From an uncultured Eggerthellaceae bacterium (GTDB lineage Bacteria; Actinomycetota; Coriobacteriia; Coriobacteriales; Eggerthellaceae), in assembly GCA_947565915.1 (NCBI GenBank), contig CANOHY010000004.1, positions 9,254-73,253 of the forward strand: DNA of 64,000 nucleotides, read 5' to 3'. Below are positions 1 to 64,000 of the stretch, piece after piece. The notes beneath the pieces were generated by a model. That model saw nothing but the letters and a program-made list of their open reading frames with translations. It was not told the origin of the DNA and ran no database searches. How positions within the stretch are numbered: the first letter of the stretch is position 1; every line of letters starts with the position of its first letter. The position numbers and the translations under genes are program-made.

Positions 1-1244
1 TTGGCTGACGCTCCCCCATCCACGTTCAGCACCTTCAGCGGCACCCCAGTATCGGCTTCCATGGCGCGCACGAGGTCGTGCACTTGATAGGCGAGCGACT
101 CCAATGCGGCGCGCACGATATGCGCCGTGGTGATACCGCGAGTGAGGCCATAGATCGCACCGCGAGCATCAGCGTCCCAGTAAGGAGCGCCCAAGCCCGT
201 GAAGGCAGGTACCACGTACACGCCCTCGCAGCTGTCGACCGAACGTGCGAGCGCCTCCGATTCCGCAGCCGTCTCGATGAGACCTAGCCCATCGCGCAGC
301 CACTGGATGAGCGCGCCGCCCATGAACACGCTTCCCTCTATGGCATATTCAGGACCATGGCCTGGGGCACTTGCCGCAATGGTGGCTAAAAGCCCGCTCT
401 TCGACGTGGGCACCGTGCCGCCCGTATGCATCAGCAGGAAGCATCCCGTACCATAGGTGTTCTTCGCTTGGCCCTCTTCGAAGCAGCATTGGCCGAACAG
501 CGCGCTTTGCTGATCGCCCGCAACGCCTCGTATGGCTATGCCATCGAAGACGCCGTCGCGCTTCGTAACGCCGAAGTCCCCAGATGACGGGCGCACTTCG
601 GGCAGCATCGACATGGGTATGCCGAACAGCTCGCAAAGCCACTCATCCCATTCCAATGTGTGGATGTTGAACAGCATGGTGCGACTAGCATTGGTATAGT
701 CGGTCGCATGCACGGCGCCATCCGTGAGCGACCAGATGAGCCAGGAATCCATGGTGCCGAAAGCCAAGCTCCCCTCTTCGGCAAGCTCGCGTGCGCCTTC
801 CACGTTGTCGAGGATCCACTTCACCTTGCTTGCCGAGAAGTACGGGTCGGGAATGAGCCCCGTCTTCGAGATGATGGTCTCGCGCACGAGCGGCTCGCTG
901 CAAAGCGCATCCACGATGTCGGCGGTGCGACGACATTGCCACACGATGGCATTGCAGATCGGCTCACCGGTCAGCTTGTTCCACACCACGGTTGTCTCGC
1001 GCTGGTTGGTGATGCCCAGACTGTCGATGTCCGACACGTCGAGCCCGTTCATGATGAGCACGTCCGAGATGGTGGACAGCTGTGCCGTGAGCACTTCCAA
1101 AGCATCGTGTTCCACCCAGCCGGGATGCGGATAGTATTGCGTGAACTCACGCTGCTTCGCGTCGACGATCTTGCCCTCGCTGTTGACGAGCACGGTTCGA
1201 GCCGAGGTGGTGCCCTCGTCGAGCGCCAGGATGTATTTGCTCAT
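1..1244 (-). CDS. glpK: glycerol kinase, N-terminal ~414 codons only (C-terminus lies beyond window start)
   Basis: Absent from the ORF track because it is open at position 1. Hand translation of the reverse strand from ATG 1244-1242 gives [47 protein letters not shown]..., the GlpK/FGGY N-terminal signature. The long + ORF 660-1538 is its antisense shadow. Confidence 0.85.
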
Positions 1245-1253
1245 GCGCGCCTC

Positions 1254-2240
1254 TCAGATAACCGATTCGATCCAGTCCGTCACGAACTTATACACCTCGT
1301 CGCGGTTCGATTCGTTGTGTATCTCGTGTCGCTTGCCCTCGTAGAGCTTCTCGTCCACATGCACCACGCCGTTGTCGCGCAGCAATTGGGCGGCAGCCCG
1401 CACTCCCTTGCCCATCTCGCCCACGGGGTCGTCTTCGCCCGACACGAACAATATGGGCAGACCATTTGGCACCGCTTGCGCCCAAGCGGGCGTTGTGACC
1501 TCGTTGATAAGCGAGAGCAAGGTGGCGTAGGCGCCTGATGTGAACATCTGGCCGGAAAGCTCGTCGGCCATGTAGTCGTCTACCACGTCTTCCACCGTGG
1601 AGAGCCAATCGAGCGGCGTGCGCGCATTGGGGATGGCCTTGGCATAGGCACCAACGCCCAGGTTATCGAGCATCTTCGAGCGATACGTCTCGCCGCGCAC
1701 GTTGGCGATGAGATGCGCGATGGATTCCCCTATCTTCGACAGGTTGATGGGCCCATGCGCCGTGCCGGCCAGCACGCAGGCAGCAAGCTCCTCGCCGTAG
1801 CGCGAGATGTAGACGCGCGAGATGAGGCTTCCCATGGAATGCCCATATATTATGTAGGGCACTTCGGGGAAATCGGCATGCACCTTGCAATAGAGCGTGT
1901 GCACGTCGGCAACCAGGATGTCCTTTCCACCATTGAGTGGCATATGGCCGAGCAAGTCAGCACTGGGTACCGAATGGCCATGCCCGATGTGGTCTTCGGC
2001 GCACACCATGAACCCCTGGCTTACCAGATAGCGCGCGAAGTGGTCGTAGCGCTCGATATGCTCGGCCATGCCATGCACGATCTGCACCACGCCTTTGGGC
2101 TGCTCCTTGGCCTCTTCGCTATTAGCACCCCACTTCGCGCATGTCCAGATCTGCGCATTGATGTGGCTCATGCCATCGCGCGAGATGTAAGAATAGGGAA
2201 TCACGTACGCGGAATCATGCGAATCGGACATCTGCGCCAT
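1254..2240 (-). CDS. alpha/beta hydrolase, monoacylglycerol lipase / lysophospholipase-like
   Basis: 328 aa. It has an HG oxyanion motif (VHGMAEH) and the nucleophile elbow GHSMGS. Its stop lies 9 nt upstream of the glpK start, so it is probably in the same operon. Confidence 0.7.
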   Translation of the reverse strand: MAQMSDSHDSAYVIPYSYISRDGMSHINAQIWTCAKWGANSEEAKEQPKGVVQIVHGMAEHIERYDHFARYLVSQGFMVCAEDHIGHGHSVPSADLLGHMPLNGGKDILVADVHTLYCKVHADFPEVPYIIYGHSMGSLISRVYISRYGEELAACVLAGTAHGPINLSKIGESIAHLIANVRGETYRSKMLDNLGVGAYAKAIPNARTPLDWLSTVEDVVDDYMADELSGQMFTSGAYATLLSLINEVTTPAWAQAVPNGLPILFVSGEDDPVGEMGKGVRAAAQLLRDNGVVHVDEKLYEGKRHEIHNESNRDEVYKFVTDWIESVI

Positions 2241-2267
2241 CCTTTCCTGCTGGCCGCTCGCGCAACT

Positions 2268-4544
2268 TTACCGCAAGGGCTTCGGGTCGATTTGCGTGTA
2301 GTCTATCACCGACGATGCGCTGCCCGATCCCGCGGAATCATCCCGTAAGACGGCTGCAACCTTGGATGCGAGACGAGGGTCGATGTTCTCGAAGAGGGAC
2401 GTTGCCGGCACGCCCGAAAGGTTAGCCGAGGTTGTTGCAAGGGGACAGCCCACTTCCTCGATGAGTCGACGCACCAAGGGGGAATCGGGCATGCGCAAGC
2501 CGATGGTGCCTGCCTGCGAGCGATAGGCCACGGGCACCTCGTCGGAGGCTTCTACCACAGCCGTGAAGGCCCCCGGCCATTGGCGTTGCACCTCGGCACG
2601 AGCCGCCTCGCTCACATTTTGCCCGTAGCGCATGAGGTCTTCGGGGCTTGCGACGAGCCATGCCACGGGCTTTCCCTCGTCGCGCCCCTTCAGCTCAAAC
2701 AGCTGCTGAGGCGAAGGAGCGAAATCGACCGCAACGGCCAGCCCGTAAACCGTATCGGTAGGGAAGATGACTGCGTTGCCCTCCTTGAGCGCGGCCACGG
2801 CTGACGCGAATGCACCCGTTTCGCCCTCGTAACTCTCAACCAGTGCTTGGGCGCAACGCAGCCCATCCACTGCAGCGCTCATGATGCCCCCTGCATAGCC
2901 CGCACCTTCCCCGCACGGGTAGATGCCCACGTTCTCGGAGAGCCTCGTCGGCCTGCCCCCATGCCCTCGTGCGATGTCGCGCGGGCGCACCTTCTTCACC
3001 ACGCCGCGCTTCGCTTGCAATGTGTCGTCGCTGCGCACGATGCGCACCGGACTTGAGCTGCGCGTTTCCACGCCTGTGAGCACCGCTTGGGGATCGGCGA
3101 ACCCTTTGAGCTTGCGATCGAAAAGGGGGAGCGCCTCGGCAATGGATTCGATCACGAATTCGGGCAGCACCTCGCGCAAATCGCTCCACACCACGCCGCG
3201 TGGATACGTTGGCTTCACCTTCGCGGAAGGATTGCCCGCTTTCATGCTCAGCAAATCGCCTACCGTCTGCGCAGGCGCGCTCCACGGCTCGCCACCGTCT
3301 TCTCGGGCCTCTCCATAGGCAGCTTGCTCGATGCGCCGTTGGAATACCGTGCCAGCAAGAGGGTCTGAGCTGGGAAAATCCTGAGGGGTCACGCCCACCA
3401 GCAACGCAGCGTTGGAATTCTTGCCGTCGCGTGCGAAGCGGCTCATGCCATTGACCACCACGCCGAAGTCCTCGCTTGCGGCAGCTACAACGCTGCCACC
3501 GGGGCACATGCAGAAGGTGTACACGCCACGCCCGCTTGGAAGATGCACCGCCATCTTGTAATCGGCAGCCCCTAGTGCCGGGTGCCCGGCGAAACGGCCA
3601 TATTGGGCTTTATCGATGTCGCTTTGCAGATGCTCGATGCGCACGCCAACCGAGAACGGCTTGGGCTCCATGACCACCTGCGCTCTTTGCAGCATGCGGA
3701 AGGTGTCGCGCGCAGAATGACCGCAAGCCAAGATGAGCTCATGGCATGCGATCGTCTCGTCTTCGCACGATCCTTCCGCCTGCTTGCGAACCACTATCTC
3801 TCGCAGCTTGTCGTGCTCATCGAAGCGCACGTCGACCAATTGTGTGCGAAACCGCACCTCGCCGCCAAGCAGTTCGATGCGCTCGCGCAGATTTCGCACC
3901 ACATCCACCAGCTTGTCGGTGCCTATATGAGGCTTGGCCAAAACGAGAATCTCCTCAGGAGCGCCCGCATCCACGAACCACTGCAGCACATGACGGGCAA
4001 GCGGGCTCTTTGTGCCCGTGGTGAGCTTCCCATCCGAGAAGGTGCCTGCGCCGCCCTCGCCGAACTGCACATTAGCCTGCAGATCCAAGTCGGCGCCCTT
4101 CTCGAAGGCCTCCACCGCCTCGAGGCGCTCGTCGATTGCAGCTCCGCGCTCCAACACCAACGGGCAAAGCCCTGCCTGTGCCAAATAGAGGGCCGCGAAC
4201 AAGCCTGCGGGACCCGTGCCTACCACTACCGGGCGCGGCTCGCCTTCGGGCAGCGCGCACCAGGGAACAGCAAGAGGCCGATAAGGCTCATGCGGCTTCA
4301 CCCGCACGCCCTTGGAGGGCTTGACCTCGCTGAGACCATGCACGCCTGGGCAATCAATCGCAAGCGTGGCGATGAAACGGACACCGCTCTTGCGCGCATC
4401 CACGCTGCGCCGCACGAGCTTCGCTTCAGCAACATCGTCCTGGCTTAGCCCCAATGCCCATGCAGCAGCTTGATCGATGAGCTGTTGCCCGTCCGAAAGC
4501 GCCGCATCGAGGGGCAGGGAAATGCCTGAGGCTTCGATGATCAT
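2268..4544 (-). CDS. FAD-dependent oxidoreductase (COG2509-like) fused to a C-terminal Sua5/YciO/YrdC-type domain
   Basis: 758 aa. The N-terminal ~570 aa carry a Rossmann GTGPAGLFAALYLAQAG motif and CPGG / GYAGGI motifs typical of this flavoprotein family. The last ~181 aa (AVIFPTDTVYGLAV...GLRMPDSPLVRRL...TTSANLSG) match the YrdC/Sua5 fold signature. Confidence 0.7.
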   Translation of the reverse strand: MIIEASGISLPLDAALSDGQQLIDQAAAWALGLSQDDVAEAKLVRRSVDARKSGVRFIATLAIDCPGVHGLSEVKPSKGVRVKPHEPYRPLAVPWCALPEGEPRPVVVGTGPAGLFAALYLAQAGLCPLVLERGAAIDERLEAVEAFEKGADLDLQANVQFGEGGAGTFSDGKLTTGTKSPLARHVLQWFVDAGAPEEILVLAKPHIGTDKLVDVVRNLRERIELLGGEVRFRTQLVDVRFDEHDKLREIVVRKQAEGSCEDETIACHELILACGHSARDTFRMLQRAQVVMEPKPFSVGVRIEHLQSDIDKAQYGRFAGHPALGAADYKMAVHLPSGRGVYTFCMCPGGSVVAAASEDFGVVVNGMSRFARDGKNSNAALLVGVTPQDFPSSDPLAGTVFQRRIEQAAYGEAREDGGEPWSAPAQTVGDLLSMKAGNPSAKVKPTYPRGVVWSDLREVLPEFVIESIAEALPLFDRKLKGFADPQAVLTGVETRSSSPVRIVRSDDTLQAKRGVVKKVRPRDIARGHGGRPTRLSENVGIYPCGEGAGYAGGIMSAAVDGLRCAQALVESYEGETGAFASAVAALKEGNAVIFPTDTVYGLAVAVDFAPSPQQLFELKGRDEGKPVAWLVASPEDLMRYGQNVSEAARAEVQRQWPGAFTAVVEASDEVPVAYRSQAGTIGLRMPDSPLVRRLIEEVGCPLATTSANLSGVPATSLFENIDPRLASKVAAVLRDDSAGSGSASSVIDYTQIDPKPLR

Positions 4545-4553
4545 CGGCTTCTC

Positions 4554-5897
4554 CTAACGGCGCGATCCCATAAGCGAGCGCGCTGCGGCATCGCCTGCAA
4601 TCATACCGCTCGACCAGGCCCAATGCAGGTTATAGCCGCCGCAGGGGCCATCTACATCGACCGCCTCGCCTGCAACATGCAAACCATGCAGCGTGCGCGA
4701 TTGCAACGAGCGCGGATCCAAGTCGGCTACCCTGAACCCACCGCGACGCACTTGGCAAAGCGTTGCATCGGCAATGCCCTCCACCTCGAGCGGACATCCC
4801 GTGAGCAATGACGCCAACCGAGGTGCATCGGCCGGCTTGAAGCGGTTATAGGGATTGATGAAGCTCGCCTTCAGCACGGCTTCAGCCACACGCGGCAACA
4901 ACAGCCCTCGCAACATGTCCATATAGGTAAGGCCTTCGCCATACTCGCCCGTAAGCAGCGACCGGCGTTGGACGAGGTAGGCCTCTGCGTCTTCCTCCAG
5001 GAAATCGAGGAAGTTCACGCGCAGCACATCCCCCTGTTGCGCAAGGCGCGACAGGTTGAACACGCAGATGCCCGAAACGCCATACTTGCGAAACAGCAGC
5101 TCGCCCTTCTCGGTGGCAAGCATTTCCTCGGTTGCGCCCTCTGCGCTGCCGTGCTTCCTGCAGAGCGAAACAGAGACGCGCACGCGGATGTTGTCGAGTT
5201 CGCGAGTGAGCAGGGCATCCTTTTCGGATACGGCTATCGGACCAAGCGTCGGACGCGGGGGCGTGCGCTTCAAATCGCCCACCTGGAGCGCCGAAACCGT
5301 GCGACCACCACAAGCCACCACGACGGCATCGGCACGCTTGATCACCCCGCTTCGCATGCGCAAAGTGTAGCGCGGGAAGTCTTCGCGCGGCGGCTCAACG
5401 GCTGCAAGCTCGGAATCGGTTTCCACCTCCACCCCCAACGCTTCAATGCGCGCGCGCAACACGTCGAGCACTGCCGAGGCCTTGTTGGCAAGCGGATATT
5501 GGCGTCCGTCCTGCTCTTCGCGCCACACCAGTCCCAAGCGATGGAAGAGGCCATGCACCGCGTCCAAGCCATCCGGCGATTCCGGCAGCGAGTCGAGTGC
5601 CTGCTGGACGAACTCGGCATGATGGAACTCATCTATATTAAGTTGGGCATTCGAGAAATTGCAGCGTCCGTTTCCTGTGGCCAGGATGCTGCGACCCACG
5701 CGGTCGTCCTTCTCGTAGATCACGACGCGAACCGCTACGCCATCCGCACGGCAGCGCTCGGCTGCGGCTATGGCCGCGCACAGACCCGAAGCGCCGCCCC
5801 CGATGATGGCAATGGATTTCTCGTTCGCTTGCATGAGCACATTATATACGCGCTCACCCTCTTCTCCTTGCTTATACGCCCTGACCTCAATGTGCAC
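4554..5897 (-). CDS. HI0933/BaiN-like NAD(P)/FAD-dependent oxidoreductase
   Basis: 447 aa with a GTG start. It has IAIIGGGASGLCAAIAAAE dinucleotide-binding motif, GNGRCNFSN, and a C-terminal GGYNLHWAWSSG motif typical of the family. Confidence 0.7.
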   Translation of the reverse strand: MHIEVRAYKQGEEGERVYNVLMQANEKSIAIIGGGASGLCAAIAAAERCRADGVAVRVVIYEKDDRVGRSILATGNGRCNFSNAQLNIDEFHHAEFVQQALDSLPESPDGLDAVHGLFHRLGLVWREEQDGRQYPLANKASAVLDVLRARIEALGVEVETDSELAAVEPPREDFPRYTLRMRSGVIKRADAVVVACGGRTVSALQVGDLKRTPPRPTLGPIAVSEKDALLTRELDNIRVRVSVSLCRKHGSAEGATEEMLATEKGELLFRKYGVSGICVFNLSRLAQQGDVLRVNFLDFLEEDAEAYLVQRRSLLTGEYGEGLTYMDMLRGLLLPRVAEAVLKASFINPYNRFKPADAPRLASLLTGCPLEVEGIADATLCQVRRGGFRVADLDPRSLQSRTLHGLHVAGEAVDVDGPCGGYNLHWAWSSGMIAGDAAARSLMGSRR

Positions 5898-5915
5898 GAG
5901 AATAACGCCTGCCGT

Positions 5916-6057
5916 CAGCCCTTTTCAGAACCACGGCTACCCTGCTCGCCAAAAACATTCACTGGATGTTTTTGGCAAGTGCGGTCGCCTGGCGTCGCGC
6001 CTATAAAGTAAAAATCGCTGTTCGCGATTTTTGAATTGTGCGCGCCGACGGTTCTTC
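5916..6057 (-). repeat. copy A of a 142-nt dispersed intergenic element (reverse complement of 45733-45874)
   Basis: Hand alignment to copy B gave 14 mismatches and no indels. It contains hairpins at 5945-5979 and 6010-6032. Confidence 0.85.
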
Positions 6058-6148
6058 AAAAGGCCGACAGCAGGCGGTTTTGCCCGTGCGCGTTGAGGCC
6101 AGAGTGCACGGGCAATCGCTTTTGGTTCATTTTTTTGTTACTTATTCG

Positions 6149-6177
6149 TTGACTATTATTTTTCATTAGCGTATATT
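6149..6177 (+). promoter_or_regulatory. sigma-70-like promoter (TTGACT - 17 nt - TATATT) for the small ORF at 6210
   Basis: The hexamers are near consensus with exact 17-nt spacing. They sit in an A/T-rich stretch 33 nt upstream of the ATG at 6210. Confidence 0.55.
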
Positions 6178-6209
6178 CTTTTGTACTCGCAATATCGAAC
6201 GCAGCTAAA

Positions 6210-6512
6210 ATGAAGCACAAGAACGCACAACAAGGTCTGGTGAACCTGTTCACCTCGGACTCGTACCGGCTGCTCTGCCTACTGCTCGAGCTGCAGGCAG
6301 ATACGCTGGAAGGGCCACGGGTGCGCGAAAGCCAGGAGGAGATTGCCGCATTGTTCCATGTGAGCAAGGGCAAGCTCAATCCGCTGATGCAAGGACTTGT
6401 TGAAAGCGGATGCATACAGAAATACCGAGCGCGGAGCGGTTACACCGTTACCCCGCTCGGTATTGATGTAGTGAATGCGATTGGGCGTCTGGGGAAGCTT
6501 TCGGCCAAATGA
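6210..6512 (+). CDS. small winged-helix (MarR/Lrp-like) DNA-binding protein, hypothetical
   Basis: 100 aa. The segment ESQEEIAALFHVSKGKLNPLMQGLVESGCIQKYR looks like an HTH plus wing. It has its own strong promoter but no obvious SD. Local G+C is lower than the surroundings. Confidence 0.45.
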   Translation: MKHKNAQQGLVNLFTSDSYRLLCLLLELQADTLEGPRVRESQEEIAALFHVSKGKLNPLMQGLVESGCIQKYRARSGYTVTPLGIDVVNAIGRLGKLSAK

Positions 6513-6926
6513 TCCACGTTCGAAACGGAGGCGGCATGGCATCACCGCAAAAGCGCATCTTCGCGGGCAAGGCGAACCTCCAACCCGAGCCCTTTTGTCC
6601 TTATATAACCAACGAAAGCGGCTATCTCAGTCAAAGGCAACATCTCAACAGGCAACAGCGCAAGGCATCGCGCCGAAGCAGCTTCAGCTTGTTCTCGAGC
6701 GGCGGAAGATCTCGCATCATCTAGCACTTCGCCGCAACCGGCCAAAGCCCCCTTTCTTGCCCTTCGGGCCCACCTGGGCCATTCTGCGCGAGGGCAGGTT
6801 TGGGGGCTTTGTCATGCATGCTTTCACGGAACCCACAGCGCACCCCTGCAACGACCTTACACCGCTTCTTTTGGCTCTGCGATTGATTTTGCCGCCTTTT
6901 CTTCACCTGACAGGCTTCTGATTTCC

Positions 6927-6932
6927 TATAAT
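6927..6932 (+). promoter_or_regulatory. candidate -10 box (TATAAT) upstream of the hydrogenase operon
   Basis: Perfect TATAAT 134 nt upstream of the small-subunit ATG. No well-spaced -35 was found (CTGACA at 14 nt). It is followed by TGTCAT TGTCAT TGCCAT hexamer repeats. Confidence 0.3.
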
Positions 6933-7065
6933 GACCCAGTTCTGTCATTGTCATTGCCATCGTCCTCGTGCGCAACACGGACCATGCGATTGCGATGGCA
7001 AGATCTAGGCTGCACATGCAGCAAGAATGGGATGCAAGACGCAATAGAAGGAGAGGTGAAAGCCT

Positions 7066-8385
7066 ATGAGCGAGGAAACCGCTAGCTTCGATTTCCCCCA
7101 GGCGCTCGAGGCACGCGGCGTTTCCCGCAGGAGCTTTCTGAAGTTCTGCGGAGCTCTCGCCGCAGCAGCAGGCTTGTCAGCAGCTGCCACACCACGGGTT
7201 GCCATGGCCGTGGAGCAAAGCGTGACAAGCGCACAGGTGAAGAAGCTGTTCCCCGTAATCTGGCTGGAAGGCGCATCGTGCACGGGTTGCACCGAGTCGT
7301 TTGCGCAAATCGAAACGCCGGATGTGGCCACAGTGGTTCTGGAGATGATCTCGCTGAACTACTCCGACGTCCTGAGCGCAGGCGCCGGCTGGTCGATCGA
7401 GGAAGCCAAGGATCGCACCATCGAAGAGGGCAATTACATCGTAGTGTACGAGGGTGCCATCACCCAGGGCTTCGAGGGCAACACGCTGCGCGTGGCCATG
7501 CACACCGGAGAAGCCATCCTCGAGCAGGCTGCTAGCAATGCGACCGCCATCGTGGCGTTGGGCTCCTGCGCCGTGAACGGCGGCTGGATGGCAGCTTATC
7601 CGAACCCGGCGAATGCCACGGGCGTGCAAGCGTTCCTTGCCTCGCGCGGCATTACCGACAAGCCCATCGTGAACATTCCGGGCTGCCCGGCAAACCCCGA
7701 GTGGCTCATGAGCGTGCTGGTGCAGGTGCTGCTGATGGGTGGCCTCTCTGCGCTCGACCTGAACGAGATGGCCAAGCCAGCTGGCATCTTCAACCAATAT
7801 ATCCACGACAACTGCGAGCGTCGCGGCCACTTCGAGAATGGCGAGTTCGTCTACGAGTTCGGCAGCAAGGAAGAAGAGCTCGGCTATTGCCTCTACGCCC
7901 TTGGCTGCAAGGGCCCGCAAACGAAGTCGAACTGCGGCATCGTACTGTGGAACAACCGCCGCAGCTGGTGCGTGCAGGCCGGCTCTCCTTGCCTGGGCTG
8001 CTGCGAGGCCAACCCCGCTGACCCTGGCGACAACTGGGTGGAAGTGAACACGCCTTTCTACGAGCGTCAGCGCGACCTGCACATTGGAAACTGGTTCTTC
8101 CAGCCCACGCTTATCGGCGCTGGCCTGACCGGCTTGGTAGCCCTTGCCCTGGTAATCCACGGCTTCGGCATGAAGAAGACTGGTCGCATGGACGGCGGCG
8201 CGCCTTTCGAGAAGGTACGCGCTTGGGATGCCAAGCACCCTGAAAAGGCCATCGGCCAGTATCAATATGCCGTGGGTGACGACCCCGTTAAGATGCAAGA
8301 CTTCGAGAAGAAGATCGCTGCAGATTACGTGGAAGAGGAAGTCACCGAAGAAGTGACCATCACCGACGAAGAAGAAGGGAGGTAA
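7066..8385 (+). CDS. [NiFe] hydrogenase small subunit, Tat-exported, with C-terminal TM anchor and acidic tail
   Basis: Twin-arginine signal SRRSFLKFCGALAAAAGLSAAATPRVAMA and FeS cysteine clusters (CTGC, GCPANPEW, CLGCC). It has the TM segment TLIGAGLTGLVALALVIHGF. The RBS is GAAGGAGAGG. Confidence 0.9.
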   Translation: MSEETASFDFPQALEARGVSRRSFLKFCGALAAAAGLSAAATPRVAMAVEQSVTSAQVKKLFPVIWLEGASCTGCTESFAQIETPDVATVVLEMISLNYSDVLSAGAGWSIEEAKDRTIEEGNYIVVYEGAITQGFEGNTLRVAMHTGEAILEQAASNATAIVALGSCAVNGGWMAAYPNPANATGVQAFLASRGITDKPIVNIPGCPANPEWLMSVLVQVLLMGGLSALDLNEMAKPAGIFNQYIHDNCERRGHFENGEFVYEFGSKEEELGYCLYALGCKGPQTKSNCGIVLWNNRRSWCVQAGSPCLGCCEANPADPGDNWVEVNTPFYERQRDLHIGNWFFQPTLIGAGLTGLVALALVIHGFGMKKTGRMDGGAPFEKVRAWDAKHPEKAIGQYQYAVGDDPVKMQDFEKKIAADYVEEEVTEEVTITDEEEGR

Positions 8386-8391
8386 GCCAGC

Positions 8392-10143
8392 ATGACACGT
8401 TCTGTTATCGACCCGGTAACCCGCATCGAAGGGCATATGCGCTGCGAAATGGAAGTCGAGGGCGGCCACGTGAAGAACGCCTGGGTTTCCGGCGGCAGCT
8501 TCCGAGGCATGGAGATCGTCGTTGAGAACCGCACTCCCGAAGATGCCGCTCAGATCGTACAGCGCATCTGCGGCGTTTGCCCGGTTTCGCACAACCACGC
8601 ATCGGCCATTGCGGCCGAGAAGGTCTACGGGCTCGAGGGCCCGCTGGCCATCCCGAACCGTGCGCGCATCATCCGCAACCTCATCGAGGGCGCGCAGTTC
8701 CTGCACAGCCATATCCTGTGGTTCTACAATCTGGCTGCGCTCGACTACGTGAACCCCATCCATGCGCTTGAAGCCAACGTGGCCGACGCCTACGACCTCG
8801 CGCAAGCCGCTGGCACCTCCATGAACAGCGACTTCAAGCTGGTGAAGGAGCGCCTGGAGAAGTTCGCGGCTACCGGCCAGCTGTCCATCTTCGATGGCAA
8901 CTGGTTCGACGCCGAGGACGGCACCGCCTACAAGCTGCCGGCCGAGCTCGACCTCATCTGCACGGCTCATTACCTGGAAGCGCTGAAGATGCAAGCGCGC
9001 GCCTCCGAGGTTGCTGCTCTGCTTGGCGGCAAGATGCCCCACGTAATGACCATCATTCCTGGTGGCACCGCATTCGTTCCCACCCCGCAGAAGCTCGACG
9101 ACCTGCGCGCCATGGTGAACGAAATCTACGACTGGGTGTCCACCACCATGATCCCCGACACCCTGGCCTTGGCTCCGTTCTATCGCGAGGGCCTGGAATG
9201 GGGCGGCGGTTGCGGGCGCTTCGGCGCCTGGGGCGTGTTCGAGCGTCCGTCCATGCTGATGAACGATCGCTACATGCCTGCTGGCGTTCTGTTCCAAGGA
9301 GTCGACGGCCCCGTGAGCGACGTTGAAGAGGGCCTGATCACCGAGTATGTGGGCCACTCGTGGTACAAGGGCTCCGACACCTACCAGTCGCCCTACTTCG
9401 TGACCGATCCCGAGTTCACCGAGTACGACGTGAACGACCGCTACACCTGGTGCAAGGCTCCGGCCTACGATGGCAAGGCGCTGGAGTGCACGTCGCTCTC
9501 GCGCGTGCTGGTTGCCTACAAGCGCGGCGGCGCGAACAACCGCTTCATCGTTGACGAGACCGACAAGTTCCTCGCCGAACTCGGCAAGGGCTTGGGCCTG
9601 AATGGCGCTGCGCCCATCGATGCAGCCATCTCCATGCTGGGCCGCACGGCCATCCGTCAGGTGGAAACGCTCTACATCGCCAAGCTGATGAAGGACTGGA
9701 CCGAGGAGCTCATCCAAGTTGTGGCTGGCGGCGGCTTGCAGGACATCGCCATGGCCGAGAACACGCCAGTTGCCGACTTCGCCTCCACCAACGTGACCGA
9801 CTACTTCGAGAAGGGCATCAAGAACTCCGGTTCCGGCTCGGGCTTCTGGGAGGCCCCGCGTGGCGCCCTGTACCACTCCGAGAAGGTCAACAACGGCAAG
9901 ATCGAGGGATACCAGATCATCATTCCCACCACGTGGAACCTGGCGCCGATCAACGAGTTCGGCGAGCATGGCCCCATCGAGCAGGCTCTTGAGGATTGCC
10001 CCGTGGACGACATCGAGAAGCCCATCAACGCGCTTCGTCTGATCCACAGCTACGACCCCTGCGTGTCGTGCGCCGTGCATGTTTCCGAACCTGCCACGGG
10101 CAAGCATTTCGAAACCGTGACCAATCCGTGGGGGGTGAGGTAA
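8392..10143 (+). CDS. [NiFe] hydrogenase large subunit
   Basis: It has N-terminal RIEGHMR and RICGVCPVSH motifs and C-terminal DPCVSCAVH followed by a ~20-aa cleavable extension. Both Ni ligand pairs are Cys, with no in-frame TGA. Confidence 0.92.
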   Translation: MTRSVIDPVTRIEGHMRCEMEVEGGHVKNAWVSGGSFRGMEIVVENRTPEDAAQIVQRICGVCPVSHNHASAIAAEKVYGLEGPLAIPNRARIIRNLIEGAQFLHSHILWFYNLAALDYVNPIHALEANVADAYDLAQAAGTSMNSDFKLVKERLEKFAATGQLSIFDGNWFDAEDGTAYKLPAELDLICTAHYLEALKMQARASEVAALLGGKMPHVMTIIPGGTAFVPTPQKLDDLRAMVNEIYDWVSTTMIPDTLALAPFYREGLEWGGGCGRFGAWGVFERPSMLMNDRYMPAGVLFQGVDGPVSDVEEGLITEYVGHSWYKGSDTYQSPYFVTDPEFTEYDVNDRYTWCKAPAYDGKALECTSLSRVLVAYKRGGANNRFIVDETDKFLAELGKGLGLNGAAPIDAAISMLGRTAIRQVETLYIAKLMKDWTEELIQVVAGGGLQDIAMAENTPVADFASTNVTDYFEKGIKNSGSGSGFWEAPRGALYHSEKVNNGKIEGYQIIIPTTWNLAPINEFGEHGPIEQALEDCPVDDIEKPINALRLIHSYDPCVSCAVHVSEPATGKHFETVTNPWGVR

Positions 10144-10144
10144 G

Positions 10145-10837
10145 ATGGCGCATCTTGCACACTACCGTGAGGCACATCCGCTGCCGTTCGTCATCACCCA
10201 CTGGGTCAACCTGGTTGCGATGGTCGTCCTGATCATCACCGGCTTCATGATTCACTTCCCGGTTCCCTTCACCACGGGCATCTGCCGTGGCCTGCACATC
10301 TTCTGCGGCTTCGTGCTGTTCCTGAACTGCATCGTGCGCTTGATCTTGGCGTTCTGCGTGAAGTCGGCACCTACCGGCGGCACGCGCAAGCAGGTGAAGG
10401 ACTACAAGACCTGGCTGCCCCAAAAAGACAACCGTCATCAGGGTGGCGCGTGGATCAAGTACTATTTGTTCCTGAAGAAGGATCACCCCTTGTCGGCCAA
10501 GCTGGGTGTTCCGCAGAAGCTGTCGTACCTGCTGATTCCCATCTTGATCATCCTCATGTTCATCACGGGCCTGTGCCTATGGGCTCCCACGGCGAACACT
10601 CCGTTCTGCACTTGGGCGATCAACCTGGTGGGCGGTGCCATGTCAATGCGCATCATCCACTACTTTGGCATGTACGTGTTCATCATCTTCATGTTCATCC
10701 ATATCTATCTTGCGAACGTGGAGGGCTTCGAACCTACGAAGCTGATGTTCTTCCGCAAGGAGCACGGCGGCTTGGTCTACGACCCCGACAAGCACGTGAT
10801 CATTGGCGAAGACGTGCTGAAGCCCTACGACAAGTAG
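10145..10837 (+). CDS. cybH: Ni/Fe-hydrogenase b-type cytochrome subunit
   Basis: 230 aa with four TM helices and conserved His residues (ITHWVNL..., RIIHYFGMY...). It starts 1 nt after the large-subunit stop. Confidence 0.85.
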   Translation: MAHLAHYREAHPLPFVITHWVNLVAMVVLIITGFMIHFPVPFTTGICRGLHIFCGFVLFLNCIVRLILAFCVKSAPTGGTRKQVKDYKTWLPQKDNRHQGGAWIKYYLFLKKDHPLSAKLGVPQKLSYLLIPILIILMFITGLCLWAPTANTPFCTWAINLVGGAMSMRIIHYFGMYVFIIFMFIHIYLANVEGFEPTKLMFFRKEHGGLVYDPDKHVIIGEDVLKPYDK

Positions 10838-10899
10838 GCGAATGCATCTGGCTACGCGCCAGCGCCAAACGCAAAGCGGGGAATTACCGCCATTTCGAA

Positions 10900-10930
10900 G
10901 GAGTCCGAGTTAATCGGGCTCCTTTTCTTC
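10900..10930 (+). terminator. rho-independent terminator-like hairpin after cybH
   Basis: GGAGTCCGA-gttaa-TCGGGCTCC (one G-T pair) followed by TTTTCTTCT. Confidence 0.5.
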
Positions 10931-10975
10931 TACCATGGTTCACTGGCGCAAGCAAAGCACGAGAAGGAGCGATTC

Positions 10976-11398
10976 GTGGCAGAGCTCACCGACGAGCAGA
11001 TTCGCGAGGAACAGCGCTTCCTCCAGGGACTTCCCCGCATGAACTGGGGCGCGCTTCTGATGCCTGGCATCTGGGGCCCAGCCCATGGTTTTTGGGTAAG
11101 CTTGCTGTTCTACCCGCTGTGGCTTCTGGCCGACAACCTCACGTTCAATGCCTATCTTGACCCGCAGCCGTTCTGGATTGCCCTGTCGGCAATCTCGCTG
11201 ATCGTGACGATAGGCGCTACGATCGTCTTCGCATTGGTGAGCCAACCTATTGCCGCCCACCGCGCCGAGGAGCGCGGCATCTCCCGCCAGCAATACCTCA
11301 AGCGCGAGCGCATATGGGCTGTGGTTTGCCTGATCATAGCCGTCGCGGCCTTTGCTTGGGCAACCTATTACAATCTGAACATCCGCATCGAAGTCTAA
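10976..11398 (+). CDS. hypothetical membrane protein (3-4 TM) inside the hydrogenase cluster
   Basis: 140 aa, GTG start with GAAGGAG RBS, and hydrophobic helices. I recognise no family. Confidence 0.5.
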   Translation: MAELTDEQIREEQRFLQGLPRMNWGALLMPGIWGPAHGFWVSLLFYPLWLLADNLTFNAYLDPQPFWIALSAISLIVTIGATIVFALVSQPIAAHRAEERGISRQQYLKRERIWAVVCLIIAVAAFAWATYYNLNIRIEV

Positions 11399-11408
11399 GG
11401 AGCCAGCC

Positions 11409-11960
11409 GTGAGCGCAAATGCTATCGAAAGCGAAAGCCCGAAGAAGATCGCTGTCTTTTGCGTGGGCAACCGCCTGCACCTCGACGATGGAGTGGGTCC
11501 TGCCGTGTACGATGCCGTGCTGGAAGGATTCGACGTGCCCGAGAACGTGGAGCTTTGCGACTTGGGCGTGCTAACGATGGACAAGATCAACTACGTGGAT
11601 CGCTGCGATGCCATCATCACGGTGGATGCATTCGAGTATTCGGGCGAGCCGGTTGGCACCGTGCTGCGAGGCACGCCGCGCGACCTCGCTCCAGCACTGG
11701 GCCCTAACATCTCCCTTCACGACCTGCGTCTCGTCGACCTCTTCGACCAAGCTGCGCTCATCGGGTACGAATGCGAGGGGATTTGCTTGGGCATGCAGGT
11801 GGAAAACGTAGACCCCGACTTTCTGACCGAAGACCTCACTCCTACCGTGAAAGCCCAACTTCCTCTGCTCATCGACACGCTCGCAGCCGAACTTGCGCGC
11901 CTTGGCTCACCGCTCGTCAGCAAGGCGACAGGCCTTCCCTATCTGGGTCCTGAGGCGTAG
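11409..11960 (+). CDS. hydrogenase maturation endopeptidase (HyaD/HybD family)
   Basis: It has the IAVFCVGNRLHLDDGVGPAVYD motif and a later ...HDLRLVDL segment. GTG start with AAGGAG RBS. Confidence 0.8.
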   Translation: MSANAIESESPKKIAVFCVGNRLHLDDGVGPAVYDAVLEGFDVPENVELCDLGVLTMDKINYVDRCDAIITVDAFEYSGEPVGTVLRGTPRDLAPALGPNISLHDLRLVDLFDQAALIGYECEGICLGMQVENVDPDFLTEDLTPTVKAQLPLLIDTLAAELARLGSPLVSKATGLPYLGPEA

Positions 11961-12006
11961 AGCCTAGACCGCACGTATCCTGCCTCGATGCGTCATAAAA
12001 ACGCCC

Positions 12007-12708
12007 TTAGGGTTTGATCTCGAGGGTGATCCGATCATCTTTCAGTCGCGCGCGCACTCGCTTCAGTCCCAGTGGCGCAAGCGCAGCTTCGGCCTGACGC
12101 ACGCGCTCCAGCTTCTCGGACGTGATGGCCTCACCGAATGCCAGGCGCGTGTAGAGGCACGAGTTCGAAGGCTTGTCCCACGTGGGAAGGTCAAGTGCTC
12201 GAGAAAGCGCGCGCACATCGGCTTTTGTCAGATCACAATCCACAAAGGGCGTGGCGATGGCCGCCTCTTCGAGCGCCCGTCTTCCCGGGCGGTCCTCGGC
12301 CAGGTCATCCACGTTCGTGCCATCCACGATGCACTCGAGAGAACGCTCGCTTGCCAGCTGACGAATGCACCGGTATATCTCGCGCTTGCAGAGGTAGCAG
12401 CGCTCGGGCGGGTTCTGAGTGAACCCCGGCAACGCAAGCTCATCCAAGGCGAACACAACCTGATCTATGCCCCTATCCGCACAAAACCGTCGCGTAAAGC
12501 GATGGTCGTCTTCAGGTTGCGAGCCAATGCACGCCGTAAAGGCTACGGACTTGCTTCCCAAAGCACGATGCGCCACAGCCAACAGCAAGGTGGAATCCAC
12601 TCCGCCCGAGAAGGCCACGGCAACCCGGCCCTTGCTCTCGAACCATTGCTCGAGCCGCTCAAGCTTATCTTCTAGGTGCCCTGCAGACGAGCTTTCCATG
12701 CCCTTCAA
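12007..12708 (-). CDS. larE: PP-loop ATP-pyrophosphatase, LarE-like sacrificial sulfur transferase family
   Basis: It has the VAVAFSGGVDSTLLL PP-loop, DGTNVDDLAEDRPG, KADVRAL, and a Cys-containing SNSCLYTR segment aligned to the LarE active-site region. The C-terminus reads RVRARLKDDRITLEI. Confidence 0.7.
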   Translation of the reverse strand: MKGMESSSAGHLEDKLERLEQWFESKGRVAVAFSGGVDSTLLLAVAHRALGSKSVAFTACIGSQPEDDHRFTRRFCADRGIDQVVFALDELALPGFTQNPPERCYLCKREIYRCIRQLASERSLECIVDGTNVDDLAEDRPGRRALEEAAIATPFVDCDLTKADVRALSRALDLPTWDKPSNSCLYTRLAFGEAITSEKLERVRQAEAALAPLGLKRVRARLKDDRITLEIKP

Positions 12709-12920
12709 ACCTGACTTTCCTACGGTTTAGCTTGCGTAAGGAACGCGTAATCGACTTGCAACGTAACGCTTATTCTACAAGGATGGCGTTTCGCATAGGG
12801 ATTGACGCCAAAAACCAGCATGAAGGGCTATAATACCCTCCATTCGTCTTGGCCTCGGTCAAGGAGAATGCATTTGCAGGGAGAACGTTCGGCAGAACCA
12901 GAAGCACAGCGAGGGACATC

Positions 12921-14483
12921 ATGACGGAAAACGCGAAGAAGACCACCCAAGCGGACATAGCGAAATCCATGAACGTGAAGCTTGCGAAGCAGGGACTCGC
13001 CGATAGCGCCAAGCGCCTTGCCCTCTACAAGCTCATCGATTACGTGATGGCCGACCCCGAGACCAACATCTGCAAGATAGTCGACAACGCGAACAAGTAC
13101 CTTCCCGACAATCTGTTCCACAACCAGCGCGTTGCTATCAAGAATGCTATCGATAGCAAGAACAACTGGTACGAGCTCATCATGAGGATCTTGGACCTCA
13201 ACCCCGAAGTGGTTCCTCAGTTGATGAAGACGTTCCTGGTAGACAGCAACTTCCTTGCGTGGCCCATGCAGGAAGAGAACCGCAAGAACCTGAAGTGCAA
13301 CATTCCATGGGCCATCCTGCTTGACCCCACCAGTGCCTGCAACCTGCATTGCACGGGCTGCTGGGCGGCCGAATACGGCCACAACGTGCAGCTCACCTAC
13401 GACGAGATCGACGACATCATCAATCAGGGCACCGAGCTTGGCACCTACGTTTACATCTATACCGGTGGCGAGCCACTGATCCGCAAGAAGGACCTCATCA
13501 AGCTCTGCGAGGCGCATCCCGACTGCTCGTTCTTGTCGTTCACCAACGCAACGCTGATCGACGAGGAATTCTGCCAAGACATGATCCGCGTGAAGAACTT
13601 CATCCCTGCCATCTCGGTGGAGGGCATCGGCGAGGCCACCGATGTGCGCCGCGGCGAGGGCACCTTCGCGAAGATCGACGAGGCTATGGCACTATTGCGC
13701 AAGCATAAGCTGCCCTTCGGCGTATCGTGCTGCCATACCTCCCAGAATTCCGACTCCCTGGCATCCGAGGAGTTCTTCGATTGGCTGATCGACCAAGGCG
13801 CCCTGTTCGCCTGGATCTTCACGTTCATGCCCGTGGGCTACAACACCAAGGATGACGCCTTGATGGCCACGCCCGAGCAGCGCGAGCACCTCTACCACCT
13901 GGTGCGCGACATGCGCGAGAAGAAGCCCATCTTCACGCTGGACTTCCAAAACGACGGCGAGTTCGTAGGCGGCTGCATCGCTGGCGGGCGCCGCTACTTG
14001 CACATCAACGCCAACGGCGACATCGAGCCTTGCGTGTTCGCGCATTACTCCGACTCGAACATCCGCGACGTCACGCTGCTGGAAGCTTTCCAGGCGCCGT
14101 TGTTCAAGCAGTACTACGACAACATGCCCTTCGACGGCAATAACCTGCTTCGCCCCTGCCCCATCTACGAGAACACCTACAAACTGGCCGAGATGGTGGA
14201 GGCATCGGGCGCGAAGTCGACCGACCTGGAGCACTCCGAGGACGCACGCGAGCTCGGTGCCAAGTTCGAGCAGCGTGCGAAGGACTGGGCTCCCGTTGCC
14301 GAGCGGCTGTGGTACGACGGCTCCGACCCCCGCGCAAAGTGGCGCGCGCGCCGCTACGTAGCGCAGTCCGAGGCCGACATCGAGAAGTTCGAGCGCAACG
14401 GCCGCGTGGGCAGCGCCCCGTTCGATGAACGCGATGCCGACGTGGAACGCATCAAGCAGGCCATGGAGGCTCAGCAGGATTAA
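12921..14483 (+). CDS. radical SAM protein with C-terminal SPASM/twitch-like Cys region
   Basis: It has CNLHCTGC (CxxxCxxC), GGEPLIRK, and later GGCIAGGRRYLHINANGDIEPCVF. I prefer the ATG at 12921 (GAGGGA 6 nt upstream) over the track TTG start at 12849. Confidence 0.8.
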   Translation: MTENAKKTTQADIAKSMNVKLAKQGLADSAKRLALYKLIDYVMADPETNICKIVDNANKYLPDNLFHNQRVAIKNAIDSKNNWYELIMRILDLNPEVVPQLMKTFLVDSNFLAWPMQEENRKNLKCNIPWAILLDPTSACNLHCTGCWAAEYGHNVQLTYDEIDDIINQGTELGTYVYIYTGGEPLIRKKDLIKLCEAHPDCSFLSFTNATLIDEEFCQDMIRVKNFIPAISVEGIGEATDVRRGEGTFAKIDEAMALLRKHKLPFGVSCCHTSQNSDSLASEEFFDWLIDQGALFAWIFTFMPVGYNTKDDALMATPEQREHLYHLVRDMREKKPIFTLDFQNDGEFVGGCIAGGRRYLHINANGDIEPCVFAHYSDSNIRDVTLLEAFQAPLFKQYYDNMPFDGNNLLRPCPIYENTYKLAEMVEASGAKSTDLEHSEDARELGAKFEQRAKDWAPVAERLWYDGSDPRAKWRARRYVAQSEADIEKFERNGRVGSAPFDERDADVERIKQAMEAQQD

Positions 14484-14518
14484 CCGTGCGTGCCTGCACG
14501 AAAGTTCTTGTGATTGAC

Positions 14519-14556
14519 GAACCGCCCGCTCGACAAGAGTTGGCGGTTCTCTTTTG
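14519..14556 (+). terminator. rho-independent terminator after the radical SAM gene
   Basis: GAACCGCC - 15 nt - GGCGGTTC followed by TCTTTTGG. Confidence 0.55.
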
Positions 14557-14651
14557 GTGATAAGACGCTGCCATCTGCAGCATTGGTGCGCTTGCGGGCA
14601 GCGAACCTGCTCCCAACCTCAACTATGCGATAATCCTCACGGGAGGTTCGC

Positions 14652-15065
14652 GTGAAGAAACTGATAGCCCAATTCATGAAGTTCGGTGTGGTAGGCGCCA
14701 TCGCCTTTCTCATCGATTTCGGACTGCTCTGGCTGCTTACCAGCATCTTTGGCGTGTACTATCTAGTGAGCGCCACCATCTCGTTCACTGTATCGGTGAT
14801 CTTCAACTACCTGGCATCCATGCGCTACGTGTTCAAGCATCGCCAAGATATGTCGCGGCGCAAAGAGTTCGTCATCTTCGTCATTCTGTCGGTCATCGGG
14901 CTTATCATTAACAACGTTCTGATGTGGGCAGGCGTAAGCCTGCTGAACATCTATTACCTGATCGTGAAGATCTTCGCAACAGCAGTGGTAACTGTATGGA
15001 ACTTCGTCACGCGCAAGATCTTCTTAGATGCAGGCGACCAGCCAGTTGCCGAAGACATAGTGTAG
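14652..15065 (+). CDS. GtrA family membrane protein
   Basis: 137 aa. It has the FMKFGVVGAIAFLIDFGLLWLL N-terminus and four TM helices typical of GtrA. GTG start with GGGAGG RBS. Confidence 0.8.
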   Translation: MKKLIAQFMKFGVVGAIAFLIDFGLLWLLTSIFGVYYLVSATISFTVSVIFNYLASMRYVFKHRQDMSRRKEFVIFVILSVIGLIINNVLMWAGVSLLNIYYLIVKIFATAVVTVWNFVTRKIFLDAGDQPVAEDIV

Positions 15066-15111
15066 AAGCGAGCGAGAAACCTCAAGGACCCCGGGAATTC
15101 AAGGAGCGAGC

Positions 15112-16752
15112 ATGCCCAGCACCGACTATCTCATCATGAACGCAGCCAAGCAGCCCGAGCGCATAGCGCTGGTAGAGGTGAACCCAGCCATCCGCGAAAG
15201 CCATGGCGATAACTGGCGCGACTACGAGTTGGTGGAGACCATCCCCTCGAAGCGCTACCGTCGCGAGCTCACTTGGCGTGCCTTCAACGGACTGGCCAAC
15301 CGTTTTGCGCACATGCTCATCGATGCGGGATACGAGCCGAACGCAAAGGTGGCGATTCTGCTGATGAACAGCCTGGAATGGCTGCCCATATACTTCGGCG
15401 TGCTGAAGGCAGGATGCGTGGCTGTGCCACTGAACTACCGCTATACGGCCGACGAGATCAAATACTGCCTGGAGCTCTCCGACGCCGAAGCGCTCGTCTA
15501 TGGCCCCGAGTTCATCGACCGCATCGATGCGATCGCAGGCGACATTCCGCAAATACGCGACCTCATCTTCGTAGGCGAGGATTGCCCATCTGTTGCCACC
15601 AGCTATCAGCAGCATATCAATCACTACTCGGCCGACGAACCAGATGTGGTCATCAGCGACGAGGACAACGCCGCCATCTACTTCAGCAGCGGAACCACGG
15701 GCTTTCCCAAAGCCATCTTGCACAACCACTTAAGCCTGATGCAAGCCGGCATATGCGAACAGCACCATCACGGGCAAACCAAGGACGACACCTTCCTCTG
15801 CATACCGCCCTTGTACCACACGGGCGCGAAGATCCACTGGTTCGGCAGCCTAGTGTCGGGCAGCAGCGCCGTGATCTTGCGCGGCGTGCGTCCCGATTGG
15901 ATCTTGCAGACCATCTCCGAAGAGCATTGCACCATCGCCTGGCTGCTGGTGCCTTGGGCACAGGACATCCTGGACGCAATCGACTCGGGCGAGATGGATC
16001 CCAGCAACTACCGCCTTGACCAGTGGCGCTTGATGCATATCGGGGCTCAGCCCGTACCGCCCAGCCTGGTGAGGCGCTGGCTGAAGGTGTTCCCCCATCA
16101 CCTGTTCGACAACAACTACGGGCTTTCCGAGGGCATGGGGCCCGGAAGCCTGCATTTAGGCATCGAGAACATCGATCACGTGGAAACCAACGGCGTGCCC
16201 GGATGGGGTTGGGAAGCCGACATCCGTCGCGAAGATGGCACGTCGGTGAACCACGACAACGAAGAAGTGGGCGAGCTGTGCCTGAAGGGCAACTGCGTGA
16301 TGCTGGAATACTACAACAACCCTGAAGCCACCGCCGAAGCAATACGCGATGGTTGGCTTTACACGGGCGACATGGCGAAGATCGACAAAGACGGCTTCAT
16401 CACGCTGGTAGACCGCGCGAAAGACGTCATCATTTCCGGCGGCGAGAACCTGTACCCCGTGCAGATCGAGACGTTCATCCGCACGCACGACGCCGTGCGC
16501 GACGTGGCCGTGATTGGCATGCCCGACGCGCGGTTGGGCGAGATAGCCTGCGCGGTGATAGAGGTCAAAGAGGGGCATGCGTGCACAGAAGACGAAATGC
16601 GCACGTTTTGCGAAGAGCTGCCCCGCTACAAGCGCCCTCGCCAGTACATCTTCGCCGAGGTGCCGCGCAATTCCACGGGCAAGATCGACAAACCTGCGCT
16701 GCGCAAGCGCTACACGGGCGGCAGCGTGGTAGCCCAGGAGATCGAGCAGTAG
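15112..16752 (+). CDS. AMP-dependent acyl-CoA synthetase/ligase
   Basis: It has the AMP-binding motifs IYFSSGTTGFPKAI, YGLSEG, GDMAKIDKDGFITLVDRAKD and PRNSTGKIDK. Confidence 0.85.
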   Translation: MPSTDYLIMNAAKQPERIALVEVNPAIRESHGDNWRDYELVETIPSKRYRRELTWRAFNGLANRFAHMLIDAGYEPNAKVAILLMNSLEWLPIYFGVLKAGCVAVPLNYRYTADEIKYCLELSDAEALVYGPEFIDRIDAIAGDIPQIRDLIFVGEDCPSVATSYQQHINHYSADEPDVVISDEDNAAIYFSSGTTGFPKAILHNHLSLMQAGICEQHHHGQTKDDTFLCIPPLYHTGAKIHWFGSLVSGSSAVILRGVRPDWILQTISEEHCTIAWLLVPWAQDILDAIDSGEMDPSNYRLDQWRLMHIGAQPVPPSLVRRWLKVFPHHLFDNNYGLSEGMGPGSLHLGIENIDHVETNGVPGWGWEADIRREDGTSVNHDNEEVGELCLKGNCVMLEYYNNPEATAEAIRDGWLYTGDMAKIDKDGFITLVDRAKDVIISGGENLYPVQIETFIRTHDAVRDVAVIGMPDARLGEIACAVIEVKEGHACTEDEMRTFCEELPRYKRPRQYIFAEVPRNSTGKIDKPALRKRYTGGSVVAQEIEQ

Positions 16753-16754
16753 CA

Positions 16755-17801
16755 CTAGTCCAGCGCGTGGGTGAGGTCGATGTTCATGTCCACTGCCACA
16801 GGTATACCTGCCACCTGGCCACCATTCGAATACTGCCACATCACGATATCCAGCTTGTTGCTCGGAGCGGGCACGTCGTATTCTGCCCACCATATGTCGC
16901 GCTTCTCCATCTCGGAGCGCCGGTAGCGGGCCATATCCTGCGCGTTGCCATATACCATGGCATCGTAGCCCGCAGCCTCGATGCGCTTGCAGAACGCATC
17001 GGCTATCTCAGTCATCTGGTCGGTCGAAAGGCCCGAAGTGCGCGACTGCGCCAAGTTCAGCACGTGTTCCTCGGAGTCGAACACAATGGGATACTGCAGA
17101 TCGGCACCGCCGAGGTTCTCCAACACGAAGTTGGCTTCCTCGCGCGCCTCGTCGGGCGTATTCGCCTGCGAGAAGAAGTAGATGCCCCGATCGATTCCCG
17201 CATTGGCCGCACCTGCCAGATTATCGTGGAAGTACTCGTCCAAATACAGATCGCCTGCCGTTGCTCCCCGATAGCCAAGCCGAATCATGGCGAAGTCGAT
17301 GCCATCGGCGGCAACGGCACTCCAGTCTATCTGATGCTGATTCTCCGATACGTCGATGCCCAAGCGCGACTTCACCACCCCATCGTCCACATAGGCATAG
17401 CGTCCGTTCGTGCGATCGAGCTTGCTCCAGTCGTAAGGGGAAACGTAAGCCTGCTCGGCCATGCGATCCGAAGCATCCCTGTCGACCAAAGGCGCCAGCA
17501 ACACGATGCCCAAAGCAACCACCAGGGCAACTACCACCACGCCCACCACGTAGCGCAGGTTGCGTTTGAGAAAGCGAGACGTGGCATCACCCCGCACAGG
17601 GCCCTCGCCTTGCGAGCTTGCGTGCGCCGCCGCCGCCATGCGCGCGAGCTTCTGCTGACGCGTGGTGTAAGGCACGCGCCCTCCTGAGGTGCTGTCGCCC
17701 GAGCCGGGTTCTTTGGGTGGTTGATACGTGGGCACGTTAACTCCGTCATGCATCGGGAAAGAATGGCTGCCCGAGTCGTAGTTGGTTTCCCATTGGGCCA
17801 T
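16755..17801 (-). CDS. membrane-anchored GH25 muramidase (lysozyme)
   Basis: It has a Pro-rich N-terminus and one TM ([21 protein letters not shown]). The GH25 core is [32 protein letters not shown]...IYFFSQA...WWAEY. Confidence 0.75.
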
Positions 17802-17921
17802 TTCGGCAGAATGGGCGATGCGCTATGGGCTATTATACAGAGGTTGCGCGCACGCGGCCGCGTGCTAGCCGCCGATTGCCGCGCACCACCAAGGAAGATG
17901 CGCTTTTTAAGGAGACGCTTC

Positions 17922-18386
17922 ATGGGAAAACATGACGAGCTCACCGTGCTCGGGAGCAAGACGCCAGTACCCACCGACTATGATCCCTCCATCTTGGAGA
18001 CGTTCGAGAACGCGCATCCCGAGCGCGACTACTTCGTTACCCTGCGCTGCCCGGAGTTCACCACGCTCTGCCCGCTGACCGGCCAGCCCGATTTCGCCAC
18101 ATTGCTCATTAATTACGTGCCCAACGAGCGCATGGTGGAAAGCAAGTCGCTCAAGCTCTATCTGTTCGGCTTTCGCAACCACGGCGATTTTCACGAAGAC
18201 GTGACCAACATCATCCTCGATGACCTCAAAGACCTCATGAAACCAAAGTATATCGAGGTCAAGGGCTTGTTCGTGCCACGCGGCGGCATAGCCATTCACC
18301 CGTTCGCCAATTGGGCAAACCCAGATTTCGACTATGATGAGGTTGCTCGAGCGCGCATGTTCGAGCAACTGGATTTGAACGCATAG
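17922..18386 (+). CDS. queF: NADPH-dependent 7-cyano-7-deazaguanine reductase (unimodular type)
   Basis: It has the catalytic-Cys segment [18 protein letters not shown] and the QueF motif ESKSLKLYL. The ATG at 17922 has an AAGGAGA RBS, and the longer track ORF from 17721 is an upstream extension. Confidence 0.9.
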
Positions 18387-18452
18387 AGAGCACGCGCTCA
18401 GGTGCGGTAGGCAGGGCGGGCATGGCTCGCGAAGACGGTTCCCGGCCGTTCC

Positions 18453-18492
18453 GGGAGGTTGTTCGCAACATCCAACCTAAAAAAACTAAGGC
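18453..18492 (+). promoter_or_regulatory. preQ1-I riboswitch
   Basis: P1 is AGGTTG (18456-61) paired with CAACCT (18473-78), with loop TTCGCAACATC. It is followed by AAAAAAACTAAGG, and that AAGG is the SD for the ATG at 18504. This closely resembles the B. subtilis queC element AGAGGUUCUAGCUACACCCUCUAUAAAAAACUAAGG. Confidence 0.8.
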
Positions 18493-18503
18493 AGGCACCA
18501 ACC

Positions 18504-19175
18504 ATGAGGAAAACAAACGCAAACCTGATGATATGCGCCATGGCCTTCGCCGTGGCGCTCGTCATTTCCAACGTGATCACCGCCAAGGTAATCCAAACGG
18601 GCATACCGCTATGGGGAAGCACCATCTTGGTTCCATCGGCCGTGATCTGCTACTGCATCACCTTCCTGATGACCGACGTAGTGGGCGAGATCTGGGGGCC
18701 AAAGGAAGCGCGCACGGTGGTGCTTGCCGGCTTCGGCTGCCAGTTGATGGCCACAGCCCTCATCGTGATTGGCCAGCTGCTTCCACCCGCTGATACCGCC
18801 ATGCAAGCAGCTTACGAGATGCTGCTCGGACAGAACGTGGTGTTCGTCATAGCCAGCATGACTGCCTACCTCCTCTCGCAGAGCTGGGACGTGTTCGTGT
18901 TCCACCGACTGCGCGCGCACTTCCTGTCGCGTGGCACCACCACGCGCCATAGATGGATCTGGAACAATGCCTCCACCATGACCTCGCAGGTCATCGATAC
19001 AGTCGTCTTCGTGGGAATCGCCTTTGGCCTGGGCATGGGATGGCTTTTCGATGAAGCGCTCAGCGTGCAGCTGGTCACCATGATGATTGGCCAATACCTG
19101 TGCAAGCTGGTGCTCGCGCTGATCGACACGCCCTTCTTCTACTTCCTTACGCGCAAGTGCACCACAAAGGAATAG
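18504..19175 (+). CDS. queuosine precursor transporter (YhhQ/DUF165, VUT family)
   Basis: About 6 TM. The LMICAMAFAVALVISNVITAKV...TFLMTDVVGEIWG and ...SQVIDTVVF motifs are typical of the family. The ATG at 18504 is chosen from the riboswitch SD. Confidence 0.8.
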   Translation: MRKTNANLMICAMAFAVALVISNVITAKVIQTGIPLWGSTILVPSAVICYCITFLMTDVVGEIWGPKEARTVVLAGFGCQLMATALIVIGQLLPPADTAMQAAYEMLLGQNVVFVIASMTAYLLSQSWDVFVFHRLRAHFLSRGTTTRHRWIWNNASTMTSQVIDTVVFVGIAFGLGMGWLFDEALSVQLVTMMIGQYLCKLVLALIDTPFFYFLTRKCTTKE

Positions 19176-19250
19176 CACGGTGCCCGTGGGTTCTGGCATA
19201 ATGGTAAGGTTGAAACGAATGGACGGCGCAATATGAAGGAAGGCGCAAGC

Positions 19251-20123
19251 ATGCCAGGAATCGACATCAAGCCCGATGCGCAAGGTAAGGTGCGCGACCT
19301 CTACGACCTAGGCGATAAGCTGTTGTTGGTAGCAACCGACCGCATCTCGGCATTCGATTACATCTTGCCCGACGAGATTCCCTACAAGGGCATCGTGTTG
19401 ACGCAAATCAGCTGCTTTTGGCTCGACTATCTTAGCGACATCGTGGAAAACCATCTCATCTCGGCTGATGTGGCCGACTTGCCCGAGCAGTTCAAGCCCT
19501 ACGCCGACTACCTGCGCGGGCGCTTCATGCTGGTGCGCAAGGCCAACATGTTCCCCATCGAGTGCATCGTGCGCGGATATCTGGCTGGCAGTGGACTTGC
19601 GGAATACGAGCAAAATGGAACGGTTTGCGGCATAGAACTGCCTGCTGGGCTCGTGAACTCCTCGAAGCTCCCCGAACCCATCTTCACGCCCTCTACCAAG
19701 GCTGAGATAGGCGATCACGACGAGAACATCAGCTTCGAGCGCTGCGCGCAGATCATCGGCGAGAACGATGCCGCTGCCTTGCGCTACCTGTCGCTGGCAG
19801 TGTACGAAAAGGCGCGCGACCACGCCGAGAAGCAGGGCATCATCATAGCCGACACCAAGTTCGAGTTCGGTCGCTTGGGCGATGACATCATCCTGGCCGA
19901 CGAGGTGCTGACCCCCGATTCGTCGCGCTTCTGGCCCGGCGACGACTACCAGCCCGGGCGCAGCCAAGCAAGCTACGACAAGCAGTTCGTGCGCGACTGG
20001 CTTTCCGCCAACTGGGACAAGACAGGCGAGCCACCGCACCTACCCGATGACATCATCCAGAAGACGAGCGAGAAGTACATCCAGGCATACGAGACCATCA
20101 CTGGTCGCACGTTCGATTTTTAG
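19251..20123 (+). CDS. purC: phosphoribosylaminoimidazole-succinocarboxamide (SAICAR) synthase
   Basis: It has [25 protein letters not shown] and ...[10 protein letters not shown] motifs. The ATG at 19251 has an AAGGAAGG RBS, and the track start at 19233 is also possible. Confidence 0.9.
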
Positions 20124-20131
20124 GAATTCGC

Positions 20132-20899
20132 ATGACCCAAAGAAACCCCATGAACGACCGCAATCTTGCGGACAAGACCGGCCAAACGCGCAAGAGCGCT
20201 GCTTCGGCTAAGCCCAAGAGCACCCGCGCGGCAACCTTGCGCGACCCAGCGCCCAAAACGGCAAAACAAAAGAAAGCCGAGGCCAAGGCGCGTGAAGAGC
20301 AGCGTCATAAGCGCTCGATGGTGCTCGATGTGCGCTTCGAGGACACGCCACGCTACAAGCACCTGCGCCATTACTGGTGGGGCTTCCTGATTACGGCGAT
20401 AGCCTGCACGGCTATATCGGCAGTCATCTCCACGCAAACGGGCGCGCTATTCCAAGAGAACCCCGATGCCCTTTACCTGGGCTTCATGCCGCAATCGGTG
20501 GCCAATGCCCTGAGCATCGTGCTGATGGTGGGAGCCTACGGCTTCATCATCGCAGCATTCGTCGTGGACCTCTCGAAGGTACGCAAGGCTCGCAACGAGT
20601 TCGAGCAGCTCGTAGTGAACAGCAACAGCAAGGAGATGCGCCGCAGCCAGAAGAAGCATCGCGCCGAGCTTCGCGAGCAAGAGCGCGCGAAGAGAGAAGC
20701 CGAGGCGAACGCGCAAACCGCACCACAGGAAGAGAAGCCCAAGGGAATCCGCGGGCTGTTCGCACGCAAGTCCAAAAAGGCCGAGAAGGACGCCATCGAC
20801 AACGCCGTTGCCGAAACAGCTAGCACAGCCGATGAGACCACTGCCAGCAATAACTCAGATGCCTCAAGCGGTTCCGCGGACAAGAAGCAGGCGAAGTAA
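20132..20899 (+). CDS. hypothetical Lys/Arg-rich membrane protein (2 TM; DUF3043-like architecture)
   Basis: 255 aa with a basic N-terminal third, two TM helices and a charged low-complexity tail. The family assignment rests on architecture only. Confidence 0.5.
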   Translation: MTQRNPMNDRNLADKTGQTRKSAASAKPKSTRAATLRDPAPKTAKQKKAEAKAREEQRHKRSMVLDVRFEDTPRYKHLRHYWWGFLITAIACTAISAVISTQTGALFQENPDALYLGFMPQSVANALSIVLMVGAYGFIIAAFVVDLSKVRKARNEFEQLVVNSNSKEMRRSQKKHRAELREQERAKREAEANAQTAPQEEKPKGIRGLFARKSKKAEKDAIDNAVAETASTADETTASNNSDASSGSADKKQAK

Positions 20900-20934
20900 G
20901 GCGCAGCGTTCCTTCCGAGCGATGTGCCGCAGGT

Positions 20935-22518
20935 CTACTTTACATTGATCTGCGGCAGCTTCAAGCGCAGCTGATTGCGGCCAGCACGACCGCTCTTCCC
21001 GCTGCGTCCACCCTCGTTCAGCAAGGGAATATGAATGGTGAAGCAGGCTCCTTGGCCCTTGACGCCCTCAACCTGCACCCAACCGTTGTGGCGCTCAACT
21101 ATTTCCTTCACCACGGTAAGGCCAACACCCAAGCCGCCCTTCTCGCGGTCGCGCCCAAGATCGGCGCGCCAGAAACGCTCGAACACCATTTGCGCTTCCT
21201 CGGGCGAAAGCCCAATGCCCGTGTCGCGCACCGAAATGCTGGCCATGTCGTGGTCGCGGCGAACGGTTACCACGATGGAGCCGCCTTCGTCGGTGTAGCG
21301 CACCGCATTGGAGATGAGGTTGGCTGTTGCTTGGCGAATCATGTCGGGGTCGCCGAGCACGTACACGTTCGGATCGGATTCGAAGCTCAGCGAGAGCCCC
21401 GAATCCAGCACGTATGCCTCGTGCGTGGCGATGATGTCGCTTACCACCGCGCCCACATCCACGACTTCCTTCTTGATGGGGTTCGACCGGTTCTCCAAAC
21501 GCGAGAGCTTCAACAGCGATCCCACCAAACGCGAAAGCCGCATTACCTCGTTGTCTACCGTGGTAAGGCGCTCTTCGTCCACGGGAAGCACGCCATCCAC
21601 CATGGCCTCCACTGTGGACTGGATGGCCATCAGGGGCGTGCGTAGCTCATGGGCCACATCGGTGGTCAGACGCCGCTCCAGTTTGCGATCGCGCTCAATG
21701 GCACCCATCATCGAGTCGAAGGTTTGGCCAAGCCGCGCTATCTCGTCGTCGCCTTCCAAGTTCACGCGCACGGTAAGGTCGCCTTCGCGCACAGCAAGCG
21801 CCACGTTGGTGATGCGCTTGATAGGCCGCTCGATGCGACGTGCATAGAAGTAGCCCAGCACCGATGCCAGCACGATGGCCATGATGCTGGCGATGATCAT
21901 GGCTTGGTACGATTTATCGCGAAACTCCTGGTCGCCTTCGCGCAGCAGCTGATTCGACCCATACACCCAAACGCGCACGCTTCCCACAGGCTGATTGCCC
22001 GACACGATGGTTGCCGTGGTGGTGTTCTCCTCGTTTTGCAGAGGTGCAGTGGAGGGTATCGCGAGGCCTGGCGCAGCTTCGTTGAGCGTAGTGGAGTCGT
22101 AGAGCACGGTGCCATTGGCATCGAGCACCTGCATGCCCACGCCCTTCGTGAGCGAAACGGCATTGCTGGCTGGCTGCAGGGCCATGCGATCGAGCTCGCC
22201 GCTTTCTGCGTAGTAGTTGCCGATCTGCTCGGCGATCACATCTGCGAGCGATTGCATGTTCTCGGTGGTGTAGGCGCGGAAGTACTGCTCCCAGATGATC
22301 GACACTACGCCGATGGCCACCAATGCGGTTATGGCAGCGATGAACGAGAACGCAAGCGCAAGCTGTGCCCTGAACGAGATGTTGCTCCACAGCCCGCGCG
22401 ATTCGCGCCTGCGGGAGTCGCGCTCTTCGAGGTCGCTGGTGAGGTCTGCCCGTCCACGGTCCTCGCTCGGATGGGCAGATGTCACTTCGACCGATTCCAC
22501 TTGATCCAGCGAAGCCAT
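20935..22518 (-). CDS. sensor histidine kinase (2 TM, HAMP, HisKA, HATPase_c)
   Basis: It has the H-box TTDVAHELRTPL, N-box LISNAVRYT, G-boxes DTGIGL and GGLGVGL, and two TM segments flanking a ~150-aa extracytoplasmic region. Confidence 0.85.
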   Translation of the reverse strand: MASLDQVESVEVTSAHPSEDRGRADLTSDLEERDSRRRESRGLWSNISFRAQLALAFSFIAAITALVAIGVVSIIWEQYFRAYTTENMQSLADVIAEQIGNYYAESGELDRMALQPASNAVSLTKGVGMQVLDANGTVLYDSTTLNEAAPGLAIPSTAPLQNEENTTTATIVSGNQPVGSVRVWVYGSNQLLREGDQEFRDKSYQAMIIASIMAIVLASVLGYFYARRIERPIKRITNVALAVREGDLTVRVNLEGDDEIARLGQTFDSMMGAIERDRKLERRLTTDVAHELRTPLMAIQSTVEAMVDGVLPVDEERLTTVDNEVMRLSRLVGSLLKLSRLENRSNPIKKEVVDVGAVVSDIIATHEAYVLDSGLSLSFESDPNVYVLGDPDMIRQATANLISNAVRYTDEGGSIVVTVRRDHDMASISVRDTGIGLSPEEAQMVFERFWRADLGRDREKGGLGVGLTVVKEIVERHNGWVQVEGVKGQGACFTIHIPLLNEGGRSGKSGRAGRNQLRLKLPQINVK

Positions 22519-22534
22519 GGGCGCTCAGATGCGA

Positions 22535-23242
22535 CTAGGCATTCTTGGTGGGATCTTCGAACCGATAGCCCACGCCATGCACCGTGTGCAGCCACTTCGG
22601 ATTGCGCGGATTATCGCCAATCTTGGCGCGCAGGTTCTTCACGTGCGAGTCGATGGTGCGTTCGTAGCCCTCGAAGTCGTAGCCGAGCACCTTCTCGACC
22701 AGCTCCATGCGTGAGTACACGCGCCCAGGATAGCGCGAAAGCGTAGTGAGCAGCTTGAATTCGGATGCCGTCAAATCCACTTCCTTGCCGTTCACCAGCA
22801 CCTTGTGGCCCGATACGTCGATGGTGAGGTCGCCGAATTCCAGCACTTCGCGCTGCGGCTCGGAATCGGAATGCACGCGGCGAAGCAGGGCACGCACGCG
22901 CGCTACTAGCTCGCGCGGCGAGAAGGGTTTGATCAAGTAGTCGTCGGCACCAAGCTCAAGCCCGATGATGCGGTCTTCCACCTCACCCTTGGCCGTAAGC
23001 ATGATGATGGGCACGTCGGAGTTGTCGCGAATGGCGCGGCAAACGCGCTCGCCCGGTACGCGAGGCAGCATGAGGTCCAAGATCACCAGGTCGAAATGAT
23101 GCTTCGCGAACTCGTCGAGGGCATCTTGGCCATCGCCGATGGCTGTTACCCAATAGTTCTCGCGCTCCAGGTAGGCGGTAACGGCATCGCGAATCGCCTT
23201 GTCGTCCTCCACCAGCATGATGCGTCGTGTCTCGTTCGCCAT
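22535..23242 (-). CDS. OmpR/PhoB-family response regulator
   Basis: It has a receiver domain (MLVEDD...DLVILDLMLP...TAKG) and a winged-helix output (LTASEFKLLTTL...VHGVGYRF). Confidence 0.9.
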   Translation of the reverse strand: MANETRRIMLVEDDKAIRDAVTAYLERENYWVTAIGDGQDALDEFAKHHFDLVILDLMLPRVPGERVCRAIRDNSDVPIIMLTAKGEVEDRIIGLELGADDYLIKPFSPRELVARVRALLRRVHSDSEPQREVLEFGDLTIDVSGHKVLVNGKEVDLTASEFKLLTTLSRYPGRVYSRMELVEKVLGYDFEGYERTIDSHVKNLRAKIGDNPRNPKWLHTVHGVGYRFEDPTKNA

Positions 23243-23386
23243 TTCAGTCTCCTTGCACGCGTGTTGTCATACGATCAAGTTGATTCTACCGCCCTTATGG
23301 AGGGCTTGTCGGGGCCATGGGCTTTAATTATAGCTTTTGTGGCTAAGAGGTAATCTTGCCTCGAAGAGGATGCCATAATTCAATAC

Positions 23387-25153
23387 ATGAGCAGAATGCA
23401 ATCCCAGGGAAACCAAAGCAACCGGTCCGACCACAAGCGTGCCGTGTCGCGTGCGCGTCACACGCATGCGTCCGCTCGCTCGCAAAGCTCCAAGCGCAGC
23501 CCGGCAACCGCAGCTGCAAGGAAACCCCGAGCTGCAAGCGCACGCAAGGATGCGGGTGCTCGTCGGGGCGCAGATGCGCGACACGCATCTGCCGCGCGCA
23601 AGGCGACAGCTTCGCGCAAGCATGCAGCCAGCCGCAATTCATCGGCTTCGCGCCAGGGTGCCCTTTCGCATAAAGCTGCGAATGCGCATCGCGCCGAATC
23701 GCGCAAGCAAGCCCCGGCAGCTTCCGAAGCACCTGCCAAGAGCAAATCGCCCCTGCTTTCGCGGCGCGCTTTCGTGTATGGGGCCGTGGGCGTAGGCGCG
23801 GTGGCAGCCGTGGGCGTAGGCGCGGTGGCTCTGCGCAACCGAGGCAACGACAGCTCCGATTCCATCGACACGCTCTCGGTTCCCCAAGATGCGGTCGTGA
23901 CCCAAAACGACTTCGAAGCCCTTGACGATTATGCGCTGCAGGTCAAGCTGCGCGGATCTTTCGATATCCCCTACGGAACGCTGATCTGGGCAAACGACTC
24001 CGACATTGCCGCATGCCTCGTACCCACCGAATCAGGTTCGCCCCTAGCTAAGATTGCCATCCTGCACTTGAGCACGGGACTCCTGCAGAACATCCGCGAA
24101 GAAGCTGTTGGCAAGACCGAGGGCTTCGAGATGCTCGACGTGCGCGCAAACAGCTCGGGCGCGGTTTGGACCGAATCGAACATCATGGAAGGCTCTTGGC
24201 GCGTTTACTCCGCGCGCCTTGCCGGTGGCGCCCTGGAAGCACCTGTGCTTCTGGACGAAGGCACGAACGTATACGAAACGCCCACGCTGGCAGCCGTGGG
24301 AGGCCGCGCCTTCATGCAGAAGATCCCCAAAGATACCACCGACCGGCAAAGCACCTCGCAGCTTATCTCAGCGCCTTTCGGAAGCAGCGATGCCACCTGC
24401 TACTACGAATCGCCGCGGCGCAGCGCCTCTCCCATCTATGCGGCCGATAACGCAGTGGTGATTGCACCGCGAGCAGATGTGTCTTCGGCAATCTATCAGC
24501 TCACGCGCATCGATGCCGAAAGCGGCGAGGTCACCGATACGCTCGCGTTGCCCCAGAGCATGCGACCCCTGGAAGCAGCCTTTGGCAAGACGGGATTCAT
24601 GTTCTCGTTTCCCGACATCTACAACTTCGGCGGCGGCATCTCGAACTTGGGGACCTACGTTCCCTTCGCACTTCCGCAAAATGGCGATTACAGCGCGCAA
24701 GAGTGGTTCAGCTTCGCGCGCACGCCTACGGCGCCTCCCGCCTGGATGGACGACCTGCTCATCGTCAAGTCTACCTACGCCGTGTGCGGCGTGAATCTGA
24801 CCGAGGGCACCTATTTCGCCATCGACGTGGAAAACGGCGCCGATTCCTACGGCGAATACCTAGCCTCGAGCGGCCAAGGCAGCATCTTCGTCACCTACAC
24901 GAACATCGACCATACTCCCATCGAGGAAGAGCGCATATACGCTTGCCGCGTGAAGGTATGGGAGCGCATAGGCGAAAGCGAGCGTGCGCAGATGCAGGCA
25001 GAGGCTCAGGCGAAGGCTGAAGCCGAAGCTGCCGCTCAGGCCCAAGCCGAAGCATATGCGAAAGCTCTCGCAGAAGCAGAGGCGCTGGCAGCACAGGAGG
25101 AGCAAGCGCAGAACGCGGCTTCTGGCCTCGAGCAAGGTGCGATAACGGGATAG
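23387..25153 (+). CDS. hypothetical single-pass membrane protein with large extracytoplasmic domain and Ala/Glu/Gln coiled C-terminus
   Basis: 588 aa with an Arg/Ala/Ser-rich N-terminal ~125 aa, one TM (FVYGAVGVGAVAAVGVGAVAL), a ~400-aa domain, and an AQAKAEAEAAAQAQAEAYAKALAEAEALAAQEE tail. Confidence 0.55.
   Translation: MSRMQSQGNQSNRSDHKRAVSRARHTHASARSQSSKRSPATAAARKPRAASARKDAGARRGADARHASAARKATASRKHAASRNSSASRQGALSHKAANAHRAESRKQAPAASEAPAKSKSPLLSRRAFVYGAVGVGAVAAVGVGAVALRNRGNDSSDSIDTLSVPQDAVVTQNDFEALDDYALQVKLRGSFDIPYGTLIWANDSDIAACLVPTESGSPLAKIAILHLSTGLLQNIREEAVGKTEGFEMLDVRANSSGAVWTESNIMEGSWRVYSARLAGGALEAPVLLDEGTNVYETPTLAAVGGRAFMQKIPKDTTDRQSTSQLISAPFGSSDATCYYESPRRSASPIYAADNAVVIAPRADVSSAIYQLTRIDAESGEVTDTLALPQSMRPLEAAFGKTGFMFSFPDIYNFGGGISNLGTYVPFALPQNGDYSAQEWFSFARTPTAPPAWMDDLLIVKSTYAVCGVNLTEGTYFAIDVENGADSYGEYLASSGQGSIFVTYTNIDHTPIEEERIYACRVKVWERIGESERAQMQAEAQAKAEAEAAAQAQAEAYAKALAEAEALAAQEEQAQNAASGLEQGAITG
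23783..23830 (+). repeat. tandem 24-nt duplication inside the TM-coding segment
   Basis: GCCGTGGGCGTAGGCGCGGTGGC(A/T) occurs twice (23/24 identical), encoding AVGVGAVA twice. Confidence 0.9.
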
Positions 25154-25166
25154 CTGCAAGTCAGCT

Positions 25167-25307
25167 AGCTGTCGAGCAGCTGTAGGTCGGCGGTGCGCTC
25201 GGGAAAGCTCTTTGAGCCGCTTGCGCAGCCAGTCGTGCGCTTGCTTGTTCGTGACGCCTTAGCTGGCGAGCAGCTGTAGGCGAAAGGAGCTTTCCCGAGC
25301 GCACCGC
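25167..25307. repeat. intergenic direct repeat plus 21-24-bp inverted repeat upstream of purB
   Basis: Direct repeat: AGCTGTCGAGCAGCTGTAGG (25167-86) versus AGCTGGCGAGCAGCTGTAGG (25261-80). Inverted repeat: GCGGTGCGCTCGGGAAAGCTC (25190-25210) versus GAGCTTTCCCGAGCGCACCGC (25287-25307), a perfect 21-nt match. Confidence 0.85.
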
Positions 25308-25358
25308 TTCCGATTCGAGTGGTATCCTTTTCAGCGACGAATCCAAGGGAGGGGTCTG

Positions 25359-26702
25359 ATGATCGAGCGTTACACGCGTCCCGAGATGGGCGCCATTTGG
25401 GAGTTGCAGAACAAGTTCGCCATCTGGAAGGAAATCGAGATTCTCGCCTGCGAGGCTCAGGCCGAGCTTGGCGCGGCGGGCATCACCCCCGAAGAGGCAG
25501 CCTGGATTCGCGAGCATGCCGACTTCACGGTGGAGCGCGTATCCGAAATAGAAGAGGTCACCAACCACGATGTGATCGCCTTCCTCACCAACATGGCCGA
25601 ATACATCGACGCCGATATCCCCGAGGGAACCGAACCGCCGAGCCGCTGGGTGCACTATGGCATGACCAGCAGCGACTTGGGCGACATGGCGCTGTGCTAT
25701 CAGATCGTGCAAGCATGCGACATCATCATCGCCGACATCAAGCGCTTGGGCACCATCTGCCGCAAGCGCGCATTCGAGTTCAAGGACACGCTATGCGTAG
25801 GACGCACGCATGGCATCTCCGCCGAGCCCATGACCTTTGGCATGAAGTTCGGCAGCTGGGCCTGGATGCTCAAGCGCGACCTCGAGCGCATGGAGCAAGC
25901 CCGCGAAATGATCGCCACGGGCGCCATCAGCGGTGCCGTGGGCTCGTATTCCAGCATCGACCCCTTCGTTGAGCGCTACGTGTGCGAGAAGCTGGGACTC
26001 AAGCCCGACCCTCTGTCTACGCAGGTCATCGCACGCGACCGCCACGCGCAGGTGATGGTTGCCCTGGCCACCGTTGCCGCCACGCTGGAAGCCATCGCTA
26101 CGCAAGTGCGCCTGCTGCAGCAAACCGACGTGATCGAGGCCGAGGAACCATTCAAGAAGGGCCAGAAGGGCTCGAGCGCCATGCCGCACAAGCGCAACCC
26201 CATCACAGTGGAGCGCGTCTGCGGGCTGGCGCGCGTGGTGAAGGCGAATGCGCAGGTGGCCTTGGATGACGTGGCGCTTTGGTACGAGCGCGACATCAGC
26301 CACTCCGGTGCCGAGCGCGTGGCCCTGGCTGACAGCTTCATCGCGCTGGACTACATGTTCGGAAAGATGGAGCCGCTGCTGGATGGCCTGTTCACCTATC
26401 CCGCGAAGATGGAGCACAACCTGTGGCGCACCCGCGGCCTCATCTTCTCGTCGAAGGTGTTGCTGGCCCTGGTGCAAACGGGCATCACCCGCGAAGATGC
26501 CTATGCCATCGTGCAGCGCAACGCCATGCAGGTGTGGGAGGACATCCAAAATGCCGTTGATGGACCCACCTATCGCGAGCGCTTAGAAGCCGACCCCGAC
26601 ATGACGCTCACTTCCGAGCAGCTTGACGAGATCTTCGACCCTTGGGCTTTCCTCACGCGCATCAACGTGATCTTCGAGCGCCTGGAAGAGCTGGAGTTCT
26701 AG
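25359..26702 (+). CDS. purB: adenylosuccinate lyase
   Basis: It has the MIERYTRPEM N-terminus, the fumarate-lyase signature GSSAMPHKRNP, and a GGGAGGGG RBS. Confidence 0.92.
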   Translation: MIERYTRPEMGAIWELQNKFAIWKEIEILACEAQAELGAAGITPEEAAWIREHADFTVERVSEIEEVTNHDVIAFLTNMAEYIDADIPEGTEPPSRWVHYGMTSSDLGDMALCYQIVQACDIIIADIKRLGTICRKRAFEFKDTLCVGRTHGISAEPMTFGMKFGSWAWMLKRDLERMEQAREMIATGAISGAVGSYSSIDPFVERYVCEKLGLKPDPLSTQVIARDRHAQVMVALATVAATLEAIATQVRLLQQTDVIEAEEPFKKGQKGSSAMPHKRNPITVERVCGLARVVKANAQVALDDVALWYERDISHSGAERVALADSFIALDYMFGKMEPLLDGLFTYPAKMEHNLWRTRGLIFSSKVLLALVQTGITREDAYAIVQRNAMQVWEDIQNAVDGPTYRERLEADPDMTLTSEQLDEIFDPWAFLTRINVIFERLEELEF

Positions 26703-26748
26703 CAACGCGCTCGTTGCTGCTTGGCATGCTCGGAAGCGCTCGGGGTGC

Positions 26749-27420
26749 TCAGAGACGGTCGAATGCAGCGCGCACGGCGGGAACCTGTTCGCGATTTGCG
26801 GCCACGATAGCCGTGTCGCCCGGAAAGATGCGCGTGTCATCGCCCACTACTTCCACGTCGTCGCGCGATGAGATGGCCACTATCAGGCTTCCCGAGGGCA
26901 TCTCCACCTCATAGGCCAAGATGCCCGTTTCGTCGTCGTGCTCGTCGAAATCGCCCACCGGCACCTCCACCAGCATGACGTCGCCATGCGTGAGCGCCGA
27001 AACCACGCTCACCGAGCCCAGCAGCATCTCCTCTTCGATGAGGTTCGCGATCATCTCGGTGGACGATATGGACTCGATGCCCAACACCCTGAAGATGCGC
27101 TGGTTGGAAGGGGCGTTCACGCGCGCCACGCAACGCGGCACGCCGAACACGCGCGAGGCGATCTCGCACGACACGAGGTTGTTGTCGTCTTGGCCGGTAG
27201 CAGCCACGAACACGTCGGCCTTGCGGATGCCGGCATCCTCCTGACAGACAGACTCGCAGCCATCGCCGCAAATCACCAGGTAGCGGCCTTCCAGCACCAT
27301 GGACAGGCGGTCGGCCGTAGCGACGTCCTGTTCGATGATCGACACCTCGTTGCCACCCTCGAGCAACACCTTGGCCAAGTATTCGCCTACTTTGCCGCCG
27401 CCTGCGATCACGATGTACAT
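26749..27420 (-). CDS. Trk/Ktr-system potassium uptake NAD-binding (RCK) subunit
   Basis: It has a MYIVIAGGGKVGEYLA Rossmann motif plus a C-terminal RCK_C region. Confidence 0.85.
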   Translation of the reverse strand: MYIVIAGGGKVGEYLAKVLLEGGNEVSIIEQDVATADRLSMVLEGRYLVICGDGCESVCQEDAGIRKADVFVAATGQDDNNLVSCEIASRVFGVPRCVARVNAPSNQRIFRVLGIESISSTEMIANLIEEEMLLGSVSVVSALTHGDVMLVEVPVGDFDEHDDETGILAYEVEMPSGSLIVAISSRDDVEVVGDDTRIFPGDTAIVAANREQVPAVRAAFDRL

Positions 27421-27432
27421 AGCCGGCTCCTC

Positions 27433-28092
27433 CTAGGCTTGGATGTATTTCTTGAACGAGTCCACCAGGTCGTGGCGCACGCAGGCAAGGACAAGGTCGC
27501 CCTGATGCAGCACCGACTCGCCCGTAGGGATGGACGAAGACGATCCATCCTTGCGCTCGAATGCCACCACGCTGATATCGTGCTCGCGCTCCATCTCGGA
27601 CACGTGCACGGAGTCTTGCCCGCTCCACGATAAATCGAGCGAGAAGCGCAGCAGCTCGTAATCGCCGAAGCTCTCCACGTGGGCGCGATGCCCCGAGACG
27701 ATCTTGCTGAAGGTTTCCTCGGCCACCAAGCTGGTGCCGCACACGTAGTCGATGCCCAGCTGCATGTAGGCACGCTCGTGGTTTTGGTTGTACAAGCGCG
27801 CTATCACATGCGGCACCTCGTACAAGCGACTTGCCACCTCGGCTGTCATCAGGTTCGCGTTGTCGGATTGCGTGACTGCTGCCACGATGTCGCAGTCTTC
27901 GATGCCAGCCTTCTCCAGCGTGGCCCCATCGTAGCCGATGCCCTGCACGGTGCTGCCATTGAAGTTGCGTCCCAGGTTCGCGAAAGCATCGGCGCGCAGA
28001 TCGATCACCGACACGTTCGCTCCGTTATCGGAGAGCATCCCTGCCAAGCGCGATCCCACGCGCCCGCACCCTACCACGATCACATTGAGCAT
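27433..28092 (-). CDS. Trk/Ktr-system potassium uptake NAD-binding (RCK) subunit, second paralogue
   Basis: It has the MLNVIVVGCGRVGSRLA motif and is paired with the preceding gene. AAGGAG RBS. Confidence 0.85.
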   Translation of the reverse strand: MLNVIVVGCGRVGSRLAGMLSDNGANVSVIDLRADAFANLGRNFNGSTVQGIGYDGATLEKAGIEDCDIVAAVTQSDNANLMTAEVASRLYEVPHVIARLYNQNHERAYMQLGIDYVCGTSLVAEETFSKIVSGHRAHVESFGDYELLRFSLDLSWSGQDSVHVSEMEREHDISVVAFERKDGSSSSIPTGESVLHQGDLVLACVRHDLVDSFKKYIQA

Positions 28093-28204
28093 ATGTGCTC
28101 CTTACCCACGTTTCGCCTGGGGTTCATTGTCGCACATCTAGGGACATCGCACTTAGCGGCGAAGCTTTAGCTGTGCGCATCAAGCCAGGGCATTCACGAA
28201 ACGA

Positions 28205-29038
28205 CTAGATGCGGCGCATTTGCTCCAAAGTGACGTCATACCAATGCAGGTAGGTAGGCGGGCAGTAGCGCAAAGCGGCCGACTTGGTAAGGCTATAGCC
28301 ATAGCCACTTGCCAATCCTGCTACATGGTCGGTGATGGCTGAAGTCCAATTCGACCACGTGCGCGAACCCCACCCCCATGCGTTGCAGGGCAAGAAGCAC
28401 ACGCTGCCCATGCCGCTCTCCGTGTTCGAGATTGCTGGCGACCAGCGGGGGTCAACGCCGTTTTCCCAAGCCGCCTCGGCAAAGACCGAGCCATAGCCTG
28501 CAAGGTTCGATTGCCCCAGGTAGTCGTCTATGCGCTTGCTCCACTCGGCAACGAATGCCTCCTTGCCCACCGTCCAATCCACGGCAGGCAACCCATATTC
28601 GTCAGTCGATTCGCTGGCGGGCTGGTCTTGCGCATCCACGCCCTGCTTCTTCTTGTTGGCAGCCACGCGCGCGAGGGCTTGCGCCTTCTCTTCCTCGAGA
28701 CGCTGCGCTTCGATGGCCTCCAGCTCGTCAACCATCTGCAGACCCGCATCAAGCGAGCGATGATTGCTTGCGCCCAAAAGCGCCAGCTGCTCGTCGAAGC
28801 TGCCTTGCGCAGTTCCATCCTCAACCGTTGACGTGTCCTGCACCTCTTCGCCAGCAAGCGAAGTGGCCGAGTGAGTGGCCTCGTCGAAGCCGAAAGCGCT
28901 GATGCTTGCCACCTTATCGGACACCTCGGCAGAGGCCACGCCGAAACCGACGCCGCAGGCGACTAAGAGAATGAAAAAGCCGACGATGGTGAGCTTCACC
29001 ACTCCGTCGGCTCTACGTTTAAGCTGCTTCCGACTCAT
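28205..29038 (-). CDS. membrane-anchored secreted protein with lysozyme-like (glucosaminidase/GH73-like) C-terminal domain
   Basis: ATG at 29038 with GAAGGAG RBS and one TM (LTIVGFFILLVACGVGFGVA). The C-terminal AISNTESGMGS...NAWGWG resembles the LESGWG...NN.FGI motif. The family call is tentative. Confidence 0.45.
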   Translation of the reverse strand: MSRKQLKRRADGVVKLTIVGFFILLVACGVGFGVASAEVSDKVASISAFGFDEATHSATSLAGEEVQDTSTVEDGTAQGSFDEQLALLGASNHRSLDAGLQMVDELEAIEAQRLEEEKAQALARVAANKKKQGVDAQDQPASESTDEYGLPAVDWTVGKEAFVAEWSKRIDDYLGQSNLAGYGSVFAEAAWENGVDPRWSPAISNTESGMGSVCFLPCNAWGWGSRTWSNWTSAITDHVAGLASGYGYSLTKSAALRYCPPTYLHWYDVTLEQMRRI

Positions 29039-29222
29039 ATTTTGTTTTGCTCCTTCGGGCAGCAACCACTGCGCTGCCGTGAAGGGCTATTGTACTCCAC
29101 TGAATCCGCGCGGGGCAAACCAAACTGCCATGAACGGTCAATCCCCTGCTCAGAGCTTATGCTATCAACGACTCGCGCCAGTCGAAGCGTAGGAAGTCGC
29201 GGCCATCAACAAGCTTCGAGGC

Positions 29223-29939
29223 TCATTGCTCATCTGCCTCATCCTTGGCATGCCAGCGCTCCCAGAACCGAAGCTTAGCGAAGTAATCCCGGCGGTGCTG
29301 GCGCACGTAGGGCTGAAGCGCCTCGATCAGCTCGTCGGCATCCATGCCCTGGAGCCTGCTCGCGAGGAAGGCTATGCCGGGGATGGCGCGGTATCCATTC
29401 TCGTACTCCTCCAAGGTCATGAAGGGCTTGGCATCCACTGAACCCGAGTCATCCAGGCAGCCTATCACTACGAGTTCGCCCGAGCGCCTGACCCAGCGCA
29501 CGTCATCGATCGGGACCTCCATCATGGCCACCTCGGTTTCCATCCCGATGAGCCCATCCTCGAACCAGGTGATGCATTGCCCATCAGCATCGGGCTCGTC
29601 GAACCCGAGCCTCTCGGCGTACATCCGCATGGTGTTGCGCTGCTTTCTCTTTATGAACCAAAGCGGCGGCGAATTAGTAAGAAAAGCGACAATGAGGAAG
29701 AAGAGAATCAAGACGAAAACCCAAGTATTGCAAGCAACCAACCATGCTGGAAACTCAAGTAGCCAAGCAAGCAGAAATGCAAATAAGAGATAATACACAG
29801 AGACGATAATGAAAGCGAAGAACTTCTTCCACTTCGACATGAAGTCGCAGATGCGCGAGTACTCGAGGAACTGCTCCCTTGTGAATGAGTAGCTGCACTC
29901 GGCTTTCATGTCATCTGCCATTGGAATGGTTTGCTGCAT
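29223..29939 (-). CDS. hypothetical membrane protein, candidate immunity protein for the RHS toxin
   Basis: 238 aa. The first ATG overlaps the RHS ORF by 29 nt, with alternative ATGs at 29921 and 29909. It has 2-3 TM helices and a ~140-aa soluble C-terminal domain. The 5' half is A/T-rich. The immunity role is inferred from position only. Confidence 0.6.
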   Translation of the reverse strand: MQQTIPMADDMKAECSYSFTREQFLEYSRICDFMSKWKKFFAFIIVSVYYLLFAFLLAWLLEFPAWLVACNTWVFVLILFFLIVAFLTNSPPLWFIKRKQRNTMRMYAERLGFDEPDADGQCITWFEDGLIGMETEVAMMEVPIDDVRWVRRSGELVVIGCLDDSGSVDAKPFMTLEEYENGYRAIPGIAFLASRLQGMDADELIEALQPYVRQHRRDYFAKLRFWERWHAKDEADEQ

Positions 29940-32900
29940 ATTGATTGTCTTTCCATTGCTGCTTTTTTCCCGAGTCTTCTAAGTACTTATCTGCCATAAG
30001 AGCTCCAATGCCAAAAGCTACTCCAACCACTGCCATTGCAATCAGGCCAGCGGGGCCGCCAATCAGGGTACCGGCTAAAATGTAAGCACCCGATGCTGCC
30101 ATCAATCCTCCCGCAGTTGCGCCTACAAATACCCACGAATCTGCTAGGAACTCGACGCTTGCATCGCTCGCCGCTCGGTCCGGCGTCACGTTCGGGTTGT
30201 TGTAGGCTGCATAGGTGTCGACCGCCACGCTGCCTATGCCGGTAGCAACGCCAATAGCTCCGACGACCTTGCCAGCGCCACTCAGGATCTTGTTCATCGC
30301 GGCAAGGCTGCTTTCCCCGAAGCCCGTCCCAGACTTCACGACCACCCTGGCAGCCTGCCACCCGACCGCGTTCGCGCCCTTCGTGATCTCGATGGTGAAG
30401 CTCGCGCCCTTCTGCAGCGCATCGAGGGCGGTGGCGCATTGGGCTGCGGCCATGGGCTTGGGCGCCTCCTTGCCCATGTGGAGATACTGGCTGCAGTACT
30501 TCTCGGCAGCAGCCCGCGAGATCCAACCGTTGTTGTACATCGACCAGGCGAGATAGGAGCGGTCCGCTCCCTCTTGCATCTTGGAGAGCTGCTGCTCGTT
30601 GTACATGCGCTGCGCGGTCGTGGTCAGCTGGTGCGATTCGTTGTACTCCCTGCGCCTCTCGTAGGTCCGCTCCTTCGAGGATGGCGAGTACTTCGCCATG
30701 ATCGACTCTTGGCGCCTGCGCTCGGCCTCCGCCTTGTACTCGGCCTCGTAGCTCGTGAGCATCTTATGCCCAGATGGGTCGATTGCGTTCACCGGGTCGC
30801 CCTCGGAGTAGGCGTAGCGCAGCTGCGAGGCGGGGTTGGCTGCTTGTCCCAGATAGGTGTCCTGGCTTGCGAACGAGAGGGTGGCCGTCACGAGGAAGCG
30901 GGCCCGCAGGTAAACAAGCCCTGTGGCAGAGTCTGCCTCCTCGGCGTTCCAGCCGCGGCTCGGCAGCGTGCCCGTGGCGGCCTCGATCGTGCCGGTTACG
31001 CTGAACGCAGCGGTGCCCACGAGGCTGCCCGAGCCGTCGAAGGCAGCGGTCACCGAGCCGCGCCCGTCGAAGGCATATGAGGTCGCGCCCTCGGCAAGGG
31101 GAAGCGCAGAGAAGGAGCCGGAATCGGCTTGGGGAAGGCCACGGGTCTCGACCGAGGCAGCGGTGCTATTCGCAGACGGCTCGGCTACAGCCGACATCAA
31201 GGAGAGCTCAGGTTGGGCTTCCGTGGCAACGGGGTCGAGCAGGGCCGTCAGGTCGTCCCCGCCCGCATCGAACAGGTAGAGATGGTCGCTCGTCGCGCCA
31301 TCCTCTCCGACGGTCGCAAGGGGCTGGGCAACGTCGCTCAGGGACGTGCTCGCGTAGGCCCGCTCGTCCATGCCCACGATCACGCCGCCGCTTGCAAGCT
31401 CGCCTGCGATCGAGGATACCGGGGGCTCTCCTGCCCCCAGGCCGCCTGTGGCATCGTCCGACAGGTCGTCGGCATCGAGCTCGTCCCTGCCGCGCCCGCG
31501 CCCGCGCGCATGCCACTTGGAGGCCAGAAGCTGCAGGAGCGCCCCCGATGCAGCAGGATTCGCTATACCTAAGGACCCTGCGAACCCCGAGCAGAGCGCG
31601 AGGGCCAGCGGTGCCAGCCCATCGCCCAGGTTGGGAAGCGCATCGGCGACGCCCTCCGATGCCGACACCCCGCCTTGGGCGATGGCCTCCTCTCCCACGC
31701 TCGCCTGCCAGACGCGGTTGCCATCCCCGTCGTAGGCAACGCCGAGCGAGAGCGCGTCTCCCTGCATCACGGCCGTCAGGCGGTTCTCGAGCCCGTAGGA
31801 ATAGGTGGTAGTGCCATCGGGCGCTTCTAGCTCCGTCAGGTTCCCGGCATCGTCGTAGGCATAGGTGGTCTTCCCTTCATTGCTCGTGGAGCTCACGAGC
31901 CTACCATCGGCGTCATAGGCGAACGTGGCGTGGTAGGCGCCCGCTCCCGTGCGGGAAGCCTCGACGCGGTTGCCCGCCGCATCGTAGGCGAAGCTCTCCT
32001 TAAAGGCGCCATCAGGGCCTGTGCCCGCAACGCCGGCAAGCCTTCCGGCATCGTCGTAGGATAGCTCGCGGCTGCCCTCGCCGAGTCCTTCGGCCTGCCA
32101 CTGCTCGCGGGCTATGCGCCCCGCGCCATCGTAGGCATACGCGTAGCTCGACACGGGATCACCGTGCGCATCGAGGTTCTCGACAGCAGATATGCGCCCG
32201 AGGCCATCCCTCTGCCATGAGGTGGAGGACCCGTCGGGGCGAGCGACGGATGCGGGGCGCCCCTCCGCATCGCAGGAGATGTTCCAGCTGCCCGCATCGG
32301 TTGAGATGGACGCAGGGTTGCCAGCGACGTCGTAGGAATAGCGGGCCACCTTGCCGTCCGGGTAGGCGACCGACGACACGCGCCCGTCGCCGTCGTATGA
32401 GTAGGCAAGTCGCCTGCCCGCTCCGTCGGTCTCGGACGCTATGCGCCCCGCTCCGTCGTATTCGCGCATGTAGGTTCCCGTCCAGTCGGAGCGCGAGGCA
32501 AGGTTGCCCTCGTCGTCGTAGGCGTAGCCCACCTCCGATCCAGGCGATGCGGGGTAGGACTTCGAGGTCAGGTTGCCCTCGCCGTCGTAGGCGAAGCGCG
32601 TCTCGGTGCCTGCGCCATCGACGTAGGAGGTCGGCCGCCCCGCGGCGTCCCGGGCGATCCTCTCGGTTGCGCCCGTCGGCGAGGTGACGCTCGTCAGGTT
32701 GCCGAGGGCGTCGTAGGCGTAGGAGGTGGTGGCGCCGAGCGCATCGGTGGCGCTCGCGACGTTGCCGAGAGCGTCACGCTCGTAGGTGGTGCTGCCCGCG
32801 CCGTCAGTGACCGAGGCGATGCGGCCTGCGGCATCGTATGAGTAGGTGGTGGGCTGGGATGTGCCCTCGGACCTCGAGGTCAGGTTGCCCGCCGCATCGT

Positions 32901-35900
32901 AGGCGTAGCGGGCGGACTGGGCGCCCTCGGGCGCTTGCCCGCTCTCCTGGAGGGACCGAAGCGCCGATGCGGCGCCATCGGCGCTCGCCGCCTTGACCGA
33001 GGCCATAAGGCGCCCTGCCTCGTCGTACCCGAACGCTGATGCCGTGCCGAAGGCGTCGGTTGCTGCCACCACGCGGCCGTCGGCATCGTAGCGCCAGGTA
33101 GAGACGCCCTTGCCGACCTTCTTGGAGGCGAGGTTTCCCGCCGCGTCGTATGAAAAGGCGGCCTCGACGGTCGCCCCGCTTGTTGCCGAGACGAGGTTTC
33201 CGCGCTTGTCGTAGGCGTAGCGCGCCGTCGCACCCGCGCCGTCGGTCATCGAGGTGGGACGGCCCATCCCGTCGTAGGCGATGCGGGTCGCATTCCCTGC
33301 GCCGTCGCGATAGGCGATGACGTTGCCCACCGCGTCGTAGGCCCACTTGCGCTCGCTGCCGTTGGAGTCGGTAGCCGAGGTCAGGCGCCCGAGCGCATCG
33401 TAGGCGAAGGCGTTCTCGAGCCCCAGGTTGTCGGCTATGCCCACGATGTTGTCCATGACGTCATAGGATAGGGCAAGCTCACGGCCTAGAGGAGTGGTCG
33501 TGCCCACAAGCCGGTCGGCGACGTCGTAGGCATAGGTCTGCGTGGCCCCGACGGCATCGGTGACCCGGATGAGGTTTCCAACTTGGTCATGCTCGAGGGT
33601 AGTGGTGGCACCTATCGGGTCGGTCATGGACGTGACGTTGCCCGCCGCATCGTAGGCGTAGGCGGTGGCGTGGGAAAGCGGGTCCTTGGCGGCGGTTACG
33701 TTTCCGGCTCCATCGTAGGCATAGGAGCTCTCCGCGCCGCTCGGGTCCCTCCAGGCGATGAGGTTGCCCACGCCGTCGTAGTCGAAGCTCAAGGCTCGGC
33801 CGCTCGGGAGCGCGAAGCGCACGAGGTTGCCTGCCCCATCGTATGCGTATGCGGTCTCGTTGCCGAGAGGATCCGTCTCGGAGGTCAGGTTGCCCGCCTC
33901 GTCGTATCCGTAGGTGCGCCGGTATCCCTCCCCGTCGGTCATGGCGACGATGCGCCCCGCATCGTCGTAGGCATAGGCGCTCATGGCCCCCGCCTTGTCG
34001 ATGGCGGCAACCACGCGCCCGCAGCCATCGTATTGGTAGGCGGTGCGGTTGCCTGCCGCATCCTGCTCCAGGACGAGGTTTCCGCACTTGTCGTGCTTGC
34101 GCGTGCTCGCGTTGCCGAGGGCATCGGTGGTGGATACGAGCAGCCCGCATGCGTCGTATGCGTAGGTGGTGACGGCTCCCGCCGCATCGGTCGCCCGGAC
34201 GACCTCGCCCCATTCGTCGTACTCGCTTGTCACGGTGCGCCCGAGCATGTCCGTCTTGGAGATCTGGCGTCCCGCCCCGTCGTATCCGAAGTCCCAATGG
34301 CGCGCATCACCGTCTGACGCCGAGGTCATGTTGCCGCGCACGTCGTAGGCGAACGAGAGCGTGACTCCCATGACGTCGGTCAAGGAGGTCAGGTTGCCAA
34401 GAGCGTCGTAAGCGAGGCTCGCGGCGTTTCCGCGTGCGTCCACGGTGCGCGCCACGTTGCCCGCTGCGTCGTATCCCTGCTCGGTGCGGTTGCCGAGCGC
34501 ATCGATCGCGGCAACGGCGCGCCCGAGGGCATCGTATTCGAAGGCGGTCGTAAACCCGCGCGCATCGGTTGTTTTGACGAGGTTGCCGACCGCGTCGTAC
34601 TCGAAGGCGGTGACGTTGCCCGCGCCATCGGTCACGGAGAGCAGCTCGCCTATGGAGCCGTAGGCGTAGCGCACCTCGACGCCCGCGCCGTCAACCTGCG
34701 CGATCACGTTTCCCCGAACGTCGTATTCGGTCGAGATGGTCGCGCCTTCTGGGTCGGTCGTCGACACCTGGCGCCCTGCGCCGTCGTAGGCATAGGTGGT
34801 GACGTTGCCTTCGGGGTCGGTCGCGGAGGCGAGGTTGCCCGCTGCGTCGTAGGCGAACGCCCACTCCTCCCCTGCCGGGTCGACCATAGACGTCATCTGC
34901 CCGGCCTCGTCGTAGGCGAGCTCCCAGATCCTCCCCTCCACGTCGACCTTGGCGAGCCTGCCGGCAGCGGTGTAGGCGTAAGATGTAGTCGCACCCGCCC
35001 CATCCGCCTCGCTTATCAATCTGCCGCCAGAAGCGTAGGCTCGCTCGGCAATCGTGCCGAGGGCATCTTCGCTCTTGGTCAGGCGGCCCATGGTGTCATA
35101 GGTGCTCTCCGTGCGGTTGCCGAGCGCGTCGATGGTGGCGAGCGCTACCCCGTAGGTTCCGTCGCGCTCGTAGGTGGTGATGGCACCATCCGGCCCCTCC
35201 TCGGAGGTGAGATAGCCGCGGGCATCGTAGGCATAGGAGGTCGCGTTCCCGGCAAGATCGGCATGCGCGGTGCACCTGCCCTTGCAGTCGTAGGACCAGG
35301 ATTCCACGTTGCCCAAGGCGTCCGTGTGCGCGACCTGGTTGCCTGCCGCATCGTAGGCATAGGATTCGGTGGCGCCGCTCGGAAGGGTAACCGAGGTGGC
35401 CTGTCCCTTGGCGTCGCGGATGAACGCCGTGCGTTGGCCGTTCGCATCGACGAGGGACGCGAGGTATCCCATGGGAGTGAGCTCGTAGGTGGTATGAGCA
35501 CCTGTGCCGTCCGTCTCGCCGACGATGTTGCCCGCAGCGTCGTACATGGTGCGCGAGATATTGCCCGCAGGGTCGGTGACCGACACGCGTCGGCCCATGG
35601 CATCGTAGGCATAGGCCGTCGTGCGCCCCAATGCATCGGTCTCGCTCGTCACCCACGGGCCGGAATACGCGTAGGCGATGGACACCCCGTCGGCATCGGT
35701 GGCGCGGAGGAGGCGGTGCGCCGAGTCGTACTCGAAGGAGAAGGCCTCTCCGCTCGACGACGTTTGCGAGACGAGGTCTCCCGCAGCGCTGTAGGCGTAG
35801 GAGATCTCCTCGCCATCGGGGTTCACCTGGCCAACGAGGCGGTTCTTCCCATCATAGGAATAGCTCGTCGCCCAGCCATCGGGCGAGGTGGAGCAGGTCA

Positions 35901-38900
35901 GGTTGCCGCGCCCGTCGTGGGCATAGATGCCCTCCTCGTCGTAGGCGAGGTTTCCGGATGCGTCGTATCCCCGCGAGACGGAGGTGCCGTCCGGATAGCC
36001 TATCCCCACCGTGCGCATGAGCGAGTCGTAGCGGTAGGTGGTCACCTGTCCCATGGCGTCGGTCGCGATGGTGGCGCCGCCCACGTAGGAGAAGCGCACC
36101 ACGCCTCCGAGAGCATCGGTCTGGCTTATGACGCGCCCTTGGTTGTCGTAGGCGTTGCGCACGGCCATGTTGCCATCTGGGTCCCTGAAGGAGGTCATGC
36201 GATGCGCCCCGTCGTAGCCATAGCGGGAGGTGGCGCCATTGGGCTCGGTGGCAGATACCAGGTTGCCGGAGGCATCGTAGCCGTACGTGCAGGCGGCCCC
36301 TCCGGGAAGCGCGAGCTTGGTGATATGCCCTGCAGCGTCCCACTCGAGCCCGAAGCGGATGCCCGAGGGGGAGACGACCGCGGAGACGAGCCCCTCGGCA
36401 TTCCTTTGGATGGTGGTAGCGAGCCCCAGCGCGCTCGTGCGGCTGGTCATGAGCCCCCAGGCGTCGAAGGAGTCGTAGGAGCCGTCCTGCCGCGAGAGCG
36501 TCCAGCGGACGTAGTCGACCTTGTTCTGCGTGTAGCGCGTGCCGGTCAAGGTCAGGGCGGGCTCCTCGGGGCATCTGAACGTGAGACCGCTCGCGCGGCT
36601 GAAGAAGTACACCTTGCCATCCCCCGCAGAGTACGCGATGGTGTTGGCGTCGGTCATGGAAAGCGATGCATCCCACGCAAACGACCAGCCGCGCCCGAAG
36701 GCCCCGGCCACATCTGCCGCCTTGGAGTTGTAGGTGCGGGCGAGCTTAAAGTCGCCTTCCACCTCGGGCACGCTCGCATCCACGCGCTCCATCACGAAGT
36801 TGCCGGTGCTCAGGTTCACCGGCTCGTATCCGTACTCGCAGTGCTTGGCCCTGCCCATGAGCGCCGAGTCGATCCGCCTCTTCTGGTCCACCGAGAGGTT
36901 TGAGGGGTTGTAGGCAGCGGTGGTCTTGGGGTTGCGGACGAAGAGCGTGTTGCCCTTGATGGAAAGCGAGTCGTGCACGTGGTTGTCCGCGCAGATGGTG
37001 GAAAGGGAGACCCCGTAGTGCTTGGCGATGTAGGGCAGGGTGTCGGTTGCCTTGGCCTGATAGATCAAGAACTTGTCGCTTGCCACCTCCTTGCCGACGG
37101 TGGCGTTCAGCACCGGCTGGGCGCGAAGGGAGTAGAGCGCATCTGCCGAGAGATTGGCGAAGAGCGGCGTTTGCCAGTTTCCGAGCTTGTCCTTGTACTT
37201 GGTGGCGTTCGGGTAGGCGGCCTCCCAAGCGGAGGAGTCGGGGTACTTGTAGCTCTTGGAGGCTATCGAGGCCCCCGCATCCCCGCGGCCATCGAGCTGC
37301 CAGCCCACGGCAGCGCCGGGTGTCGCCACCCCGTCTGCGAACACGCCATCGACCGCTTGGGTGCCCGCGACGGTCGTCTCGGTGACGGGCCGCAGGGCCA
37401 CGGTGGTGGAGTTCAAGGGATAGGAGGGGCTCACCGGGTCGGGAGTCGACCACTTGACCTCGAGCTTGGGCGGGTTGGCCGAGGTGTTGCCGGAGAACAC
37501 CTCGCATTGCATGTTGCGCTCGTCCTCGGACTTGAGCACGATGCCGTTGGGGGCGGCCAAGCCCTGCGCCCAGGCGTTCACCGCCTCGCGCACGTCCCAC
37601 TTCACGTAGCCCTCGGAGGTGCGCGCCTTCTTGAATGACAGGAAGGTGTGCTTGGCGTTCTTCTGGGTGTTCCACTTGAGCGTGTAGTAGTCCCACGCCT
37701 CGTCCATCCGGTAGGCGCCCATGTTGTTCTTGCCAGCCGAAAGGGTGGTGAACTGGTAGAGCGAGAAGGTGGCCGAGTCGATGCGCTCCTCGTTCATGTT
37801 GGCCGCAAAATCGTAGTCGAACTTCGCGTAGACGCGGCAGAACTCGTGCCCGCGCCCTCCCGGGTTGAAGGCGCCAGAGGCGGTTGCCACCCCGTCGTCA
37901 TAGCCCACCGGCAGAAAGCCCGAGTCGCCGATGACGCGGTCCCACGCCGACTCGACCACGGTGATGGTGGTCTTGGAGGCGCCGATGGAAACAGAGGGGT
38001 CTATGCGCACGGGGTAGGCCCGCTCGGGGGCACTTGCCCACTCCCAGTCGATGTCGAGCGCGATGACGGGCGCGCCTTCCTCCTCGTCGAGCGCGAGCCT
38101 CACCCCATCGCTCACCGCCCCGGCTGCATCCTCCATGTCAGGCGCGGCTATCGTCGCGACGAGCTCTCCGGCCGCATCGCGCACCACGACCGAGCCCTCC
38201 TCCAGCGCGCAGGCAAGGCGCGCGGGCAAATCGATGCGCGTTCGGAAGGTGCGCGGGGCCACCTCGCGCTTGAGGATCACGTCCTCCTTCACGAGCGAGC
38301 CCACGAGCGTGTACTGGTAGTCGATGCCCTCGGCAACCTCGGTGTAGCGGATGGAGGTGCCCTCCGCGGCCGACACCGTGAAGTCGCCGTCCAAGGGAAC
38401 CAGTCCGATGCTGCACTCATCGGCCCGAAGGACAAGCCCGCGCCCCTCGTCCATCTTGGCGGGAAGCTCCGCCGAAAACGAGTTCGCGGCGTTCACGTAG
38501 GTTGGGTTGCCTGCTTCCTTGCCTGGCACAGCCACAAGGGTGTTGTCGATGGGGGCGAGCGCGCCGTCCTCGGTGGCGTAGACGAGGTCGCGCCCGCCTA
38601 TCACCGTGGTGAAGTGGCGCGCATCCTCCTGGAAGACCACCGCCTCGCCGTCGGTTGCCACGGGAGTGCCGGGCACCTCGTCGAGCTCGAATCCGTAGAA
38701 GTCCTCTGGAGGCGCCGCCTTGGGGTCTGCCGGCTCGGGTGCCTTGGCCTCTTCTGGCTTCTCGGCGCCTTCCGTTGCCACCCCGTCAGCCAGCGAGGAG
38801 GCGAGCTCGGCCTGCTCCTCGATCCTCTCTGCGAGCTGCTCCTGCACCTCGGCCGCATGGGCGAACGATACCTTGCCGCCCAGGCTGAAGGCCAAGACGA

Positions 38901-39681
38901 ACGCGAGGACGCACGCGCATCCCTTCGAGAGCGCGCCTGCGAGCTTTCCCTTCGCTCGCGCGACCACGGGAAGCGCAAGCAGGCTGCGCCGAGGGCCGAG
39001 CGTCGCTTCCTGGCGCACGATGGCCGATATGCAGCAGAGCCACGCAACGCCGCCGATTAGGTTCAATGCGAAATGTAGAGCCCCTCGCATGCCATAAGGC
39101 GCAAGGCCTATGGCGGCGCCCAGCAGATGCGAGGCGCCCGCGAAGGCCGCCGTGAGCAGCAGGAGCGCGAGCAAGAGGTGCTTGGATGCTGCGAGCGCAT
39201 CTGTCGCCTTCGGGCGCCCAAGCCCGAGGACCGGGGCCAGGAAGAGCGCGAGCATCACTGGCACTGCGAGCACGGCGAGCACCTGTGCGAAGATGGCGAT
39301 GGCGATGGCCACCCCGTCGCGGCCGACCAGGCTGCCGAGCAGCGCCTGGAAGAGGAGCGCGAAGAGCACGCTGGCAACGCCCAGAGCGAGGGCGAAGGCC
39401 GCGAGCAGCCCGAATGCGCGCAGCAGCGCAGATGCCGCTTGCCGTGGTTCGCGACAGGCTAGCTCGCGCCCTAGATCGCGCGCGAGCTCGCGTCGCAGAG
39501 CGAGCCCGCATGCCACGATGGCCAGCGCGAGCAGCACGAAGAGCCCATAGACGATGGGCGCGGGAACGCTTCTGAGCCGGTTGGAGAGGGCGGCATCTGC
39601 CAGAGCATAGGTGAGCGACGCGCATAGCGAGAGCGCGCACGAAAGGAGCAGAGCTCTTTGTTGAAAGAAATTCCCCCTCAT
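29911..39681 (-). CDS. giant RHS/YD-repeat polymorphic toxin (WapA-like): N-terminal polytopic membrane region, LysM-like segment, YD-repeat shell, RHS-core end, 284-aa C-terminal domain of unknown family
   Basis: 3256 aa from ATG 39681 (AGGAGGTG 7 nt upstream), whereas the track ORF starts 25 codons earlier. It carries dozens of YxYDxxGN/R repeats and VNLSTGNF at the repeat start. The core end reads ...GLVYLRARF...SQDTYLG...GDPVNAIDPSGH. Confidence 0.9.
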   Translation of the reverse strand: MRGNFFQQRALLLSCALSLCASLTYALADAALSNRLRSVPAPIVYGLFVLLALAIVACGLALRRELARDLGRELACREPRQAASALLRAFGLLAAFALALGVASVLFALLFQALLGSLVGRDGVAIAIAIFAQVLAVLAVPVMLALFLAPVLGLGRPKATDALAASKHLLLALLLLTAAFAGASHLLGAAIGLAPYGMRGALHFALNLIGGVAWLCCISAIVRQEATLGPRRSLLALPVVARAKGKLAGALSKGCACVLAFVLAFSLGGKVSFAHAAEVQEQLAERIEEQAELASSLADGVATEGAEKPEEAKAPEPADPKAAPPEDFYGFELDEVPGTPVATDGEAVVFQEDARHFTTVIGGRDLVYATEDGALAPIDNTLVAVPGKEAGNPTYVNAANSFSAELPAKMDEGRGLVLRADECSIGLVPLDGDFTVSAAEGTSIRYTEVAEGIDYQYTLVGSLVKEDVILKREVAPRTFRTRIDLPARLACALEEGSVVVRDAAGELVATIAAPDMEDAAGAVSDGVRLALDEEEGAPVIALDIDWEWASAPERAYPVRIDPSVSIGASKTTITVVESAWDRVIGDSGFLPVGYDDGVATASGAFNPGGRGHEFCRVYAKFDYDFAANMNEERIDSATFSLYQFTTLSAGKNNMGAYRMDEAWDYYTLKWNTQKNAKHTFLSFKKARTSEGYVKWDVREAVNAWAQGLAAPNGIVLKSEDERNMQCEVFSGNTSANPPKLEVKWSTPDPVSPSYPLNSTTVALRPVTETTVAGTQAVDGVFADGVATPGAAVGWQLDGRGDAGASIASKSYKYPDSSAWEAAYPNATKYKDKLGNWQTPLFANLSADALYSLRAQPVLNATVGKEVASDKFLIYQAKATDTLPYIAKHYGVSLSTICADNHVHDSLSIKGNTLFVRNPKTTAAYNPSNLSVDQKRRIDSALMGRAKHCEYGYEPVNLSTGNFVMERVDASVPEVEGDFKLARTYNSKAADVAGAFGRGWSFAWDASLSMTDANTIAYSAGDGKVYFFSRASGLTFRCPEEPALTLTGTRYTQNKVDYVRWTLSRQDGSYDSFDAWGLMTSRTSALGLATTIQRNAEGLVSAVVSPSGIRFGLEWDAAGHITKLALPGGAACTYGYDASGNLVSATEPNGATSRYGYDGAHRMTSFRDPDGNMAVRNAYDNQGRVISQTDALGGVVRFSYVGGATIATDAMGQVTTYRYDSLMRTVGIGYPDGTSVSRGYDASGNLAYDEEGIYAHDGRGNLTCSTSPDGWATSYSYDGKNRLVGQVNPDGEEISYAYSAAGDLVSQTSSSGEAFSFEYDSAHRLLRATDADGVSIAYAYSGPWVTSETDALGRTTAYAYDAMGRRVSVTDPAGNISRTMYDAAGNIVGETDGTGAHTTYELTPMGYLASLVDANGQRTAFIRDAKGQATSVTLPSGATESYAYDAAGNQVAHTDALGNVESWSYDCKGRCTAHADLAGNATSYAYDARGYLTSEEGPDGAITTYERDGTYGVALATIDALGNRTESTYDTMGRLTKSEDALGTIAERAYASGGRLISEADGAGATTSYAYTAAGRLAKVDVEGRIWELAYDEAGQMTSMVDPAGEEWAFAYDAAGNLASATDPEGNVTTYAYDGAGRQVSTTDPEGATISTEYDVRGNVIAQVDGAGVEVRYAYGSIGELLSVTDGAGNVTAFEYDAVGNLVKTTDARGFTTAFEYDALGRAVAAIDALGNRTEQGYDAAGNVARTVDARGNAASLAYDALGNLTSLTDVMGVTLSFAYDVRGNMTSASDGDARHWDFGYDGAGRQISKTDMLGRTVTSEYDEWGEVVRATDAAGAVTTYAYDACGLLVSTTDALGNASTRKHDKCGNLVLEQDAAGNRTAYQYDGCGRVVAAIDKAGAMSAYAYDDAGRIVAMTDGEGYRRTYGYDEAGNLTSETDPLGNETAYAYDGAGNLVRFALPSGRALSFDYDGVGNLIAWRDPSGAESSYAYDGAGNVTAAKDPLSHATAYAYDAAGNVTSMTDPIGATTTLEHDQVGNLIRVTDAVGATQTYAYDVADRLVGTTTPLGRELALSYDVMDNIVGIADNLGLENAFAYDALGRLTSATDSNGSERKWAYDAVGNVIAYRDGAGNATRIAYDGMGRPTSMTDGAGATARYAYDKRGNLVSATSGATVEAAFSYDAAGNLASKKVGKGVSTWRYDADGRVVAATDAFGTASAFGYDEAGRLMASVKAASADGAASALRSLQESGQAPEGAQSARYAYDAAGNLTSRSEGTSQPTTYSYDAAGRIASVTDGAGSTTYERDALGNVASATDALGATTSYAYDALGNLTSVTSPTGATERIARDAAGRPTSYVDGAGTETRFAYDGEGNLTSKSYPASPGSEVGYAYDDEGNLASRSDWTGTYMREYDGAGRIASETDGAGRRLAYSYDGDGRVSSVAYPDGKVARYSYDVAGNPASISTDAGSWNISCDAEGRPASVARPDGSSTSWQRDGLGRISAVENLDAHGDPVSSYAYAYDGAGRIAREQWQAEGLGEGSRELSYDDAGRLAGVAGTGPDGAFKESFAYDAAGNRVEASRTGAGAYHATFAYDADGRLVSSTSNEGKTTYAYDDAGNLTELEAPDGTTTYSYGLENRLTAVMQGDALSLGVAYDGDGNRVWQASVGEEAIAQGGVSASEGVADALPNLGDGLAPLALALCSGFAGSLGIANPAASGALLQLLASKWHARGRGRGRDELDADDLSDDATGGLGAGEPPVSSIAGELASGGVIVGMDERAYASTSLSDVAQPLATVGEDGATSDHLYLFDAGGDDLTALLDPVATEAQPELSLMSAVAEPSANSTAASVETRGLPQADSGSFSALPLAEGATSYAFDGRGSVTAAFDGSGSLVGTAAFSVTGTIEAATGTLPSRGWNAEEADSATGLVYLRARFLVTATLSFASQDTYLGQAANPASQLRYAYSEGDPVNAIDPSGHKMLTSYEAEYKAEAERRRQESIMAKYSPSSKERTYERRREYNESHQLTTTAQRMYNEQQLSKMQEGADRSYLAWSMYNNGWISRAAAEKYCSQYLHMGKEAPKPMAAAQCATALDALQKGASFTIEITKGANAVGWQAARVVVKSGTGFGESSLAAMNKILSGAGKVVGAIGVATGIGSVAVDTYAAYNNPNVTPDRAASDASVEFLADSWVFVGATAGGLMAASGAYILAGTLIGGPAGLIAMAVVGVAFGIGALMADKYLEDSGKKQQWKDNQYAANHSNGR

Positions 39682-39798
39682 GGCATCCACCTCCTGGCGG
39701 ATGCCATGAATCTTACCATTTTCAAGCCCCAAAATCAAGCTCTGACCGGGGAACACTTGTTAGTGTCAGAAAGCGCTGATGATATATAGCCAATTCGA

Positions 39799-39827
39799 AA
39801 TCATCGAACATCGAATCCAGAAGTCAA
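39799..39827 (-). promoter_or_regulatory. candidate promoter for the RHS gene (TTGACT - 17 nt - ATGATT)
   Basis: It lies in an A/T-rich 107-nt gap between the PspC-domain gene stop and the RHS 5' region. The -35 is good and the -10 is weak. An alternative TATATA lies at 39783-39788. Confidence 0.25.
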
Positions 39828-39863
39828 TCGAAGCGCACGCTAACCCCGATGTGCACCTTGATG

Positions 39864-40685
39864 CTAGATGAAGAACACGCCCAACGATGGGGCGCCGAAC
39901 ACCCCCAAAGCCGTATCGAGCAAGCCAATGGGCCCAGGGATGATGCAACAAGCGGCGCTGACCGCGCAAAAGGCTATGAAGCCGAATGCGCCGAACATGG
40001 TGACCGCCGACGAGCAACTCCAAACCCCAACCACGAACAAGATTGCCGCAGCCAAGAGCAGCGGCCAGAACAGCTGAATGGCATAAGGAATCGTTCTGGG
40101 CGACACCAACCCCGTACAAATGGGCAGTACGGCGATGGACGAAGCTGCAAGCATGATGCCCGCCGCACGCCAAGCCGAGCAATGGCGCGAGCGCACCGGC
40201 ACAACGATGAAGAAAAGCCCTGTTATGAATGGCAGCACTGGCCAGAAGTTCCACCAAGGAACTCCTGGCACCAGCAATCCCAGCAAAAGGGCTGTGGCAA
40301 GCGCAAGCGCCCCAAGCGCCACCACAATGACCACGCGCGACAACAGCGACAAACCACGAAGCGGAAGCCGTACGAGCTCCTTTTGACCCTCGTCGTCGGT
40401 TACCAAGTACAAATCGGCTTCATGGTGGCTCGCGCGCTTGGCGTCCTGCACCATCACGTCGTAGGGGCCCGACTTGTCGGGCTCGAGCGGCACATGCGCC
40501 CACAGCACCAGATAGGCAATGGAAGCCAGGCCAGCCGTTACCACCATAAGGAGCACGGCCATGATGCGGATGACCAACGGGTCGACCTCGCAGTAATTGG
40601 CGATGCCCGCACATACGCCGCCCACATACGCATCGCGCGAGCGATACAAGCGGCGCTTCGACCTTTGTCGCACGGCAACAGCCAT
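39864..40685 (-). CDS. PspC-domain membrane protein
   Basis: It has RLYRSRDAYVGGVCAGIANYCEVDPLVIRIMAVLLMV (PspC domain) plus ~6 further TM helices. The ATG at 40685 has a GAGGGG RBS and lies 4 nt after the upstream stop. The track start at 40739 overlaps the upstream gene. Confidence 0.7.
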   Translation of the reverse strand: MAVAVRQRSKRRLYRSRDAYVGGVCAGIANYCEVDPLVIRIMAVLLMVVTAGLASIAYLVLWAHVPLEPDKSGPYDVMVQDAKRASHHEADLYLVTDDEGQKELVRLPLRGLSLLSRVVIVVALGALALATALLLGLLVPGVPWWNFWPVLPFITGLFFIVVPVRSRHCSAWRAAGIMLAASSIAVLPICTGLVSPRTIPYAIQLFWPLLLAAAILFVVGVWSCSSAVTMFGAFGFIAFCAVSAACCIIPGPIGLLDTALGVFGAPSLGVFFI

Positions 40686-40689
40686 CAGG

Positions 40690-41580
40690 CTAACCCCTCG
40701 CATCCAGGCTCTCGGACTGCGCAACCCCCTCGCCGTCATCGGTGGCGGGCAATGCCTCGGCGCGCTTGACCAGCAGCGACTTTATGCGGCGGCGGCGCAT
40801 GGAAAGCACCTTGAACGTGAATCCGCCCACTGCGAACTCATCTCCCACCTTCGGCACGCGGCCCGTTGTGTCGATAAGCCACCCGGCGATGGTCTCGTAT
40901 TGGTCGGATTCCGTCACCGGCCACTGAAGCTCTTGGGCGTCTTCCACGGGAAATCGACCGTCCACCAACCACTCTCCAGCGCCAACCTCTTGCAAGTCGG
41001 GAGCATCGAGGTCGGTCTCGTCGGTGATCTCGCCCACTATCTCTTCCACAATGTCTTCTATGGTGATGAGCCCATCAGTGCCACCATACTCGTCGATCAC
41101 GATGGCCATCTGCTTGCAAGCCGTTTGCATCTCGGACAAAAGAGGCAGCACGTCCTTCGTCTCGGGCACGAAGAGCACATCGCTCATGAATTCGCTTGCC
41201 AGCGCATCATCGTTGCCGTCGAGCACAGCAGGAACCATGTCCTTGTAGTGCACGATGCCAACGATATGGTCCAGATCTTCGTGGTAGATGGGCAAGCGCG
41301 AATAACCTGTGCCCTGCATGCGCTCGAGCGCCTCGCGCGCCGTTTGCGAATCCTCCACGGCAATGATGTCCACTCGTGGTTGCATGACCTCGGCTGCCGT
41401 AAGATCATCCAGGGAGAGAATCTCCCCGATCATGCGCTTCTCTTCCTCTTGCAGCTCGTCGGCGTCGTCTACGAGCTCTTTGAACTCCTCTTGCGAAACC
41501 GGCTTCTTGCCACGCGAGAACGCCGACTTCAAGCCATTGAGAATGCCCGATTGCGGGCCATCTTCACTTCCCATGTCCAC
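40690..41580 (-). CDS. CBS-pair plus CorC/HlyC transporter-associated domain protein
   Basis: It has a tandem CBS region (VMQPRVDIIAVED...RLPIYHEDLDHIVGIVHYKD) and a C-terminal CorC_HlyC segment (WLVDGRFPVEDAQEL...FTFKVLSM). Start is GTG 41580 or ATG 41574. Confidence 0.85.
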   Translation of the reverse strand: MDMGSEDGPQSGILNGLKSAFSRGKKPVSQEEFKELVDDADELQEEEKRMIGEILSLDDLTAAEVMQPRVDIIAVEDSQTAREALERMQGTGYSRLPIYHEDLDHIVGIVHYKDMVPAVLDGNDDALASEFMSDVLFVPETKDVLPLLSEMQTACKQMAIVIDEYGGTDGLITIEDIVEEIVGEITDETDLDAPDLQEVGAGEWLVDGRFPVEDAQELQWPVTESDQYETIAGWLIDTTGRVPKVGDEFAVGGFTFKVLSMRRRRIKSLLVKRAEALPATDDGEGVAQSESLDARG

Positions 41581-41583
41581 CCC

Positions 41584-42822
41584 TTAGTTGATGCGCGCTG
41601 CACTGCTCGGATTCATGCTCATGGTTTGGAACCTATTGGCCATGAACTGATCGTCGTAGTGCTCGTTGCAAAACTCCACGATAGCAGAGGGATCCTCGTA
41701 GTTCATCGTACCTGCCTCGCGCTGATACCAGCAATCGAGGGCTGCCAGCGTAAGCAGGCAGTCGGCAAGCATCAGCGTTGCGCAGACCACCGTTACCGTG
41801 TAGCGCCAGTTCCAGGGTATCAGATTCACTATCTTCAGCATGATGGGCAGCAGCAGCTTCACCCAAACCAACCCCAGAACACCCCACATGCACATGAACA
41901 TGCCGTTCGTGCGTCCATCGATGGAAAGGAACGTGCCCGAGTAGTCCCAAGCCGTGATGCCGAATGCGGTTTGCATGAACCAGCTGACAAAGAACTCGAA
42001 CGCACCACCCAGAACGGCGCTCACCAAGAAGATGAGGATGGGGTTCTTGTCGTGGAAGCGGTTGAGCACCACTGTCATAAGCACCGCTCCGAAGCCGTAG
42101 ATGGGGCTGAAGGGCCCATAGAGCAACCCGGCGCGATCCTGGTAATGACCAGGGTCCACCACCGTCACATGGTAGATGTCCTCGATTCCCAGCCCTAGCA
42201 TGCAGGCGATGACGAACACCCAGAACAGGTTGAAGAAGTTTAGCGTTATATAGCCACGACCGGTGGTGTCGCGCCCTAGGGTTCCCTCTTCTGCCTCCTG
42301 CTTCAACTCGAGCTCTTGCAAATGCCGCTGCAAGTGCCGCTCCTCGGCAAGCGAGGGGTCGGAATAGGTTTGCAGGGCGATCAGGATGATGAAGTTCACG
42401 GCTTCGGGCAGCACTTCCACGCTGATGCCCGTCAGCATGAGCTGGCACAATATGGCAACGACCTCCAACGCCAGCATGGCATTTGCCAGCGTGGCGGCCC
42501 GGCGACGCCTGCCGCGAAGCAGGCGGATGCCCAGCACGATGAACATCGATGAGAGCACCGCTGCATCGACAGCCTGCACCACCGTAACCACGAGAGTGAC
42601 CACGGTATCCTGGCGGATGTCGTTCAGATCGAGCTGGCCACCGAACACCAGCACCAGCATCCAAACGATGCTCGCAATCTGCACAAGGCCGCCCAGAAAT
42701 GCTATGACGCCATAGATGCGTATGACCAGAGGATAATGCCGTGGTTTCTCATCCTCGAGGGGGGCCAGTTCGTTTCTGATCTTGTGGTGGCTCAAATGGC
42801 TCTCCTTGAATGTCGTTTGCAA
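41584..42822 (-). CDS. polytopic membrane protein with C-terminal PF06541-like (putative ABC-transporter type IV / DUF1113) region
   Basis: It has LLYGPFSPIYGFGAVLMTVVLNRF...GGAFEFFVSWFMQTAFGITAWDYSG. The start is uncertain because the track uses TTG. Confidence 0.6.
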   Translation of the reverse strand: MQTTFKESHLSHHKIRNELAPLEDEKPRHYPLVIRIYGVIAFLGGLVQIASIVWMLVLVFGGQLDLNDIRQDTVVTLVVTVVQAVDAAVLSSMFIVLGIRLLRGRRRRAATLANAMLALEVVAILCQLMLTGISVEVLPEAVNFIILIALQTYSDPSLAEERHLQRHLQELELKQEAEEGTLGRDTTGRGYITLNFFNLFWVFVIACMLGLGIEDIYHVTVVDPGHYQDRAGLLYGPFSPIYGFGAVLMTVVLNRFHDKNPILIFLVSAVLGGAFEFFVSWFMQTAFGITAWDYSGTFLSIDGRTNGMFMCMWGVLGLVWVKLLLPIMLKIVNLIPWNWRYTVTVVCATLMLADCLLTLAALDCWYQREAGTMNYEDPSAIVEFCNEHYDDQFMANRFQTMSMNPSSAARIN

Positions 42823-42861
42823 AGCTACACGGCTGCGACGGGTATCGCAACCTTGCAGCTG

Positions 42862-43875
42862 CTATCTCAGTCGTCCTCGGAACTTGCGATAGATGATCAC
42901 GTGATACACCAGAACAAGCGGCACGCCTATGCAGGTTATGCCCATCATCCAGGCCAACGTGTAATCACCTGAAGCAGCATTGGCAATGGTTATGGAGGGC
43001 CCAACACTGCCAGCCGATGCCACCACGAGGTTCGGGAACATCGAGGTGGCCAGCAGGAACACGAGCGCTCCCGCTGCAAGCGACTGCAACAGGAACACCG
43101 GCATGTCCTTGTCCGAGCCGCCCAAGACGATAGCCGCCAGAAGAGCGACCACCACTATGGCAGCGAAGAGAATGCGCGCGATGCTCAAGGCAGGATCCAT
43201 GTCGGGCTTCACGATGCCAAGCGCATAGGCCGACACCGCAACCACCAGCACGATGGCGAGCACTTGAAGCACGCGACGCCACGAGCGAGCACGACGTTGG
43301 ATGGAAGAGTCGATGGGCATCTTCGCCGCCAGCCATGCGGCACCAGCGGCGCAGAACATCACCAAGCCCAGAATGCCCGTGAGCAACGTGAACGGCGTCA
43401 CCAAGCCCAGCAGGGGAACTCCTGCGTAGTCGCCATTGGCCGTCATGGGGATGCCTGCCAGGATATTGCCCACGGCAACCCCCATCAGAAGCGCTGGCAG
43501 CAGCGACCCCACGAAGAAGCAGGCGTTCCAAAGCTTGCGCCAACGCACGTCGTGATGTGCGAACTCAAGCGACACGGCACGCACGATGAGTCCGAACAGC
43601 ACCAGCATGATAGCCAAGTAAAAACCCGAGAACGTGGTGGCATAGGCAGGTGCGAAGGCCGCGAACAAAGCGCCGCCCGCTGTGAGGAGCCACACCTCGT
43701 TGCCGTCCCACACCGGCCCGATGCTGCGGCGCGCAAGCGCCTTCTCCTCGTCGGTGCGCGCGACGAAGGGGTATAGCACGCCCACGCCCAAATCGAACCC
43801 GTCCAATACGAAATAGCCTGCGATCAGCAAGAAGATGAGGAAGAACCAGATGATGCCGAGAATCGTCATTCCCAT
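42862..43875 (-). CDS. cydB: cytochrome bd oxidase subunit II
   Basis: From ATG 43875 the protein reads MGMTILGIIWFFLIFLLIAGYFVLDGFDLGVG, the CydB N-terminal signature. This start lies 1 nt after the cydA stop, and the track start is an upstream extension. Confidence 0.88.
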   Translation of the reverse strand: MGMTILGIIWFFLIFLLIAGYFVLDGFDLGVGVLYPFVARTDEEKALARRSIGPVWDGNEVWLLTAGGALFAAFAPAYATTFSGFYLAIMLVLFGLIVRAVSLEFAHHDVRWRKLWNACFFVGSLLPALLMGVAVGNILAGIPMTANGDYAGVPLLGLVTPFTLLTGILGLVMFCAAGAAWLAAKMPIDSSIQRRARSWRRVLQVLAIVLVVAVSAYALGIVKPDMDPALSIARILFAAIVVVALLAAIVLGGSDKDMPVFLLQSLAAGALVFLLATSMFPNLVVASAGSVGPSITIANAASGDYTLAWMMGITCIGVPLVLVYHVIIYRKFRGRLR

Positions 43876-43876
43876 A

Positions 43877-45439
43877 TCACTCGCCTCCCTTCTGCGCAGC
43901 GGCGTCCGGTGCGACAACCACCTCTTCGGTTGCCTCGACCTTAACGGCGCCAGCGCTTGCGGGCACGTCAAGCGAGCTCGCTGCAGCCTCAGCCGCTCCT
44001 ACGAAAGCAACCTCGGGAGCAGCCTTGGGAAGCGGAAACTCATCGGCCAGGCGATCCTCGATGGCACGGGGCTGCACTTCGGGACCTTCCTTCACGAACT
44101 TGGCCACGATGCGAATCCAAGCTATGAATATCACCAGGTAGATCAATACGAACAGTGCGATGGTTACCCACATCTCGAAGGCGCTCACCGAATGGGAGTA
44201 GGCGGCGTCGGTGAGAAGCGACACTCCATCGGGCGCATTGGCCGATGGATACACTACCCAAGGCTGACGCCCCAGCTCGGCCGTGAACCAACCCGCCTCG
44301 ATGGCAACTATAGGGAACAGCGGCGAGACGAACAGCACCCACTGCAGCCATTTCCACGAGCCCAGCTTCCCCTTCCTCATGCCAATGAAAGCAAGGATGA
44401 TGAGCAGCACCAGCACGCCGGAGATGGCAACCATCAGGTGGTATGTTTGAAAGATGCCGTTCACGGGCATCGTGGCAGGGTCAAGCTCGCCATACTGCTC
44501 GGTTTGCGCAAGGTCGTTCAAGCCAGGATACTCGGTATCCAACGTGCCCGTTGCAAGCATGCTGGTCATACCGGGGAGGCTTGGCCCATAGACGGTCTGG
44601 TTACCTTCGTCCACCCAGCCGAACAGATAGAGCGGAGGCACCTCGCTTTCGTATTGGCCCTCCATAGCTGCGAGCTTCGTTGGCTGCTCGTTCCACACGC
44701 CCACAGCGGTGGAATGCGCCGACGCGAACAGGGCTACGGTGGCCACCAGCGTGAGTACTAAGCCCGTCTTCATGGTCTTGCGGGCAAAGTCCAGGCTGCG
44801 CCCTTTCATGAAGTAGTAGGCCGCAACAGCCACAGCGCACAAGCCGCCCATCACGAGCGCCGCCGTGAGGGTGTGGAAGAAGCGGTTGCCCGTAGAGGGG
44901 TTGAAGGCCGCGGCGAAGAAGTCGGTGAGCACGGCCTTGCTGCCATCCGCCGCAAGCTCGGCTCCGGCAGGCGTTTGCATCCACGAGTTGGCGATGAGGA
45001 TCCACAGAGCCGAGAGGCACGAGCCGCCCCACACCAACCAGGCCGACACCGTATAGAAGCGCGGCGAAACCTTGTCGCGTCCGAACAGCAGCACGCCAAG
45101 GAACACCGATTCCAGAAAGAAGGCGAACAGCGCCTCGGCCGCAAGCGGTGCGCCGAAGATGTCACCCACGAAGCGCGAGTAATCTGCCCAGTTGGTGCCG
45201 AACGAGAACTCCATGGTGATTCCGGTCGCCACGCCTACCACGAACGTAGCCGTGAACACCTTCGTCCAGAACCAAGCTGCCTTCTGGTTCTCTTCCGTGC
45301 GGTTGCGATAGCATCGCGTTTGGGCGATGGCATTGACCAGCCCTATGCCGATGGAGATCGGCACGAAGACGAAATGGAATGCCACCGTCAGCGTGAACTG
45401 CAGCCGTGACAGGAATGCAACATCCGTCAAAAGCTCCAC
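43877..45439 (-). CDS. cydA: cytochrome bd oxidase subunit I (with ~70-aa Ala/Glu/Pro-rich C-terminal extension)
   Basis: It has MELLTDVAFLSRLQFTLTVAFHFVFVPISIG..., a Q-loop region and GWFTAELGRQPW. GTG start with GGGGGAGG RBS. Confidence 0.9.
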   Translation of the reverse strand: MELLTDVAFLSRLQFTLTVAFHFVFVPISIGIGLVNAIAQTRCYRNRTEENQKAAWFWTKVFTATFVVGVATGITMEFSFGTNWADYSRFVGDIFGAPLAAEALFAFFLESVFLGVLLFGRDKVSPRFYTVSAWLVWGGSCLSALWILIANSWMQTPAGAELAADGSKAVLTDFFAAAFNPSTGNRFFHTLTAALVMGGLCAVAVAAYYFMKGRSLDFARKTMKTGLVLTLVATVALFASAHSTAVGVWNEQPTKLAAMEGQYESEVPPLYLFGWVDEGNQTVYGPSLPGMTSMLATGTLDTEYPGLNDLAQTEQYGELDPATMPVNGIFQTYHLMVAISGVLVLLIILAFIGMRKGKLGSWKWLQWVLFVSPLFPIVAIEAGWFTAELGRQPWVVYPSANAPDGVSLLTDAAYSHSVSAFEMWVTIALFVLIYLVIFIAWIRIVAKFVKEGPEVQPRAIEDRLADEFPLPKAAPEVAFVGAAEAAASSLDVPASAGAVKVEATEEVVVAPDAAAQKGGE

Positions 45440-45732
45440 CGCAAGCCTCCCCCTTGAGAAAACTTCCCTAACGGCCCAATTCTAGCATTGCGTGCGCTTG
45501 TCAGAGCGCCCATTGACGCATGTCACCCATTCGAAATGTAACGCTAGTCCCCTGCGCCCCGACTTAATACGCACGGCCTTGGCTTCGCACCCAAACGCAG
45601 CGGCGAAATCTTCAACGAGCCTATAAGTCGCACAAGCATGAATGGGATTTCGCCTGCGTTTGTGGGCTGCAGAATCGGCCGTGTCATATCAAGCCGGGGC
45701 TCAACTTCAAAAACGCGAGTTGGCTGCCCTTC

Positions 45733-45874
45733 GAAGAACCGTCGGCGCGCAAAATTCAAAAATCGCGACCAGCGATTTTTACTTCATAGGCGCAACGTCA
45801 GGCGACCGCATTTTCCGAAAACATCCAGTGAATGTTTTCGGAAAACAGGGTAGCCGTGGTTCGGAGAAGGGCTG
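45733..45874 (+). repeat. copy B of the 142-nt dispersed intergenic element
   Basis: It is the reverse complement of 5916-6057 (about 90% in my hand alignment) with hairpins at 45758-45780 and 45811-45845. It lies between the hypD stop and the cydA start. Confidence 0.85.
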
Positions 45875-45886
45875 GCAACTTGCGTT

Positions 45887-46984
45887 TTAGTAATACCTGT
45901 AGTAGGCGGCGCACGTCCCCTCGCTCGACACCATGCAAGGGCCTATGGGATTCTCGGGCGTGCAAACCGTGCGGAACAGCGGGCATTCCTTGGGCGTCAT
46001 GATGCCCCTCAGCACATCCCCGCACTTGCAGCCCTTGGGCTCCACCGTGGGCTCGACCTCGGGCTGGAAGCGCTTGACCGCATCATAGGCTTCGAATTCA
46101 TCCCGAATGCGATACCCACTTTCGGGAATGTCGCCCAAACCTCGCCATGTAGCCGTGCAGGTTTCGAATACCTCGTCGATGGCCGCAAGCGCCGTAGGGT
46201 TACCTTGGGGCATCACGCCACGCGCATAGGCGATCTCTATCTCGGCTCGGCCTTCATGAAGTTGGCGCATGATCATGGCGATGCCCTGCAGCACGTCAAC
46301 CGGCTCGAATCCGGTTATCACGCCAGGGATGCCATAACGCTGAGCCAGGAATTGGTAAGGCTTGGCCCCTATGATGGTGCTCACGTGCCCAGGCAGGATG
46401 AGCGCATCTACCTTCAAGCGCTCGTCCGACACGATGGCCTCCAGCGCGCCTGGCATGTTCTTGTGCGCTCCGAATACGCTGAAGTTTCGCAGGCCTGCAT
46501 CGGCTGCGCGCTTGATGGCACGCGCTACCAGCGGCGTGGTGGTCTCAAAGCCAACTCCCACGAATACCACCTGCTTGCTGGAATCGGCTTCGGCGAGGGC
46601 AAGCGCATCGAGTGGCGAGTAGACCACCTGCACGTCTGCGCCTGCCGCTTGCTCAGCAAGCAAGCTCGAGGTAGACCCCGGAACGCGCGTCATGTCGCCA
46701 AAAGTGGCAAGCGTCACACCGGGCACGCGTGCCAGCGCGATGGCTGTGTCGATGTCGTGGTTGCACGTGACGCACACCGGGCATCCCGGCCCCGAAGACA
46801 GAACCGTTCCCTCGGGCATGAGGTCGCGGATTCCCGCGCGAGCGATGGCTACCGTATGCGTGCCGCACACCTCCATCAGACGCGCGCCGCCACTGGGCGC
46901 GAACGCACGAATGGCTTCCACCATCTCACGAGCGAGGGTTGGGTCCTTGAACTTGCGCAGCTGTGCGTCGAGCGCGTTTTCCAT
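45887..46984 (-). CDS. hypD: hydrogenase formation protein HypD
   Basis: 365 aa with EVCGTHT, GPGCPVCV and the C-terminal ...CKCGDVLRG...PENPIGPCMVSSEGTCAAYY motif. Confidence 0.92.
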   Translation of the reverse strand: MENALDAQLRKFKDPTLAREMVEAIRAFAPSGGARLMEVCGTHTVAIARAGIRDLMPEGTVLSSGPGCPVCVTCNHDIDTAIALARVPGVTLATFGDMTRVPGSTSSLLAEQAAGADVQVVYSPLDALALAEADSSKQVVFVGVGFETTTPLVARAIKRAADAGLRNFSVFGAHKNMPGALEAIVSDERLKVDALILPGHVSTIIGAKPYQFLAQRYGIPGVITGFEPVDVLQGIAMIMRQLHEGRAEIEIAYARGVMPQGNPTALAAIDEVFETCTATWRGLGDIPESGYRIRDEFEAYDAVKRFQPEVEPTVEPKGCKCGDVLRGIMTPKECPLFRTVCTPENPIGPCMVSSEGTCAAYYRYY

Positions 46985-46989
46985 GGCGC

Positions 46990-47238
46990 TTAGGCCTTGT
47001 CTGACAGAAGAGGGTCGTCCACCAAATCAGCCATCTCGGCAATGAGGTCGAGCGTCTCTTGGGCGTACTGTTCGTCCACCACTTCGATTGCGAAGCCGGC
47101 ATGCACCAAGACGTAGTCGCCTTCCTGCGCCTGAGGCGTCAGGTCCAGCGCGATGTCGCGTTCGGCTCCCATGGCGCTCACATGCGCCATGCCGTCATCT
47201 TCGATGCGCACGATCTGCATTGGTATGGCAAGGCACAT
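46990..47238 (-). CDS. hypC: hydrogenase assembly chaperone HypC/HupF
   Basis: 82 aa beginning MCLAIPMQIV. Confidence 0.9.
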   Translation of the reverse strand: MCLAIPMQIVRIEDDGMAHVSAMGAERDIALDLTPQAQEGDYVLVHAGFAIEVVDEQYAQETLDLIAEMADLVDDPLLSDKA

Positions 47239-47262
47239 AGCCGTCCTTTCGTCCCCGCTATT

Positions 47263-49851
47263 CTAGCGCGAAGCCGAAGCCACCACCCCTTGCCCATAGG
47301 AAATGCATCCATCGTTCGGCGGCAGGCTGCCGCTCAACGCCACGGTGAACCCGCGCGCACCCAGTTGCAAGGTCGCCTGCGTGACTAGGTAACGGTTCAT
47401 GAAGCAGCCGCCCGAAATCGCCACCAAGCTAATGTCGTACATGCTGCGCACCAGCTCGGCCAAAGTTGAAATGGCGCCCACTACGGCCCGATGGAATCGC
47501 AGCGATATGACGCCGATTTCCACGCCTGCCTGCAGATCATCCAAAATGGCACGCAACGTGGATTCACCATCGAGCAACACTACCGAGGTGTCATGCGCCG
47601 TGCTGCTGGATGTTGCGGCGTTCTTCTGCAGCGCGAAGGCGTAGCGCTCGTCCACTTGGACAAGCTCCTCGCCAGTAACCACATCTTCATCGGCACGGCA
47701 GGCATCGAGCAAGATGGCTGCCTCGCCTTCGTAGGTCGGCTCGCGGCACACACCCAAAAGCGCCGACACCCCATCGAAGAAGCGCCCCATCGAGGAAGTG
47801 AGCGGCGTGTTCAGGCCCCGCTCGATCATCTGGTCGCAGATCGCTGCTTGCTCGCCAAGATAACCCAACAGGTCGCGCGCTGCAGGATGATCGAGCAAGT
47901 CGTAGCTCCAAAGCATGCCATAAGCCATGCGCGCTGGATGCTCGATTGCCGCCTGACCTCCCGGCAAGGGCATGTAGGCCAGATTCGCAAAGCGCTCGTA
48001 GTCCACCTGGTTGGCCAAGAGCACCTCCCCGCCCCAGATGTTGCCATCGGCACCAAAGCCCGTACCATCGAAGACGATGCCGCAGCATGGACCATACAGG
48101 TCGTGCTCGCCAAGCACCGAGGCCACATGAGCGTGATGGTGCTGCACTTCCGTAAGCGGCATGCCCGTGCGCATCGATTCCTTGCGCGCCCATTTCGACG
48201 TGAGGTACTCCGGATGCGCATCGCAAGCCAAGAAGCGCGGCGCAAGCATGAAGAGGCTTTGAAGGCGGTCCTTCGCCTCGCACCATGCATCCATCACGTC
48301 GGCGTCCTCCACATCGCCGATATACTGCGAAACATAGGCTTGACCTGCCTGGATGAATGCCAAGGTATTCTTTTGCTCGGGGCCAACGGCAAGCACCGCT
48401 CCTCGCTCGCGCACTGTGCTCGCCTGCGCATCGCCAGCACGTGCGCCAACTGCGAGATCTTGCGCGTCAGTGTTGGCGTTGGCTTCGGCGTTGGTTTCGG
48501 CGTCGACGTTGGCAGCATCGTTCGAATCGTTCGCGTCGATTGCGTCGGCAACAGCTGCCTGCGCCTGATTGGCCACTTCGCCTTCGCCTTGCTGACCTTC
48601 AGTTCCGTAGCCTACCGGAAGCGGCACCGGAGCATAGCCCCGCGCACGACGCAGGAACTGGACGGCGTCCTGTTCGCCTAGCTGCAGCACGCGCAGCACC
48701 GAATCGTCGAAACGCGACAGGATGGGCCGGTTGTTGCCCAAAATGGCATCGGCAATGGGCAGCAGGCGCTCCACTGCCTGCGCATCATCAATCACGATGG
48801 GCTCATCGTGGCTGTTTCCCGATGTCATCACAAGCAGGTCTCTGCCTGTAGCCCGCTTGAAGTCACCGATCAGAAGCACCTGCACAGGCGTAGCGGGAAG
48901 CATCACGCCCAATTCAGGCAGCTCATCGGCAAGCCCTTGCGCCATCGACGCCTCTTCGCGCTTGCACAGCAGCACGATTGGACGAGCAGGCGATTCCAGC
49001 AGCTGCTCCTCCGCTGCAGACACCTCGCAGTAGCGCCGTGCATCATCTGCACTTGATGCCATCACGGCAAACGGCTTGCCATCGCGCTTCTTGCGCGCGC
49101 GCAGGCGCGCAACTGCCTGCTCGTTGGCGGCATCGCATACCAAATGGAAGCCACCAAGCCCCTTTACGGCCACGATGCCACCAGAAGCCAGCAGCTCCAC
49201 TGCGCGCGCCAGAAGCTCGTCAGACGTTTCTCGATTCGTAGCGCTCAATTCCACCAGCTGCCCATCTTCGCCTTGCTGGACCCATGTGAGCTCAGGCCCA
49301 CATGCAAAGCAAGCATCGGGCTGGGCATGGAAGCGACGATCTGCTGGGTCGGCATATTCCCGCGCACATTGAGAGCACATCTCGAAAGCGCGCATCGAAG
49401 TGTTCGCGCGATCGTAGGGCAGCGCGCTGATTATGGTGAAGCGGGGGCCGCAATTGGTGCAGTTGATGAATGGGTAGCGAAAGCGCCGGTTGCGCTCGTC
49501 CAGCAGCTCGCGCGCGCAGTCGTCGCAGATTCCCAGATCGGCAGATATCTGCGTAGGATTGGCTGTGTCGCCTGCGTTCGACTCGCGAATCTCAAAGGTG
49601 GTGCAGTCTTGCAGCACAACCTCGGTGAGCTCGATTTGCTCCACCTTCGCCGCAACAGGTTGCGACTGAGCAAGCTCCATCACGAACTCGTCGAGATGCT
49701 CGGTTTCGGCTTCGGCATGAATCAGCACGCCGTCGGGGTCGTTCAGCACCCAGCCATCCACCAAGCAATGCTTTGCCAAGCGGTAGACGAACGGCCGAAA
49801 GCCCACTCCCTGCACGATGCCTCGAACGCGGATGTCGAGCGCTTCTCTCAT
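47263..49851 (-). CDS. hypF: carbamoyltransferase HypF
   Basis: It has an acylphosphatase domain (VRGIVQGVGFRPFVY), two CxxC-x18-CxxC zinc fingers, a YrdC-like domain (VAVKGLGGFHLVCDA) and a Kae1-like C-terminus. It carries a ~65-aa low-complexity insert. Confidence 0.92.
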   Translation of the reverse strand: MREALDIRVRGIVQGVGFRPFVYRLAKHCLVDGWVLNDPDGVLIHAEAETEHLDEFVMELAQSQPVAAKVEQIELTEVVLQDCTTFEIRESNAGDTANPTQISADLGICDDCARELLDERNRRFRYPFINCTNCGPRFTIISALPYDRANTSMRAFEMCSQCAREYADPADRRFHAQPDACFACGPELTWVQQGEDGQLVELSATNRETSDELLARAVELLASGGIVAVKGLGGFHLVCDAANEQAVARLRARKKRDGKPFAVMASSADDARRYCEVSAAEEQLLESPARPIVLLCKREEASMAQGLADELPELGVMLPATPVQVLLIGDFKRATGRDLLVMTSGNSHDEPIVIDDAQAVERLLPIADAILGNNRPILSRFDDSVLRVLQLGEQDAVQFLRRARGYAPVPLPVGYGTEGQQGEGEVANQAQAAVADAIDANDSNDAANVDAETNAEANANTDAQDLAVGARAGDAQASTVRERGAVLAVGPEQKNTLAFIQAGQAYVSQYIGDVEDADVMDAWCEAKDRLQSLFMLAPRFLACDAHPEYLTSKWARKESMRTGMPLTEVQHHHAHVASVLGEHDLYGPCCGIVFDGTGFGADGNIWGGEVLLANQVDYERFANLAYMPLPGGQAAIEHPARMAYGMLWSYDLLDHPAARDLLGYLGEQAAICDQMIERGLNTPLTSSMGRFFDGVSALLGVCREPTYEGEAAILLDACRADEDVVTGEELVQVDERYAFALQKNAATSSSTAHDTSVVLLDGESTLRAILDDLQAGVEIGVISLRFHRAVVGAISTLAELVRSMYDISLVAISGGCFMNRYLVTQATLQLGARGFTVALSGSLPPNDGCISYGQGVVASASR

Positions 49852-49908
49852 AGCCTCATCCCTTCACGCATGCGATACCGCAAACCGAGCACCGCCGGCG
49901 GGGGATCG

Positions 49909-51636
49909 CTAATCTCTGCCTTGCAAGTCTGCCAGAACCTCAGATACGAGGTCGGCCAGGCGGCGAAGCGTTACACCATGGTTATCCGGCAAATGCACGT
50001 ACAAGCAACGTCGCCCTCGCTCCATCAGCACCGATGCGTCGCCTGCTGCCTGAGCATGCTCCAACGTGCCCAGGCTAGGGGACGCTTGTCCCTCAAGGGC
50101 GATGTCGTCAGACTCGTTGCCCGAAAGCACCAGATAAACGCCCTGGTTGGGGCCACCTTTTTGCAGCTGGCCGGTCGAATGCAGGTAGCGTGGACCTATC
50201 TCCAGGCACGATGCTACGCCAAAGCAGCTCGCCACAGCACAGCGGATGTCCTCAAGCGCTTGCTTGCGCGCATCGTCCTCGAAGGGAACGAAGGCGTTGA
50301 TGGCGAAATAGTCGCCAGGCTGGATGGATTGAAGCAGCGCCTTCAAGGCACCCCGCACCGAACGCTCGCCGTCCAAGTTTGGCGAGAGCTTCAGCTCGGC
50401 CAGCTGCTCGGGAGCATCGGAAGCGAAGATGCCGCAGAAGTCAGGTTCTGGAAGCCCCGTGCTCAGAATCTCGCTTACGCATGCCTTGGCCGAAGCCACA
50501 TCGGGTTGGTCGAAGGGGCACACACCCATCAAATACCCGCAAAGCGCCGTAGCATACTCCCACACCATGAAGTGCCAGGCCAATTCAGCTGCCGAAGCCA
50601 CTTCGAATGCCACGCGCGGAATAGAAGCGTCGATGCACCTTGCCGACGCCTCGAATACCTCGGCTTCTGCGGACGAAGCGCCCGGCAGGCGATAGATCAC
50701 GGCTGCTCGGTCGGCTGCAGGCGCTTCAAGCTGCGCGGGCTCTGTCTCCAAATAGGGCAGGATTCCCTTGCCCTCCTTGCCCGTGCTCTCGGCTAGCAGC
50801 TGCTCGATCCAAAGGCCCAGCACACGCCCTTGCTTGGGCGCCACGTAAGCCAGCTTGTTGCGCCCTTCTTCGTAGGCGCCGAACAAGAATGCCGCCAGTT
50901 GCACCGCGGGGTTGTCGGCAGCGTCGCGCGCGCAAGCCTCCTCGGCTGCACGGCCCTGCGCTATAAGCTCGTCGAGCGAGATGCCCACCAACGCCGCCGG
51001 GAACAGACCGAACACCGAAAGCGCGCTGAAGCGACCACCCACCGTTGGTTCGCCATGCAGAATAGCGGCCCAGCCTTCTTCCTTGGCGCGCCGCTCCAGA
51101 CCCGAACCGGGATCGGTTATGGCCACCAGATGCTGCGATAGCTCGCACTGATCCATGACCTGCAAGAACTCTTGGCTTACCGCCGCAAGCAGCGTTTTCA
51201 TCTCCAACGTAGAACCGCTCTTCGACGCTGCGATGACCAAGGTATGAGCTGGGTCCACTTCCCCCAACGCTTTGCGTAGACGCACGGGCGAGTCGGAGTC
51301 CAGCACGCGAAAGCGCATGCCAACCCGCGAGCGCTGCTCGCCTTGGAAGCACTTCGTCAGCGTCATGGCTGCCTGAGTGGAACCGCCTTGCCCGATAAGC
51401 AACGCATCTTCGAAGCCGGCATCGATGAAGCTGCGTGCAACTTGCTGGATATGCTCGATGCTGCAAGGCGGGTTGGACGCAAGGTCGGACCAGCCCATGA
51501 AGTCGCGGGCGCATTGCTGCGCCGCCTGCGAGAAGCCGTACAACGTGGCGTCTTTCGCATGTATGCGACTCGCAGCCTTCTCGCGCACCAGGCGCTCGAC
51601 GATGCTGTTGGATGGTTTTGGTTCTATGGTCATCAT
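49909..51636 (-). CDS. pgi: glucose-6-phosphate isomerase (SIS-domain family)
   Basis: It has ...LIGQGGSTQAAMTL..., ...AASKSGSTLE... and a TVGGRFSALSVFGLFP PGI signature. The ATG at 51636 (MMTIEPKP) is preferred over the track start at 51762, which would overlap the upstream gene. Confidence 0.7.
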   Translation of the reverse strand: MMTIEPKPSNSIVERLVREKAASRIHAKDATLYGFSQAAQQCARDFMGWSDLASNPPCSIEHIQQVARSFIDAGFEDALLIGQGGSTQAAMTLTKCFQGEQRSRVGMRFRVLDSDSPVRLRKALGEVDPAHTLVIAASKSGSTLEMKTLLAAVSQEFLQVMDQCELSQHLVAITDPGSGLERRAKEEGWAAILHGEPTVGGRFSALSVFGLFPAALVGISLDELIAQGRAAEEACARDAADNPAVQLAAFLFGAYEEGRNKLAYVAPKQGRVLGLWIEQLLAESTGKEGKGILPYLETEPAQLEAPAADRAAVIYRLPGASSAEAEVFEASARCIDASIPRVAFEVASAAELAWHFMVWEYATALCGYLMGVCPFDQPDVASAKACVSEILSTGLPEPDFCGIFASDAPEQLAELKLSPNLDGERSVRGALKALLQSIQPGDYFAINAFVPFEDDARKQALEDIRCAVASCFGVASCLEIGPRYLHSTGQLQKGGPNQGVYLVLSGNESDDIALEGQASPSLGTLEHAQAAGDASVLMERGRRCLYVHLPDNHGVTLRRLADLVSEVLADLQGRD

Positions 51637-51730
51637 GGGTTTCTCGCTTCTCTTGCTTATGCTGCCACGCGCAGAACGACGGCGCGCGAAACAGGCGAGA
51701 TGCGCTCGCCAGAATGGGGTTCGGGGATTG

Positions 51731-53530
51731 TTAGCGGCGCGACGAGCTCCTGAACAAAGCAACGCATACCACAGCTACCGCCACGATCGCACATACCGCT
51801 AGAGGTAAAACGGGCAGCGTGTCGGAGGTCGAAGCAAGCTGGGTCTTAGAGGTATAGCCCTCATTGTTGCCATTCATGCCGTCAGCAGGACCTTCAATGG
51901 TAAACTGCGCATTCACCTCGGTGTTCCCGTCATCGAACACTGCAGTGATGGTGTGCGAGCCCAAGCCCTGACGCTCAAGGAATTCCGGGTAAAGCTTCAC
52001 CACGGTAGTGCCTGCCATGGAATCGTACTCGCTTATGACGATGGCCTTGTCGTCCACTTTCACGATGTGCTTGAAGCGGCCATAATCGGGCGAGAACGCG
52101 AACGTGAGGTCGTCGCTCGAGCCCTTGCGCCACACGGAATCGTTGCCGCTCACCAAGCTCGCATCGGCTAGATCGGTAGAGCGGAATACCATGGCCACAT
52201 TCGGAGTGGTGGGAGTGGTGGGAGTGGTGGGATCGGTGTCCGTACCATCGCCAGTGCCATCTCCTTCGTCGGCAGTGTCGAGCGAACCGCCGTTGCCATC
52301 GCCCTCGGTGCCCGTATCCGAACCGGTATCGGAACCCGTACCAGGCGTGTTGGTGGTGGAAAGGATGGTGGAGCCAAGAGCATACAGCTTGCCTAGATAC
52401 GTGCATGCAGCCGTACCGGAAAGCGCGCCGTCATGCGCCGTATAGGCATAGGAGCTGAAGGAGCTGCCGTCCCAGGGCATCAAGAACGTGTCGGAAGAGC
52501 CGTCCGAAGCCAACGGGCCCACCATCACGCAGCCCGAATCAGACCAGGCGAGCGAACCGTAATCGTAGGCGCGCTTGGAAGGATACGATGCCGCATTGGA
52601 GGGCACGGCAAATGTGGGGAACGCTCCCGAAGCAACTGTGGTCGAACCGTTGGCATACACCATGAGCTTGGGTGAGCCTGTGCCCGCTTGAAGCTCGTCC
52701 AGCGAATTGGCATACGATGCGATGCACAAGGAGCCGTTATAAGGTTCGATTTGGGGATTGACAACGCTTTGGCCAAGCGACCCCTTCTCCTCGAAGGCGC
52801 CCGCCGAAAGCTCGTAATCGTAGATGTTGCCCGTAGGCGAGCCGTTCAGCACACCACCTACAGCCTGGAGCACGCCTGCGTTGTTCACCAAGCCGCATGC
52901 GATGGGCAGCGAATCCGACGACGCCGCGATCCATTCAGGGAACTCGTCATCGAGGTTCAGCATGTACACGCGCTGGCGCGGATTCGCAGCATGGACAGGA
53001 TACCCTTCATCGTTGGTATCCATAGTGGTGCCAGTCCAAACCAGATAGCCCATCTTGTCGGCCGTAGCACCGAACTTCACCACGCTGCAATACTCAAGCC
53101 ACTCGGGAACACCTGGCTGAAACGACCACGTGCCCGATTTGATGTCGAAGCGCTCGCACGAACGGAAGGCACTGGTGAACCCTCCATCCTGCAGCGGGAA
53201 GGCAATCTCGCGGAAATAATACAGGCCATCGCCCGAACCCACCAGGATGCCATCGTTGAGCACGTTGGTGGCATGCGAGCATATATCCAAGTCGGCACCG
53301 CTCATGAACTCGTTGCTAGTGGTAAGCGGAGGCGCCGTGAGCGTGCTGGGATACAGCGACGCCGTAGCCTGCGTTTCGATTTCTTCCTCGGCAGGGGCGA
53401 AGCCCACGACGCGATAGAAGAGATCCTGAAAGAAGTTTCCCGATGAACCATCATCGGCAAAGGCAACTGCCGGGCACATGGACAGCGCCAGCAGCAATGC
53501 CACGATTAAACGAGCGCTCTTCTGCAGCAT
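51731..53530 (-). CDS. secreted surface protein, hypothetical (signal peptide, beta-propeller-like N-domain, Thr/Pro/Asp/Gly linker, Ig-like domain, C-terminal hydrophobic anchor)
   Basis: It has the signal peptide MLQKSARLIVALLLALSMCPAVAFA and a GAGGGAA RBS. The C-terminus reads ...QLASTSDTLPVLPLAVCAIVAVAVVCVALFRSSSRR. Confidence 0.6.
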   Translation of the reverse strand: MLQKSARLIVALLLALSMCPAVAFADDGSSGNFFQDLFYRVVGFAPAEEEIETQATASLYPSTLTAPPLTTSNEFMSGADLDICSHATNVLNDGILVGSGDGLYYFREIAFPLQDGGFTSAFRSCERFDIKSGTWSFQPGVPEWLEYCSVVKFGATADKMGYLVWTGTTMDTNDEGYPVHAANPRQRVYMLNLDDEFPEWIAASSDSLPIACGLVNNAGVLQAVGGVLNGSPTGNIYDYELSAGAFEEKGSLGQSVVNPQIEPYNGSLCIASYANSLDELQAGTGSPKLMVYANGSTTVASGAFPTFAVPSNAASYPSKRAYDYGSLAWSDSGCVMVGPLASDGSSDTFLMPWDGSSFSSYAYTAHDGALSGTAACTYLGKLYALGSTILSTTNTPGTGSDTGSDTGTEGDGNGGSLDTADEGDGTGDGTDTDPTTPTTPTTPNVAMVFRSTDLADASLVSGNDSVWRKGSSDDLTFAFSPDYGRFKHIVKVDDKAIVISEYDSMAGTTVVKLYPEFLERQGLGSHTITAVFDDGNTEVNAQFTIEGPADGMNGNNEGYTSKTQLASTSDTLPVLPLAVCAIVAVAVVCVALFRSSSRR

Positions 53531-53655
53531 TTATATTCCCTCGCTCGATGTAACCAAAACCGGTTTTCGATACATATGCTTGAATTATACACGCAGTTGT
53601 GATTATTTCGAGAAACATACGGTAATAATCTTTGCGAACGTACGCCTCTCATCAG

Positions 53656-53748
53656 GCGATAGGCCGCTACTTTTGGCCATGCGATAGGCACTGCGATGGG
53701 CGATTGCGGTGAGCCGCTGTCGCACAGCGGGAACCCAGGGCCGATAGG
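53656..53748. repeat. four GCGATRGG-type direct repeats in an intergenic region
   Basis: GCGATAGGC occurs at 53656 and 53681, GCGATGGGC at 53693, and CCGATAGG at 53741. A 7-bp hairpin CCGCTGT/ACAGCGG lies at 53713-53729. Confidence 0.7.
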
Positions 53749-53785
53749 GAAGGTTCGATTTCGCTACCTAGCATCGATTTTCCCG

Positions 53786-53877
53786 TCGAGAGTATGTTTG
53801 CGCATTTCGAAACCATACTCTCGAGACTTCAACTTGCTCCTCGGAAGCGAAAGAAGTTCTCGGTGCATACTCTCGAG
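53786..53877. repeat. three copies of an 11-12-mer (one inverted, two direct): TCGAGAGTATG / CATACTCTCGA(G)
   Basis: The copy at 53786-53796 is the reverse complement of 53814-53824. A third copy, CATACTCTCGAG, lies at 53866-53877. Confidence 0.85.
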
Positions 53878-53942
53878 GGCAAAACTCGATGTCGTTAAGC
53901 AGATTCTATCCTCGCACACAGAAACCGACGAGCAATGTTCGC

Positions 53943-54203
53943 TCATTGGATGATCTGGAACAAGAGGCCCACGATTGCAATGCCCGCAACCACAGCTACG
54001 CCTATGCAGACCAGCACCAAGCGCGACATGCGACGCTCTACGCGCCTGAGCTCGCGACGGAAATCCTGCGAGGTGTACGGCACGCGCGAGCGGCGACCGC
54101 TCAGAAGCTCACGATCGCTTACCCAAAGGCGCGGGCCATCCAGGCCATCGTTTCGCGGCGCATAGCCACGAGCCGCGAAGGAATCGATTGGTGGCACTGT
54201 CAT
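53943..54203 (-). CDS. small hypothetical protein with C-terminal TM helix
   Basis: 86 aa from ATG 54203, which is 2 nt after the upstream stop and suggests translational coupling. It ends in LVLVCIGVAVVAGIAIVGLLF. Support is weak. Confidence 0.35.
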   Translation of the reverse strand: MTVPPIDSFAARGYAPRNDGLDGPRLWVSDRELLSGRRSRVPYTSQDFRRELRRVERRMSRLVLVCIGVAVVAGIAIVGLLFQIIQ

Positions 54204-54205
54204 GG

Positions 54206-54940
54206 CTACCACGCTCCCCTGGGCGAGCGCGACCACGAGGACTGCTGCGGCGCGCCCGATGCGTTACCGGACGAAGATGCGCGCTCCCGTTGGCGACGCT
54301 GACGTTCATCGGGCTGATGGCGCGGCACCTGTTGCGTGCGCGCGGATTGCCGCTCGTCTCGCGAACGACCACCCTGTGGCCGACCCGCCTGCTGGCGCGC
54401 CCCAACCTGGCGTGCACTTGCCTGCTGGCGCGCAGCGCCACGTGTCGTGGGACGACCAGATGTGCCGCGGCCCTGCGCTGTTCGCATGCCACGCTGATTT
54501 GCGCGCATTTGAGCCTCTTCGGCAATCGTTCGCGCTTGGCCTTGCGCCTGCTCTACGATTTTGCGTGCTTGGGCATTGGCCTCTTTGAGGATCCGATGCG
54601 CCTCAGCCCGCGCCTCGCTGAGCACCTCGTCTTCGGCACCGCTTACCACCGCGCGCGCCTCTTGTGGCGAGCGCTGCGAGCGCAACGCCAGCTCATCACG
54701 CAAATACTTTATCTCGCGCAGGTATTCATCGGCCGAGCGCTGCACCGACTCGAAGTAGCCGTTGGCCTGCAATGCTGCCTCGGCAATGGAACCCACCTTG
54801 GCATTGCGGGGAAGACGATGTTGGGAAAGCGAGCGCCGCAACTGGTTGTTCTCGGCTATGAGCTCGTCGCATTCGTCGGACAAGTCGACCATGAGCTCCA
54901 AAAGCTCAACGCGGCTCAATTTCTTCAAGCTCTTGTCCAT
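54206..54940 (-). CDS. coiled-coil protein with Arg/Gln-rich disordered C-terminus, hypothetical
   Basis: From ATG 54940 it reads MDKSLKKLSRVELLELMVDLSDECDELIAENNQLRRSL..., followed by EA/QA-rich helical repeats. I do not confidently recognise a family. Confidence 0.5.
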   Translation of the reverse strand: MDKSLKKLSRVELLELMVDLSDECDELIAENNQLRRSLSQHRLPRNAKVGSIAEAALQANGYFESVQRSADEYLREIKYLRDELALRSQRSPQEARAVVSGAEDEVLSEARAEAHRILKEANAQARKIVEQAQGQARTIAEEAQMRANQRGMRTAQGRGTSGRPTTRGAARQQASARQVGARQQAGRPQGGRSRDERQSARTQQVPRHQPDERQRRQRERASSSGNASGAPQQSSWSRSPRGAW

Positions 54941-55079
54941 GGCTGCAACGTTTCTTCTTCGATTACATGAACAGCTCGGCGATGCGCCCCGAATCTTGGC
55001 GCTAATCACGCAGGTTGATTATCGAATAACGAGAAACGTTTTTCAAGGTTGAGCGGGCGCAGCGTTCGCTGGCCGTAAG

Positions 55080-55727
55080 CTATCCCTCGACGATTCGCAA
55101 CAATTCCTCTGGCGCATCGATGATGAAATCGGGGTGTTGTGCCGAAAGCTCGGGCACGCTGAACATGCCCCACGTCACCGCAACCACAGGACAACCTGCA
55201 CCCTTGCCAGCCTGCATGTCGAAGGGGCTATCGCCCACATACAGGCACTCTTCAGGAGCAAGGCCCAGTGCTTCGAGGCCCAACCGCACCGGCTGCGGAT
55301 CGGGCTTGTAGGAAGTGCAGTCATCGGCTCCTATGCAGCAGGAGATGAAAGGTGCCAGCCCGGTGATCTCCAGCCCATGCTCGGCGAGAGCATGCAGCTT
55401 CGAGGTAACCACGCCCAATGCCTGGCCGCGATCGCAAAGCGCCTCGAGCGTCGCAGCGATTCCAGGAAACGCCTTCACGGCTTCGTCGTGGTGCGCGTGG
55501 TTGTGCTCGCGATACACGCGCAAGAACTCCCGCTGAAGCGCCTCGTCTGACGTGAAGGCTTGCGCTTGCACCGCCAAGGGCTGCCCCACCTTCTCCATGA
55601 GCTTCTCGTCGGGAAGCGGTGCGCCCAGCACTTCGGTAGTGGCGTAGCGCATGCTGGCCAAGATGAGGTCGTGCGTGTCGACCAGCGTGCCGTCGTTGTC
55701 GAACAGGATGCCCTTGATCTTCGTCAT
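55080..55727 (-). CDS. HAD-superfamily phosphatase (phosphoglycolate phosphatase/PpaX-like)
   Basis: It has motif I ILFDNDGTLVDT, motif II VVTSK and motif III/IV YVGDSPFDMQAG. Confidence 0.85.
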   Translation of the reverse strand: MTKIKGILFDNDGTLVDTHDLILASMRYATTEVLGAPLPDEKLMEKVGQPLAVQAQAFTSDEALQREFLRVYREHNHAHHDEAVKAFPGIAATLEALCDRGQALGVVTSKLHALAEHGLEITGLAPFISCCIGADDCTSYKPDPQPVRLGLEALGLAPEECLYVGDSPFDMQAGKGAGCPVVAVTWGMFSVPELSAQHPDFIIDAPEELLRIVEG

Positions 55728-55733
55728 GGCCAG

Positions 55734-56810
55734 CTACTCTCGGTTGTCGGGTTGAACGGACGGCTGATTTGAAGGCGATGACATTGACGCAGGGGCTTGT
55801 CCTGTGGGCATGTGCCCAGGCGGCTCCACAGGCTGTCCCATAGGTGGCTGCGCGCCCATGCCTTCGCGCATCTTCTGCTGCGCTGGCGTGTTCGGCAGCG
55901 GGATATCGCTTTGGCCACCCGCATTCGGATTGGACGCCAACTCGAAGGGCAGCGGATCGTCCTGGCCACCCCAAAGCGCCACGTCGAAGCCCATGGTCCA
56001 ATACCCCATGGCACGCACCACCAGCATGGTCATGAACACGCTTGCAAGATTAGCCACATACAGGTAGATGACGAGCATCAACAGCGCCACGGGACCTGCA
56101 GTCGCAAGGATGTTGAGCAGCAGCGCAACGGGCTGCACGGTGGCATAATACTGCAGATACGAGGCATCGAAACCGGCAATCGAGCCCACGATGGCAAAGA
56201 TGACCGGCATGATGAGGATCACGCCAACCATAACCAGGATTACTGCCACCACCAGACCAACCAAAAGCCCCATTCCCAGGATGCGGCCCATGCCGCTGGC
56301 ATCGTGGCGGAACATGCGCACGATTTTGCCCAGCTGGAACCCTGCCGAGAGCTTGTCGTAGATGGCCACGCGCATGCTGCCAACGAGAGCAAGCAGCCCC
56401 AGCAGCACGCCTAGCACCAAGGCCACCAGTTGCAGCACGTTGCGCAATACCACCAAAGAGGGGTTCGCCACAACCTGAGGCCCGAACATCGTCCATACCA
56501 CTTCATTCGTTTCCAACGCCCCCGCCACGATGTTCAAGATGAGAGGGATAAGCTGGAAGATGAAGCAGAGCAGCAGCACGAACCAGCCTCTGCGCCAGAA
56601 GCGCCCATCATCGTTGCAAATGATCTTCGACGGCATGGGCTTATGGGTGCCCCAAGCGATCTCGCGCGCCCAGCCGAAAGCATAGGCGTACAGCACCAGC
56701 ACTCCGAAGATAGGCACGAAGCACAGAAGCGCAAGCAGGCACAGGCGCCCGAACCACCCCGGGCTGTGCTTGATGTCCTGCCATGCGGTATGGAAGTAGC
56801 GAACTTGCAT
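55734..56810 (-). CDS. polytopic membrane protein with Pro/Gln-rich C-terminus, hypothetical
   Basis: 358 aa with ~6 TM helices and a GAGGAGG RBS. I recognise no family. Confidence 0.6.
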   Translation of the reverse strand: MQVRYFHTAWQDIKHSPGWFGRLCLLALLCFVPIFGVLVLYAYAFGWAREIAWGTHKPMPSKIICNDDGRFWRRGWFVLLLCFIFQLIPLILNIVAGALETNEVVWTMFGPQVVANPSLVVLRNVLQLVALVLGVLLGLLALVGSMRVAIYDKLSAGFQLGKIVRMFRHDASGMGRILGMGLLVGLVVAVILVMVGVILIMPVIFAIVGSIAGFDASYLQYYATVQPVALLLNILATAGPVALLMLVIYLYVANLASVFMTMLVVRAMGYWTMGFDVALWGGQDDPLPFELASNPNAGGQSDIPLPNTPAQQKMREGMGAQPPMGQPVEPPGHMPTGQAPASMSSPSNQPSVQPDNRE

Positions 56811-56916
56811 AATGCCTCCTCAAGGCTCAAAGAGTCGCTGCGATTATCGCGCGCAATGAGACTTTGTTACCACATTGTTACCGTACCGGTTCCCACGACC
56901 GGCCACTTGCAATAGC

Positions 56917-57024
56917 GTGCCTTGCCTTGATGCGCACGGCTAAAGCTTCGCCGCCAAGCGCAACGGCGCAAGCGCCTGCGCTTGTGCGCTCCAGAAATAG
57001 CCGTGTCACATCAAGGCAAGGCAC
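56917..57024. repeat. 108-nt extended imperfect hairpin (long inverted repeat)
   Basis: GTGCCTTGCCTTGATG..CACGGCT (56917-41) pairs with AGCCGTG...CATCAAGGCAAGGCAC (56999-57024), giving 16 bp, an internal loop and 7 bp. The apical GCGCAAGCGC/GCGCTTGTGCGC also pairs. Confidence 0.8.
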
Positions 57025-57202
57025 GTTTCTCGATGGTCTTGATTGCCCATGAGGCGTTCCGTAGGCTCGATACGACACAGCATTTCCGGAAACCAAAAAA
57101 CGCAGAAATAGCCGAAGGCTATTACGCGGCGTTTTGGCTTGAGGATTTGCTGTACGTATTGAGGCTACAGAAAGCCTTATGCAAGTACGCAAAAGAGGTG
57201 CG

Positions 57203-57232
57203 TAAAAGAAACGGGTCGGCATGCGCCGACCC
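57203..57232 (-). terminator. rho-independent terminator of rplJ-rplL
   Basis: On the minus strand it reads GGGTCGGC-gcat-GCCGACCC followed by GTTTCTTTTA, 29 nt after the rplL stop. Confidence 0.7.
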
Positions 57233-57260
57233 GCAAGGTAGTGCCAGTTCGAAGCAGAAG

Positions 57261-57647
57261 CTACTTCAGGGAAACTGCAGCGCCAGCCTCCTCGAGGGTG
57301 GACTTGATCTCCTCGGCCTTGTCCTTGGCCACGCCCTCCTGAATGGTGGTAGGAGCACTCTCCACAGCCTCCTTGGCCTCCTTCAGGCCCAGGCCGGTGA
57401 TCTCGCGGACAGCCTTGATGACAGCGATCTTGTTGTCGCCGAAGCCCTCGAGCACAACGTCGAAGTCGCTCTTCTCCTCGGCAGCACCGCCAGCCTCGCC
57501 GCCAGCAACAGCGCCAACAGCAGCAACTGCCACAGGGGCAGCAGCAGACACGCCGAACTCTTCCTCGATCATCTTCACGAGCTCGGAAGCCTCGAGCAGC
57601 GACATCTCTTTCAGAGCCTCGATGATCTCTTCTTTGGTAGCAGCCAT
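57261..57647 (-). CDS. rplL: 50S ribosomal protein L7/L12
   Basis: From ATG 57647 it reads [38 protein letters not shown]...[21 protein letters not shown]. Confidence 0.95.
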
Positions 57648-57747
57648 TTCTTGTTTCCTTTCGTTTGCGGGCCTTATGCCCGTCACGCGGCATCAGGCCG
57701 CGCATGCTGATAATCCCTTGCGACCCACAAGGCCGCATGCGCTGCCC

Positions 57748-58266
57748 TTAGGCAGCCTTCTGGTCGGCAACCTGCTTGATAGCCTGAGCCAACCCGCTGG
57801 GCACGCCATTGATGGAAACGGCAATGCCACGCGCCACGCCCGAGATTGCGCCAGCAATCTTGGCCACGAGCTCTTCCTTGGAAGGCAGCGAAGCGATGGC
57901 GGCAACCTGGGAAGCATCCAGGAAGTCGTTGCCCATCATGCCACCTTTGACCTCCAGCTTGTCATTGGCCTTGGCGAATTCGGTCACGGCCTTGGCAGCC
58001 GCCGCCACGTCGCCCGTGCAAACGACGAAGGCTGAGGGGCCTTCGAGGATGGAATCCATGTTCAGCTTGTCGAGGTCCTTCAGCGCGATGCGCACGATGG
58101 TGTTCTTGTACACCTTCATCACGGCACCCGCCTCGCGGATGGACCGACGCAGCTCCTCGACCTCCTTCACGGTAAGGCCGCATGCGTCGACTACCCATAC
58201 CGCCTCAGCCTCGCTGAAGTCGGCCTTCACGGCTTCCATCATCTCTTGGTTGCGTACATTCGGCAT
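57748..58266 (-). CDS. rplJ: 50S ribosomal protein L10
   Basis: From ATG 58266 (GAAGGAGG RBS) it reads MPNVRNQEMMEAVKADFSEAEAVWVVDACGLTVKEVEELRRSIREAGAVMKVYKNT. Confidence 0.95.
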   Translation of the reverse strand: MPNVRNQEMMEAVKADFSEAEAVWVVDACGLTVKEVEELRRSIREAGAVMKVYKNTIVRIALKDLDKLNMDSILEGPSAFVVCTGDVAAAAKAVTEFAKANDKLEVKGGMMGNDFLDASQVAAIASLPSKEELVAKIAGAISGVARGIAVSINGVPSGLAQAIKQVADQKAA

Positions 58267-58482
58267 ATATTGCACCTCCTTCTCGAAGCATCGGTTCCGC
58301 CCTTCGGGTGGGACGTTCGCTCCGAAAAGAAAACGACCCTTGCTCGAAAGACAGCAAGGGTCGCACTTGTTCATCCAAAGCACAACCACCTCGGCTGGCC
58401 GCTTGCGCGTTTGAGCCTTTCGGCACCTGCTGTCTTCAGTAGCGGAACTACGTATAGTTCATGCTGCGCGAACGCAGCCTTG
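58267..58482 (-). promoter_or_regulatory. rplJ 5' leader with terminator/attenuator hairpin (L10-leader-like)
   Basis: On the minus strand, GACCCTTGCT-gtctttcg-AGCAAGGGTC followed by GTTTTCTTTTC (58324-58362) lies ~60 nt upstream of the rplJ ATG. Further hairpins lie upstream. The position matches known L10 autoregulatory leaders. Confidence 0.5.
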
Positions 58483-60564
58483 TTAAGATACCTCCTCGGA
58501 TTTGCCCGCGACGTCATTTGGCAGAGTCTCCACAGCTTCTGCACTTTCTTGCGCCGTGGTGGTACCGTCGGTAACGCCCGCGGCATTGCTGGGCTCGGTT
58601 TCACCGGAGGTGATCGTGCTCACCGTGTTCGTGGGCTCGCCCTTGATATAGTCGAACGCGATGGAATCCCCGGTGTCGTAGCCCACGATCTGGATGGCAT
58701 TCGGCAAGACGAAATCGTAGATCGCATCGTCACCTTGCAGTGTGACATAGAAGTGCGAGTTGCCCTCGATCACCGCCTGGTAGATGGTGCGTATGGTGCC
58801 TGACGCGTTCGCGTAGCTCTCGGAATCAACCAGGTCGTCACCAGAGATCGCGCCATTGGTGGCCAGCAGCGACTCATAGGACTTCTGGCAGTCGGCCACC
58901 GTGTCGCCCACCGCTACGTTCTGATAGCGCTGGATGTCGATCATCGCGAACTTCTTCACCAGCCCTGCGCCATCCTTCAGCGCCATGAAGTAGGTGGGTT
59001 GGTTCGACACGTTGATGAGCAGCGGGAAGGTGGCGGTGTAGCGCAAGTTCTGCACCTGGCCCTCGGCGGATTCCATTGCCGATTCTTCGGTTGCGCCCGC
59101 AACGGCGTAGTAGTGCGATTCAGCTGTGCGCTGATTCACCAACACGAAGCCCACGATGGAGTTGTCGGCCGTAGCAGAAGTCACGCCGGTGTATACCCAC
59201 ACGTCGTCATCCTTGGCAATGTAGTTGTAACCAAGCGTGCCATCGGTGCCAGGCGTGGTCTGCACCACGCCCGCCTGGCCCAGCCACGAGTTGAACCAGC
59301 CGCTGGCATATTTGCCCGACCAGTTGTACTGCTTGATCAGCAGCTCGGCCGGATACACGCGGTCGACCCACTGCGGGCAATCCTCGATGGCAAGCTCTTG
59401 GCATTCGCCCGTGCACGCGTTGCACAGAATCACCTTGTTGATGGTCTCGCCACCGAACAGGCCAATGGTGTACTGGCGCACCGGGCAAATCCACCACGGC
59501 ATGCCATCCTCGTCGATCTCGAACGACTTCTCGTCGAAGATATAGAACGGGTACTTCAGCTGGACATAGCGATCGATGTTGCGCGCAAGCGGCTCAGACG
59601 CCGTGTACTTCATGCCCTGGCCTTCAGGCAAGCGCACGATCTCGGCATCCTGAGTGGTCATGTTCACCAGCGCATAGGCCGGAATGCCCGCCTCGCGATT
59701 CGTGAGCCACTTGAACAGGTCGGCATAGCCCAGCGGACTCACGCGCACCGGGGTTCCCTTGTAGTTGATCTGGCTGTAGAGGCTGGAAACCTCGAACTGG
59801 CTCACGTAGTCGGGAATGGAGCCCATCTCGCGGTTGCCGAGCAAGATGGCCGAATTGCGATCGATCACGGGGATCTCGGAGTAGTTGACCTCCTTGATAT
59901 CCTGCGAGAAATCGAGCGTATCGGTCTTCAGCACGCTGGCGTACTTCTGAGCGTTGCCCGGGAACAAGGAAAGGGAGAGGATGGCCCCGATGATGCCCAC
60001 AGCCGCAATTGCGATGGGCACGTAGGATGCCACCTTGAACGTCTTCGCCTTGCCCTTGCTGGGATCGAGTTTGCTATCGCCTGTTTCGTAACGGCGCGAG
60101 CGCGCGCGGAAGAACAGGTAGCACGGCAGCAGGATGAGGATGGCCACGAACAGCCAGCAATCCACGCTGTTGATGGAAATGGGCGGGTGGAACCACCAGT
60201 AGGCCGCCAGAATGATGATGACCGCCACGATGACGGCGATGATGATGGTCTTCTTGCTCCACGAAGCCATGCTGTCGCGAAGCGAGCTCATCACTTGCAC
60301 GTTGGGCGGCTCGTTGCCGTTGCCGCCACCGTTGCCTCCGCGCCCAGCACCACGGCCGCCTTCGAAGATCGAGAACCCTTTGAAGGGCATGTTACCGCGC
60401 GAGCCATTGCCGCTGCTGCCACTGTTGCCCGCTCCAGAGCTTCCTTGACCAGAGGATGCGGCAGACGCCGCACCGTTCGACGAGGACGAACCATCAAGAT
60501 CGTCGATGTTCATCCCCGAGTTCTTCAGCGCGTCGATGAGCGACTGAAAGCCCGAATCTGCCAT
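58483..60564 (-). CDS. conserved-looking membrane protein of unknown function (Gly/Ser/Asn-rich N-terminus, 3 TM, ~500-aa extracytoplasmic domain)
   Basis: 693 aa with an AGGAGGG RBS and TM helices at about residues 105-125, 135-155 and 185-205. I recognise no family. Confidence 0.6.
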   Translation of the reverse strand: MADSGFQSLIDALKNSGMNIDDLDGSSSSNGAASAASSGQGSSGAGNSGSSGNGSRGNMPFKGFSIFEGGRGAGRGGNGGGNGNEPPNVQVMSSLRDSMASWSKKTIIIAVIVAVIIILAAYWWFHPPISINSVDCWLFVAILILLPCYLFFRARSRRYETGDSKLDPSKGKAKTFKVASYVPIAIAAVGIIGAILSLSLFPGNAQKYASVLKTDTLDFSQDIKEVNYSEIPVIDRNSAILLGNREMGSIPDYVSQFEVSSLYSQINYKGTPVRVSPLGYADLFKWLTNREAGIPAYALVNMTTQDAEIVRLPEGQGMKYTASEPLARNIDRYVQLKYPFYIFDEKSFEIDEDGMPWWICPVRQYTIGLFGGETINKVILCNACTGECQELAIEDCPQWVDRVYPAELLIKQYNWSGKYASGWFNSWLGQAGVVQTTPGTDGTLGYNYIAKDDDVWVYTGVTSATADNSIVGFVLVNQRTAESHYYAVAGATEESAMESAEGQVQNLRYTATFPLLINVSNQPTYFMALKDGAGLVKKFAMIDIQRYQNVAVGDTVADCQKSYESLLATNGAISGDDLVDSESYANASGTIRTIYQAVIEGNSHFYVTLQGDDAIYDFVLPNAIQIVGYDTGDSIAFDYIKGEPTNTVSTITSGETEPSNAAGVTDGTTTAQESAEAVETLPNDVAGKSEEVS

Positions 60565-60586
60565 AAACCCTCCTATGAGACGATTT

Positions 60587-63271
60587 CTAGATAAGCAGTC
60601 TCAGCACGTACTGCAAAATCCCTCCATGCGCAAAGTATGCACCTTCAGTTGCCGTATCGATGCGCACCGTTGCCATAAAGTTTACCTGCGATCCATCAGG
60701 TCGCAGCGCCACAACGTGAACTCTCCTCGAATCCGGCAAACCATCCGAGAAGTCCACATGCCCGATGGAAATGGTCTCCTCGCCGGTAAGCCCCAGGCTG
60801 GAGGCGCTTTCGCCCTCTTCGAACTGAAGCGGCAAGATGCCCATGCCAATGAGGTTCGACCTATGGATGCGCTCGAAGCTCTCGGCGATTACCGCGCGCA
60901 CGCCCAACAGCAGCGGGCCCTTGGCCGCCCAGTCGCGCGACGAGCCCGAACCATACATCTTGCCAGCGATCACCACCAGCGGCACATCGGCTTGCCGGTA
61001 GGCACAGGCAGCATCGTAGAGAGGCTCGACCTCATCGATCAGGAAGTTGCGCGTCCAACCACCCATGCGCCCCTCGGCCAGGAGGTTTCTCAACTTCACG
61101 TTGGCGAACGTGCCGCGCATGAGCACCTCATGGTTGCCCCGGCGCGACCCATACGTGTTGAAGCTCTCGGGTTGCACGCCGCAATCGGTCAGGTAGCGGC
61201 CAGCAGCCGTGTCGGCCGCAAACGCCCCAGCGGGCGAGATGTGATCGGTGGTGATGAAGTCGCCCAGCAACGCCAGCACGCGCGCACCTGCGATGTCTTG
61301 AGGCGTGGGCACCTCGCGCGTCATTCCCTCGAAATAGGGAGCCTTGCGCACGTAGGTCGAATCGGGATTCCATGCGAAGAGGTCGCTTGGCTGCTGGCTC
61401 AAGCGCTGCCAAGCTTCAGTGCCCTCGAACATGCCCTCGCTGCCTGCGCGGTAAAGGTCCTCGTTCACGAATGCGCCAAGCAGCTCCTCCACCTCTTCGC
61501 TCGAGGGCCACAGATCGCGCAGATACACGCTCTTCCCCTCGGCGTTAGTGCCAAGCGGCTCGGCTTCCATGTCGAAATCGATGGTGCCAGCTATGGCAAA
61601 AGCCACCACCAGCGCCGGCGTCATGAGATAGTTCTGGGAAACATCAGGCGAGATGCGCCCCTCGAAGTTACGATTGCCCGAAAGCGCGCTGGCAAGCTCG
61701 ATGCTGCTGCTGACCTCGTGCATAGCCAAGCTCAAAGGACCCGAGTTGCCGATGCAGCTCATGCAACCGAAACCGCATGTGTGAAAGCCCAGGGCACGCA
61801 AGCCTTCCATGAGCCCGGCTCGCTCGAGCAGAAGCTCGGTGGCCTTGCTGCCCGGTGCCAGGATGGTCTTCACCCAAGGCTTTGCGACAAGCCCGGCCTC
61901 GGCAGCCTTCTTCGCCAGCAAGCCGCACGTCAGCATCATGGCTGGGTCGGTCGCCGTGGTGCAGCTGGTCACGGCCGCAATGGCAAGCGCCCCTTGGCCC
62001 AGCTGGCACGTCGCGTCATCGAGCGCGACCTCCACCTTCTTCGCCGCATTCAAGCCACGCTCGGTGCAGATCTGCGCAAAGCGCTCCTTGAGGGCGCGCA
62101 GCGGAATGCGGTCGTGTGGCCGCGATGGGCCGGCGACAGATGCCTCAACGCTTCCCAGGTCGAAGTCGATCACTTGGGAATAGGTGCGCTCGCGCTCGTC
62201 GCGCCAGCAGCCCTGCGCCTTCGCATAGGCTTCCACCAAGGCTACCTGATGCGCATCGCGTCCGGTCAGCCGCAGGTAACCCAAGGTACGCTCGTCGATG
62301 GGGAACAGAGTGCACGTGCTGCCGTATTCGGGAGTCATGTTCGCGATGCATGCGCGCTGCGTCACGCTGAGCGCGCCAACGCCTGGGCCGAAGCACTCCA
62401 CGAAGCAGCCCACCACGCCCAATGCGCGCAAGCGCTCTGCGAAGCTGAGCGACACGTCCATGGCAGTTGCGCCTGGTGCCAAAGAGCCCGTCAAGCGCAC
62501 GCCCACCACACGCGGAACCAGCGTGGTCACCGGCTGTCCCAGCGCAGCAGCCTCGGCTTCGATGCCGCCTACGCCCCAGCCCAGCACGCCCAGGCCATTA
62601 ACCGTGGGCGTGTGAGAATCGGTGCCGATCACCGTGTCGAAATAGGCCAACGGCAGCTCCTCCTCGTCGGTCGAGGACGTCATCACCACCGATGCCAAGC
62701 GCTCGATGTTCAGCTGATGACATATGCCCTGCCCTGGCGGCACGATGCGCACGTTGTCGAACGACTCTTGCGCCCATTTCAAGAACTCGTAACGTTCGGC
62801 ATTGCGCTCGAATTCCAACCGTTCGTTAGTCTCCAGCGCGCTCGCGCAACCCGCCTCATCGGCAATCACTGAATGGTCCACTATCAAATCGCAAGGCACC
62901 AGCGGGTTTATGCGCGCAGGATCACCCCCCAGCGCCACGCATGCTTCGCGCATGGCGGCAAAATCCACGAACACGGGCACGCCCGTGAAATCCTGGAACA
63001 GCACGCGAGCAGGCGCGAACTCTATCTCGCCCGCGGCACCTGCCTCGGCGGCGCACCCGTCGCTTGCCTGCGAGGCAGCCACTATGCGCTGCGCATAACG
63101 AGCAGCTTCCTGGCCATCGCGCGCATTGCGCAATGCGTTCTCGAGCAGCACGCTAAGCGAGAAGGGCAGCTTTTCTGAACCCTCTACGGCCGAAACGGGA
63201 AAGTAGCGATACGTCTTTCCCTCTACCTCCAGCATGGAGGGCGCGCCTGGCATCTGGCTTGCTTGCGTCAT
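60587..63271 (-). CDS. acnA: aconitate hydratase A
   Basis: From ATG 63271 it reads MTQASQMPGAPSMLEVEGKTYRYFPVS...LPFSLSVLLENALRN. It has the FeS-ligand regions IGTDSHT and CTTC.../GFGCMSCIGNSG. Confidence 0.92.
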   Translation of the reverse strand: MTQASQMPGAPSMLEVEGKTYRYFPVSAVEGSEKLPFSLSVLLENALRNARDGQEAARYAQRIVAASQASDGCAAEAGAAGEIEFAPARVLFQDFTGVPVFVDFAAMREACVALGGDPARINPLVPCDLIVDHSVIADEAGCASALETNERLEFERNAERYEFLKWAQESFDNVRIVPPGQGICHQLNIERLASVVMTSSTDEEELPLAYFDTVIGTDSHTPTVNGLGVLGWGVGGIEAEAAALGQPVTTLVPRVVGVRLTGSLAPGATAMDVSLSFAERLRALGVVGCFVECFGPGVGALSVTQRACIANMTPEYGSTCTLFPIDERTLGYLRLTGRDAHQVALVEAYAKAQGCWRDERERTYSQVIDFDLGSVEASVAGPSRPHDRIPLRALKERFAQICTERGLNAAKKVEVALDDATCQLGQGALAIAAVTSCTTATDPAMMLTCGLLAKKAAEAGLVAKPWVKTILAPGSKATELLLERAGLMEGLRALGFHTCGFGCMSCIGNSGPLSLAMHEVSSSIELASALSGNRNFEGRISPDVSQNYLMTPALVVAFAIAGTIDFDMEAEPLGTNAEGKSVYLRDLWPSSEEVEELLGAFVNEDLYRAGSEGMFEGTEAWQRLSQQPSDLFAWNPDSTYVRKAPYFEGMTREVPTPQDIAGARVLALLGDFITTDHISPAGAFAADTAAGRYLTDCGVQPESFNTYGSRRGNHEVLMRGTFANVKLRNLLAEGRMGGWTRNFLIDEVEPLYDAACAYRQADVPLVVIAGKMYGSGSSRDWAAKGPLLLGVRAVIAESFERIHRSNLIGMGILPLQFEEGESASSLGLTGEETISIGHVDFSDGLPDSRRVHVVALRPDGSQVNFMATVRIDTATEGAYFAHGGILQYVLRLLI

Positions 63272-63273
63272 CG

Positions 63274-64000
63274 CTAGATCCCTGCCTTCATGACCTCGAT
63301 GAGATGATCGGTGAACTCCGTGCACGACACAGGCGGTTCGCTTGAGCCCGTCGCCCAGCGAATGTCGGCAGTCAGGAAGATGCCCTCTTCATAAACCTCG
63401 CGAATGGCCTTGCGAATGCGGTTGGCTGCTTCGTCTTCGCGAAGATGATCGAGCATCATGGCTGCTGAGAGTATCTGCGCTGTGGGGTTCGCCTTGTTCT
63501 GCCCGGCGATGTCGGGCGCCGCACCATGCACCGCTTCGAATACTGCGTATTCCGACCCGATGTTGGCTCCCGGCGCAATGCCAAGGCCACCCACGAGCCC
63601 CGCACAAAGGTCGCTTGCGATATCGCCATACAGGTTCGGCAGCACCACCACGTCGAACTGCGTTGGGTCCACTACCAGGTTCATGCAGAACGCATCGACG
63701 ATCTTGTCGTCGAAGGCCACCACGTTGCGATACCGCTCGGCCACCTCGCGCGCTTCGCGCAGGAACAGGCCATCGGAGTGCTTCATGATGTTCGCCTTGT
63801 GCACAGCGGTCACTTTCTTGCGCCCATGCGAAAGCGCGTAGTCAAACGCCCATTTCACGATGCGTCGCGAACCACTTACGGATATCGCCTTGATGGAGAT
63901 TCCCGAGTCGGGGCGAACCGTGCCCGCGCCCATCTCCTCGCAAAGCTCGATGATGCGCTCAGCCTCCGGCGTGCCCTCTTCGAATTCCACCCCGGCGTAA
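63274..64000 (-). CDS. isocitrate/isopropylmalate dehydrogenase family protein, C-terminal part (likely NAD-dependent isocitrate dehydrogenase; N-terminus beyond window end)
   Basis: It has NLYGDIASDLCAGLVGGLGIAPGANIG and HGAAPDIAGQNKANP motifs. It sits immediately upstream of acnA, and its stop is 2 nt before the acnA ATG. Confidence 0.8.
   Translation of the reverse strand, partial: YAGVEFEEGTPEAERIIELCEEMGAGTVRPDSGISIKAISVSGSRRIVKWAFDYALSHGRKKVTAVHKANIMKHSDGLFLREAREVAERYRNVVAFDDKIVDAFCMNLVVDPTQFDVVVLPNLYGDIASDLCAGLVGGLGIAPGANIGSEYAVFEAVHGAAPDIAGQNKANPTAQILSAAMMLDHLREDEAANRIRKAIREVYEEGIFLTADIRWATGSSEPPVSCTEFTDHLIEVMKAGI

Follow-up and report, generated by a model that had tools for sequence, protein, structure and literature searches.

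A WapA-type RHS toxin-immunity cassette with a six-helix membrane protein fused in front of the toxin in an uncultured Eggerthellaceae bacterium

What is a single gene of almost ten kilobases doing on the chromosome of a high-GC monoderm bacterium, and how could its product leave the cell? The window analyzed here, a 64,000-nucleotide stretch from an uncultured Eggerthellaceae bacterium, holds such a gene on its minus strand. The flanking genes encode two TrkA proteins, PspC, a CBS/CorC protein, CydAB, NiFe hydrogenase and Hyp proteins. A first-pass annotation of the DNA read the giant gene as part of a contact-dependent or secreted antagonism system, a reading that is supported by an RHS core, a swapped tip and an immunity family. 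We conclude that the locus is a polymorphic RHS toxin-immunity cassette of the Gram-positive WapA type, because the shell is kept, the tail is swapped, and the tail and the next ORF occur as paralogous pairs (Table 1).

The reading frame stays open for 3281 codons (29911..39756). The start that had been proposed within it, ATG 39681 behind a strong Shine-Dalgarno sequence, is supported: the alignment with the relative P0003 is colinear from residue 3. GC3 along the ORF is 0.78-0.89. A consensus scan of 13 kb found two promoter-like TTGACT/GATGAT sites against 2.0 expected by chance, which is weak evidence for the one upstream of the gene. The membrane ORF that had been noticed across the toxin stop codon is also present, with two hydrophobic helices, and the overlap of the two ORFs suggests co-expression of toxin and immunity.

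Table 1. Coordinates of the features of the cassette in the window
Feature	Position	Strand	Residues	Basis or remark
Promoter-like site TTGACT-16 nt-GATGAT	39800..39827	(-)		consensus scan; upstream of RHS gene
Shine-Dalgarno AGGAGGTG	39688..39695	(-)		6 nt ahead of ATG 39681; read from sequence
RHS/WapA-type polymorphic toxin gene	29911..39681	(-)	3256 aa + stop	ATG 39681; 9771 nt
Six-helix membrane module	38977..39681	(-)	1-235	hydropathy, positive-inside loops
Basic loop and seventh hydrophobic helix	38857..38976	(-)	236-275	resembles Sec signal peptide, ..RAKGK-LAGALSKGCACVLAFVLAFSLGG-KVSFAHA↓AE
Ala/Glu/Pro-rich linker	38662..38856	(-)	276-340	translation
Beta-rich N-terminal wall-associated domain	37849..38661	(-)	341-611	conserved; motifs GIDYQYTLVGSLVKEDVIL, ERAYPVRIDP
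DNRLRE/CBM96 carbohydrate-binding domain	37453..37848	(-)	612-743	domain scan
LysM-like segment	36928..37071	(-)	871-918	PF01476 match at aa 875-905
DUF6531 plug domain	36601..36825	(-)	953-1027	PF20148, 65 bits
YD/RHS repeat shell	31705..36600	(-)	1028-2659	RHS_repeat and TIGR01643
Variable low-complexity insert	31084..31704	(-)	2660-2866	in C-terminal part of shell
RHS-associated core	30766..31083	(-)	2867-2972	ends in GDPVNAIDPSGH
Proximal tail	30397..30765	(-)	2973-3095	charged helical stretch and conserved motif YLAWSMYNNGWISRAAAEKYCSQYLHMGKEAPKPM
Distal toxin module	29914..30396	(-)	3096-3256	Gly/Ala-rich amphipathic and hydrophobic helices, then tail LEDSGKKQQWKD
Cognate immunity gene	29223..29939	(-)	238 aa	overlaps toxin ORF by 29 nt

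A conserved shell and an exchanged tip

The order of domains given in the first-pass annotation was recovered by our scans: membrane segments, DNRLRE/CBM96, a LysM-like segment, DUF6531, YD repeats, an RHS core and a further 284 residues. The carbohydrate-binding domain scores above threshold with two models (DNRLRE NF033679, 76.2 bits against a cut-off of 34; CBM96 PF24517, 44.4 bits against 26). PF01476 matches at the place noted for the LysM-like segment, but at 17 bits, under the gathering score of 20.9; the segment is 83% identical to P0003. The beta-rich domain matches no Pfam model, and nearly all of the 3568 representative proteins that match the toxin at E<=1e-3 do so through it. The domain was confirmed in 250 metagenome stretches. 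DUF6531 begins with E↓PVNLSTGNF (36796-36825, aa 953-962), the N-terminal autocleavage motif of Streptococcus suis WapA, which Edman sequencing showed to be cut after the Glu ahead of PINLNTGNF (PMC12704120).

Behind the plug, the shell contains 38 RHS_repeat stretches (PF05593, E 1.5e-281) and 27 TIGR01643 stretches. The low-complexity insert includes a conserved hydrophobic helix (aa 2688-2723) and aligns with P0003 at 47% identity, 19 positions being gapped; a segment within it (31108-31464) has no DNA-level alignment with the locus L019. The RHS core, whose absence had been named beforehand as a refuting result, matches TIGR03696 (Rhs_assc_core) at aa 2905-2972 above the curated cut-off (38.8 bits against 32.5), ending in IDPSGH. 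This core contains the Asp residues of ..SQDT.. and ..IDPSGH, putative catalytic residues by analogy with the Tc and Rhs literature. In S. suis WapA, cleavage occurs after the His equivalent to that of DPSGH (PMC12704120).

In 31 long relatives this motif, as DP[ST]GH, marks the boundary throughout the family. Nucleotide identity between the window and L019/P0003 is 70.8% over 7.5 kb, and homology with L019 stops at 30767, within the His codon of DPSGH. At the amino-acid level the shell is 63-83% identical to P0003, and the distal tail 19%. In L002, from the same metagenome, the core end is 88% identical to the window, and then the tail is 35% and the next ORF 34% identical. L001 and L019 occupy one shared chromosomal site and have differing main tails. 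The check suggested earlier, whether related loci keep the shell while the tail and the next ORF change, came out positive. The composition is the classical RHS pattern, which bears on acquisition: GC is 0.67-0.69 in the core, 0.595 in the tail and 0.544 in the immunity gene, with flanks at ~0.60.

The membrane module in front of the toxin

The first-pass annotation had described a polytopic membrane region of ~275 aa, to which we add its substructure and its relatives. The hydrophobic segments detected by hydropathy in aa 10-275 form six helices and a seventh, signal-peptide-like segment, which lines up with the Sec signal of relatives (AHA↓AE). Among the best 150 representative relatives, 24 retain the six-helix module; at the helix 7 position, 86 of these 150 have one hydrophobic segment, and 24 have three or more. 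The fused architecture was found in 6 of 78 metagenome loci analyzed.

Homologs of the module also exist as stand-alone proteins, encoded directly upstream of WapA-type RHS genes that have only a signal peptide. We collected 11 such genes, nine of them from the 78 metagenome loci. They stop at most a few nt from where the RHS gene starts, and four overlap it by 4 nt (one of the four is a close variant of another). The module aligned with the 11 stand-alone proteins at an hhalign probability of 98.3% (E 1.2e-14, 151 columns), and the range for comparisons with stand-alone genes was 96-98% (E 4e-9 to 1e-14); controls (reversed sequences, AgrB, CydB, CmpB and DUF4013) all gave 0.3% or less. No separate membrane gene was found upstream of the RHS gene in the window. 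From these comparisons, the six-helix region looks like an accessory membrane protein fused to its RHS client, and it may have a part in export or assembly, by analogy with S. suis, where killing by WapA requires a membrane protein encoded upstream.

The module has no Pfam or NCBIfam match, and its AF2 model (pLDDT 82.7, pTM 0.77) has no PDB or SecD/F fold match. Only Pro141 and Gly211 are near-invariant in the six-helix alignment, which contains no conserved Glu or His catalytic motifs, and aa 1-275 gave no PrsW or CPBP match in Pfam even at E<=10. The protein in the srtB-X-wapA slot of Streptococcus/Lactococcus has no detectable homology to the module (probability 0.1-0.3%). PrsW, SecF and the Streptococcus "SecF-like" protein were considered as kin, and no relationship was detectable.

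In phmmer alignments, signal-peptide-only relatives match from query aa 250-260 with their own residues 2-18. The signal-peptide-like helix with AHA↓AE is internal in the window protein (aa 246-275), behind the six helices. The loop and helix together (aa 236-275) are 70% identical to P0003, and most fused relatives have AxA-type c-regions. On these alignments, helix 7 may be an internal Sec signal peptide with a putative cleavage site at AHA↓AE. Delivery is most likely Sec-dependent, via this helix behind the fused accessory module.

Delivery and acquisition had both been called unexplained. The Sec-like internal helix and the RHS-type GC pattern answer this in part; no window ORF with a family match was a mobility gene. 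The related claim that the window holds no T6SS, ESX/T7SS, transposase or integrase gene stood for most of the ~40 ORFs scanned against Pfam or NCBIfam, which gave no match to T6SS, T7SS, sortase, transposase or integrase families, but seven of them matched no family and fall outside this exclusion. No class B sortase was found in the window by tblastn. By Pfam/NCBIfam, neither the toxin nor any window ORF assigned to a family has a PAAR, prePAAR or VgrG-binding N-terminus or an LXG or WXG100 domain, and no EssC was found nearby. The cyd/pspC and trk flanks had been named correctly, but the ORF described as a cell-wall hydrolase (28205-29065, 286 aa) has no Pfam/NCBIfam match.

The toxin tip and its immunity protein

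The 284-aa tail after DPSGH has no family match even at E<=10. Its proximal YNNGWI...APKPM subdomain is conserved with P0003 and is probably a pre-toxin adaptor, because it is common to a relative with a different toxin. The ~160 residues left after the adaptor are mostly Gly/Ala-rich helices, and this distal toxin family numbers 4 proteins among 5.8 billion. The toxin tail has no Pfam, NCBIfam or PDB match. For the distal toxin, the best PDB profile match was colicin S4, at a non-significant E of 0.25, and the AF2 model of the tail was all-helical at pLDDT 45, unreliable and too poor for a fold search. The tail has seven GxxxG motifs, against 2.7 +/- 1.5 in shuffles (~1.5% of which reach seven); strict glycine zippers, (G/A/S)xxxGxxxG, number five against 3.2 +/- 1.7 and are not enriched. 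No catalytic-type invariant cluster of His, Cys, Glu or Asp stands out in five toxin paralogs. The hydrophobic and GxxxG content, the lack of room for an enzymatic domain and the integral-membrane immunity protein suggest that the distal tail may act as a membrane-depolarizing toxin. Precedents for a membrane-active tail are the Rhs pore former Tse5 (PMC9637101, PMC10684867) and the glycine-zipper toxin EsxX (PMC12744356).

In the immunity protein, a conserved N-terminal motif precedes a membrane hairpin of two helices and a ~140-aa cytoplasmic domain; the protein has no Pfam, NCBIfam or PDB match. Each of the five toxin paralogs has a member of this immunity family directly downstream, with an overlap. 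The two toxins most alike (47%) also have the two most similar immunity proteins (53%). The correlation between toxin and immunity identities over all five pairs is weak, and in L002 two immunity proteins are 48% identical and their toxins 32%. Orphan copies of the immunity family occur in L001, L002 and L019, with immunity arrays away from the window, and L002 holds a broken window-type immunity gene whose protein sequence is 89% identical. Orphan toxin modules sit in sister loci; the window locus has one toxin/immunity pair only. The ORF after the toxin therefore fits an immunity family and presumably has a protective function.

A model for the cassette, its alternatives and known systems

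We think it probable that the locus is a two-gene interbacterial antagonism cassette, a Gram-positive WapA-type RHS system with a fused accessory module and a membrane-active tail. The toxin and immunity genes would be expressed together. The first ~235 residues would enter the membrane as six helices with the N-terminus inside, and helix 7 would serve as an internal Sec signal for export of a passenger of ~2980 residues, probably cut after AHA(275). The six-helix module would be a dedicated accessory protein joined to its client, elsewhere made from a separate gene abutting the RHS start. Motifs and analogy suggest that the beta domain, DNRLRE/CBM96 and the LysM-like segment could retain the protein on the wall, and that the YD repeats could enclose the tail as a shell, with autoproteolysis at E↓PVNLSTGNF and after DPSGH. 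The tail would reach a neighboring cell, where its Gly/Ala-rich hydrophobic helices would enter the cytoplasmic membrane and collapse its potential. In the producer's membrane, the two-helix immunity protein would neutralize the toxin.

The hydrophobic tail could instead be a membrane-translocation or entry module for a small unrecognized activity, or it could act on another envelope target. In the T6SS DNase Tde1, a glycine-zipper segment is needed for translocation and not for toxicity (PMC10240207), and the tail is modular, with its proximal part kept in P0003 beside a different toxin. We consider this unlikely, however: little but Gly/Ala-dominated helices follows the adaptor, no catalytic-type cluster stands out in the five paralogs, and the immunity protein sits in the membrane. 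More doubtful is the idea that the six-helix region is a mere anchor, or an extension that is open by chance in GC-rich DNA with the start near helix 7, and has no export function. It draws on an in-frame GTG ahead of ..VARAKGK.., on the plain signal peptide that is enough for most relatives, and on the signal-peptide-only loci L010 and L016, which have no six-helix neighbor gene. Yet this GTG lacks a purine-rich Shine-Dalgarno sequence, whereas ATG 39681 has AGGAGGTG, and the region is gapless, colinear and 44% identical to P0003. It is also kept in the low-GC relatives P0010, P0012, P0093 and P0107, where chance open frames are unlikely, and has a confident AF2 model and homology to separately encoded proteins.

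That a specialized exporter from another part of the genome (T7SS/ESX or another) is used in place of Sec is very improbable. The analysis covered 64 kb of the genome, and Listeria LrhA is cited in PMC12704120 as an Rhs protein predicted to be T7SS-linked. But the toxin contains no LXG, WXG, PAAR or VgrG domains, its signal-peptide-like helix sits where relatives have their Sec signal, and S. suis WapA, with the same architecture, is Sec-signal dependent (PMC12704120). Least credible of all is a cassette aimed at host or eukaryotic cells, in the manner of Tc toxins and teneurins. Although insecticidal Tc toxins also use RHS shells and the organism is found in gut-type metagenomes, the toxin has no TcA, TcB or SpvB parts, and the dedicated immunity family downstream, the orphan arrays and the broken additional copy at a second locus are characteristic of interbacterial polymorphic toxins (Zhang 2012, PMC3482391).

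The WapA proteins of S. suis (WapA-CT1; PMC12704120) and Bacillus subtilis, like the window protein, are >3000 aa long and come from monoderms. They share with it the order of signal(-like) sequence, beta/DNRLRE, LysM(-like), DUF6531, YD shell, DPxGH, variable tail and downstream immunity, as well as the cleavage motifs E↓P(I/V)NL(N/S)TGNF and ...GH↓. S. suis WapA-CT1 comprises a Sec signal, DNRLRE, LysM, DUF6531-Rhs and PreT-CT; its Sec-signal dependence, wall localization and cleavage after Glu and His were shown experimentally (PMC12704120). In both WapA and the window a polytopic membrane protein is genetically coupled on the 5' side. In the window it is fused in frame before the signal-like sequence, whereas S. 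suis has a separate gene, and the window module is without detectable homology to the Streptococcus/Lactococcus slot protein. Unlike the S. suis srtB-secF-like-wapA model, the window has no class B sortase nearby, its LysM is single and sub-threshold, and its tail and immunity families differ.

Other systems resemble parts of the cassette. Tse5 (RhsP1) of Pseudomonas aeruginosa (PMC9637101, PMC10684867) has a pore-forming Rhs tail and, as in the window, an RHS shell, a hydrophobic helix-rich tail and membrane immunity. In contrast to the window, it is a T6SS effector of a diderm, loaded via PAAR/VgrG, without sequence similarity to the window tail, and it is a pore former where we infer membrane activity. 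The T7SS glycine-zipper toxins EsxX, TspA and TelE (PMC12744356), ionophoric CdiA-CT (PMC11630599) and pore-forming colicins likewise combine a small all-helical Gly/Ala-rich toxin with membrane immunity, but on other carriers (LXG, CdiA, colicin), and the window tail is not enriched in strict zippers. PrsW-peptidase-linked RHS toxins (Zhang et al. 2012, PMC3482391) also have an N-terminal multi-helix membrane domain, although the window shows neither a PrsW/CPBP match at E<=10 nor conserved Glu/His motifs. Enterobacterial Rhs elements (PMC3150448, PMC3967940) share the GC-rich core, lower-GC tip and recombination boundary at DPxG; they are T6SS-linked, proteobacterial and smaller (~1400 aa), and they have displaced orphan tails and immunity genes on the downstream side, whereas here orphan modules lie in sister loci. 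The cassette is a common sort of weapon, but its toxin tip is very rare and a six-helix membrane protein is fused in front.

The RHS gene and its surroundings

The locus is a WapA-type RHS polymorphic toxin gene with its immunity gene, a system of a known kind, and the finding is real. The giant ORF of the first-pass annotation is a single minus-strand frame of 3256 codons, preceded by the Shine-Dalgarno sequence AGGAGGTG with a spacer of 6 nt. The domain order proposed there agrees with Pfam and NCBIfam, with the LysM-like segment below threshold, and the match to the RHS-associated core exceeds its cut-off. The 284 residues past IDPSGH have no Pfam or NCBIfam match even at E<=10, and the same libraries found no PAAR, LXG, WXG or PrsW parts in the RHS protein. 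A hydrophobic helix, GLAPLALALCSGFAGSLGIANPAASGALLQLLASKW, lies within a low-complexity insert of this protein, and hydrophobic stretches occur at a similar position in the distant relatives P0008, P0010 and P0014 (FWYG...).

Coordinates of features in the window (nucleotides unless marked aa)
Feature	Position	Strand	Remarks
Open frame of RHS gene	39756-29911	-	ATG at 39681
Six-helix module	aa 1-235	-	hydropathy and charge
Basic loop and helix 7	aa 236-275	-	signal-peptide-like
Beta-rich domain	aa 341-611	-
DNRLRE/CBM96	aa 612-743	-	Pfam and NCBIfam
LysM-like segment		-	Pfam, 17 bits; threshold 20.9
DUF6531	aa 953-1027	-	Pfam/NCBIfam
Cleavage motif E/PVNLSTGNF	aa 953-962	-
RHS repeats		-	n=38; Pfam/NCBIfam
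Low-complexity insert	31084-31704	-	between last YD repeat and RHS core
Hydrophobic helix in insert	31513-31620 (aa 2688-2723)	-
RHS-associated core	aa 2905-2972	-	TIGR03696
Cleavage motif IDPSGH/K	aa 2972/2973	-
Proximal part of tail (probable adaptor)	aa 2973-3095	-
Distal toxin	aa 3096-3256	-
Immunity gene	29939-29223	-	238 codons
ORF between immunity gene and trkA	28205-29065	-	286 aa
ORF	20132-20899	+	255 aa; coding-like GC3, no Pfam/NCBIfam match
ORF	23387-25153	+	588 aa; likewise
ORF	51731-53530	-	599 aa; likewise
ORF	54188-54970	+	260 aa; likewise
ORF	58483-60564	-	693 aa; likewise
Polytopic membrane protein	55734-56810	-	DUF4013; Pro/Gln-rich tail
ORF, presumably rplJ	57748-58389		longest ORF there
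Ribosomal protein L10 leader	58319-58457	-	RF00557, 47.6 bits

A word-indexed homology search with aa 1-620 returned nothing, and an exhaustive HMMER search was needed. It gave 3568 representative proteins, nearly all through the beta-rich domain, and the long relatives have the whole architecture and the DP[ST]GH boundary motif in common. WapA of Streptococcus suis, described in 2025, has the order Sec signal, DNRLRE, LysM, DUF6531-Rhs and PreT-CT (PMC12704120). It needs its Sec signal to kill, is localised to the wall, and is cleaved after the Glu that precedes PINLNTGNF and after the His of DPxGH (PMC12704120). A class B sortase and a polytopic "SecF-like" membrane protein encoded upstream are both required as well (PMC12704120). 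The window protein is built on this plan, with a signal-peptide-like internal helix and a LysM-like segment, and has both WapA-type cleavage motifs. However, the membrane protein of S. suis is encoded separately upstream, whereas in the window a six-helix module is fused in frame.

The locus is flanked by housekeeping genes, namely two for TrkA and those for adenylosuccinate lyase, PspC, a CBS/CorC protein, CydAB, NiFe hydrogenase, HypD/HypF and aconitase. Among the approximately 40 window ORFs scanned, seven of which lack any family, there was no match to T6SS, T7SS, sortase, integrase or transposase, and those with a family match include no integrase or transposase that could mark a mobile-element boundary. 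The window holds no tRNA and no orphan toxin or immunity copies elsewhere. The ORF between the immunity gene and trkA had been called a cell-wall hydrolase in the first-pass annotation, a designation that was not borne out by any Pfam or NCBIfam match even at E<=10. Having neither a family match nor a counterpart in the sister loci, it is also not supported as a component of the system. It encodes an N-terminal membrane helix, and by eye its C-terminal part has glucosaminidase-like motifs (..SNTESGMG..NAWGWG..). The L10 leader is ordinary and runs at its 3' end into the start of the presumed rplJ. The DUF4013 protein is unrelated to the six-helix module (hhalign probability 0.1%).

Toxin-immunity pairing and the exchange of tails

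The 238-codon ORF overlaps the end of the RHS gene by 29 nt. Relatives of the tail are extremely rare: a collection of 5.8 billion proteins contained two, and a profile search raised this to four. They lie in two other RHS loci, one (L001) from an uncultured Eggerthellaceae metagenome-assembled genome and the other (L002) from an ENA metagenome, and in these loci four further tail paralogs each have a paralog of the 238-aa protein as the next gene, the two genes overlapping slightly. This recurrence supports the earlier proposal that the next ORF encodes the immunity protein. The closest match of the window tail is an orphan tail in L001 (47%), and the closest match of the window immunity protein is encoded by the gene adjoining that same orphan tail (53%). 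When the genomes of 185,579 species were scanned, the immunity profile found one locus only, in an Eggerthellaceae metagenome-assembled genome. This one relative, together with base composition, tentatively places the organism of the window in the Eggerthellaceae.

The tail is exchanged between otherwise similar proteins. The closest full-length relative, P0003 in locus L019, has 70.8% nucleotide identity to the window over 7.5 kb, and the homology ends at 30767, within the His codon of DPSGH. At the amino acid level, identity is 63-83% in the shell, 31% in the proximal tail and 19% in the distal tail, the pattern of a conserved shell with a swapped tip that had been anticipated from the sequence. 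L019 and L001 occupy one chromosomal site (the right flank is 94% identical in nucleotide sequence), yet their main tails differ, and both carry arrays of orphan immunity paralogs. The site (L001 1-8056, L019 13800-17951) runs from the dprA side to the trmFO/xerC side in two related strains, and the arrays include up to eight window-type immunity paralogs or fragments, some on the opposite strand. By eye, the different tail of P0003 (L019 13800-15036) has a PT-TG-like motif and a ...HIHF... segment. It is followed by ORFs of 109 aa and 305 aa that are unrelated to the window immunity family and are presumably its own immunity genes.

A second locus of the same kind probably resides in the genome that carries the window locus. 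L006 comes from the ENA sample that also yielded L002, and it matches the window at 99.99% identity across 15 kb. Since L006 and L002 both have a coverage of ~6.5x, one genome probably carries both. The RHS core end of L002 has 88% DNA identity to the window up to 30776; for the tail, identity is just 35%. L002 (ENA ERZ14651336 NODE_140, 1-4420) encodes a main tail with its immunity protein and an orphan 212-aa toxin with its immunity protein. In addition, L002 has a broken immunity gene of the window type, with a protein identity of 89%, to which the final ~50 nt of a window-type toxin gene are still attached; this looks like a displaced module. The GC content is 0.67-0.69 in the RHS core, 0.595 in the tail, 0.544 in the immunity gene and ~0.60 in the flanks, which is the classical RHS pattern. 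Because of these results on pairing, tail exchange and GC content, the first-pass interpretation of the locus as an RHS toxin-immunity cassette withstood every refutation that could be computed, and it is supported.

After DPSGH, the tail consists of a charged helical stretch, a motif (YLAWSMYNNGWI...APKPM) and a distal part of ~160 residues. The motif is shared with P0003, whose distal toxin differs. Gly and Ala make up 34% of the distal part, which has three helices of amphipathic or hydrophobic character and an invariant stretch, NNPNVxPDRAxxDAxVE. The tail is enriched in GxxxG motifs (7, against 2.7 +/- 1.5 in shuffled sequences) but not in the strict glycine-zipper pattern. An AF2 model of the tail built from five sequences has helices only, at low confidence (pLDDT 45), and the best PDB profile match, the pore-forming colicin S4, is non-significant (E 0.25). 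In the immunity protein, a conserved N-terminal motif is followed by a two-helix hairpin, whose ends are both predicted to be cytoplasmic, and by a C-terminal domain of ~140 aa; the protein matched no family or structure. Insertion into the target membrane with depolarisation would be the most likely mode of action of the tail, and by a narrow measure we favor it. Such activity has been shown for the Rhs toxin Tse5 (PMC9637101, PMC10684867) and for EsxX (PMC12744356), to both of which we liken the tail, although its own activity is a prediction.

The six-helix module and its stand-alone relatives

Judged by hydropathy and charge, the N-terminus of the module is inside, and the loops that follow helices 2, 4 and 6 are basic. 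The six helices are followed by a seventh segment, RAKGK-LAGALSKGCACVLAFVLAFSLGG-KVSFAHA/AE. The phmmer alignments of relatives that have only a signal peptide start within aa 250-260 of the window protein and within residues 2-18 of the relatives; helix 7 is thus positionally equivalent to the Sec signal of these relatives. AxA-type c-regions occur at this position in most fused relatives. Among the top 150 representatives, a single hydrophobic segment precedes the beta domain in 86, and three or more, most often seven, do so in 24. Initiation at an internal GTG before helix 7, which would leave the six helices out of the protein, was rejected: the GTG lacks a Shine-Dalgarno sequence, and the region upstream of it is conserved in relatives of high and low GC. 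The fused form is found in organisms of both kinds, and the N-terminal membrane regions of the window protein and P0003 are colinear and 44% identical. We conclude from the fused relatives, this identity and the missing Shine-Dalgarno sequence that the region is translated and conserved.

The same family also exists as separate genes. Upstream of two signal-peptide-only relatives, P0020 and P0091, are six-helix genes of 228 aa and 209 aa that end 3 nt and 67 nt, respectively, before the RHS start, and a profile of 19 fused modules matched their products (hhalign probability 96%, E 4e-9). A metagenome scan with the beta-domain profile gave 80 loci, 78 of them analysable. Six of the 78 have the fused layout, and the loci added nine distinct stand-alone members, making a cluster of 11 with the P0020 and P0091 genes. 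The module matched this cluster with a probability of 98.3% (E 1.2e-14) over 151 colinear columns. A 4-nt overlap with the RHS start is found in four of the 11 genes, two of which are close variants of each other; no sortase gene was seen upstream of the stand-alone genes.

Known membrane protein families were weighed as the identity of the module. DUF4013, AgrB, CydB and CmpB proteins gave hhalign probabilities of <=0.3% against it, as did reversed sequences used as controls, and these families were rejected. A PrsW/CPBP identity was also dismissed, with no Pfam match at E<=10. The module has a confident AF2 model (pLDDT 82.7, pTM 0.77) that matches no solved structure: the best Foldseek match in the PDB was CysZ (E 0.6, TM 0.38) and the top 50 contained no SecD/F, which argues against a SecF-like protein. 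Two plasmids, one of Lactococcus raffinolactis and one of a Streptococcus species, have the published layout srtB-membrane protein-wapA, and the two membrane proteins share homology (E 3e-17). Homology of the module to these proteins was not detected (probability <=0.3%), even with a merged profile of 30 sequences; in tblastn against plasmids, the Streptococcus protein matched only itself. The profile, locus and fold results together indicate that the module belongs to a family of its own, unannotated and genetically linked to WapA-type RHS genes.

In other loci, agrB of an agr operon or a CPBP protease gene occupies the six-helix slot. WapA-like RHS genes lie shortly after agrB in several Firmicutes-type metagenome loci: L014/L015 (1892-4984, with 17 nt from agrB to the RHS start), L029, L032, L033, L034, L061 and L062. 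The agr-like operon encodes a LytTR regulator, a small peptide, an AgrC-like kinase and AgrB, with the RHS gene at its end, which suggests density-dependent control of these RHS toxins. In L050, L051 and L058 (~2585-3349), a CPBP/CAAX-type intramembrane protease with the motifs EEFIFRG, FGLFH and HGLYN is encoded directly upstream of the RHS gene.

Implications for toxin export and action

RHS/WapA toxins of Gram-positive bacteria are little studied. We found no report in the literature of interbacterial weapons in an Eggerthellaceae-like gut lineage, and the searchable literature yielded nothing about the fused layout or about Eggerthellaceae RHS systems. The single experimental paper on this architecture notes that the passage of proteins of >300 kDa through membrane and wall is still unknown (PMC12704120). 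Two features of the locus are new. One is an uncharacterised six-helix family, probably an accessory one, that is fused in frame in front of a putative internal signal peptide. The other is the toxin and immunity families, neither of which is represented in Pfam, NCBIfam or the PDB.

The natural fusion ties a specific six-helix membrane family to an RHS precursor, and elsewhere the same family is encoded by a separate, abutting gene. Because it is fused here and abuts the RHS gene in related loci, there is genetic evidence for a dedicated partner of RHS proteins. From this coupling and the analogy with S. suis, we infer that the module may have a role in export or assembly. We speculate, with rather less than even confidence, that the module and its stand-alone homologues could be an undescribed family of dedicated export or assembly factors for giant monoderm WapA-type RHS proteins. 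Fusion might then link the targeting of ribosomes to the membrane with the export of a passenger of ~3000 residues, with factor and client at 1:1 at the translocon. Separately, the tail and immunity protein might form a new, lineage-restricted membrane-depolarising family. If the tail does depolarise membranes, its family would be added to the few known RHS pore formers. If the module is an export factor, it would provide a concrete handle on the export of proteins of >300 kDa in Gram-positive bacteria.

Follow-up and report, generated by a model that had tools for sequence, protein, structure and literature searches.

The window analyzed here, a stretch of DNA of 64,000 nucleotides, carries on its (-) strand an RHS/YD-repeat polymorphic toxin gene (29911–39756; 3281 codons from a GTG start) and, directly downstream on the same strand, a gene for a 238-residue membrane protein (29223–29939), with a 29-nt overlap between its start and the RHS stop. 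Judged from a homolog of the same architecture (P0005), the true start of the RHS gene is probably Met26 (nt 39681). The RHS protein gave 38 RHS_repeat matches in Pfam (E=2e-281) along with DUF6531, CBM96, and a weak LysM, and PDB Rhs shells matched the whole protein at E=7e-44. At least six hydrophobic helices lie within the N-terminal ~250 residues, and the closest relatives of the protein are assigned to an uncultured Eggerthellaceae bacterium. The protein is a polymorphic toxin anchored at the surface of a gut actinobacterium, a monoderm.

Comparison with sister cores showed that the conserved RHS core ends, and variable sequence begins, at DPSGH (30766–30780, (-) strand). The last 1200 core residues were 87% identical to a sister protein (L010), and the last 100 to 120 residues up to DP[ST]GH were 84 to 94% identical to L010 and P0004; past DPxGH, similarity became patchy at once, and the sisters carried four different types of cargo. 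Judging from these alignments, the core/tail junction at DPxGH is real. The tail after DPSGH comprises exactly 284 residues (29914–30765; stop codon 29911–29913), and the original prediction had located it to the base.

Anatomy of the RHS tail

The tail had been regarded as a single domain whose first ~100 residues were charged and helical. The description holds for residues 1–62 (30580–30765, (-) strand), a linker with 23 of 62 positions occupied by D, E, K, or R (37%), AF2-predicted helices at pLDDT 71–89, and a mean pairwise identity of 0.29 among five relatives, but not for residues 63–125 (30391–30579), which sister comparison set apart as a conserved module, 'YLAWSMYNNGWI..AAEKYC..HMGKEAPKPM..QC' (hereafter the NNGW module, from "NNGWI…AEKYC…HMGKEAP"). 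This module was the most conserved part of the close family (pairwise identity 0.52) and showed a host-like GC3 (GC at third codon positions) of 0.8–0.9. Because sister RHS proteins carry it before unrelated cargo (in P0005 and L010 it precedes different, non-hydrophobic C termini), it is probably a pre-toxin, linker, or entry module and not the toxin. Linker and pre-toxin module together fill the first ~125 residues, so the view of the 284 residues as one domain had to be abandoned. From these comparisons the toxin proper probably corresponds to tail residues about 140–284, a C-module of ~145 residues which is also found at RHS/YD C termini of low-GC, Firmicutes-like bacteria. There it recurs behind unrelated linkers while the NNGW module travels with other cargo, and we therefore treat the C-module as the shared unit.

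The C-module is ordered as a helix, an "NPNxxPDRxxxDxxxE" loop, a glycine-zipper hairpin, and a "KQQWKDxxY" tail. Its opening helices (residues 126–162; 30280–30390, (-) strand) are variable, with a pairwise identity of 0.21, and were predicted helical by AF2 at low pLDDT. Hydropathy and alignment define residues 163–188 (30202–30279; GAGKVVGAIGVATGIGSVAVDTYAAY) as a moderately hydrophobic helix in which K166 is 91% conserved, Y185 is also conserved, and the sequence aligns to 'GK..K..GYAxLAxDVGxxIYNN' of low-GC, Firmicutes-like relatives. Two hydrophobic blocks had been predicted in the tail and both are present, but this first one, whose residues 163–182 (GAGKVVGAIGVATGIGSVAV) reached a best 19-residue Kyte-Doolittle (KD) mean of 1.57, stays below the typical transmembrane cut-off. 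Residues 189–206 (30148–30201; NNPNVTPDRAASDASVEF) form a conserved polar loop and helix start (pairwise identity 0.53 in the close family) with R197, D201, and E/D205 spaced i, i+4, i+8; across 24 aligned sequences, position 197 was always charged (Arg in the window), and D201 and E/D205 were each 96% conserved.

The second block, predicted at nt 29992–30135, matches W211–A258 and lies within a glycine-zipper helical hairpin delimited by hydropathy and alignment (residues 207–258; 29992–30147, (-) strand). Arm 1 (about 211–236) carries G232xxxG236, the turn is G236-G237-P238, and arm 2 (239–258) carries the zipper G240 x3 M244 x3 G248 x3 G252. Columns 240, 244, 248, and 252 were 92 to 96% Gly in 24 to 25 sequences sharing only ~15 to 22% overall identity, and region 213–258 was essentially without charged residues in every family member. 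The predicted zipper is thus a conserved property of the family but an imperfect one in the window copy, in which Met occupies position 244, a Gly in at least 92% of 25 relatives. The turn of the window copy is also three residues shorter than that of close relatives. The protein ends, as predicted, in a short polar tail (residues 259–284; 29914–29991) with the aligned motif E-D/E-S-G-x-K-Q-Q-W-K-D-x-x-Y, in which K272 is 96% conserved, the W271 column is 92% hydrophobic, and Y276 is conserved.

The longest stretch of the tail without D, E, K, R, N, Q, or H measures 49 residues, a length reached in 0 of 20,000 shuffles of the tail (mean of the longest run 13.7, maximum 41). On the Hessa scale arm 2 had a 19-residue sum of -0.24 and arm 1 one of +2.8, and in the RHS repeat region (~2000 residues) just 1 of 1972 19-residue windows was comparably hydrophobic. 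By these sums arm 2 is transmembrane or insertion-competent. Arm 1 and block 1 are only marginally hydrophobic, which speaks against a depolarizing activity of the tail, as do Met244 at a zipper position and the composition of a 39%-identical relative (P0004), which retains the polar conserved loop and has an immunity gene of the same family despite being without the hairpin or any other transmembrane-competent segment.

Searches with the 284-residue tail returned no Pfam family at E<=1, only noise in NCBIfam, and no PDB sequence at E<=10. Foldseek against PDB folds gave a best E of 2.7, using a low-confidence C-module model (all-helical in AF2; pLDDT 34–64, pTM 0.34 from a 25-sequence alignment). 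Sequence, profile, and fold searches therefore bore out the earlier statements that the tail has no nuclease or other enzyme motif and belongs to no described family, and no confident match to an enzymatic toxin fold appeared; the C-module family alignment contained no conserved His, Ser, or Cys nucleophile. Weak PDB profile matches pointed solely to glycine-zipper or membrane-inserting segments, namely an OmpA-family Gly-zipper (E=1.5e-3) and the ClyA/HlyE hydrophobic tongue (E=8e-3). Colicin-type and other solved pore-former folds gave no Pfam or PDB sequence match and, with the low-confidence model, no Foldseek match below 2.7. We detected no homology to any validated pore former, another point against depolarization.

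An exhaustive profile search among 1.84 billion representative proteins found the C-module to be rare, with 19 matches, all of them RHS/YD scaffolds or orphan ORFs. The LXG or CdiA scaffolds on which a search for the tail had been suggested were not among them, and an LXG domain was absent from the window protein and every relative scanned. Most relatives of the tail are orphan fragments, and the window tail is fused to a full-length RHS protein.

The overlapping membrane-protein gene

The 238-residue product of ORF 29223–29939 has alternative starts at Met7 and Met11, is 100% identical to a protein in public data (P0032), and had no match in Pfam, NCBIfam, or PDB. Residues 37–88 (29676–29831, (-) strand) form a two-helix transmembrane hairpin (Hessa sums -3.36 and -2.65); reading its K/R-rich flanks (KWKK and KRKQRNTMR) from the sequence, we propose an N-in/C-in topology with a short outside loop, 'EFPAW'. 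Residues 89–238 (29226–29675) form a conserved soluble domain of ~150 residues, probably cytoplasmic, which in a 10-paralog alignment is marked by the motifs VRWVRRSGDLVVIGC and AFLASKLEGMDxDELI. Conservation within the family is lowest in the transmembrane hairpin, with a pairwise identity of 0.18 compared with ~0.40 elsewhere, the soluble domain included.

Every close homolog of the tail directly precedes an immunity homolog, and the gene after the C-module encodes an integral membrane protein in all 16 loci examined; these proteins have two to six transmembrane helices and belong to unrelated families, those of the distant low-GC (Firmicutes-like) relatives being purely polytopic and without a soluble domain. 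In locus L008, by contrast, a separate RHS C-terminal fragment that lies upstream of the C-module has as its next gene one for a protein without a transmembrane-like segment. Immunity homologs also include an orphan in L010 (75% identity) and, in L001, a copy with a frameshift. Since homologs of both genes are adjacent in every related locus, gene order supports the view that ORF 29223–29939 behaves as the cognate immunity gene of the tail, and the overlap of the two genes suggests translational coupling. The original prediction had remarked that the downstream membrane ORF fits a membrane-type cargo, and its two strong transmembrane helices and the recurrent arrangement agree with this.

Variation within the pair peaked in two segments, the hairpin of the toxin and the transmembrane hairpin of the immunity protein. 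Pairwise identity was 0.21–0.31 over the toxin helices and hairpin and 0.18 over the immunity transmembrane hairpin, as against 0.40–0.53 over the conserved parts of the two proteins. GC3 was 0.37–0.47 in the toxin hairpin versus 0.84±0.07 in the RHS core, and 0.40–0.47 in the immunity transmembrane hairpin with 0.7–0.9 in its soluble domain. The low values fell in discrete patches (nt ~29914–30165 and ~29700–29820), which recurred in two other toxin-immunity pairs and were absent from other membrane proteins of the window. Pairwise identities of toxin and immunity proteins showed no significant correlation (five pairs; r=0.29, p=0.41), which again counts against a depolarizing reading of the tail.

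It is possible, though we regard it as doubtful, that toxin and immunity protein recognize each other wholly in the membrane via exchangeable 'key and lock' hairpins on conserved scaffolds, the toxin scaffold being the NNGW module and the immunity scaffold the N-terminal motif plus the cytoplasmic domain. The low-GC3 hypervariable patches, seen in three independent pairs, would on this view be traces of a coordinated cassette replacement or of fast co-diversification confined to the two hairpins, and the hairpins may have been acquired from low-GC Firmicutes, a group in which the C-module is likewise present. If true, this would be a previously undescribed toxin/immunity family pair specific to monoderm RHS systems.

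Comparison with characterized toxins

Most characterized RHS/WapA cargo is enzymatic, especially in Gram-positive bacteria, and for Rhs-borne cargo that depolarizes membranes the documentation comes mainly from Tse5, in connection with a T6SS. The Rhs C-terminal cargo of Pseudomonas aeruginosa Tse5 (RhsP1), Tse5-CT, depolarizes via ion pores, and its immunity protein, Tsi5, resides in the inner membrane, which it is predicted to span with two helices (PMC9637101, PMC10684867). The window cargo likewise sits at an RHS C terminus, shows no enzymatic signature, and, again like Tse5-CT, combines hydrophobic and amphipathic helices with a two-helix membrane immunity protein. However, similarity was not detectable: neither the tail nor the C-module profile matched Tse5 at E<=10, though the library includes Tse5 entries, and we rejected membership of the Tse5-CT family on this ground; PDB entries 8cp6 and 9i9y matched via the RHS repeats, never the tail. 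Delivery of Tse5 relies on PAAR/T6SS and takes place in a diderm, whereas the window has no T6SS or T7SS context, its RHS protein starts with a polytopic membrane anchor along with CBM96 and a weak LysM, and its immunity protein has the extra ~150-residue soluble domain.

In the Gram-positive T7SSb LXG toxins TelE and EsxX, a C-terminal GxxxGxxxG-type zipper is essential for depolarization or permeabilization, and TspA is a Gram-positive depolarizing toxin with a shorter zipper and membrane-bound immunity; immunity proteins of these T7SSb zipper toxins are membrane-bound (ExiCD, TsaI), with orphan immunity genes in islands (PMC10434224, PMC12744356). Single Gly-to-Val changes abolish TelE toxicity (PMC10434224). 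The feature of this functional class, (G/A/S)xxxGxxxG in a hydrophobic helix (TelE, EsxX, TspA, Tse4), is present in the C-module, and the window resembles TelE, EsxX, and TspA in its C-terminal zipper, monoderm targets approached from outside, membrane-bound immunity, and orphan immunity genes. In contrast, its scaffold is RHS and not LXG, with no LXG protein among the 19 profile matches, and the soluble DUF5085 proteins that neutralize TelE and EsxX in the cytoplasm are absent. Membership of the TelE/EsxX LXG family was rejected for want of an LXG domain and because the search of 1.84 billion proteins gave RHS-linked or orphan proteins only.

CDI ionophore toxins (CdiA-CT EC93 family) join a variable N-terminal entry domain to a C-terminal helical domain that spans the membrane and has a putative glycine zipper, and their CdiI proteins are two-helix transmembrane hairpins with both termini cytoplasmic and variation at the helices predicted to touch (PMC11630599). 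The window shares the two-part tail, the immunity hairpin, and the concentration of variation at predicted contact helices, but no homology was detected, and CdiI proteins are 72 to 100 residues long without a soluble domain. WapA, from Bacillus subtilis and Streptococcus suis, shares with the window protein its association with a monoderm surface, its RHS/YD repeats, its polymorphic tail, and its neighboring immunity gene; the characterized WapA tails are tRNases or other enzymes, and WapA is exported by an N-terminal Sec signal (PMC12704120). The window protein differs in its membrane-type cargo and multi-helix N-terminal membrane domain. At motif level, arm 2 resembles the Pfam glycine-zipper families (PF13488 Gly-zipper_Omp, PF13441 Gly-zipper_YMGG, DUF6861, DUF1269), to which distant C-module relatives gave sub-threshold matches (E 1e-3 to 6e-2), but these are short motif models compared with the ~145-residue C-module. 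Membership of PF13488 was rejected, as the tail gave no match and relatives scored 13.8–19.4 bits, none reaching the gathering threshold of 25 bits.

The C-module toxin is thus most likely analogous, not homologous, to Tse5, TelE, or EsxX, and the tail most likely represents a new sequence family within the already known class of antibacterial membrane-depolarizing toxins. Because this mechanism class is already established, the locus leaves the concept unchanged. Its contribution is a toxin module and an immunity family that are both unannotated, have no Pfam, NCBIfam, or PDB counterpart, and occur in gut Coriobacteriia-type bacteria, the toxin module having distant low-GC, Firmicutes-like RHS relatives. 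The pair is a compact one for studying recognition within the membrane, and the family motifs are usable as HMMs, by which microbiome genes would no longer be labeled "hypothetical".

Candidate mode of action

The anatomy of the tail, its conservation pattern, its gene linkage, and its absence of an enzymatic signature are matters of observation. We infer pore formation or depolarization from the searches that returned no enzyme signature (Pfam, NCBIfam, PDB, Foldseek), the 49-residue polar-free run with its insertion-competent arm 2 and conserved zipper glycines, the membrane-protein gene next in all 16 loci, the concentration of variation and low GC3 in the hydrophobic parts of both genes, the weak profile matches to Gly-zipper or membrane-inserting segments, and the precedents of Tse5, TelE, EsxX, and TspA. 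On balance we favor, with moderate confidence, a tail made up of linker, pre-toxin module, and C-module, the last being a putative membrane-inserting, depolarizing toxin with in-membrane immunity. The toxin would be released at or near a neighboring cell, where the marginally hydrophobic zipper hairpin would partition into the cytoplasmic membrane and the zipper faces would drive oligomerization into an ion-conducting pore, dissipating the membrane potential. Charged flank residues R197, D201, E205, K272, and D273 may lie at the membrane interface or pore mouth. The product of the overlapping gene would protect the producer, its variable transmembrane hairpin binding the toxin hairpin within the membrane as Tsi5, TsaI, and the CdiI ionophore immunity proteins do.

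The T6SS DNase Tde1 needs its glycine zipper for translocation and not for toxicity (PMC10240207), and the hairpin here could similarly be a membrane-targeting or translocation device only, with toxicity residing in the polar part of the C-module (K166, R197, D201, E205, K272, D273), which might, for example, be an enzyme active at the membrane interface or bind a membrane lipid or lipid-linked precursor. Invariance in the family is indeed highest at charged positions and not at Gly, and P0004 keeps the loop and the same-family immunity gene without the hairpin. We nevertheless consider this unlikely, as the conserved polar part spans only ~40 residues with no conserved nucleophile, catalytic-type motif, or enzyme-family or fold match, and membrane-embedded immunity in 16 of 16 loci fits an in-membrane target better.

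Given the low AF2 confidence of the C-module, a hairpin buried in a soluble bundle may also hold. The tail would then be a soluble all-helical toxin with a cytoplasmic or cell-wall target, neutralized by the soluble domain of the immunity protein. We think this improbable: the 49-residue stretch without polar residues is kept as such across the family, immunity variability sits in the transmembrane hairpin and not in the soluble domain, the polytopic partners of the distant low-GC relatives have no such domain, and a monoderm RHS protein, for which no import route is known, would require one more translocation step. The all-helical prediction, the conservation of the ~150-residue domain, and the sub-threshold hydrophobicity of arm 1 and block 1 are what this arrangement would explain. 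Similarly improbable is that the window cargo is inactive or decaying and kept only as part of a recombining RHS locus, its downstream gene serving as an orphan-type immunity against neighbors' toxins. Met244, the shortened turn, and the orphan and frameshifted immunity homologs would suit it, but nothing interrupts the 3281-codon frame, the tail sits on a full-length RHS protein where its relatives are mostly orphan fragments, every other motif residue is conserved, and the gene overlap suggests translational coupling. Toxin-immunity arrays were present in L001, L005, and L010.

Tail polymorphism behind the RHS core

The RHS ORF (29911..39756, minus strand) encodes 3281 residues, in which Pfam recognised 38 RHS repeats, DUF6531, CBM96 and a weak LysM match; the last 529 residues have no Pfam match whatever. 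The core ends in the motif DPSGH (30766-30780, minus strand), and translation of the ORF placed exactly 284 residues between this motif and the stop codon (29914-30765, minus strand), the length that the original prediction had counted by hand. The other end of the protein (residues ~26-330; 38770-39681) has no Sec signal and no PAAR or LXG domain; it starts with a polytopic membrane domain of at least six hydrophobic helices, and the CBM96 domain and the weak LysM match come after it. The N terminus of the database protein P0005 is the same. Within the ~245 residues before DPSGH (30766-31500), a low-complexity, hydrophobic, Arg-Gly-rich stretch ('…LAPLALALCSGFAGSLGIANP…HARGRGRGRDELDADDL…') separates the final YD repeats from this motif, and it is kept in the sister RHS protein of locus L010.

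Identity of that sister to the window protein is 87% across the final 1200 residues of the core and 94% across the final 100, but past its DPTGH motif the similarity to the window tail is patchy, and no relationship is left in the C-terminal ~140 residues. P0004 (from locus L001) and P0005 likewise have a similar core and a tail that diverges past the motif. The same core-end motif is therefore followed by at least four cargos in one RHS lineage. Several cargos behind one motif is the defining behavior of polymorphic toxins, and on these sequence comparisons we consider both the RHS junction and the tail polymorphism to be real.

The tail has three parts. A charged, helical linker (tail residues 1-62; 37% D/E/K/R) leads into the NNGW module (63-125), with the motif YLAWSMYNNGWI-x5-AEKYC-x4-HMGKEAPKPM, which is the best conserved part across five close relatives (pairwise identity 0.52). 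In P0005 and L010, this module precedes wholly different, non-hydrophobic C-termini, and because it travels with different cargo, it probably serves as a pre-toxin, linker or entry element and not as the toxin itself. These C-termini, in P0005 (residues ~3090-3247, ending '…GGQDHIHFSSKPGSNKSTHAMNKDGTVRHG…') and in L010 (3650-4440, ending '…FYDFRWEYFGGKYGW'), are further unannotated cargo types, neither with a Pfam match. The third part, the C-module (~140-284), is our putative toxin and consists, in order, of variable helices, hydrophobic block 1, a loop, a hairpin and a tail motif. Block 1 has conserved K166 and Y185, the loop reads N-P-N-x-x-P-D-R-x-x-x-D-x-x-x-E, and the end motif is E-E/D-S-G-x-K-Q-Q-W-K-D-x-x-Y.

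The original prediction described this tail as two hydrophobic blocks with no enzyme motif, and that observation held. The blocks lie at residues 163-182 and 211-258, the second matching nt 29992-30135 exactly, and searches of Pfam, NCBIfam and PDB sequences gave no meaningful match (nothing in Pfam up to E=1, nor among PDB sequences up to E=10). The longest run free of D/E/K/R/N/Q/H is 49 residues, a length reached by none of 20,000 shuffled tails (mean 13.7, maximum 41). Residues 239-257 are insertion-competent (Hessa sum -0.24 over 19 residues) and residues 212-230 marginal (+2.8), while block 1 has a mean Kyte-Doolittle hydropathy of just 1.57.

Relatives of the C-module

A word-indexed search that covered 5.8 billion proteins yielded two homologues (P0001 and P0002), and the closest tail relative comes from an 'uncultured Eggerthellaceae bacterium' MAG. 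An exhaustive HMM search of 1.84 billion cluster representatives returned 19 proteins at E<=1e-3, five of them at E<=1e-10. The weaker matches cover the C-module only, and most of them place it directly behind an RHS core end (e.g. '…YDPxxGRF…NLYxYCxNNPxxxxDxxG…') in low-GC, Firmicutes-like sequences; they include P0012, a complete 1844-aa YD protein. We left P0007 and P0008, also weak matches, out of the family as glycine-zipper repeat proteins of a generic kind. A profile search seeded with the low-GC members added 12 unannotated proteins, and a metagenome scan with their alignment added eight loci. No match came from a metagenome scan with the close-family alignment or from tblastn of the C-module against plasmid and phage collections, and a genome-collection scan gave nothing beyond the Eggerthellaceae MAG already known. 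The original prediction had proposed a search for the same domain on other delivery scaffolds such as LXG or CdiA; at the sensitivity used, neither these nor any other non-RHS scaffold was found among the relatives.

An alignment of 25 sequences (~15-22% identity to the window) has 92-96% Gly in the columns of G240, G244, G248 and G252. Position 197 is charged in every sequence (the window has Arg), conservation reaches 96% at each of D201, E/D205 and K272, and positions 213-258 hold essentially no charged residues. No family member reached any Pfam gathering score; the best matches, all sub-threshold, were Gly-zipper_Omp, DUF6861 and DUF1269. A PDB-sequence profile search returned only weak, composition-like matches to glycine-zipper or membrane-inserting segments, namely an OmpA-family protein (E=1.5e-3) and the ClyA hydrophobic tongue (E=8e-3), and no match to Tse5, though Tse5 entries were in the library. 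More broadly, the Pfam, NCBIfam and PDB sequence searches gave nothing above threshold for the tail, the immunity protein or their relatives. Polymorphic RHS toxins whose cargo acts on membranes, and whose immunity proteins are membrane proteins, are an already known kind of system; the C-module and the immunity family are both undescribed in the sequence libraries and literature searched. An RHS protein that a polytopic N terminus anchors in a monoderm actinobacterium is likewise a setting not characterised before.

The putative immunity gene and paired low-GC3 hairpins

The putative immunity ORF (29223-29939, minus strand; 238 aa) overlaps the RHS stop codon. Its product has the N-terminal motif C-x-F-x-F-T-x-E-Q-F-x-E-Y-x-x-I-x-D-[FY]-M-S-K, two strongly hydrophobic helices (Hessa -3.4 and -2.7) joined by the short loop EFPAW, and a conserved soluble domain of ~150 residues. 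The helices are flanked by KWKK and KRKQRNTMR, so by the positive-inside rule both termini are predicted to be cytoplasmic. Pfam, NCBIfam and PDB searches gave no match to the family. Homologues lie directly after every close tail homologue (L001, L005). L005, from an uncultured Eggerthellaceae MAG, has an array of at least eight paralogous immunity-type genes on the two strands (965-8056; 2-TM products of ~225-245 aa) along with two orphan tail genes, and a tyrosine recombinase gene (10124 onwards) adjoins it; this array is an immunity island. L010 has an intact orphan copy (6439-7155; 75% identity), and in L001 the window's own immunity gene recurs in frameshifted form (3631-4407), there downstream of another RHS tail. 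The two copies are sequence evidence of displacement of the tail/immunity cassette in this RHS lineage.

The original prediction had also drawn attention to the membrane ORF downstream of the tail, and this arrangement recurred at every C-module locus examined. At distant C-module loci, the next gene encoded a membrane protein in 11/11 cases (2 to 6 predicted TM helices), giving 16/16 with the five close loci. In L008, for the RHS C-terminal fragment upstream of the C-module, the next protein has no TM-like segment. The proteins that follow the distant C-modules belong to unrelated families. We dropped a single immunity superfamily for all variants because hhalign gave probabilities of just 18% and 0.5% between the immunity family and the downstream proteins of L010 (296 aa) and L009 (161 aa), respectively.

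Variation was concentrated in the hydrophobic segments. In the toxin, pairwise identity was 0.21-0.31 for the variable helices and hydrophobic blocks and 0.52-0.53 for the NNGW module and loop; in the immunity protein, it was 0.18 for the TM hairpin versus ~0.40 elsewhere. GC at third codon positions (GC3) was 0.84±0.07 in the RHS core (minimum 0.63) and 0.8-0.97 over tail residues 1-150, and it was 0.37-0.47 over the hairpin and tail (~200-284). In the immunity gene, it was 0.83-0.90 over residues 11-40, 0.40-0.47 over the TM hairpin (41-80) and 0.7-0.9 over the C-terminal domain. The two separate low-GC3 patches (29676-29831 and 29914-30165) coincide exactly with the immunity TM hairpin and with the toxin hairpin plus tail, with host-like GC3 between them, and the same two-patch pattern appears in L005 pair b (1879-3406) and L001 pair a (482-2024). 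Generic transmembrane codon bias was rejected as the cause, because the membrane proteins of the window that served as controls (CydA/B, CmpB and the N-terminal domain of the RHS protein) keep a GC3 of 0.6-0.93 with no such dip. We infer that the two hairpins are exchanged or fast-evolving specificity elements. A mirror-tree comparison of toxin and immunity identities was not significant (r=0.29; five pairs, n=10).

Proposed mechanism and genomic setting

What the sequences show directly is the anatomy, the conservation, the linkage of the genes and the lack of any enzyme signature; membrane insertion, pore formation, topology and immunity contact are our inferences. The tail is probably a membrane-inserting, oligomerising, depolarising toxin. 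Released from the surface-anchored RHS protein of a monoderm bacterium, it would insert in the membrane, oligomerise and depolarise it, and the downstream 2-TM protein would neutralise it within the membrane. Precedents for this reading are Tse5-CT with Tsi5, an Rhs cargo that forms proteolipidic cation-preferring pores and has a 2-TM immunity protein (PMC9637101, PMC10684867); TelE, whose zipper glycines its toxicity requires (PMC10434224); EsxX and TspA, which are depolarising and come with immunity proteins bound to the membrane and with islands of orphan immunity genes (PMC12744356); and CDI ionophores, in which the tail has two domains, the immunity proteins are 2-TM hairpins and variation sits at the contact helices (PMC11630599).

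The main point that membrane depolarisation leaves over is P0004, a 39%-identical relative that has a same-family immunity gene yet lacks any hydrophobic hairpin. It is possible, if unlikely, that the zipper serves only for targeting or translocation, as precedented by Tde1 (PMC10240207); the activity would then lie in the conserved, charged helix-loop.

A soluble bundle with the hairpin buried is improbable. AF2 gave an all-helical model with a helix-turn-helix at 195-265, in the low-confidence C-module. Mean pLDDT was 43.9 with a 3-sequence alignment and 60.4 with 25 sequences (71-90 for residues 1-94; only 34-64 in the C-module), and with this query, Foldseek against PDB found nothing better than E=2.7, so that the fold comparison weighs neither for nor against the membrane reading. 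Least probable is that this copy is inactive, although its zipper has Met at position 244 and its hairpin turn is three residues shorter than in its closest relatives.

Housekeeping genes flank the RHS locus in this window of ~67% GC (cytochrome bd, HypD/HypF and a PspC-domain protein, with TrkA-like and adenylosuccinate-lyase-like ORFs judged from translations only). No T6SS or T7SS genes lie near the locus, and a terminator scan found none downstream of the immunity gene. The PspC-domain (membrane-stress) gene (39864-40739, minus strand) immediately precedes the RHS gene and shares its strand, which may be coincidence. Just downstream of the immunity gene, a 286-aa ORF without a Pfam match (28205-29065, minus strand) encodes a hydrophobic helix at the N terminus and a C-terminal domain rich in Trp and Gly, and a sigma-70-like promoter match lies at 29118-29089.

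Follow-up and report, generated by a model that had tools for sequence, protein, structure and literature searches.

The window, a stretch of 64,000 nucleotides from an uncultured Eggerthellaceae bacterium, carries on its minus strand an RHS gene (29911..39681) that is one uninterrupted frame encoding 3256 aa. The product is a giant wall-associated toxin of a gut Gram-positive bacterium. It has RHS/YD repeats (PF05593, 42 stretches, E 1.5e-281), an Rhs-associated core, the DPxG autoproteolysis motif, a wall-association region with DNRLRE/CBM96 and LysM, and a DUF6531 plug bearing P(I/V)NL.TGNF, and the WapA-type body also includes a conserved N-terminal region. The C-terminal toxin domain gave no Pfam or PDB sequence match and is not like that of the homolog at locus L002, the second RHS gene (P0002) with a copy of the N-terminal domain. 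Judged by its position, the small gene that overlaps the RHS stop codon is a candidate immunity gene, and its product has a hydrophobic stretch at aa 37-96 that we read as two TM helices. The features of the locus are collected in Table 1.

Table 1. Features of the RHS gene and its surroundings (nucleotide positions in the window, residues of the encoded protein)
Feature	Nucleotides	Residues	Strand	Basis or detail
Promoter-like element (putative): -35 TTGATT 39738-39733, 17-nt spacer, -10 TAAGAT 39715-39710	39710..39738		-	read from sequence
Shine-Dalgarno (SD) AGGAGG 39695-39690 and ATG 39681-39679	39679..39695		-	SD 8 nt before ATG
Six-TM membrane module	39016..39681	1-222	-	hydropathy, AlphaFold2 helices, family alignment A5, HMM and shuffle test, hhalign
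TM1, TM2, TM3, TM4, TM5, TM6 of the module		10-29, 41-62, 83-119, 123-155, 162-195, 201-222	-	
Basic loops of the module		63-82 (TM2-TM3), 156-161 (TM4-TM5)	-	
Cytoplasmic basic linker, equivalent of a signal-peptide n-region, 8 K/R	38923..39015	223-253	-	charge map
Signal h-region CACVLAFVLAFSLGG and c-region KVSFAHA	38854..38922	254-269 (h), 270-276 (c)	-	aligns with homolog signals
Acidic helical and Pro-rich linker at predicted mature N-terminus	38692..38853	277-330	-	sequence
WapA-type RHS body	30766..38691		-	Pfam/NCBIfam profile matches
DNRLRE/CBM96		612-743	-	NF033679 E 2.9e-21, PF24517 E 2e-11
Weak LysM		875-905	-	17 bits, below Pfam cut-off 20.9
EPVNLSTGNF motif; DUF6531		953-962; 953-1027	-	DUF6531 E 7.6e-18
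Rhs_assc_core TIGR03696, ending in DPSGH (2968-2972)		2905-2972	-	
Polymorphic C-terminal toxin domain, Gly-rich hydrophobic segment at aa ~3199-3232	29914..30756	2976-3256	-	
Candidate immunity gene, 238 aa	29223..29939		-	overlaps RHS stop codon by 29 nt

The earlier note had placed the start at an ATG supported by a ribosome binding site, with the N-terminal region in frame with the RHS body, and both points were borne out. The predicted duplex of this site with the anti-SD sequence has an energy of -14.8 kcal/mol, and in the L002 homolog GAAGGAGG and an ATG lie at the same position as the window start, with -12.4 kcal/mol. Upstream of the RHS gene the block CCGGTCA.A.CTTGATTTT.GGG ... TA(A/G)(G/A)AT ... 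GGCATCC is kept in L002, and the TTGATT-17-TAAGAT element may serve as the promoter. The promoter consensus scan picked another site instead, TTGACT-16-GATGAT at 39827-39800. It had also been stated that no in-frame ATG precedes the signal-like segment, which is incorrect since M143 and M198 are in-frame ATG codons inside the N-domain. The GTG at 38967-38965 indeed has no SD but it is not the only candidate internal start, which is codon V239, as there is an in-frame GTG at V222 (39018-39016) and there are ten more in-frame GTG/TTG codons.

Hydropathy analysis (Kyte-Doolittle) gave hydrophobic segments at aa 10-29, 41-62, 83-119, 123-155, 162-195, 201-222, and 254-270, and the secondary structure in the AlphaFold2 model, in which the confidence of the 3D arrangement is low, has helices at 2-32, 41-69, 79-119, 121-151, 159-191, 196-227, and 238-268. 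The roughly seven candidate helices counted earlier by eye are thus six TM helices and one signal-like helix. The charge distribution follows the positive-inside rule for a module with both ends in the cytoplasm and six TM helices, followed by a signal with its N-terminus in and its C-terminus out, there being about 19 K/R inside and 4 outside by eye, and the hydropathy and K/R profile across the module family agrees with this topology. The outside loops are about 10 aa or shorter, leaving no large extracytoplasmic domain. A complete n-h-c signal segment sits at aa 246-276 instead of at the N-terminus, and the layout with an AxA site described earlier was confirmed, the predicted signal peptidase I site being after A276 (SFAHA/AEVQ), at position 38854. 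This segment can be aligned with the signal peptides at the N-termini of the homologs P0003 and P0004. Within the N-terminal region it is the part that L002 and the window have best conserved, with 81% identity vs 45% for the module. The helix with the highest pLDDT of the model, 75-79, is at 273-299, while the two AlphaFold2 models of the module, both built on 4-sequence alignments, are of low confidence with pLDDT of 52.8 and 54.6. A Foldseek search, one of the checks proposed earlier, was carried out with the second of these low-confidence models (pLDDT 54.6) and found nothing better than E 1.3 or TM 0.32. Because the outside loops of the module are very short and only one of its residues, P141, is invariant, there is no pointer to a specific activity.

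The copy of the N-domain in P0002/L002 is 45-49% identical, is in frame, and has a single indel of 1 aa. Between the window and L002 the N-domain has a dN/dS of 0.40 vs 0.26-0.29 in the RHS body and is 45% identical vs 61-77% for the body, and it is free of frameshifts and stops across a dS of about 1.2. When an HMM was made of the modules of other genomes only, the window domain scored 55.9 bits whereas 500 within-segment shuffles, which preserve the layout, scored 24.0 +/- 5.0 with a maximum of 40.2, so that 0/500 reached the score of the domain. By hhalign the window domain matched the module cluster with E 3.8e-5 and a probability of 70.8% over 181 collinear columns. The iterative HMM search recruited L002 in its second round and the window in its third, and no unrelated TM protein was drawn in. 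The family members were grouped in a phmmer cluster, their helix layout is conserved, and Pro141 in TM4 is the only invariant column of the family alignment A5. An exhaustive phmmer search with the N-domain among 1.84 billion representatives found P0002, the one full homolog, and a fragment; word-indexed protein searches gave at least one match with the N-domain, at least three with the RHS N-region, and at least two with the family alignment. Pattern scans based on the N-domain alignment found nothing in genome or metagenome contigs, and the informative genome scan was the one in which the RHS extracellular region was the query. A direct BLASTP comparison of the window domain with the upstream protein of L004 was negative, but the profile methods do link them. 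Neither Pfam nor NCBIfam has a family for the module, whether the query was the window domain, the low-GC members, or the 13 aligned members, and PDB sequence searches with the module found nothing. Matches of module members to Yip1 (E 0.004-6.6) were taken as non-significant. As homologs of the N-region occur at a GC content of 0.35, the possibility that it is an out-of-frame artefact of GC-rich DNA was rejected. We hold with high confidence that the window module is real, translated, and homologous to the separate upstream genes described below.

The earlier note asked whether RHS genes of relatives carry the N-domain or have it as a separate upstream gene, and both arrangements were found. 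A related RHS N-terminal region was present in 76 genome loci, 13 of which have a fused multi-TM extension, the Propionibacteriaceae forms except L017, along with L020, having been classed by hydropathy and position and standing outside the iterative HMM. These fused forms are in Coriobacteriia, Propionibacteriaceae, and low-GC Lachnospiraceae (GC 0.35-0.37); L020 is the one in Parvibacter caecicola DSM 22242, in which DEASAV follows the small-x-small site, and phmmer ties it to L007. Four more of the 76 have a fused form with two TM helices and a signal peptide (the L010 copy is frameshifted), L015 in Adlercreutzia shanghongiae R25 being one of them, and about 50 have a plain signal peptide. 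In five loci (L004, L012, L016, L018, and L022) the module is a separate gene directly upstream of an RHS gene with an ordinary signal peptide, and stop/SD/ATG junctions or ATGA overlaps indicate that these split pairs are translationally coupled. In each of the 17 fused forms a basic n-region and an h-region are retained, followed by helix-breaking G/P/S, a small-x-small motif, and an acidic or Pro-rich mature end. Small-x-small motifs as such are not rare in Ala-rich sequence. In the RHS tree a single clade (81/100 bootstraps) comprises all RHS genes linked to a module, the Lactobacillales loci with srtB, a 6-TM gene, and RHS are its sister (74/100), and the plain-signal RHS genes are outside. 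In the plain-signal relatives an upstream or fused module was not detectable with the family HMM, and other multi-TM ORFs that precede plain-signal RHS genes are not related to it. The occurrence of fused and separate module genes is, as read from the sequences, a Rosetta-stone fusion, and since homologous modules are separate upstream genes in five loci we conclude that the module originated by gene fusion. An immunity role for the module was rejected, as it tracks the RHS N-terminal region and not the variable C-terminal toxin.

A small membrane protein encoded upstream of a WapA-type toxin was described in 2025 in S. suis as a 6-TM partner, where deletion of this 'secF-like' gene abolished WapA in the wall fraction and killing and complementation restored both (PMC12704120). 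The S. suis WapA has the architecture DNRLRE-LysM-DUF6531-Rhs (PMC12704120), and the toxins of S. suis and other Lactobacillales have in common with the window protein a Sec signal, DNRLRE, LysM, DUF6531, and Rhs, a length of about 3200 aa, the E|P(I/V)NL.TGNF motif, and a DPSGH-type end. The Lactobacillales partner, which has no large outside domain, is encoded by a gene directly upstream that overlaps the toxin gene or adjoins it, and the upstream proteins of L081 and L082, taken by synteny as representing the S. suis partner JNE31_03695, have about six hydrophobic helices by eye. Likewise, the window module has six helices in about 222 aa, and its homologs in the five split loci are directly upstream of and coupled to a wapA-type gene, the window gene being the fused form. 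The two groups differ in that the Lactobacillales partner is a separate gene whereas that of the window is fused in frame to the signal peptide of the toxin, in their hosts (Lactobacillales vs Coriobacteriia, Propionibacteriaceae, and Clostridia), and in the class B sortase of the Lactobacillales loci, for which tblastn with both SrtB proteins found no match in the window, nor in any locus that carries the module. The A5 HMM scored the L081 and L082 proteins at 15.7 and 15.4 bits, which is the level of controls (8/500 and 45/500 shuffles were as good), and hhalign gave a probability of 0.3%. There being no detectable similarity, the case for common ancestry of the two is made by position, size, and topology together with the RHS tree. 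SecD_SecF did not match any of 13 module members at E<=10 and a PDB profile search gave nothing at E<=1, and the Lactobacillales partners did not match Pfam SecD_SecF or SecDF chains in the PDB. Since neither set of proteins has such a match, the sequences lend no support to the 'SecF-like' label, and SecF identity was rejected for the module.

The list of N-terminal delivery modules from which the earlier note argued (a Sec signal, PAAR/prePAAR-TM, and LXG) is incomplete, as PrsW, MuF, MafB, and TANFOR are missing. The note was right to set the module apart from a plain Sec signal, prePAAR/PAAR, and LXG: it is a translated polytopic module fused to a Sec-type signal. The prePAAR-TMD Rhs effectors of type VI secretion also have N-terminal TM helices on an Rhs toxin, and the prePAAR motif is AARxxDxxxH-like. 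These Gram-negative effectors act in the membrane of the target cell; each TMD has one to three helices, and a prePAAR motif, a PAAR domain, and Eag chaperones go with it. The window has none of these features. Its protein begins with MRGNFFQQR, which has no such motif, and neither PAAR nor DUF1795 was found in it or its neighbours. An LXG/T7SS reading was rejected for want of any LXG/WXG100-like match in Pfam or NCBIfam, and a lipoprotein signal because LSKGC misfits the lipobox by eye. Bacillus subtilis WapA and other RHS proteins with a plain Sec signal have the RHS cage, the polymorphic toxin end, and the Sec-type signal in common with the window protein, as well as an immunity gene downstream, but these proteins begin with the signal peptide whereas in the window protein the module is ahead of it. 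Polytopic modules on RHS toxins are not without precedent, in view of the 6-TM WapA partner and of the PrsW-RHS fusions of Gram-positive polymorphic toxins described in 2012 (Zhang et al. 2012, PMC3482391).

PrsW is an N-terminal membrane domain, polytopic like the window module and sometimes joined to the toxin via RHS repeats, and given this precedent the module could be an intramembrane peptidase of the PrsW/CPBP type that extrudes and processes the toxin. HxxxN is a motif of CPBP, and H168, H185, and H203xxxN207 in TM5-TM6, which the window and L002 have in common, superficially resemble it. We regard this reading as extremely improbable, because PrsW has about eight helices, conserved catalytic motifs, and no intervening Sec signal whereas the helices of the module number six, none of its polar residues is conserved, and a complete signal peptide comes after it; no member matches PrsW, CPBP, or any other Pfam family even at E<=10, and the other members lack the His/Asn residues and have no EE motif. 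That translation or transcription begins internally, just before the signal segment, so that an ordinary signal-peptide RHS protein is made of which the upstream frame is not part, is only slightly less improbable. The in-frame GTG codons at V222 and V239 and the ATG at M198 would allow it, and the gene finder began the distant homolog P0003 at an internal GTG, but the internal candidates have anti-SD energies of +1.2 to -6.5 kcal/mol, none has an SD, and none is kept in L002. Moreover, the consensus scan found no promoter-like site within the N-domain, purifying selection acts on the upstream frame at the protein level and this frame has genuine membrane genes as homologs, and the stop, SD, and ATG junction of the split loci is absent from the window gene.

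The faster change of the N-domain relative to the body and the finding of a single full homolog by exhaustive phmmer could also be taken to mean that a recent read-through joined the two genes by accident and that the N-domain is neutral or decaying. This is quite improbable considering the open frame maintained over a dS of about 1.2, the conservation of Pro141 and the helix layout, and the occurrence of fused forms in Coriobacteriia, Propionibacteriaceae, and Lachnospiraceae with the linkage, fused or split, throughout one RHS clade. Purifying selection and retention throughout this clade in three bacterial groups show that the module is not a remnant; of the earlier suggestion of a remnant of gene fusion, the fusion is therefore retained and the remnant is not. 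An unlikely reading, though less so than these, is that the module is a permanent polytopic anchor in which the signal-like helix is an uncleaved TM7 and the RHS cage is tethered to the membrane of the producer for contact-dependent delivery. Seven hydrophobic segments with the N-terminus in would put the RHS body outside, and the wall-binding-type domains (DNRLRE and the weak LysM) make surface retention plausible. However, module and RHS are separate polypeptides in five related loci, in which the RHS protein has an ordinary cleavable signal, so that covalent tethering is not required in the clade; the S. suis WapA is located in the wall fraction; and the membrane anchor proposed earlier is less likely because every fused form (17/17) retains a signal-peptidase-type site, with its small-x-small c-region and helix-breaking G/P/S.

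The window RHS gene is a fused, unannotated form of the recently described toxin/partner pair. It is likely that the first 222 residues are the six-helix membrane partner of the WapA-type RHS clade, with both ends cytoplasmic, fused to its own toxin. No stop codon, SD, or start codon separates the two genes, so that partner and toxin are one polypeptide. Because relatives encode the module as a separate gene just upstream, it is probably, by analogy, the toxin's own export helper. A proposed course of events is that the module would insert into the membrane co-translationally and that the seventh hydrophobic segment, the original signal peptide of the toxin, would start translocation of the ~2980-aa RHS body. 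Signal peptidase I would then cut after AHA276, so that a 7-TM protein of ~29 kDa would stay in the membrane and RHS would be released to the wall; that cleavage takes place is quite likely given the retained site. The membrane part may help to export its own toxin in the manner of the S. suis 'SecF-like' protein, an equivalence of function that we favour somewhat, and the dedicated export device suggested in the earlier note is the reading with the best backing in the literature, the upstream membrane protein being needed for WapA export in S. suis. The fusion would set the partner to toxin ratio at 1:1, and if the two are so made and split by signal peptidase then the partner likely acts stoichiometrically on its own substrate and not as a general catalytic Sec accessory. 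A more specific proposal, which is tentative and on the unlikely side, is that the module represents a new family of single-use partners, not related to SecF, that binds the signal-peptide helix of the toxin within the membrane and gates signal-peptidase cleavage or hands the 330-kDa RHS protein to the wall. If this were so, the fused forms would show strictly stoichiometric export, with one helper for each giant Gram-positive toxin.

These observations bear on how Gram-positive bacteria move RHS toxins of more than 300 kDa across the membrane and the wall. The need for the small upstream membrane protein was shown in one study of 2025 in S. suis (PMC12704120), and the fused and split pairs are a separate line of comparative evidence for joint action of partner and toxin, extending the pairing to gut Coriobacteriia, Propionibacteriaceae, and Clostridia. 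The module is an unannotated protein family whose members are called 'hypothetical protein', and such long hydrophobic N-termini should be annotated neither as mis-called starts nor as GC-rich artefacts.

The N-terminal region of the RHS protein lies within an uninterrupted ORF (29911..39756, minus strand) whose best start is the ATG at 39681-39679, giving a protein of 3256 aa. This ATG is preceded at 8 nt by AGGAGG with an anti-SD duplex of -14.8 kcal/mol, and the duplexes of all other in-frame ATG, GTG and TTG codons among the first 260 codons were -6.5 kcal/mol or weaker. The earlier note had stated that no in-frame ATG precedes the signal-like segment and that GTG 38967-38965 is the only internal candidate start; in-frame ATGs are in fact present at M143 and M198, as are other in-frame internal candidates. 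These wrong details leave its conclusion unchanged because the internal codons have no SD and are not conserved. At L002, the locus encoding the homolog P0002, the SD-backed ATG is at the same place and the upstream block shared with the window includes TTGATT-17 nt-TA(A/G)(G/A)AT. A perfect 7-bp inverted repeat, GGCATCC-N10-GGATGCC (39682-39705, minus strand), gives a hairpin with the AGGAGG in its loop and the ATG immediately after it; in L002 the second arm is not kept. When the hydropathy segments (see table) were compared with AF2 secondary structure the two matched, with seven helices to residue 268 and then an acidic helix; the quality of the AF2 models did not suffice for assigning a fold. 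The K/R clusters in the charge map (N-terminus, loop 63-82, loop 156-167 and linker 223-253) fit six predicted TM helices with both ends cytoplasmic followed by an N-in/C-out signal, and the family profile is in accord with this pattern and topology. The ORF, SD, hydropathy, AF2 and K/R pattern thus agree that the core description in the earlier note, a polytopic N-domain followed by a signal-like segment, was right. TM1 (nt 39595-39654; ALLLSCALSLCASLTYALA↓DA) resembles a cleavable signal with ALA at -3 to -1, and the L002 equivalent is GLA↓D; we treated it as a putative signal-anchor because other family members have no ALA-type site there.

Features of the RHS gene and its neighbour, and N-terminal forms at the related loci
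Feature	Position or loci	Strand	Remark
Hydrophobic segments	aa 10-29, 41-62, 83-119, 123-155, 162-195, 201-222	minus	hydropathy
Signal-like segment	aa 254-270, then SFAHA↓AEVQ	minus	hydropathy
ORF of 238 aa overlapping the RHS 3' end downstream	29223-29939	minus	hydrophobic aa 37-96, interpreted as two TM helices
Fused multi-TM extension of ~220-300 aa, then signal	13/76 loci
Same, Coriobacteriia	L005-7
Same, Lachnospiraceae	L011, L013, L014		GC 0.35-0.37
Same, Propionibacteriaceae	L017, L019, L060, L067, L075, L076		except L017, class assigned by hydropathy and position only
Same, Parvibacter caecicola	L020
Short fused 2-TM and signal	L008, L009, L015; also L010 (frameshifted), L003
Plain signal, multi-TM gene directly upstream	L012, L016, L018, L022; also L004
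Plain signal only	about 50 loci

With 45% Ala+Leu in a gene of 65-68% GC, the N-domain might have been an artefact, a possibility that needed to be ruled out. Searched exhaustively with phmmer, 1.84 billion representatives yielded one full-length homolog, P0002, a 3247-aa RHS protein from an independent assembly that is 49% identical to the window protein over residues 3-284, and a 1-aa indel is the only gap between the aligned N-domains. Nei-Gojobori dN/dS between the window and L002 was 0.40 for aa 1-245, 0.25 for the signal segment and 0.26-0.29 for the RHS body (dS ~1.2). The C-terminal toxin domains of the two proteins differ, as expected for polymorphic toxins.

When genomes were scanned with the region after the signal, 76 loci were found, the nearest in Eggerthellaceae MAGs, and each ORF was read upstream to its first possible start. 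The split loci have textbook two-gene junctions: a stop, GAGGGGGAG and then ATG in L012, an ATGA overlap in L018 and a 5-nt gap in L022. The more distant homologs P0003 and P0004 start with an ordinary signal peptide that aligns with the internal signal-like segment of the window. Phmmer linked the fused modules of L005, L006, L007, L011, L013 and L020 (the last by one link, to L007, and not recruited by HMM) with the separate L004 protein, and an HMM of this set recruited the separate genes of L016 (3e-21), L012 (2.5e-20) and L022 (6e-10) as well as fused L017. Upon iteration over 3757 ORFs, L018 and L002 entered in round 2 and the window in round 3, and no unrelated membrane protein was recruited. 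Hhalign of window+L002 against the module cluster gave E 3.8e-5 (prob 70.8%) over 181 collinear columns, pairing window Pro141 with the invariant Pro of the family. As TM proteins inflate profile scores, a stricter control was run, in which an HMM built without window or L002 scored the window domain at 55.9 bits compared to 24.0 +/- 5.0 bits (max 40.2) for 500 shuffles within each helix/loop. We consider it established that the window domain is homologous to the separate upstream genes. Single loci showed peculiarities. The 2-TM loci are all Adlercreutzia/Enterorhabdus, and L010 has an apparent frameshift between the 2-TM region and the RHS body. In the L007 MAG a 15-aa stretch occurs twice at aa ~225-255 of the fused ORF, on either side of an ambiguous base (ILTLAAYTLLGTLFI-X-ILTLAAYTLLGTLFI), which probably reflects misassembly. 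L001, a 1774-bp ENA metagenome contig, matches window 39557-39757 at 96.5% identity across the promoter and codons 1-42; after ~400 bp of divergent sequence it aligns again with the RHS body, ~6.7 kb farther downstream (32339-32892, 91% identity). It is either a deletion/recombination variant or a mis-assembly across RHS repeats.

In NJ trees built on the RHS extracellular region, all module-linked RHS proteins (fused 6-TM, fused 2-TM and split) fell in one clade (81/100 bootstraps) and plain-signal RHS proteins lay outside it. Because fused and split forms are interleaved within this clade, there was more than one fusion or fission event. The 2-TM forms are nested in the Eggerthellaceae 6-TM group and align to module HMM positions ~75-165, the TM3-TM4 part, which suggests that they arose by internal deletion. 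The module is distributed in step with the N-terminal region of RHS rather than with host taxonomy or the C-terminal toxin, which argues against an immunity role for it. The window protein is best explained as a Rosetta-stone fusion in which a WapA-type RHS toxin has been joined to its cognate six-helix membrane partner, which probably aids export of its own toxin. The signal segment is the best-conserved part of the N-terminus between window and L002 (81% identity). All 17 fused forms examined have a basic stretch, a hydrophobic core of 15-20 aa, G/P/S shortly upstream of the predicted site, and small-x-small (AHA, ALA, AFA, AWA, VYA, ASA, AAA, AGA, AYA) followed by acidic or Pro-rich sequence. 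Because this signal-peptidase-type site is retained and split forms exist, cleavage is favoured over a permanent anchor, and signal peptidase would probably resolve the partner-toxin fusion.

No module member matched Pfam, NCBIfam or PDB sequences, and the separate module proteins are annotated 'hypothetical' in public records. PrsW peptidase domains have been described as N-terminal polytopic modules of Gram-positive toxins, RHS proteins included (Zhang et al. 2012, PMC3482391), but the window module shows no PrsW profile match and lacks conserved catalytic residues. Most similar is the S. suis WapA locus, where WapA-CT1 has the same DNRLRE-LysM-DUF6531-Rhs architecture as the window protein and the gene adjoining wapA upstream was named 'secF-like' from AlphaFold superposition; its deletion removed WapA from the wall fraction and abolished killing, complementation restored both, and the same study reported srtB-secF-like-wapA loci from Streptococcus, Enterococcus and Lactococcus (PMC12704120). 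Matching plasmid loci, L081 (Lactococcus) and L082 (Streptococcus), encode in order a class B sortase, a 208-221-aa membrane protein that is annotated as hypothetical and has about six hydrophobic helices by eye, and a DNRLRE/RHS protein whose body is sister to the module clade (74/100). Their membrane proteins showed no significant similarity to the module family and none to SecD_SecF and SecDF structures, and no sortase B was found alongside the module loci. 'SecF' membership is thus unsupported for both the module family and the Lactobacillales partners. In its position, size, topology and linkage the window domain resembles the S. suis partner, but sequence comparison does not show the two to belong to one protein family. 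The finding of the earlier note is real and its structural description essentially correct; the window RHS protein represents an unannotated variant, fused and distinct in sequence, of a toxin-partner pairing that was first reported in 2025, and not a categorically new delivery system.

In the RHS body, E↓PVNLSTGNF (aa 953-962, nt ~36796-36825) and DPSGH (aa 2968-2972) match the experimentally mapped first and last autocleavage sites, respectively, of S. suis WapA-CT1. A second internal DPxG[LHM]-type motif was not found in the protein, and therefore it probably has a single RHS cage. The C-terminal toxin domain (29914-30756, minus strand) had no Pfam or PDB match, and its end is formed by a hydrophobic segment rich in Gly (AGLIAMAVVGVAFGIGALM), suggesting that the toxin acts on membranes; the 238-aa ORF is likely its immunity gene. 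GC is 65-68% in the RHS gene (30001-40000) compared to 57-62% for the housekeeping genes on either side (TrkA, cytochrome bd, CorC) and falls to 57% at the toxin-tip/immunity end, consistent with a horizontally acquired island with a swapped 3' cassette. Several plain-signal RHS genes of Lachnospiraceae follow ORFs (L025 5119-5730, L029 288-920, L028 3792-5237, L051 4311-5501) whose products, judged by eye, look like AgrB-type membrane peptidases and membrane histidine kinases, which hints at quorum-sensing control of those toxins. The sole Rfam match in the window, the ribosomal protein L10 leader RF00557 (58319-58457, minus strand, 47.6 bits), marks the rplJL region.
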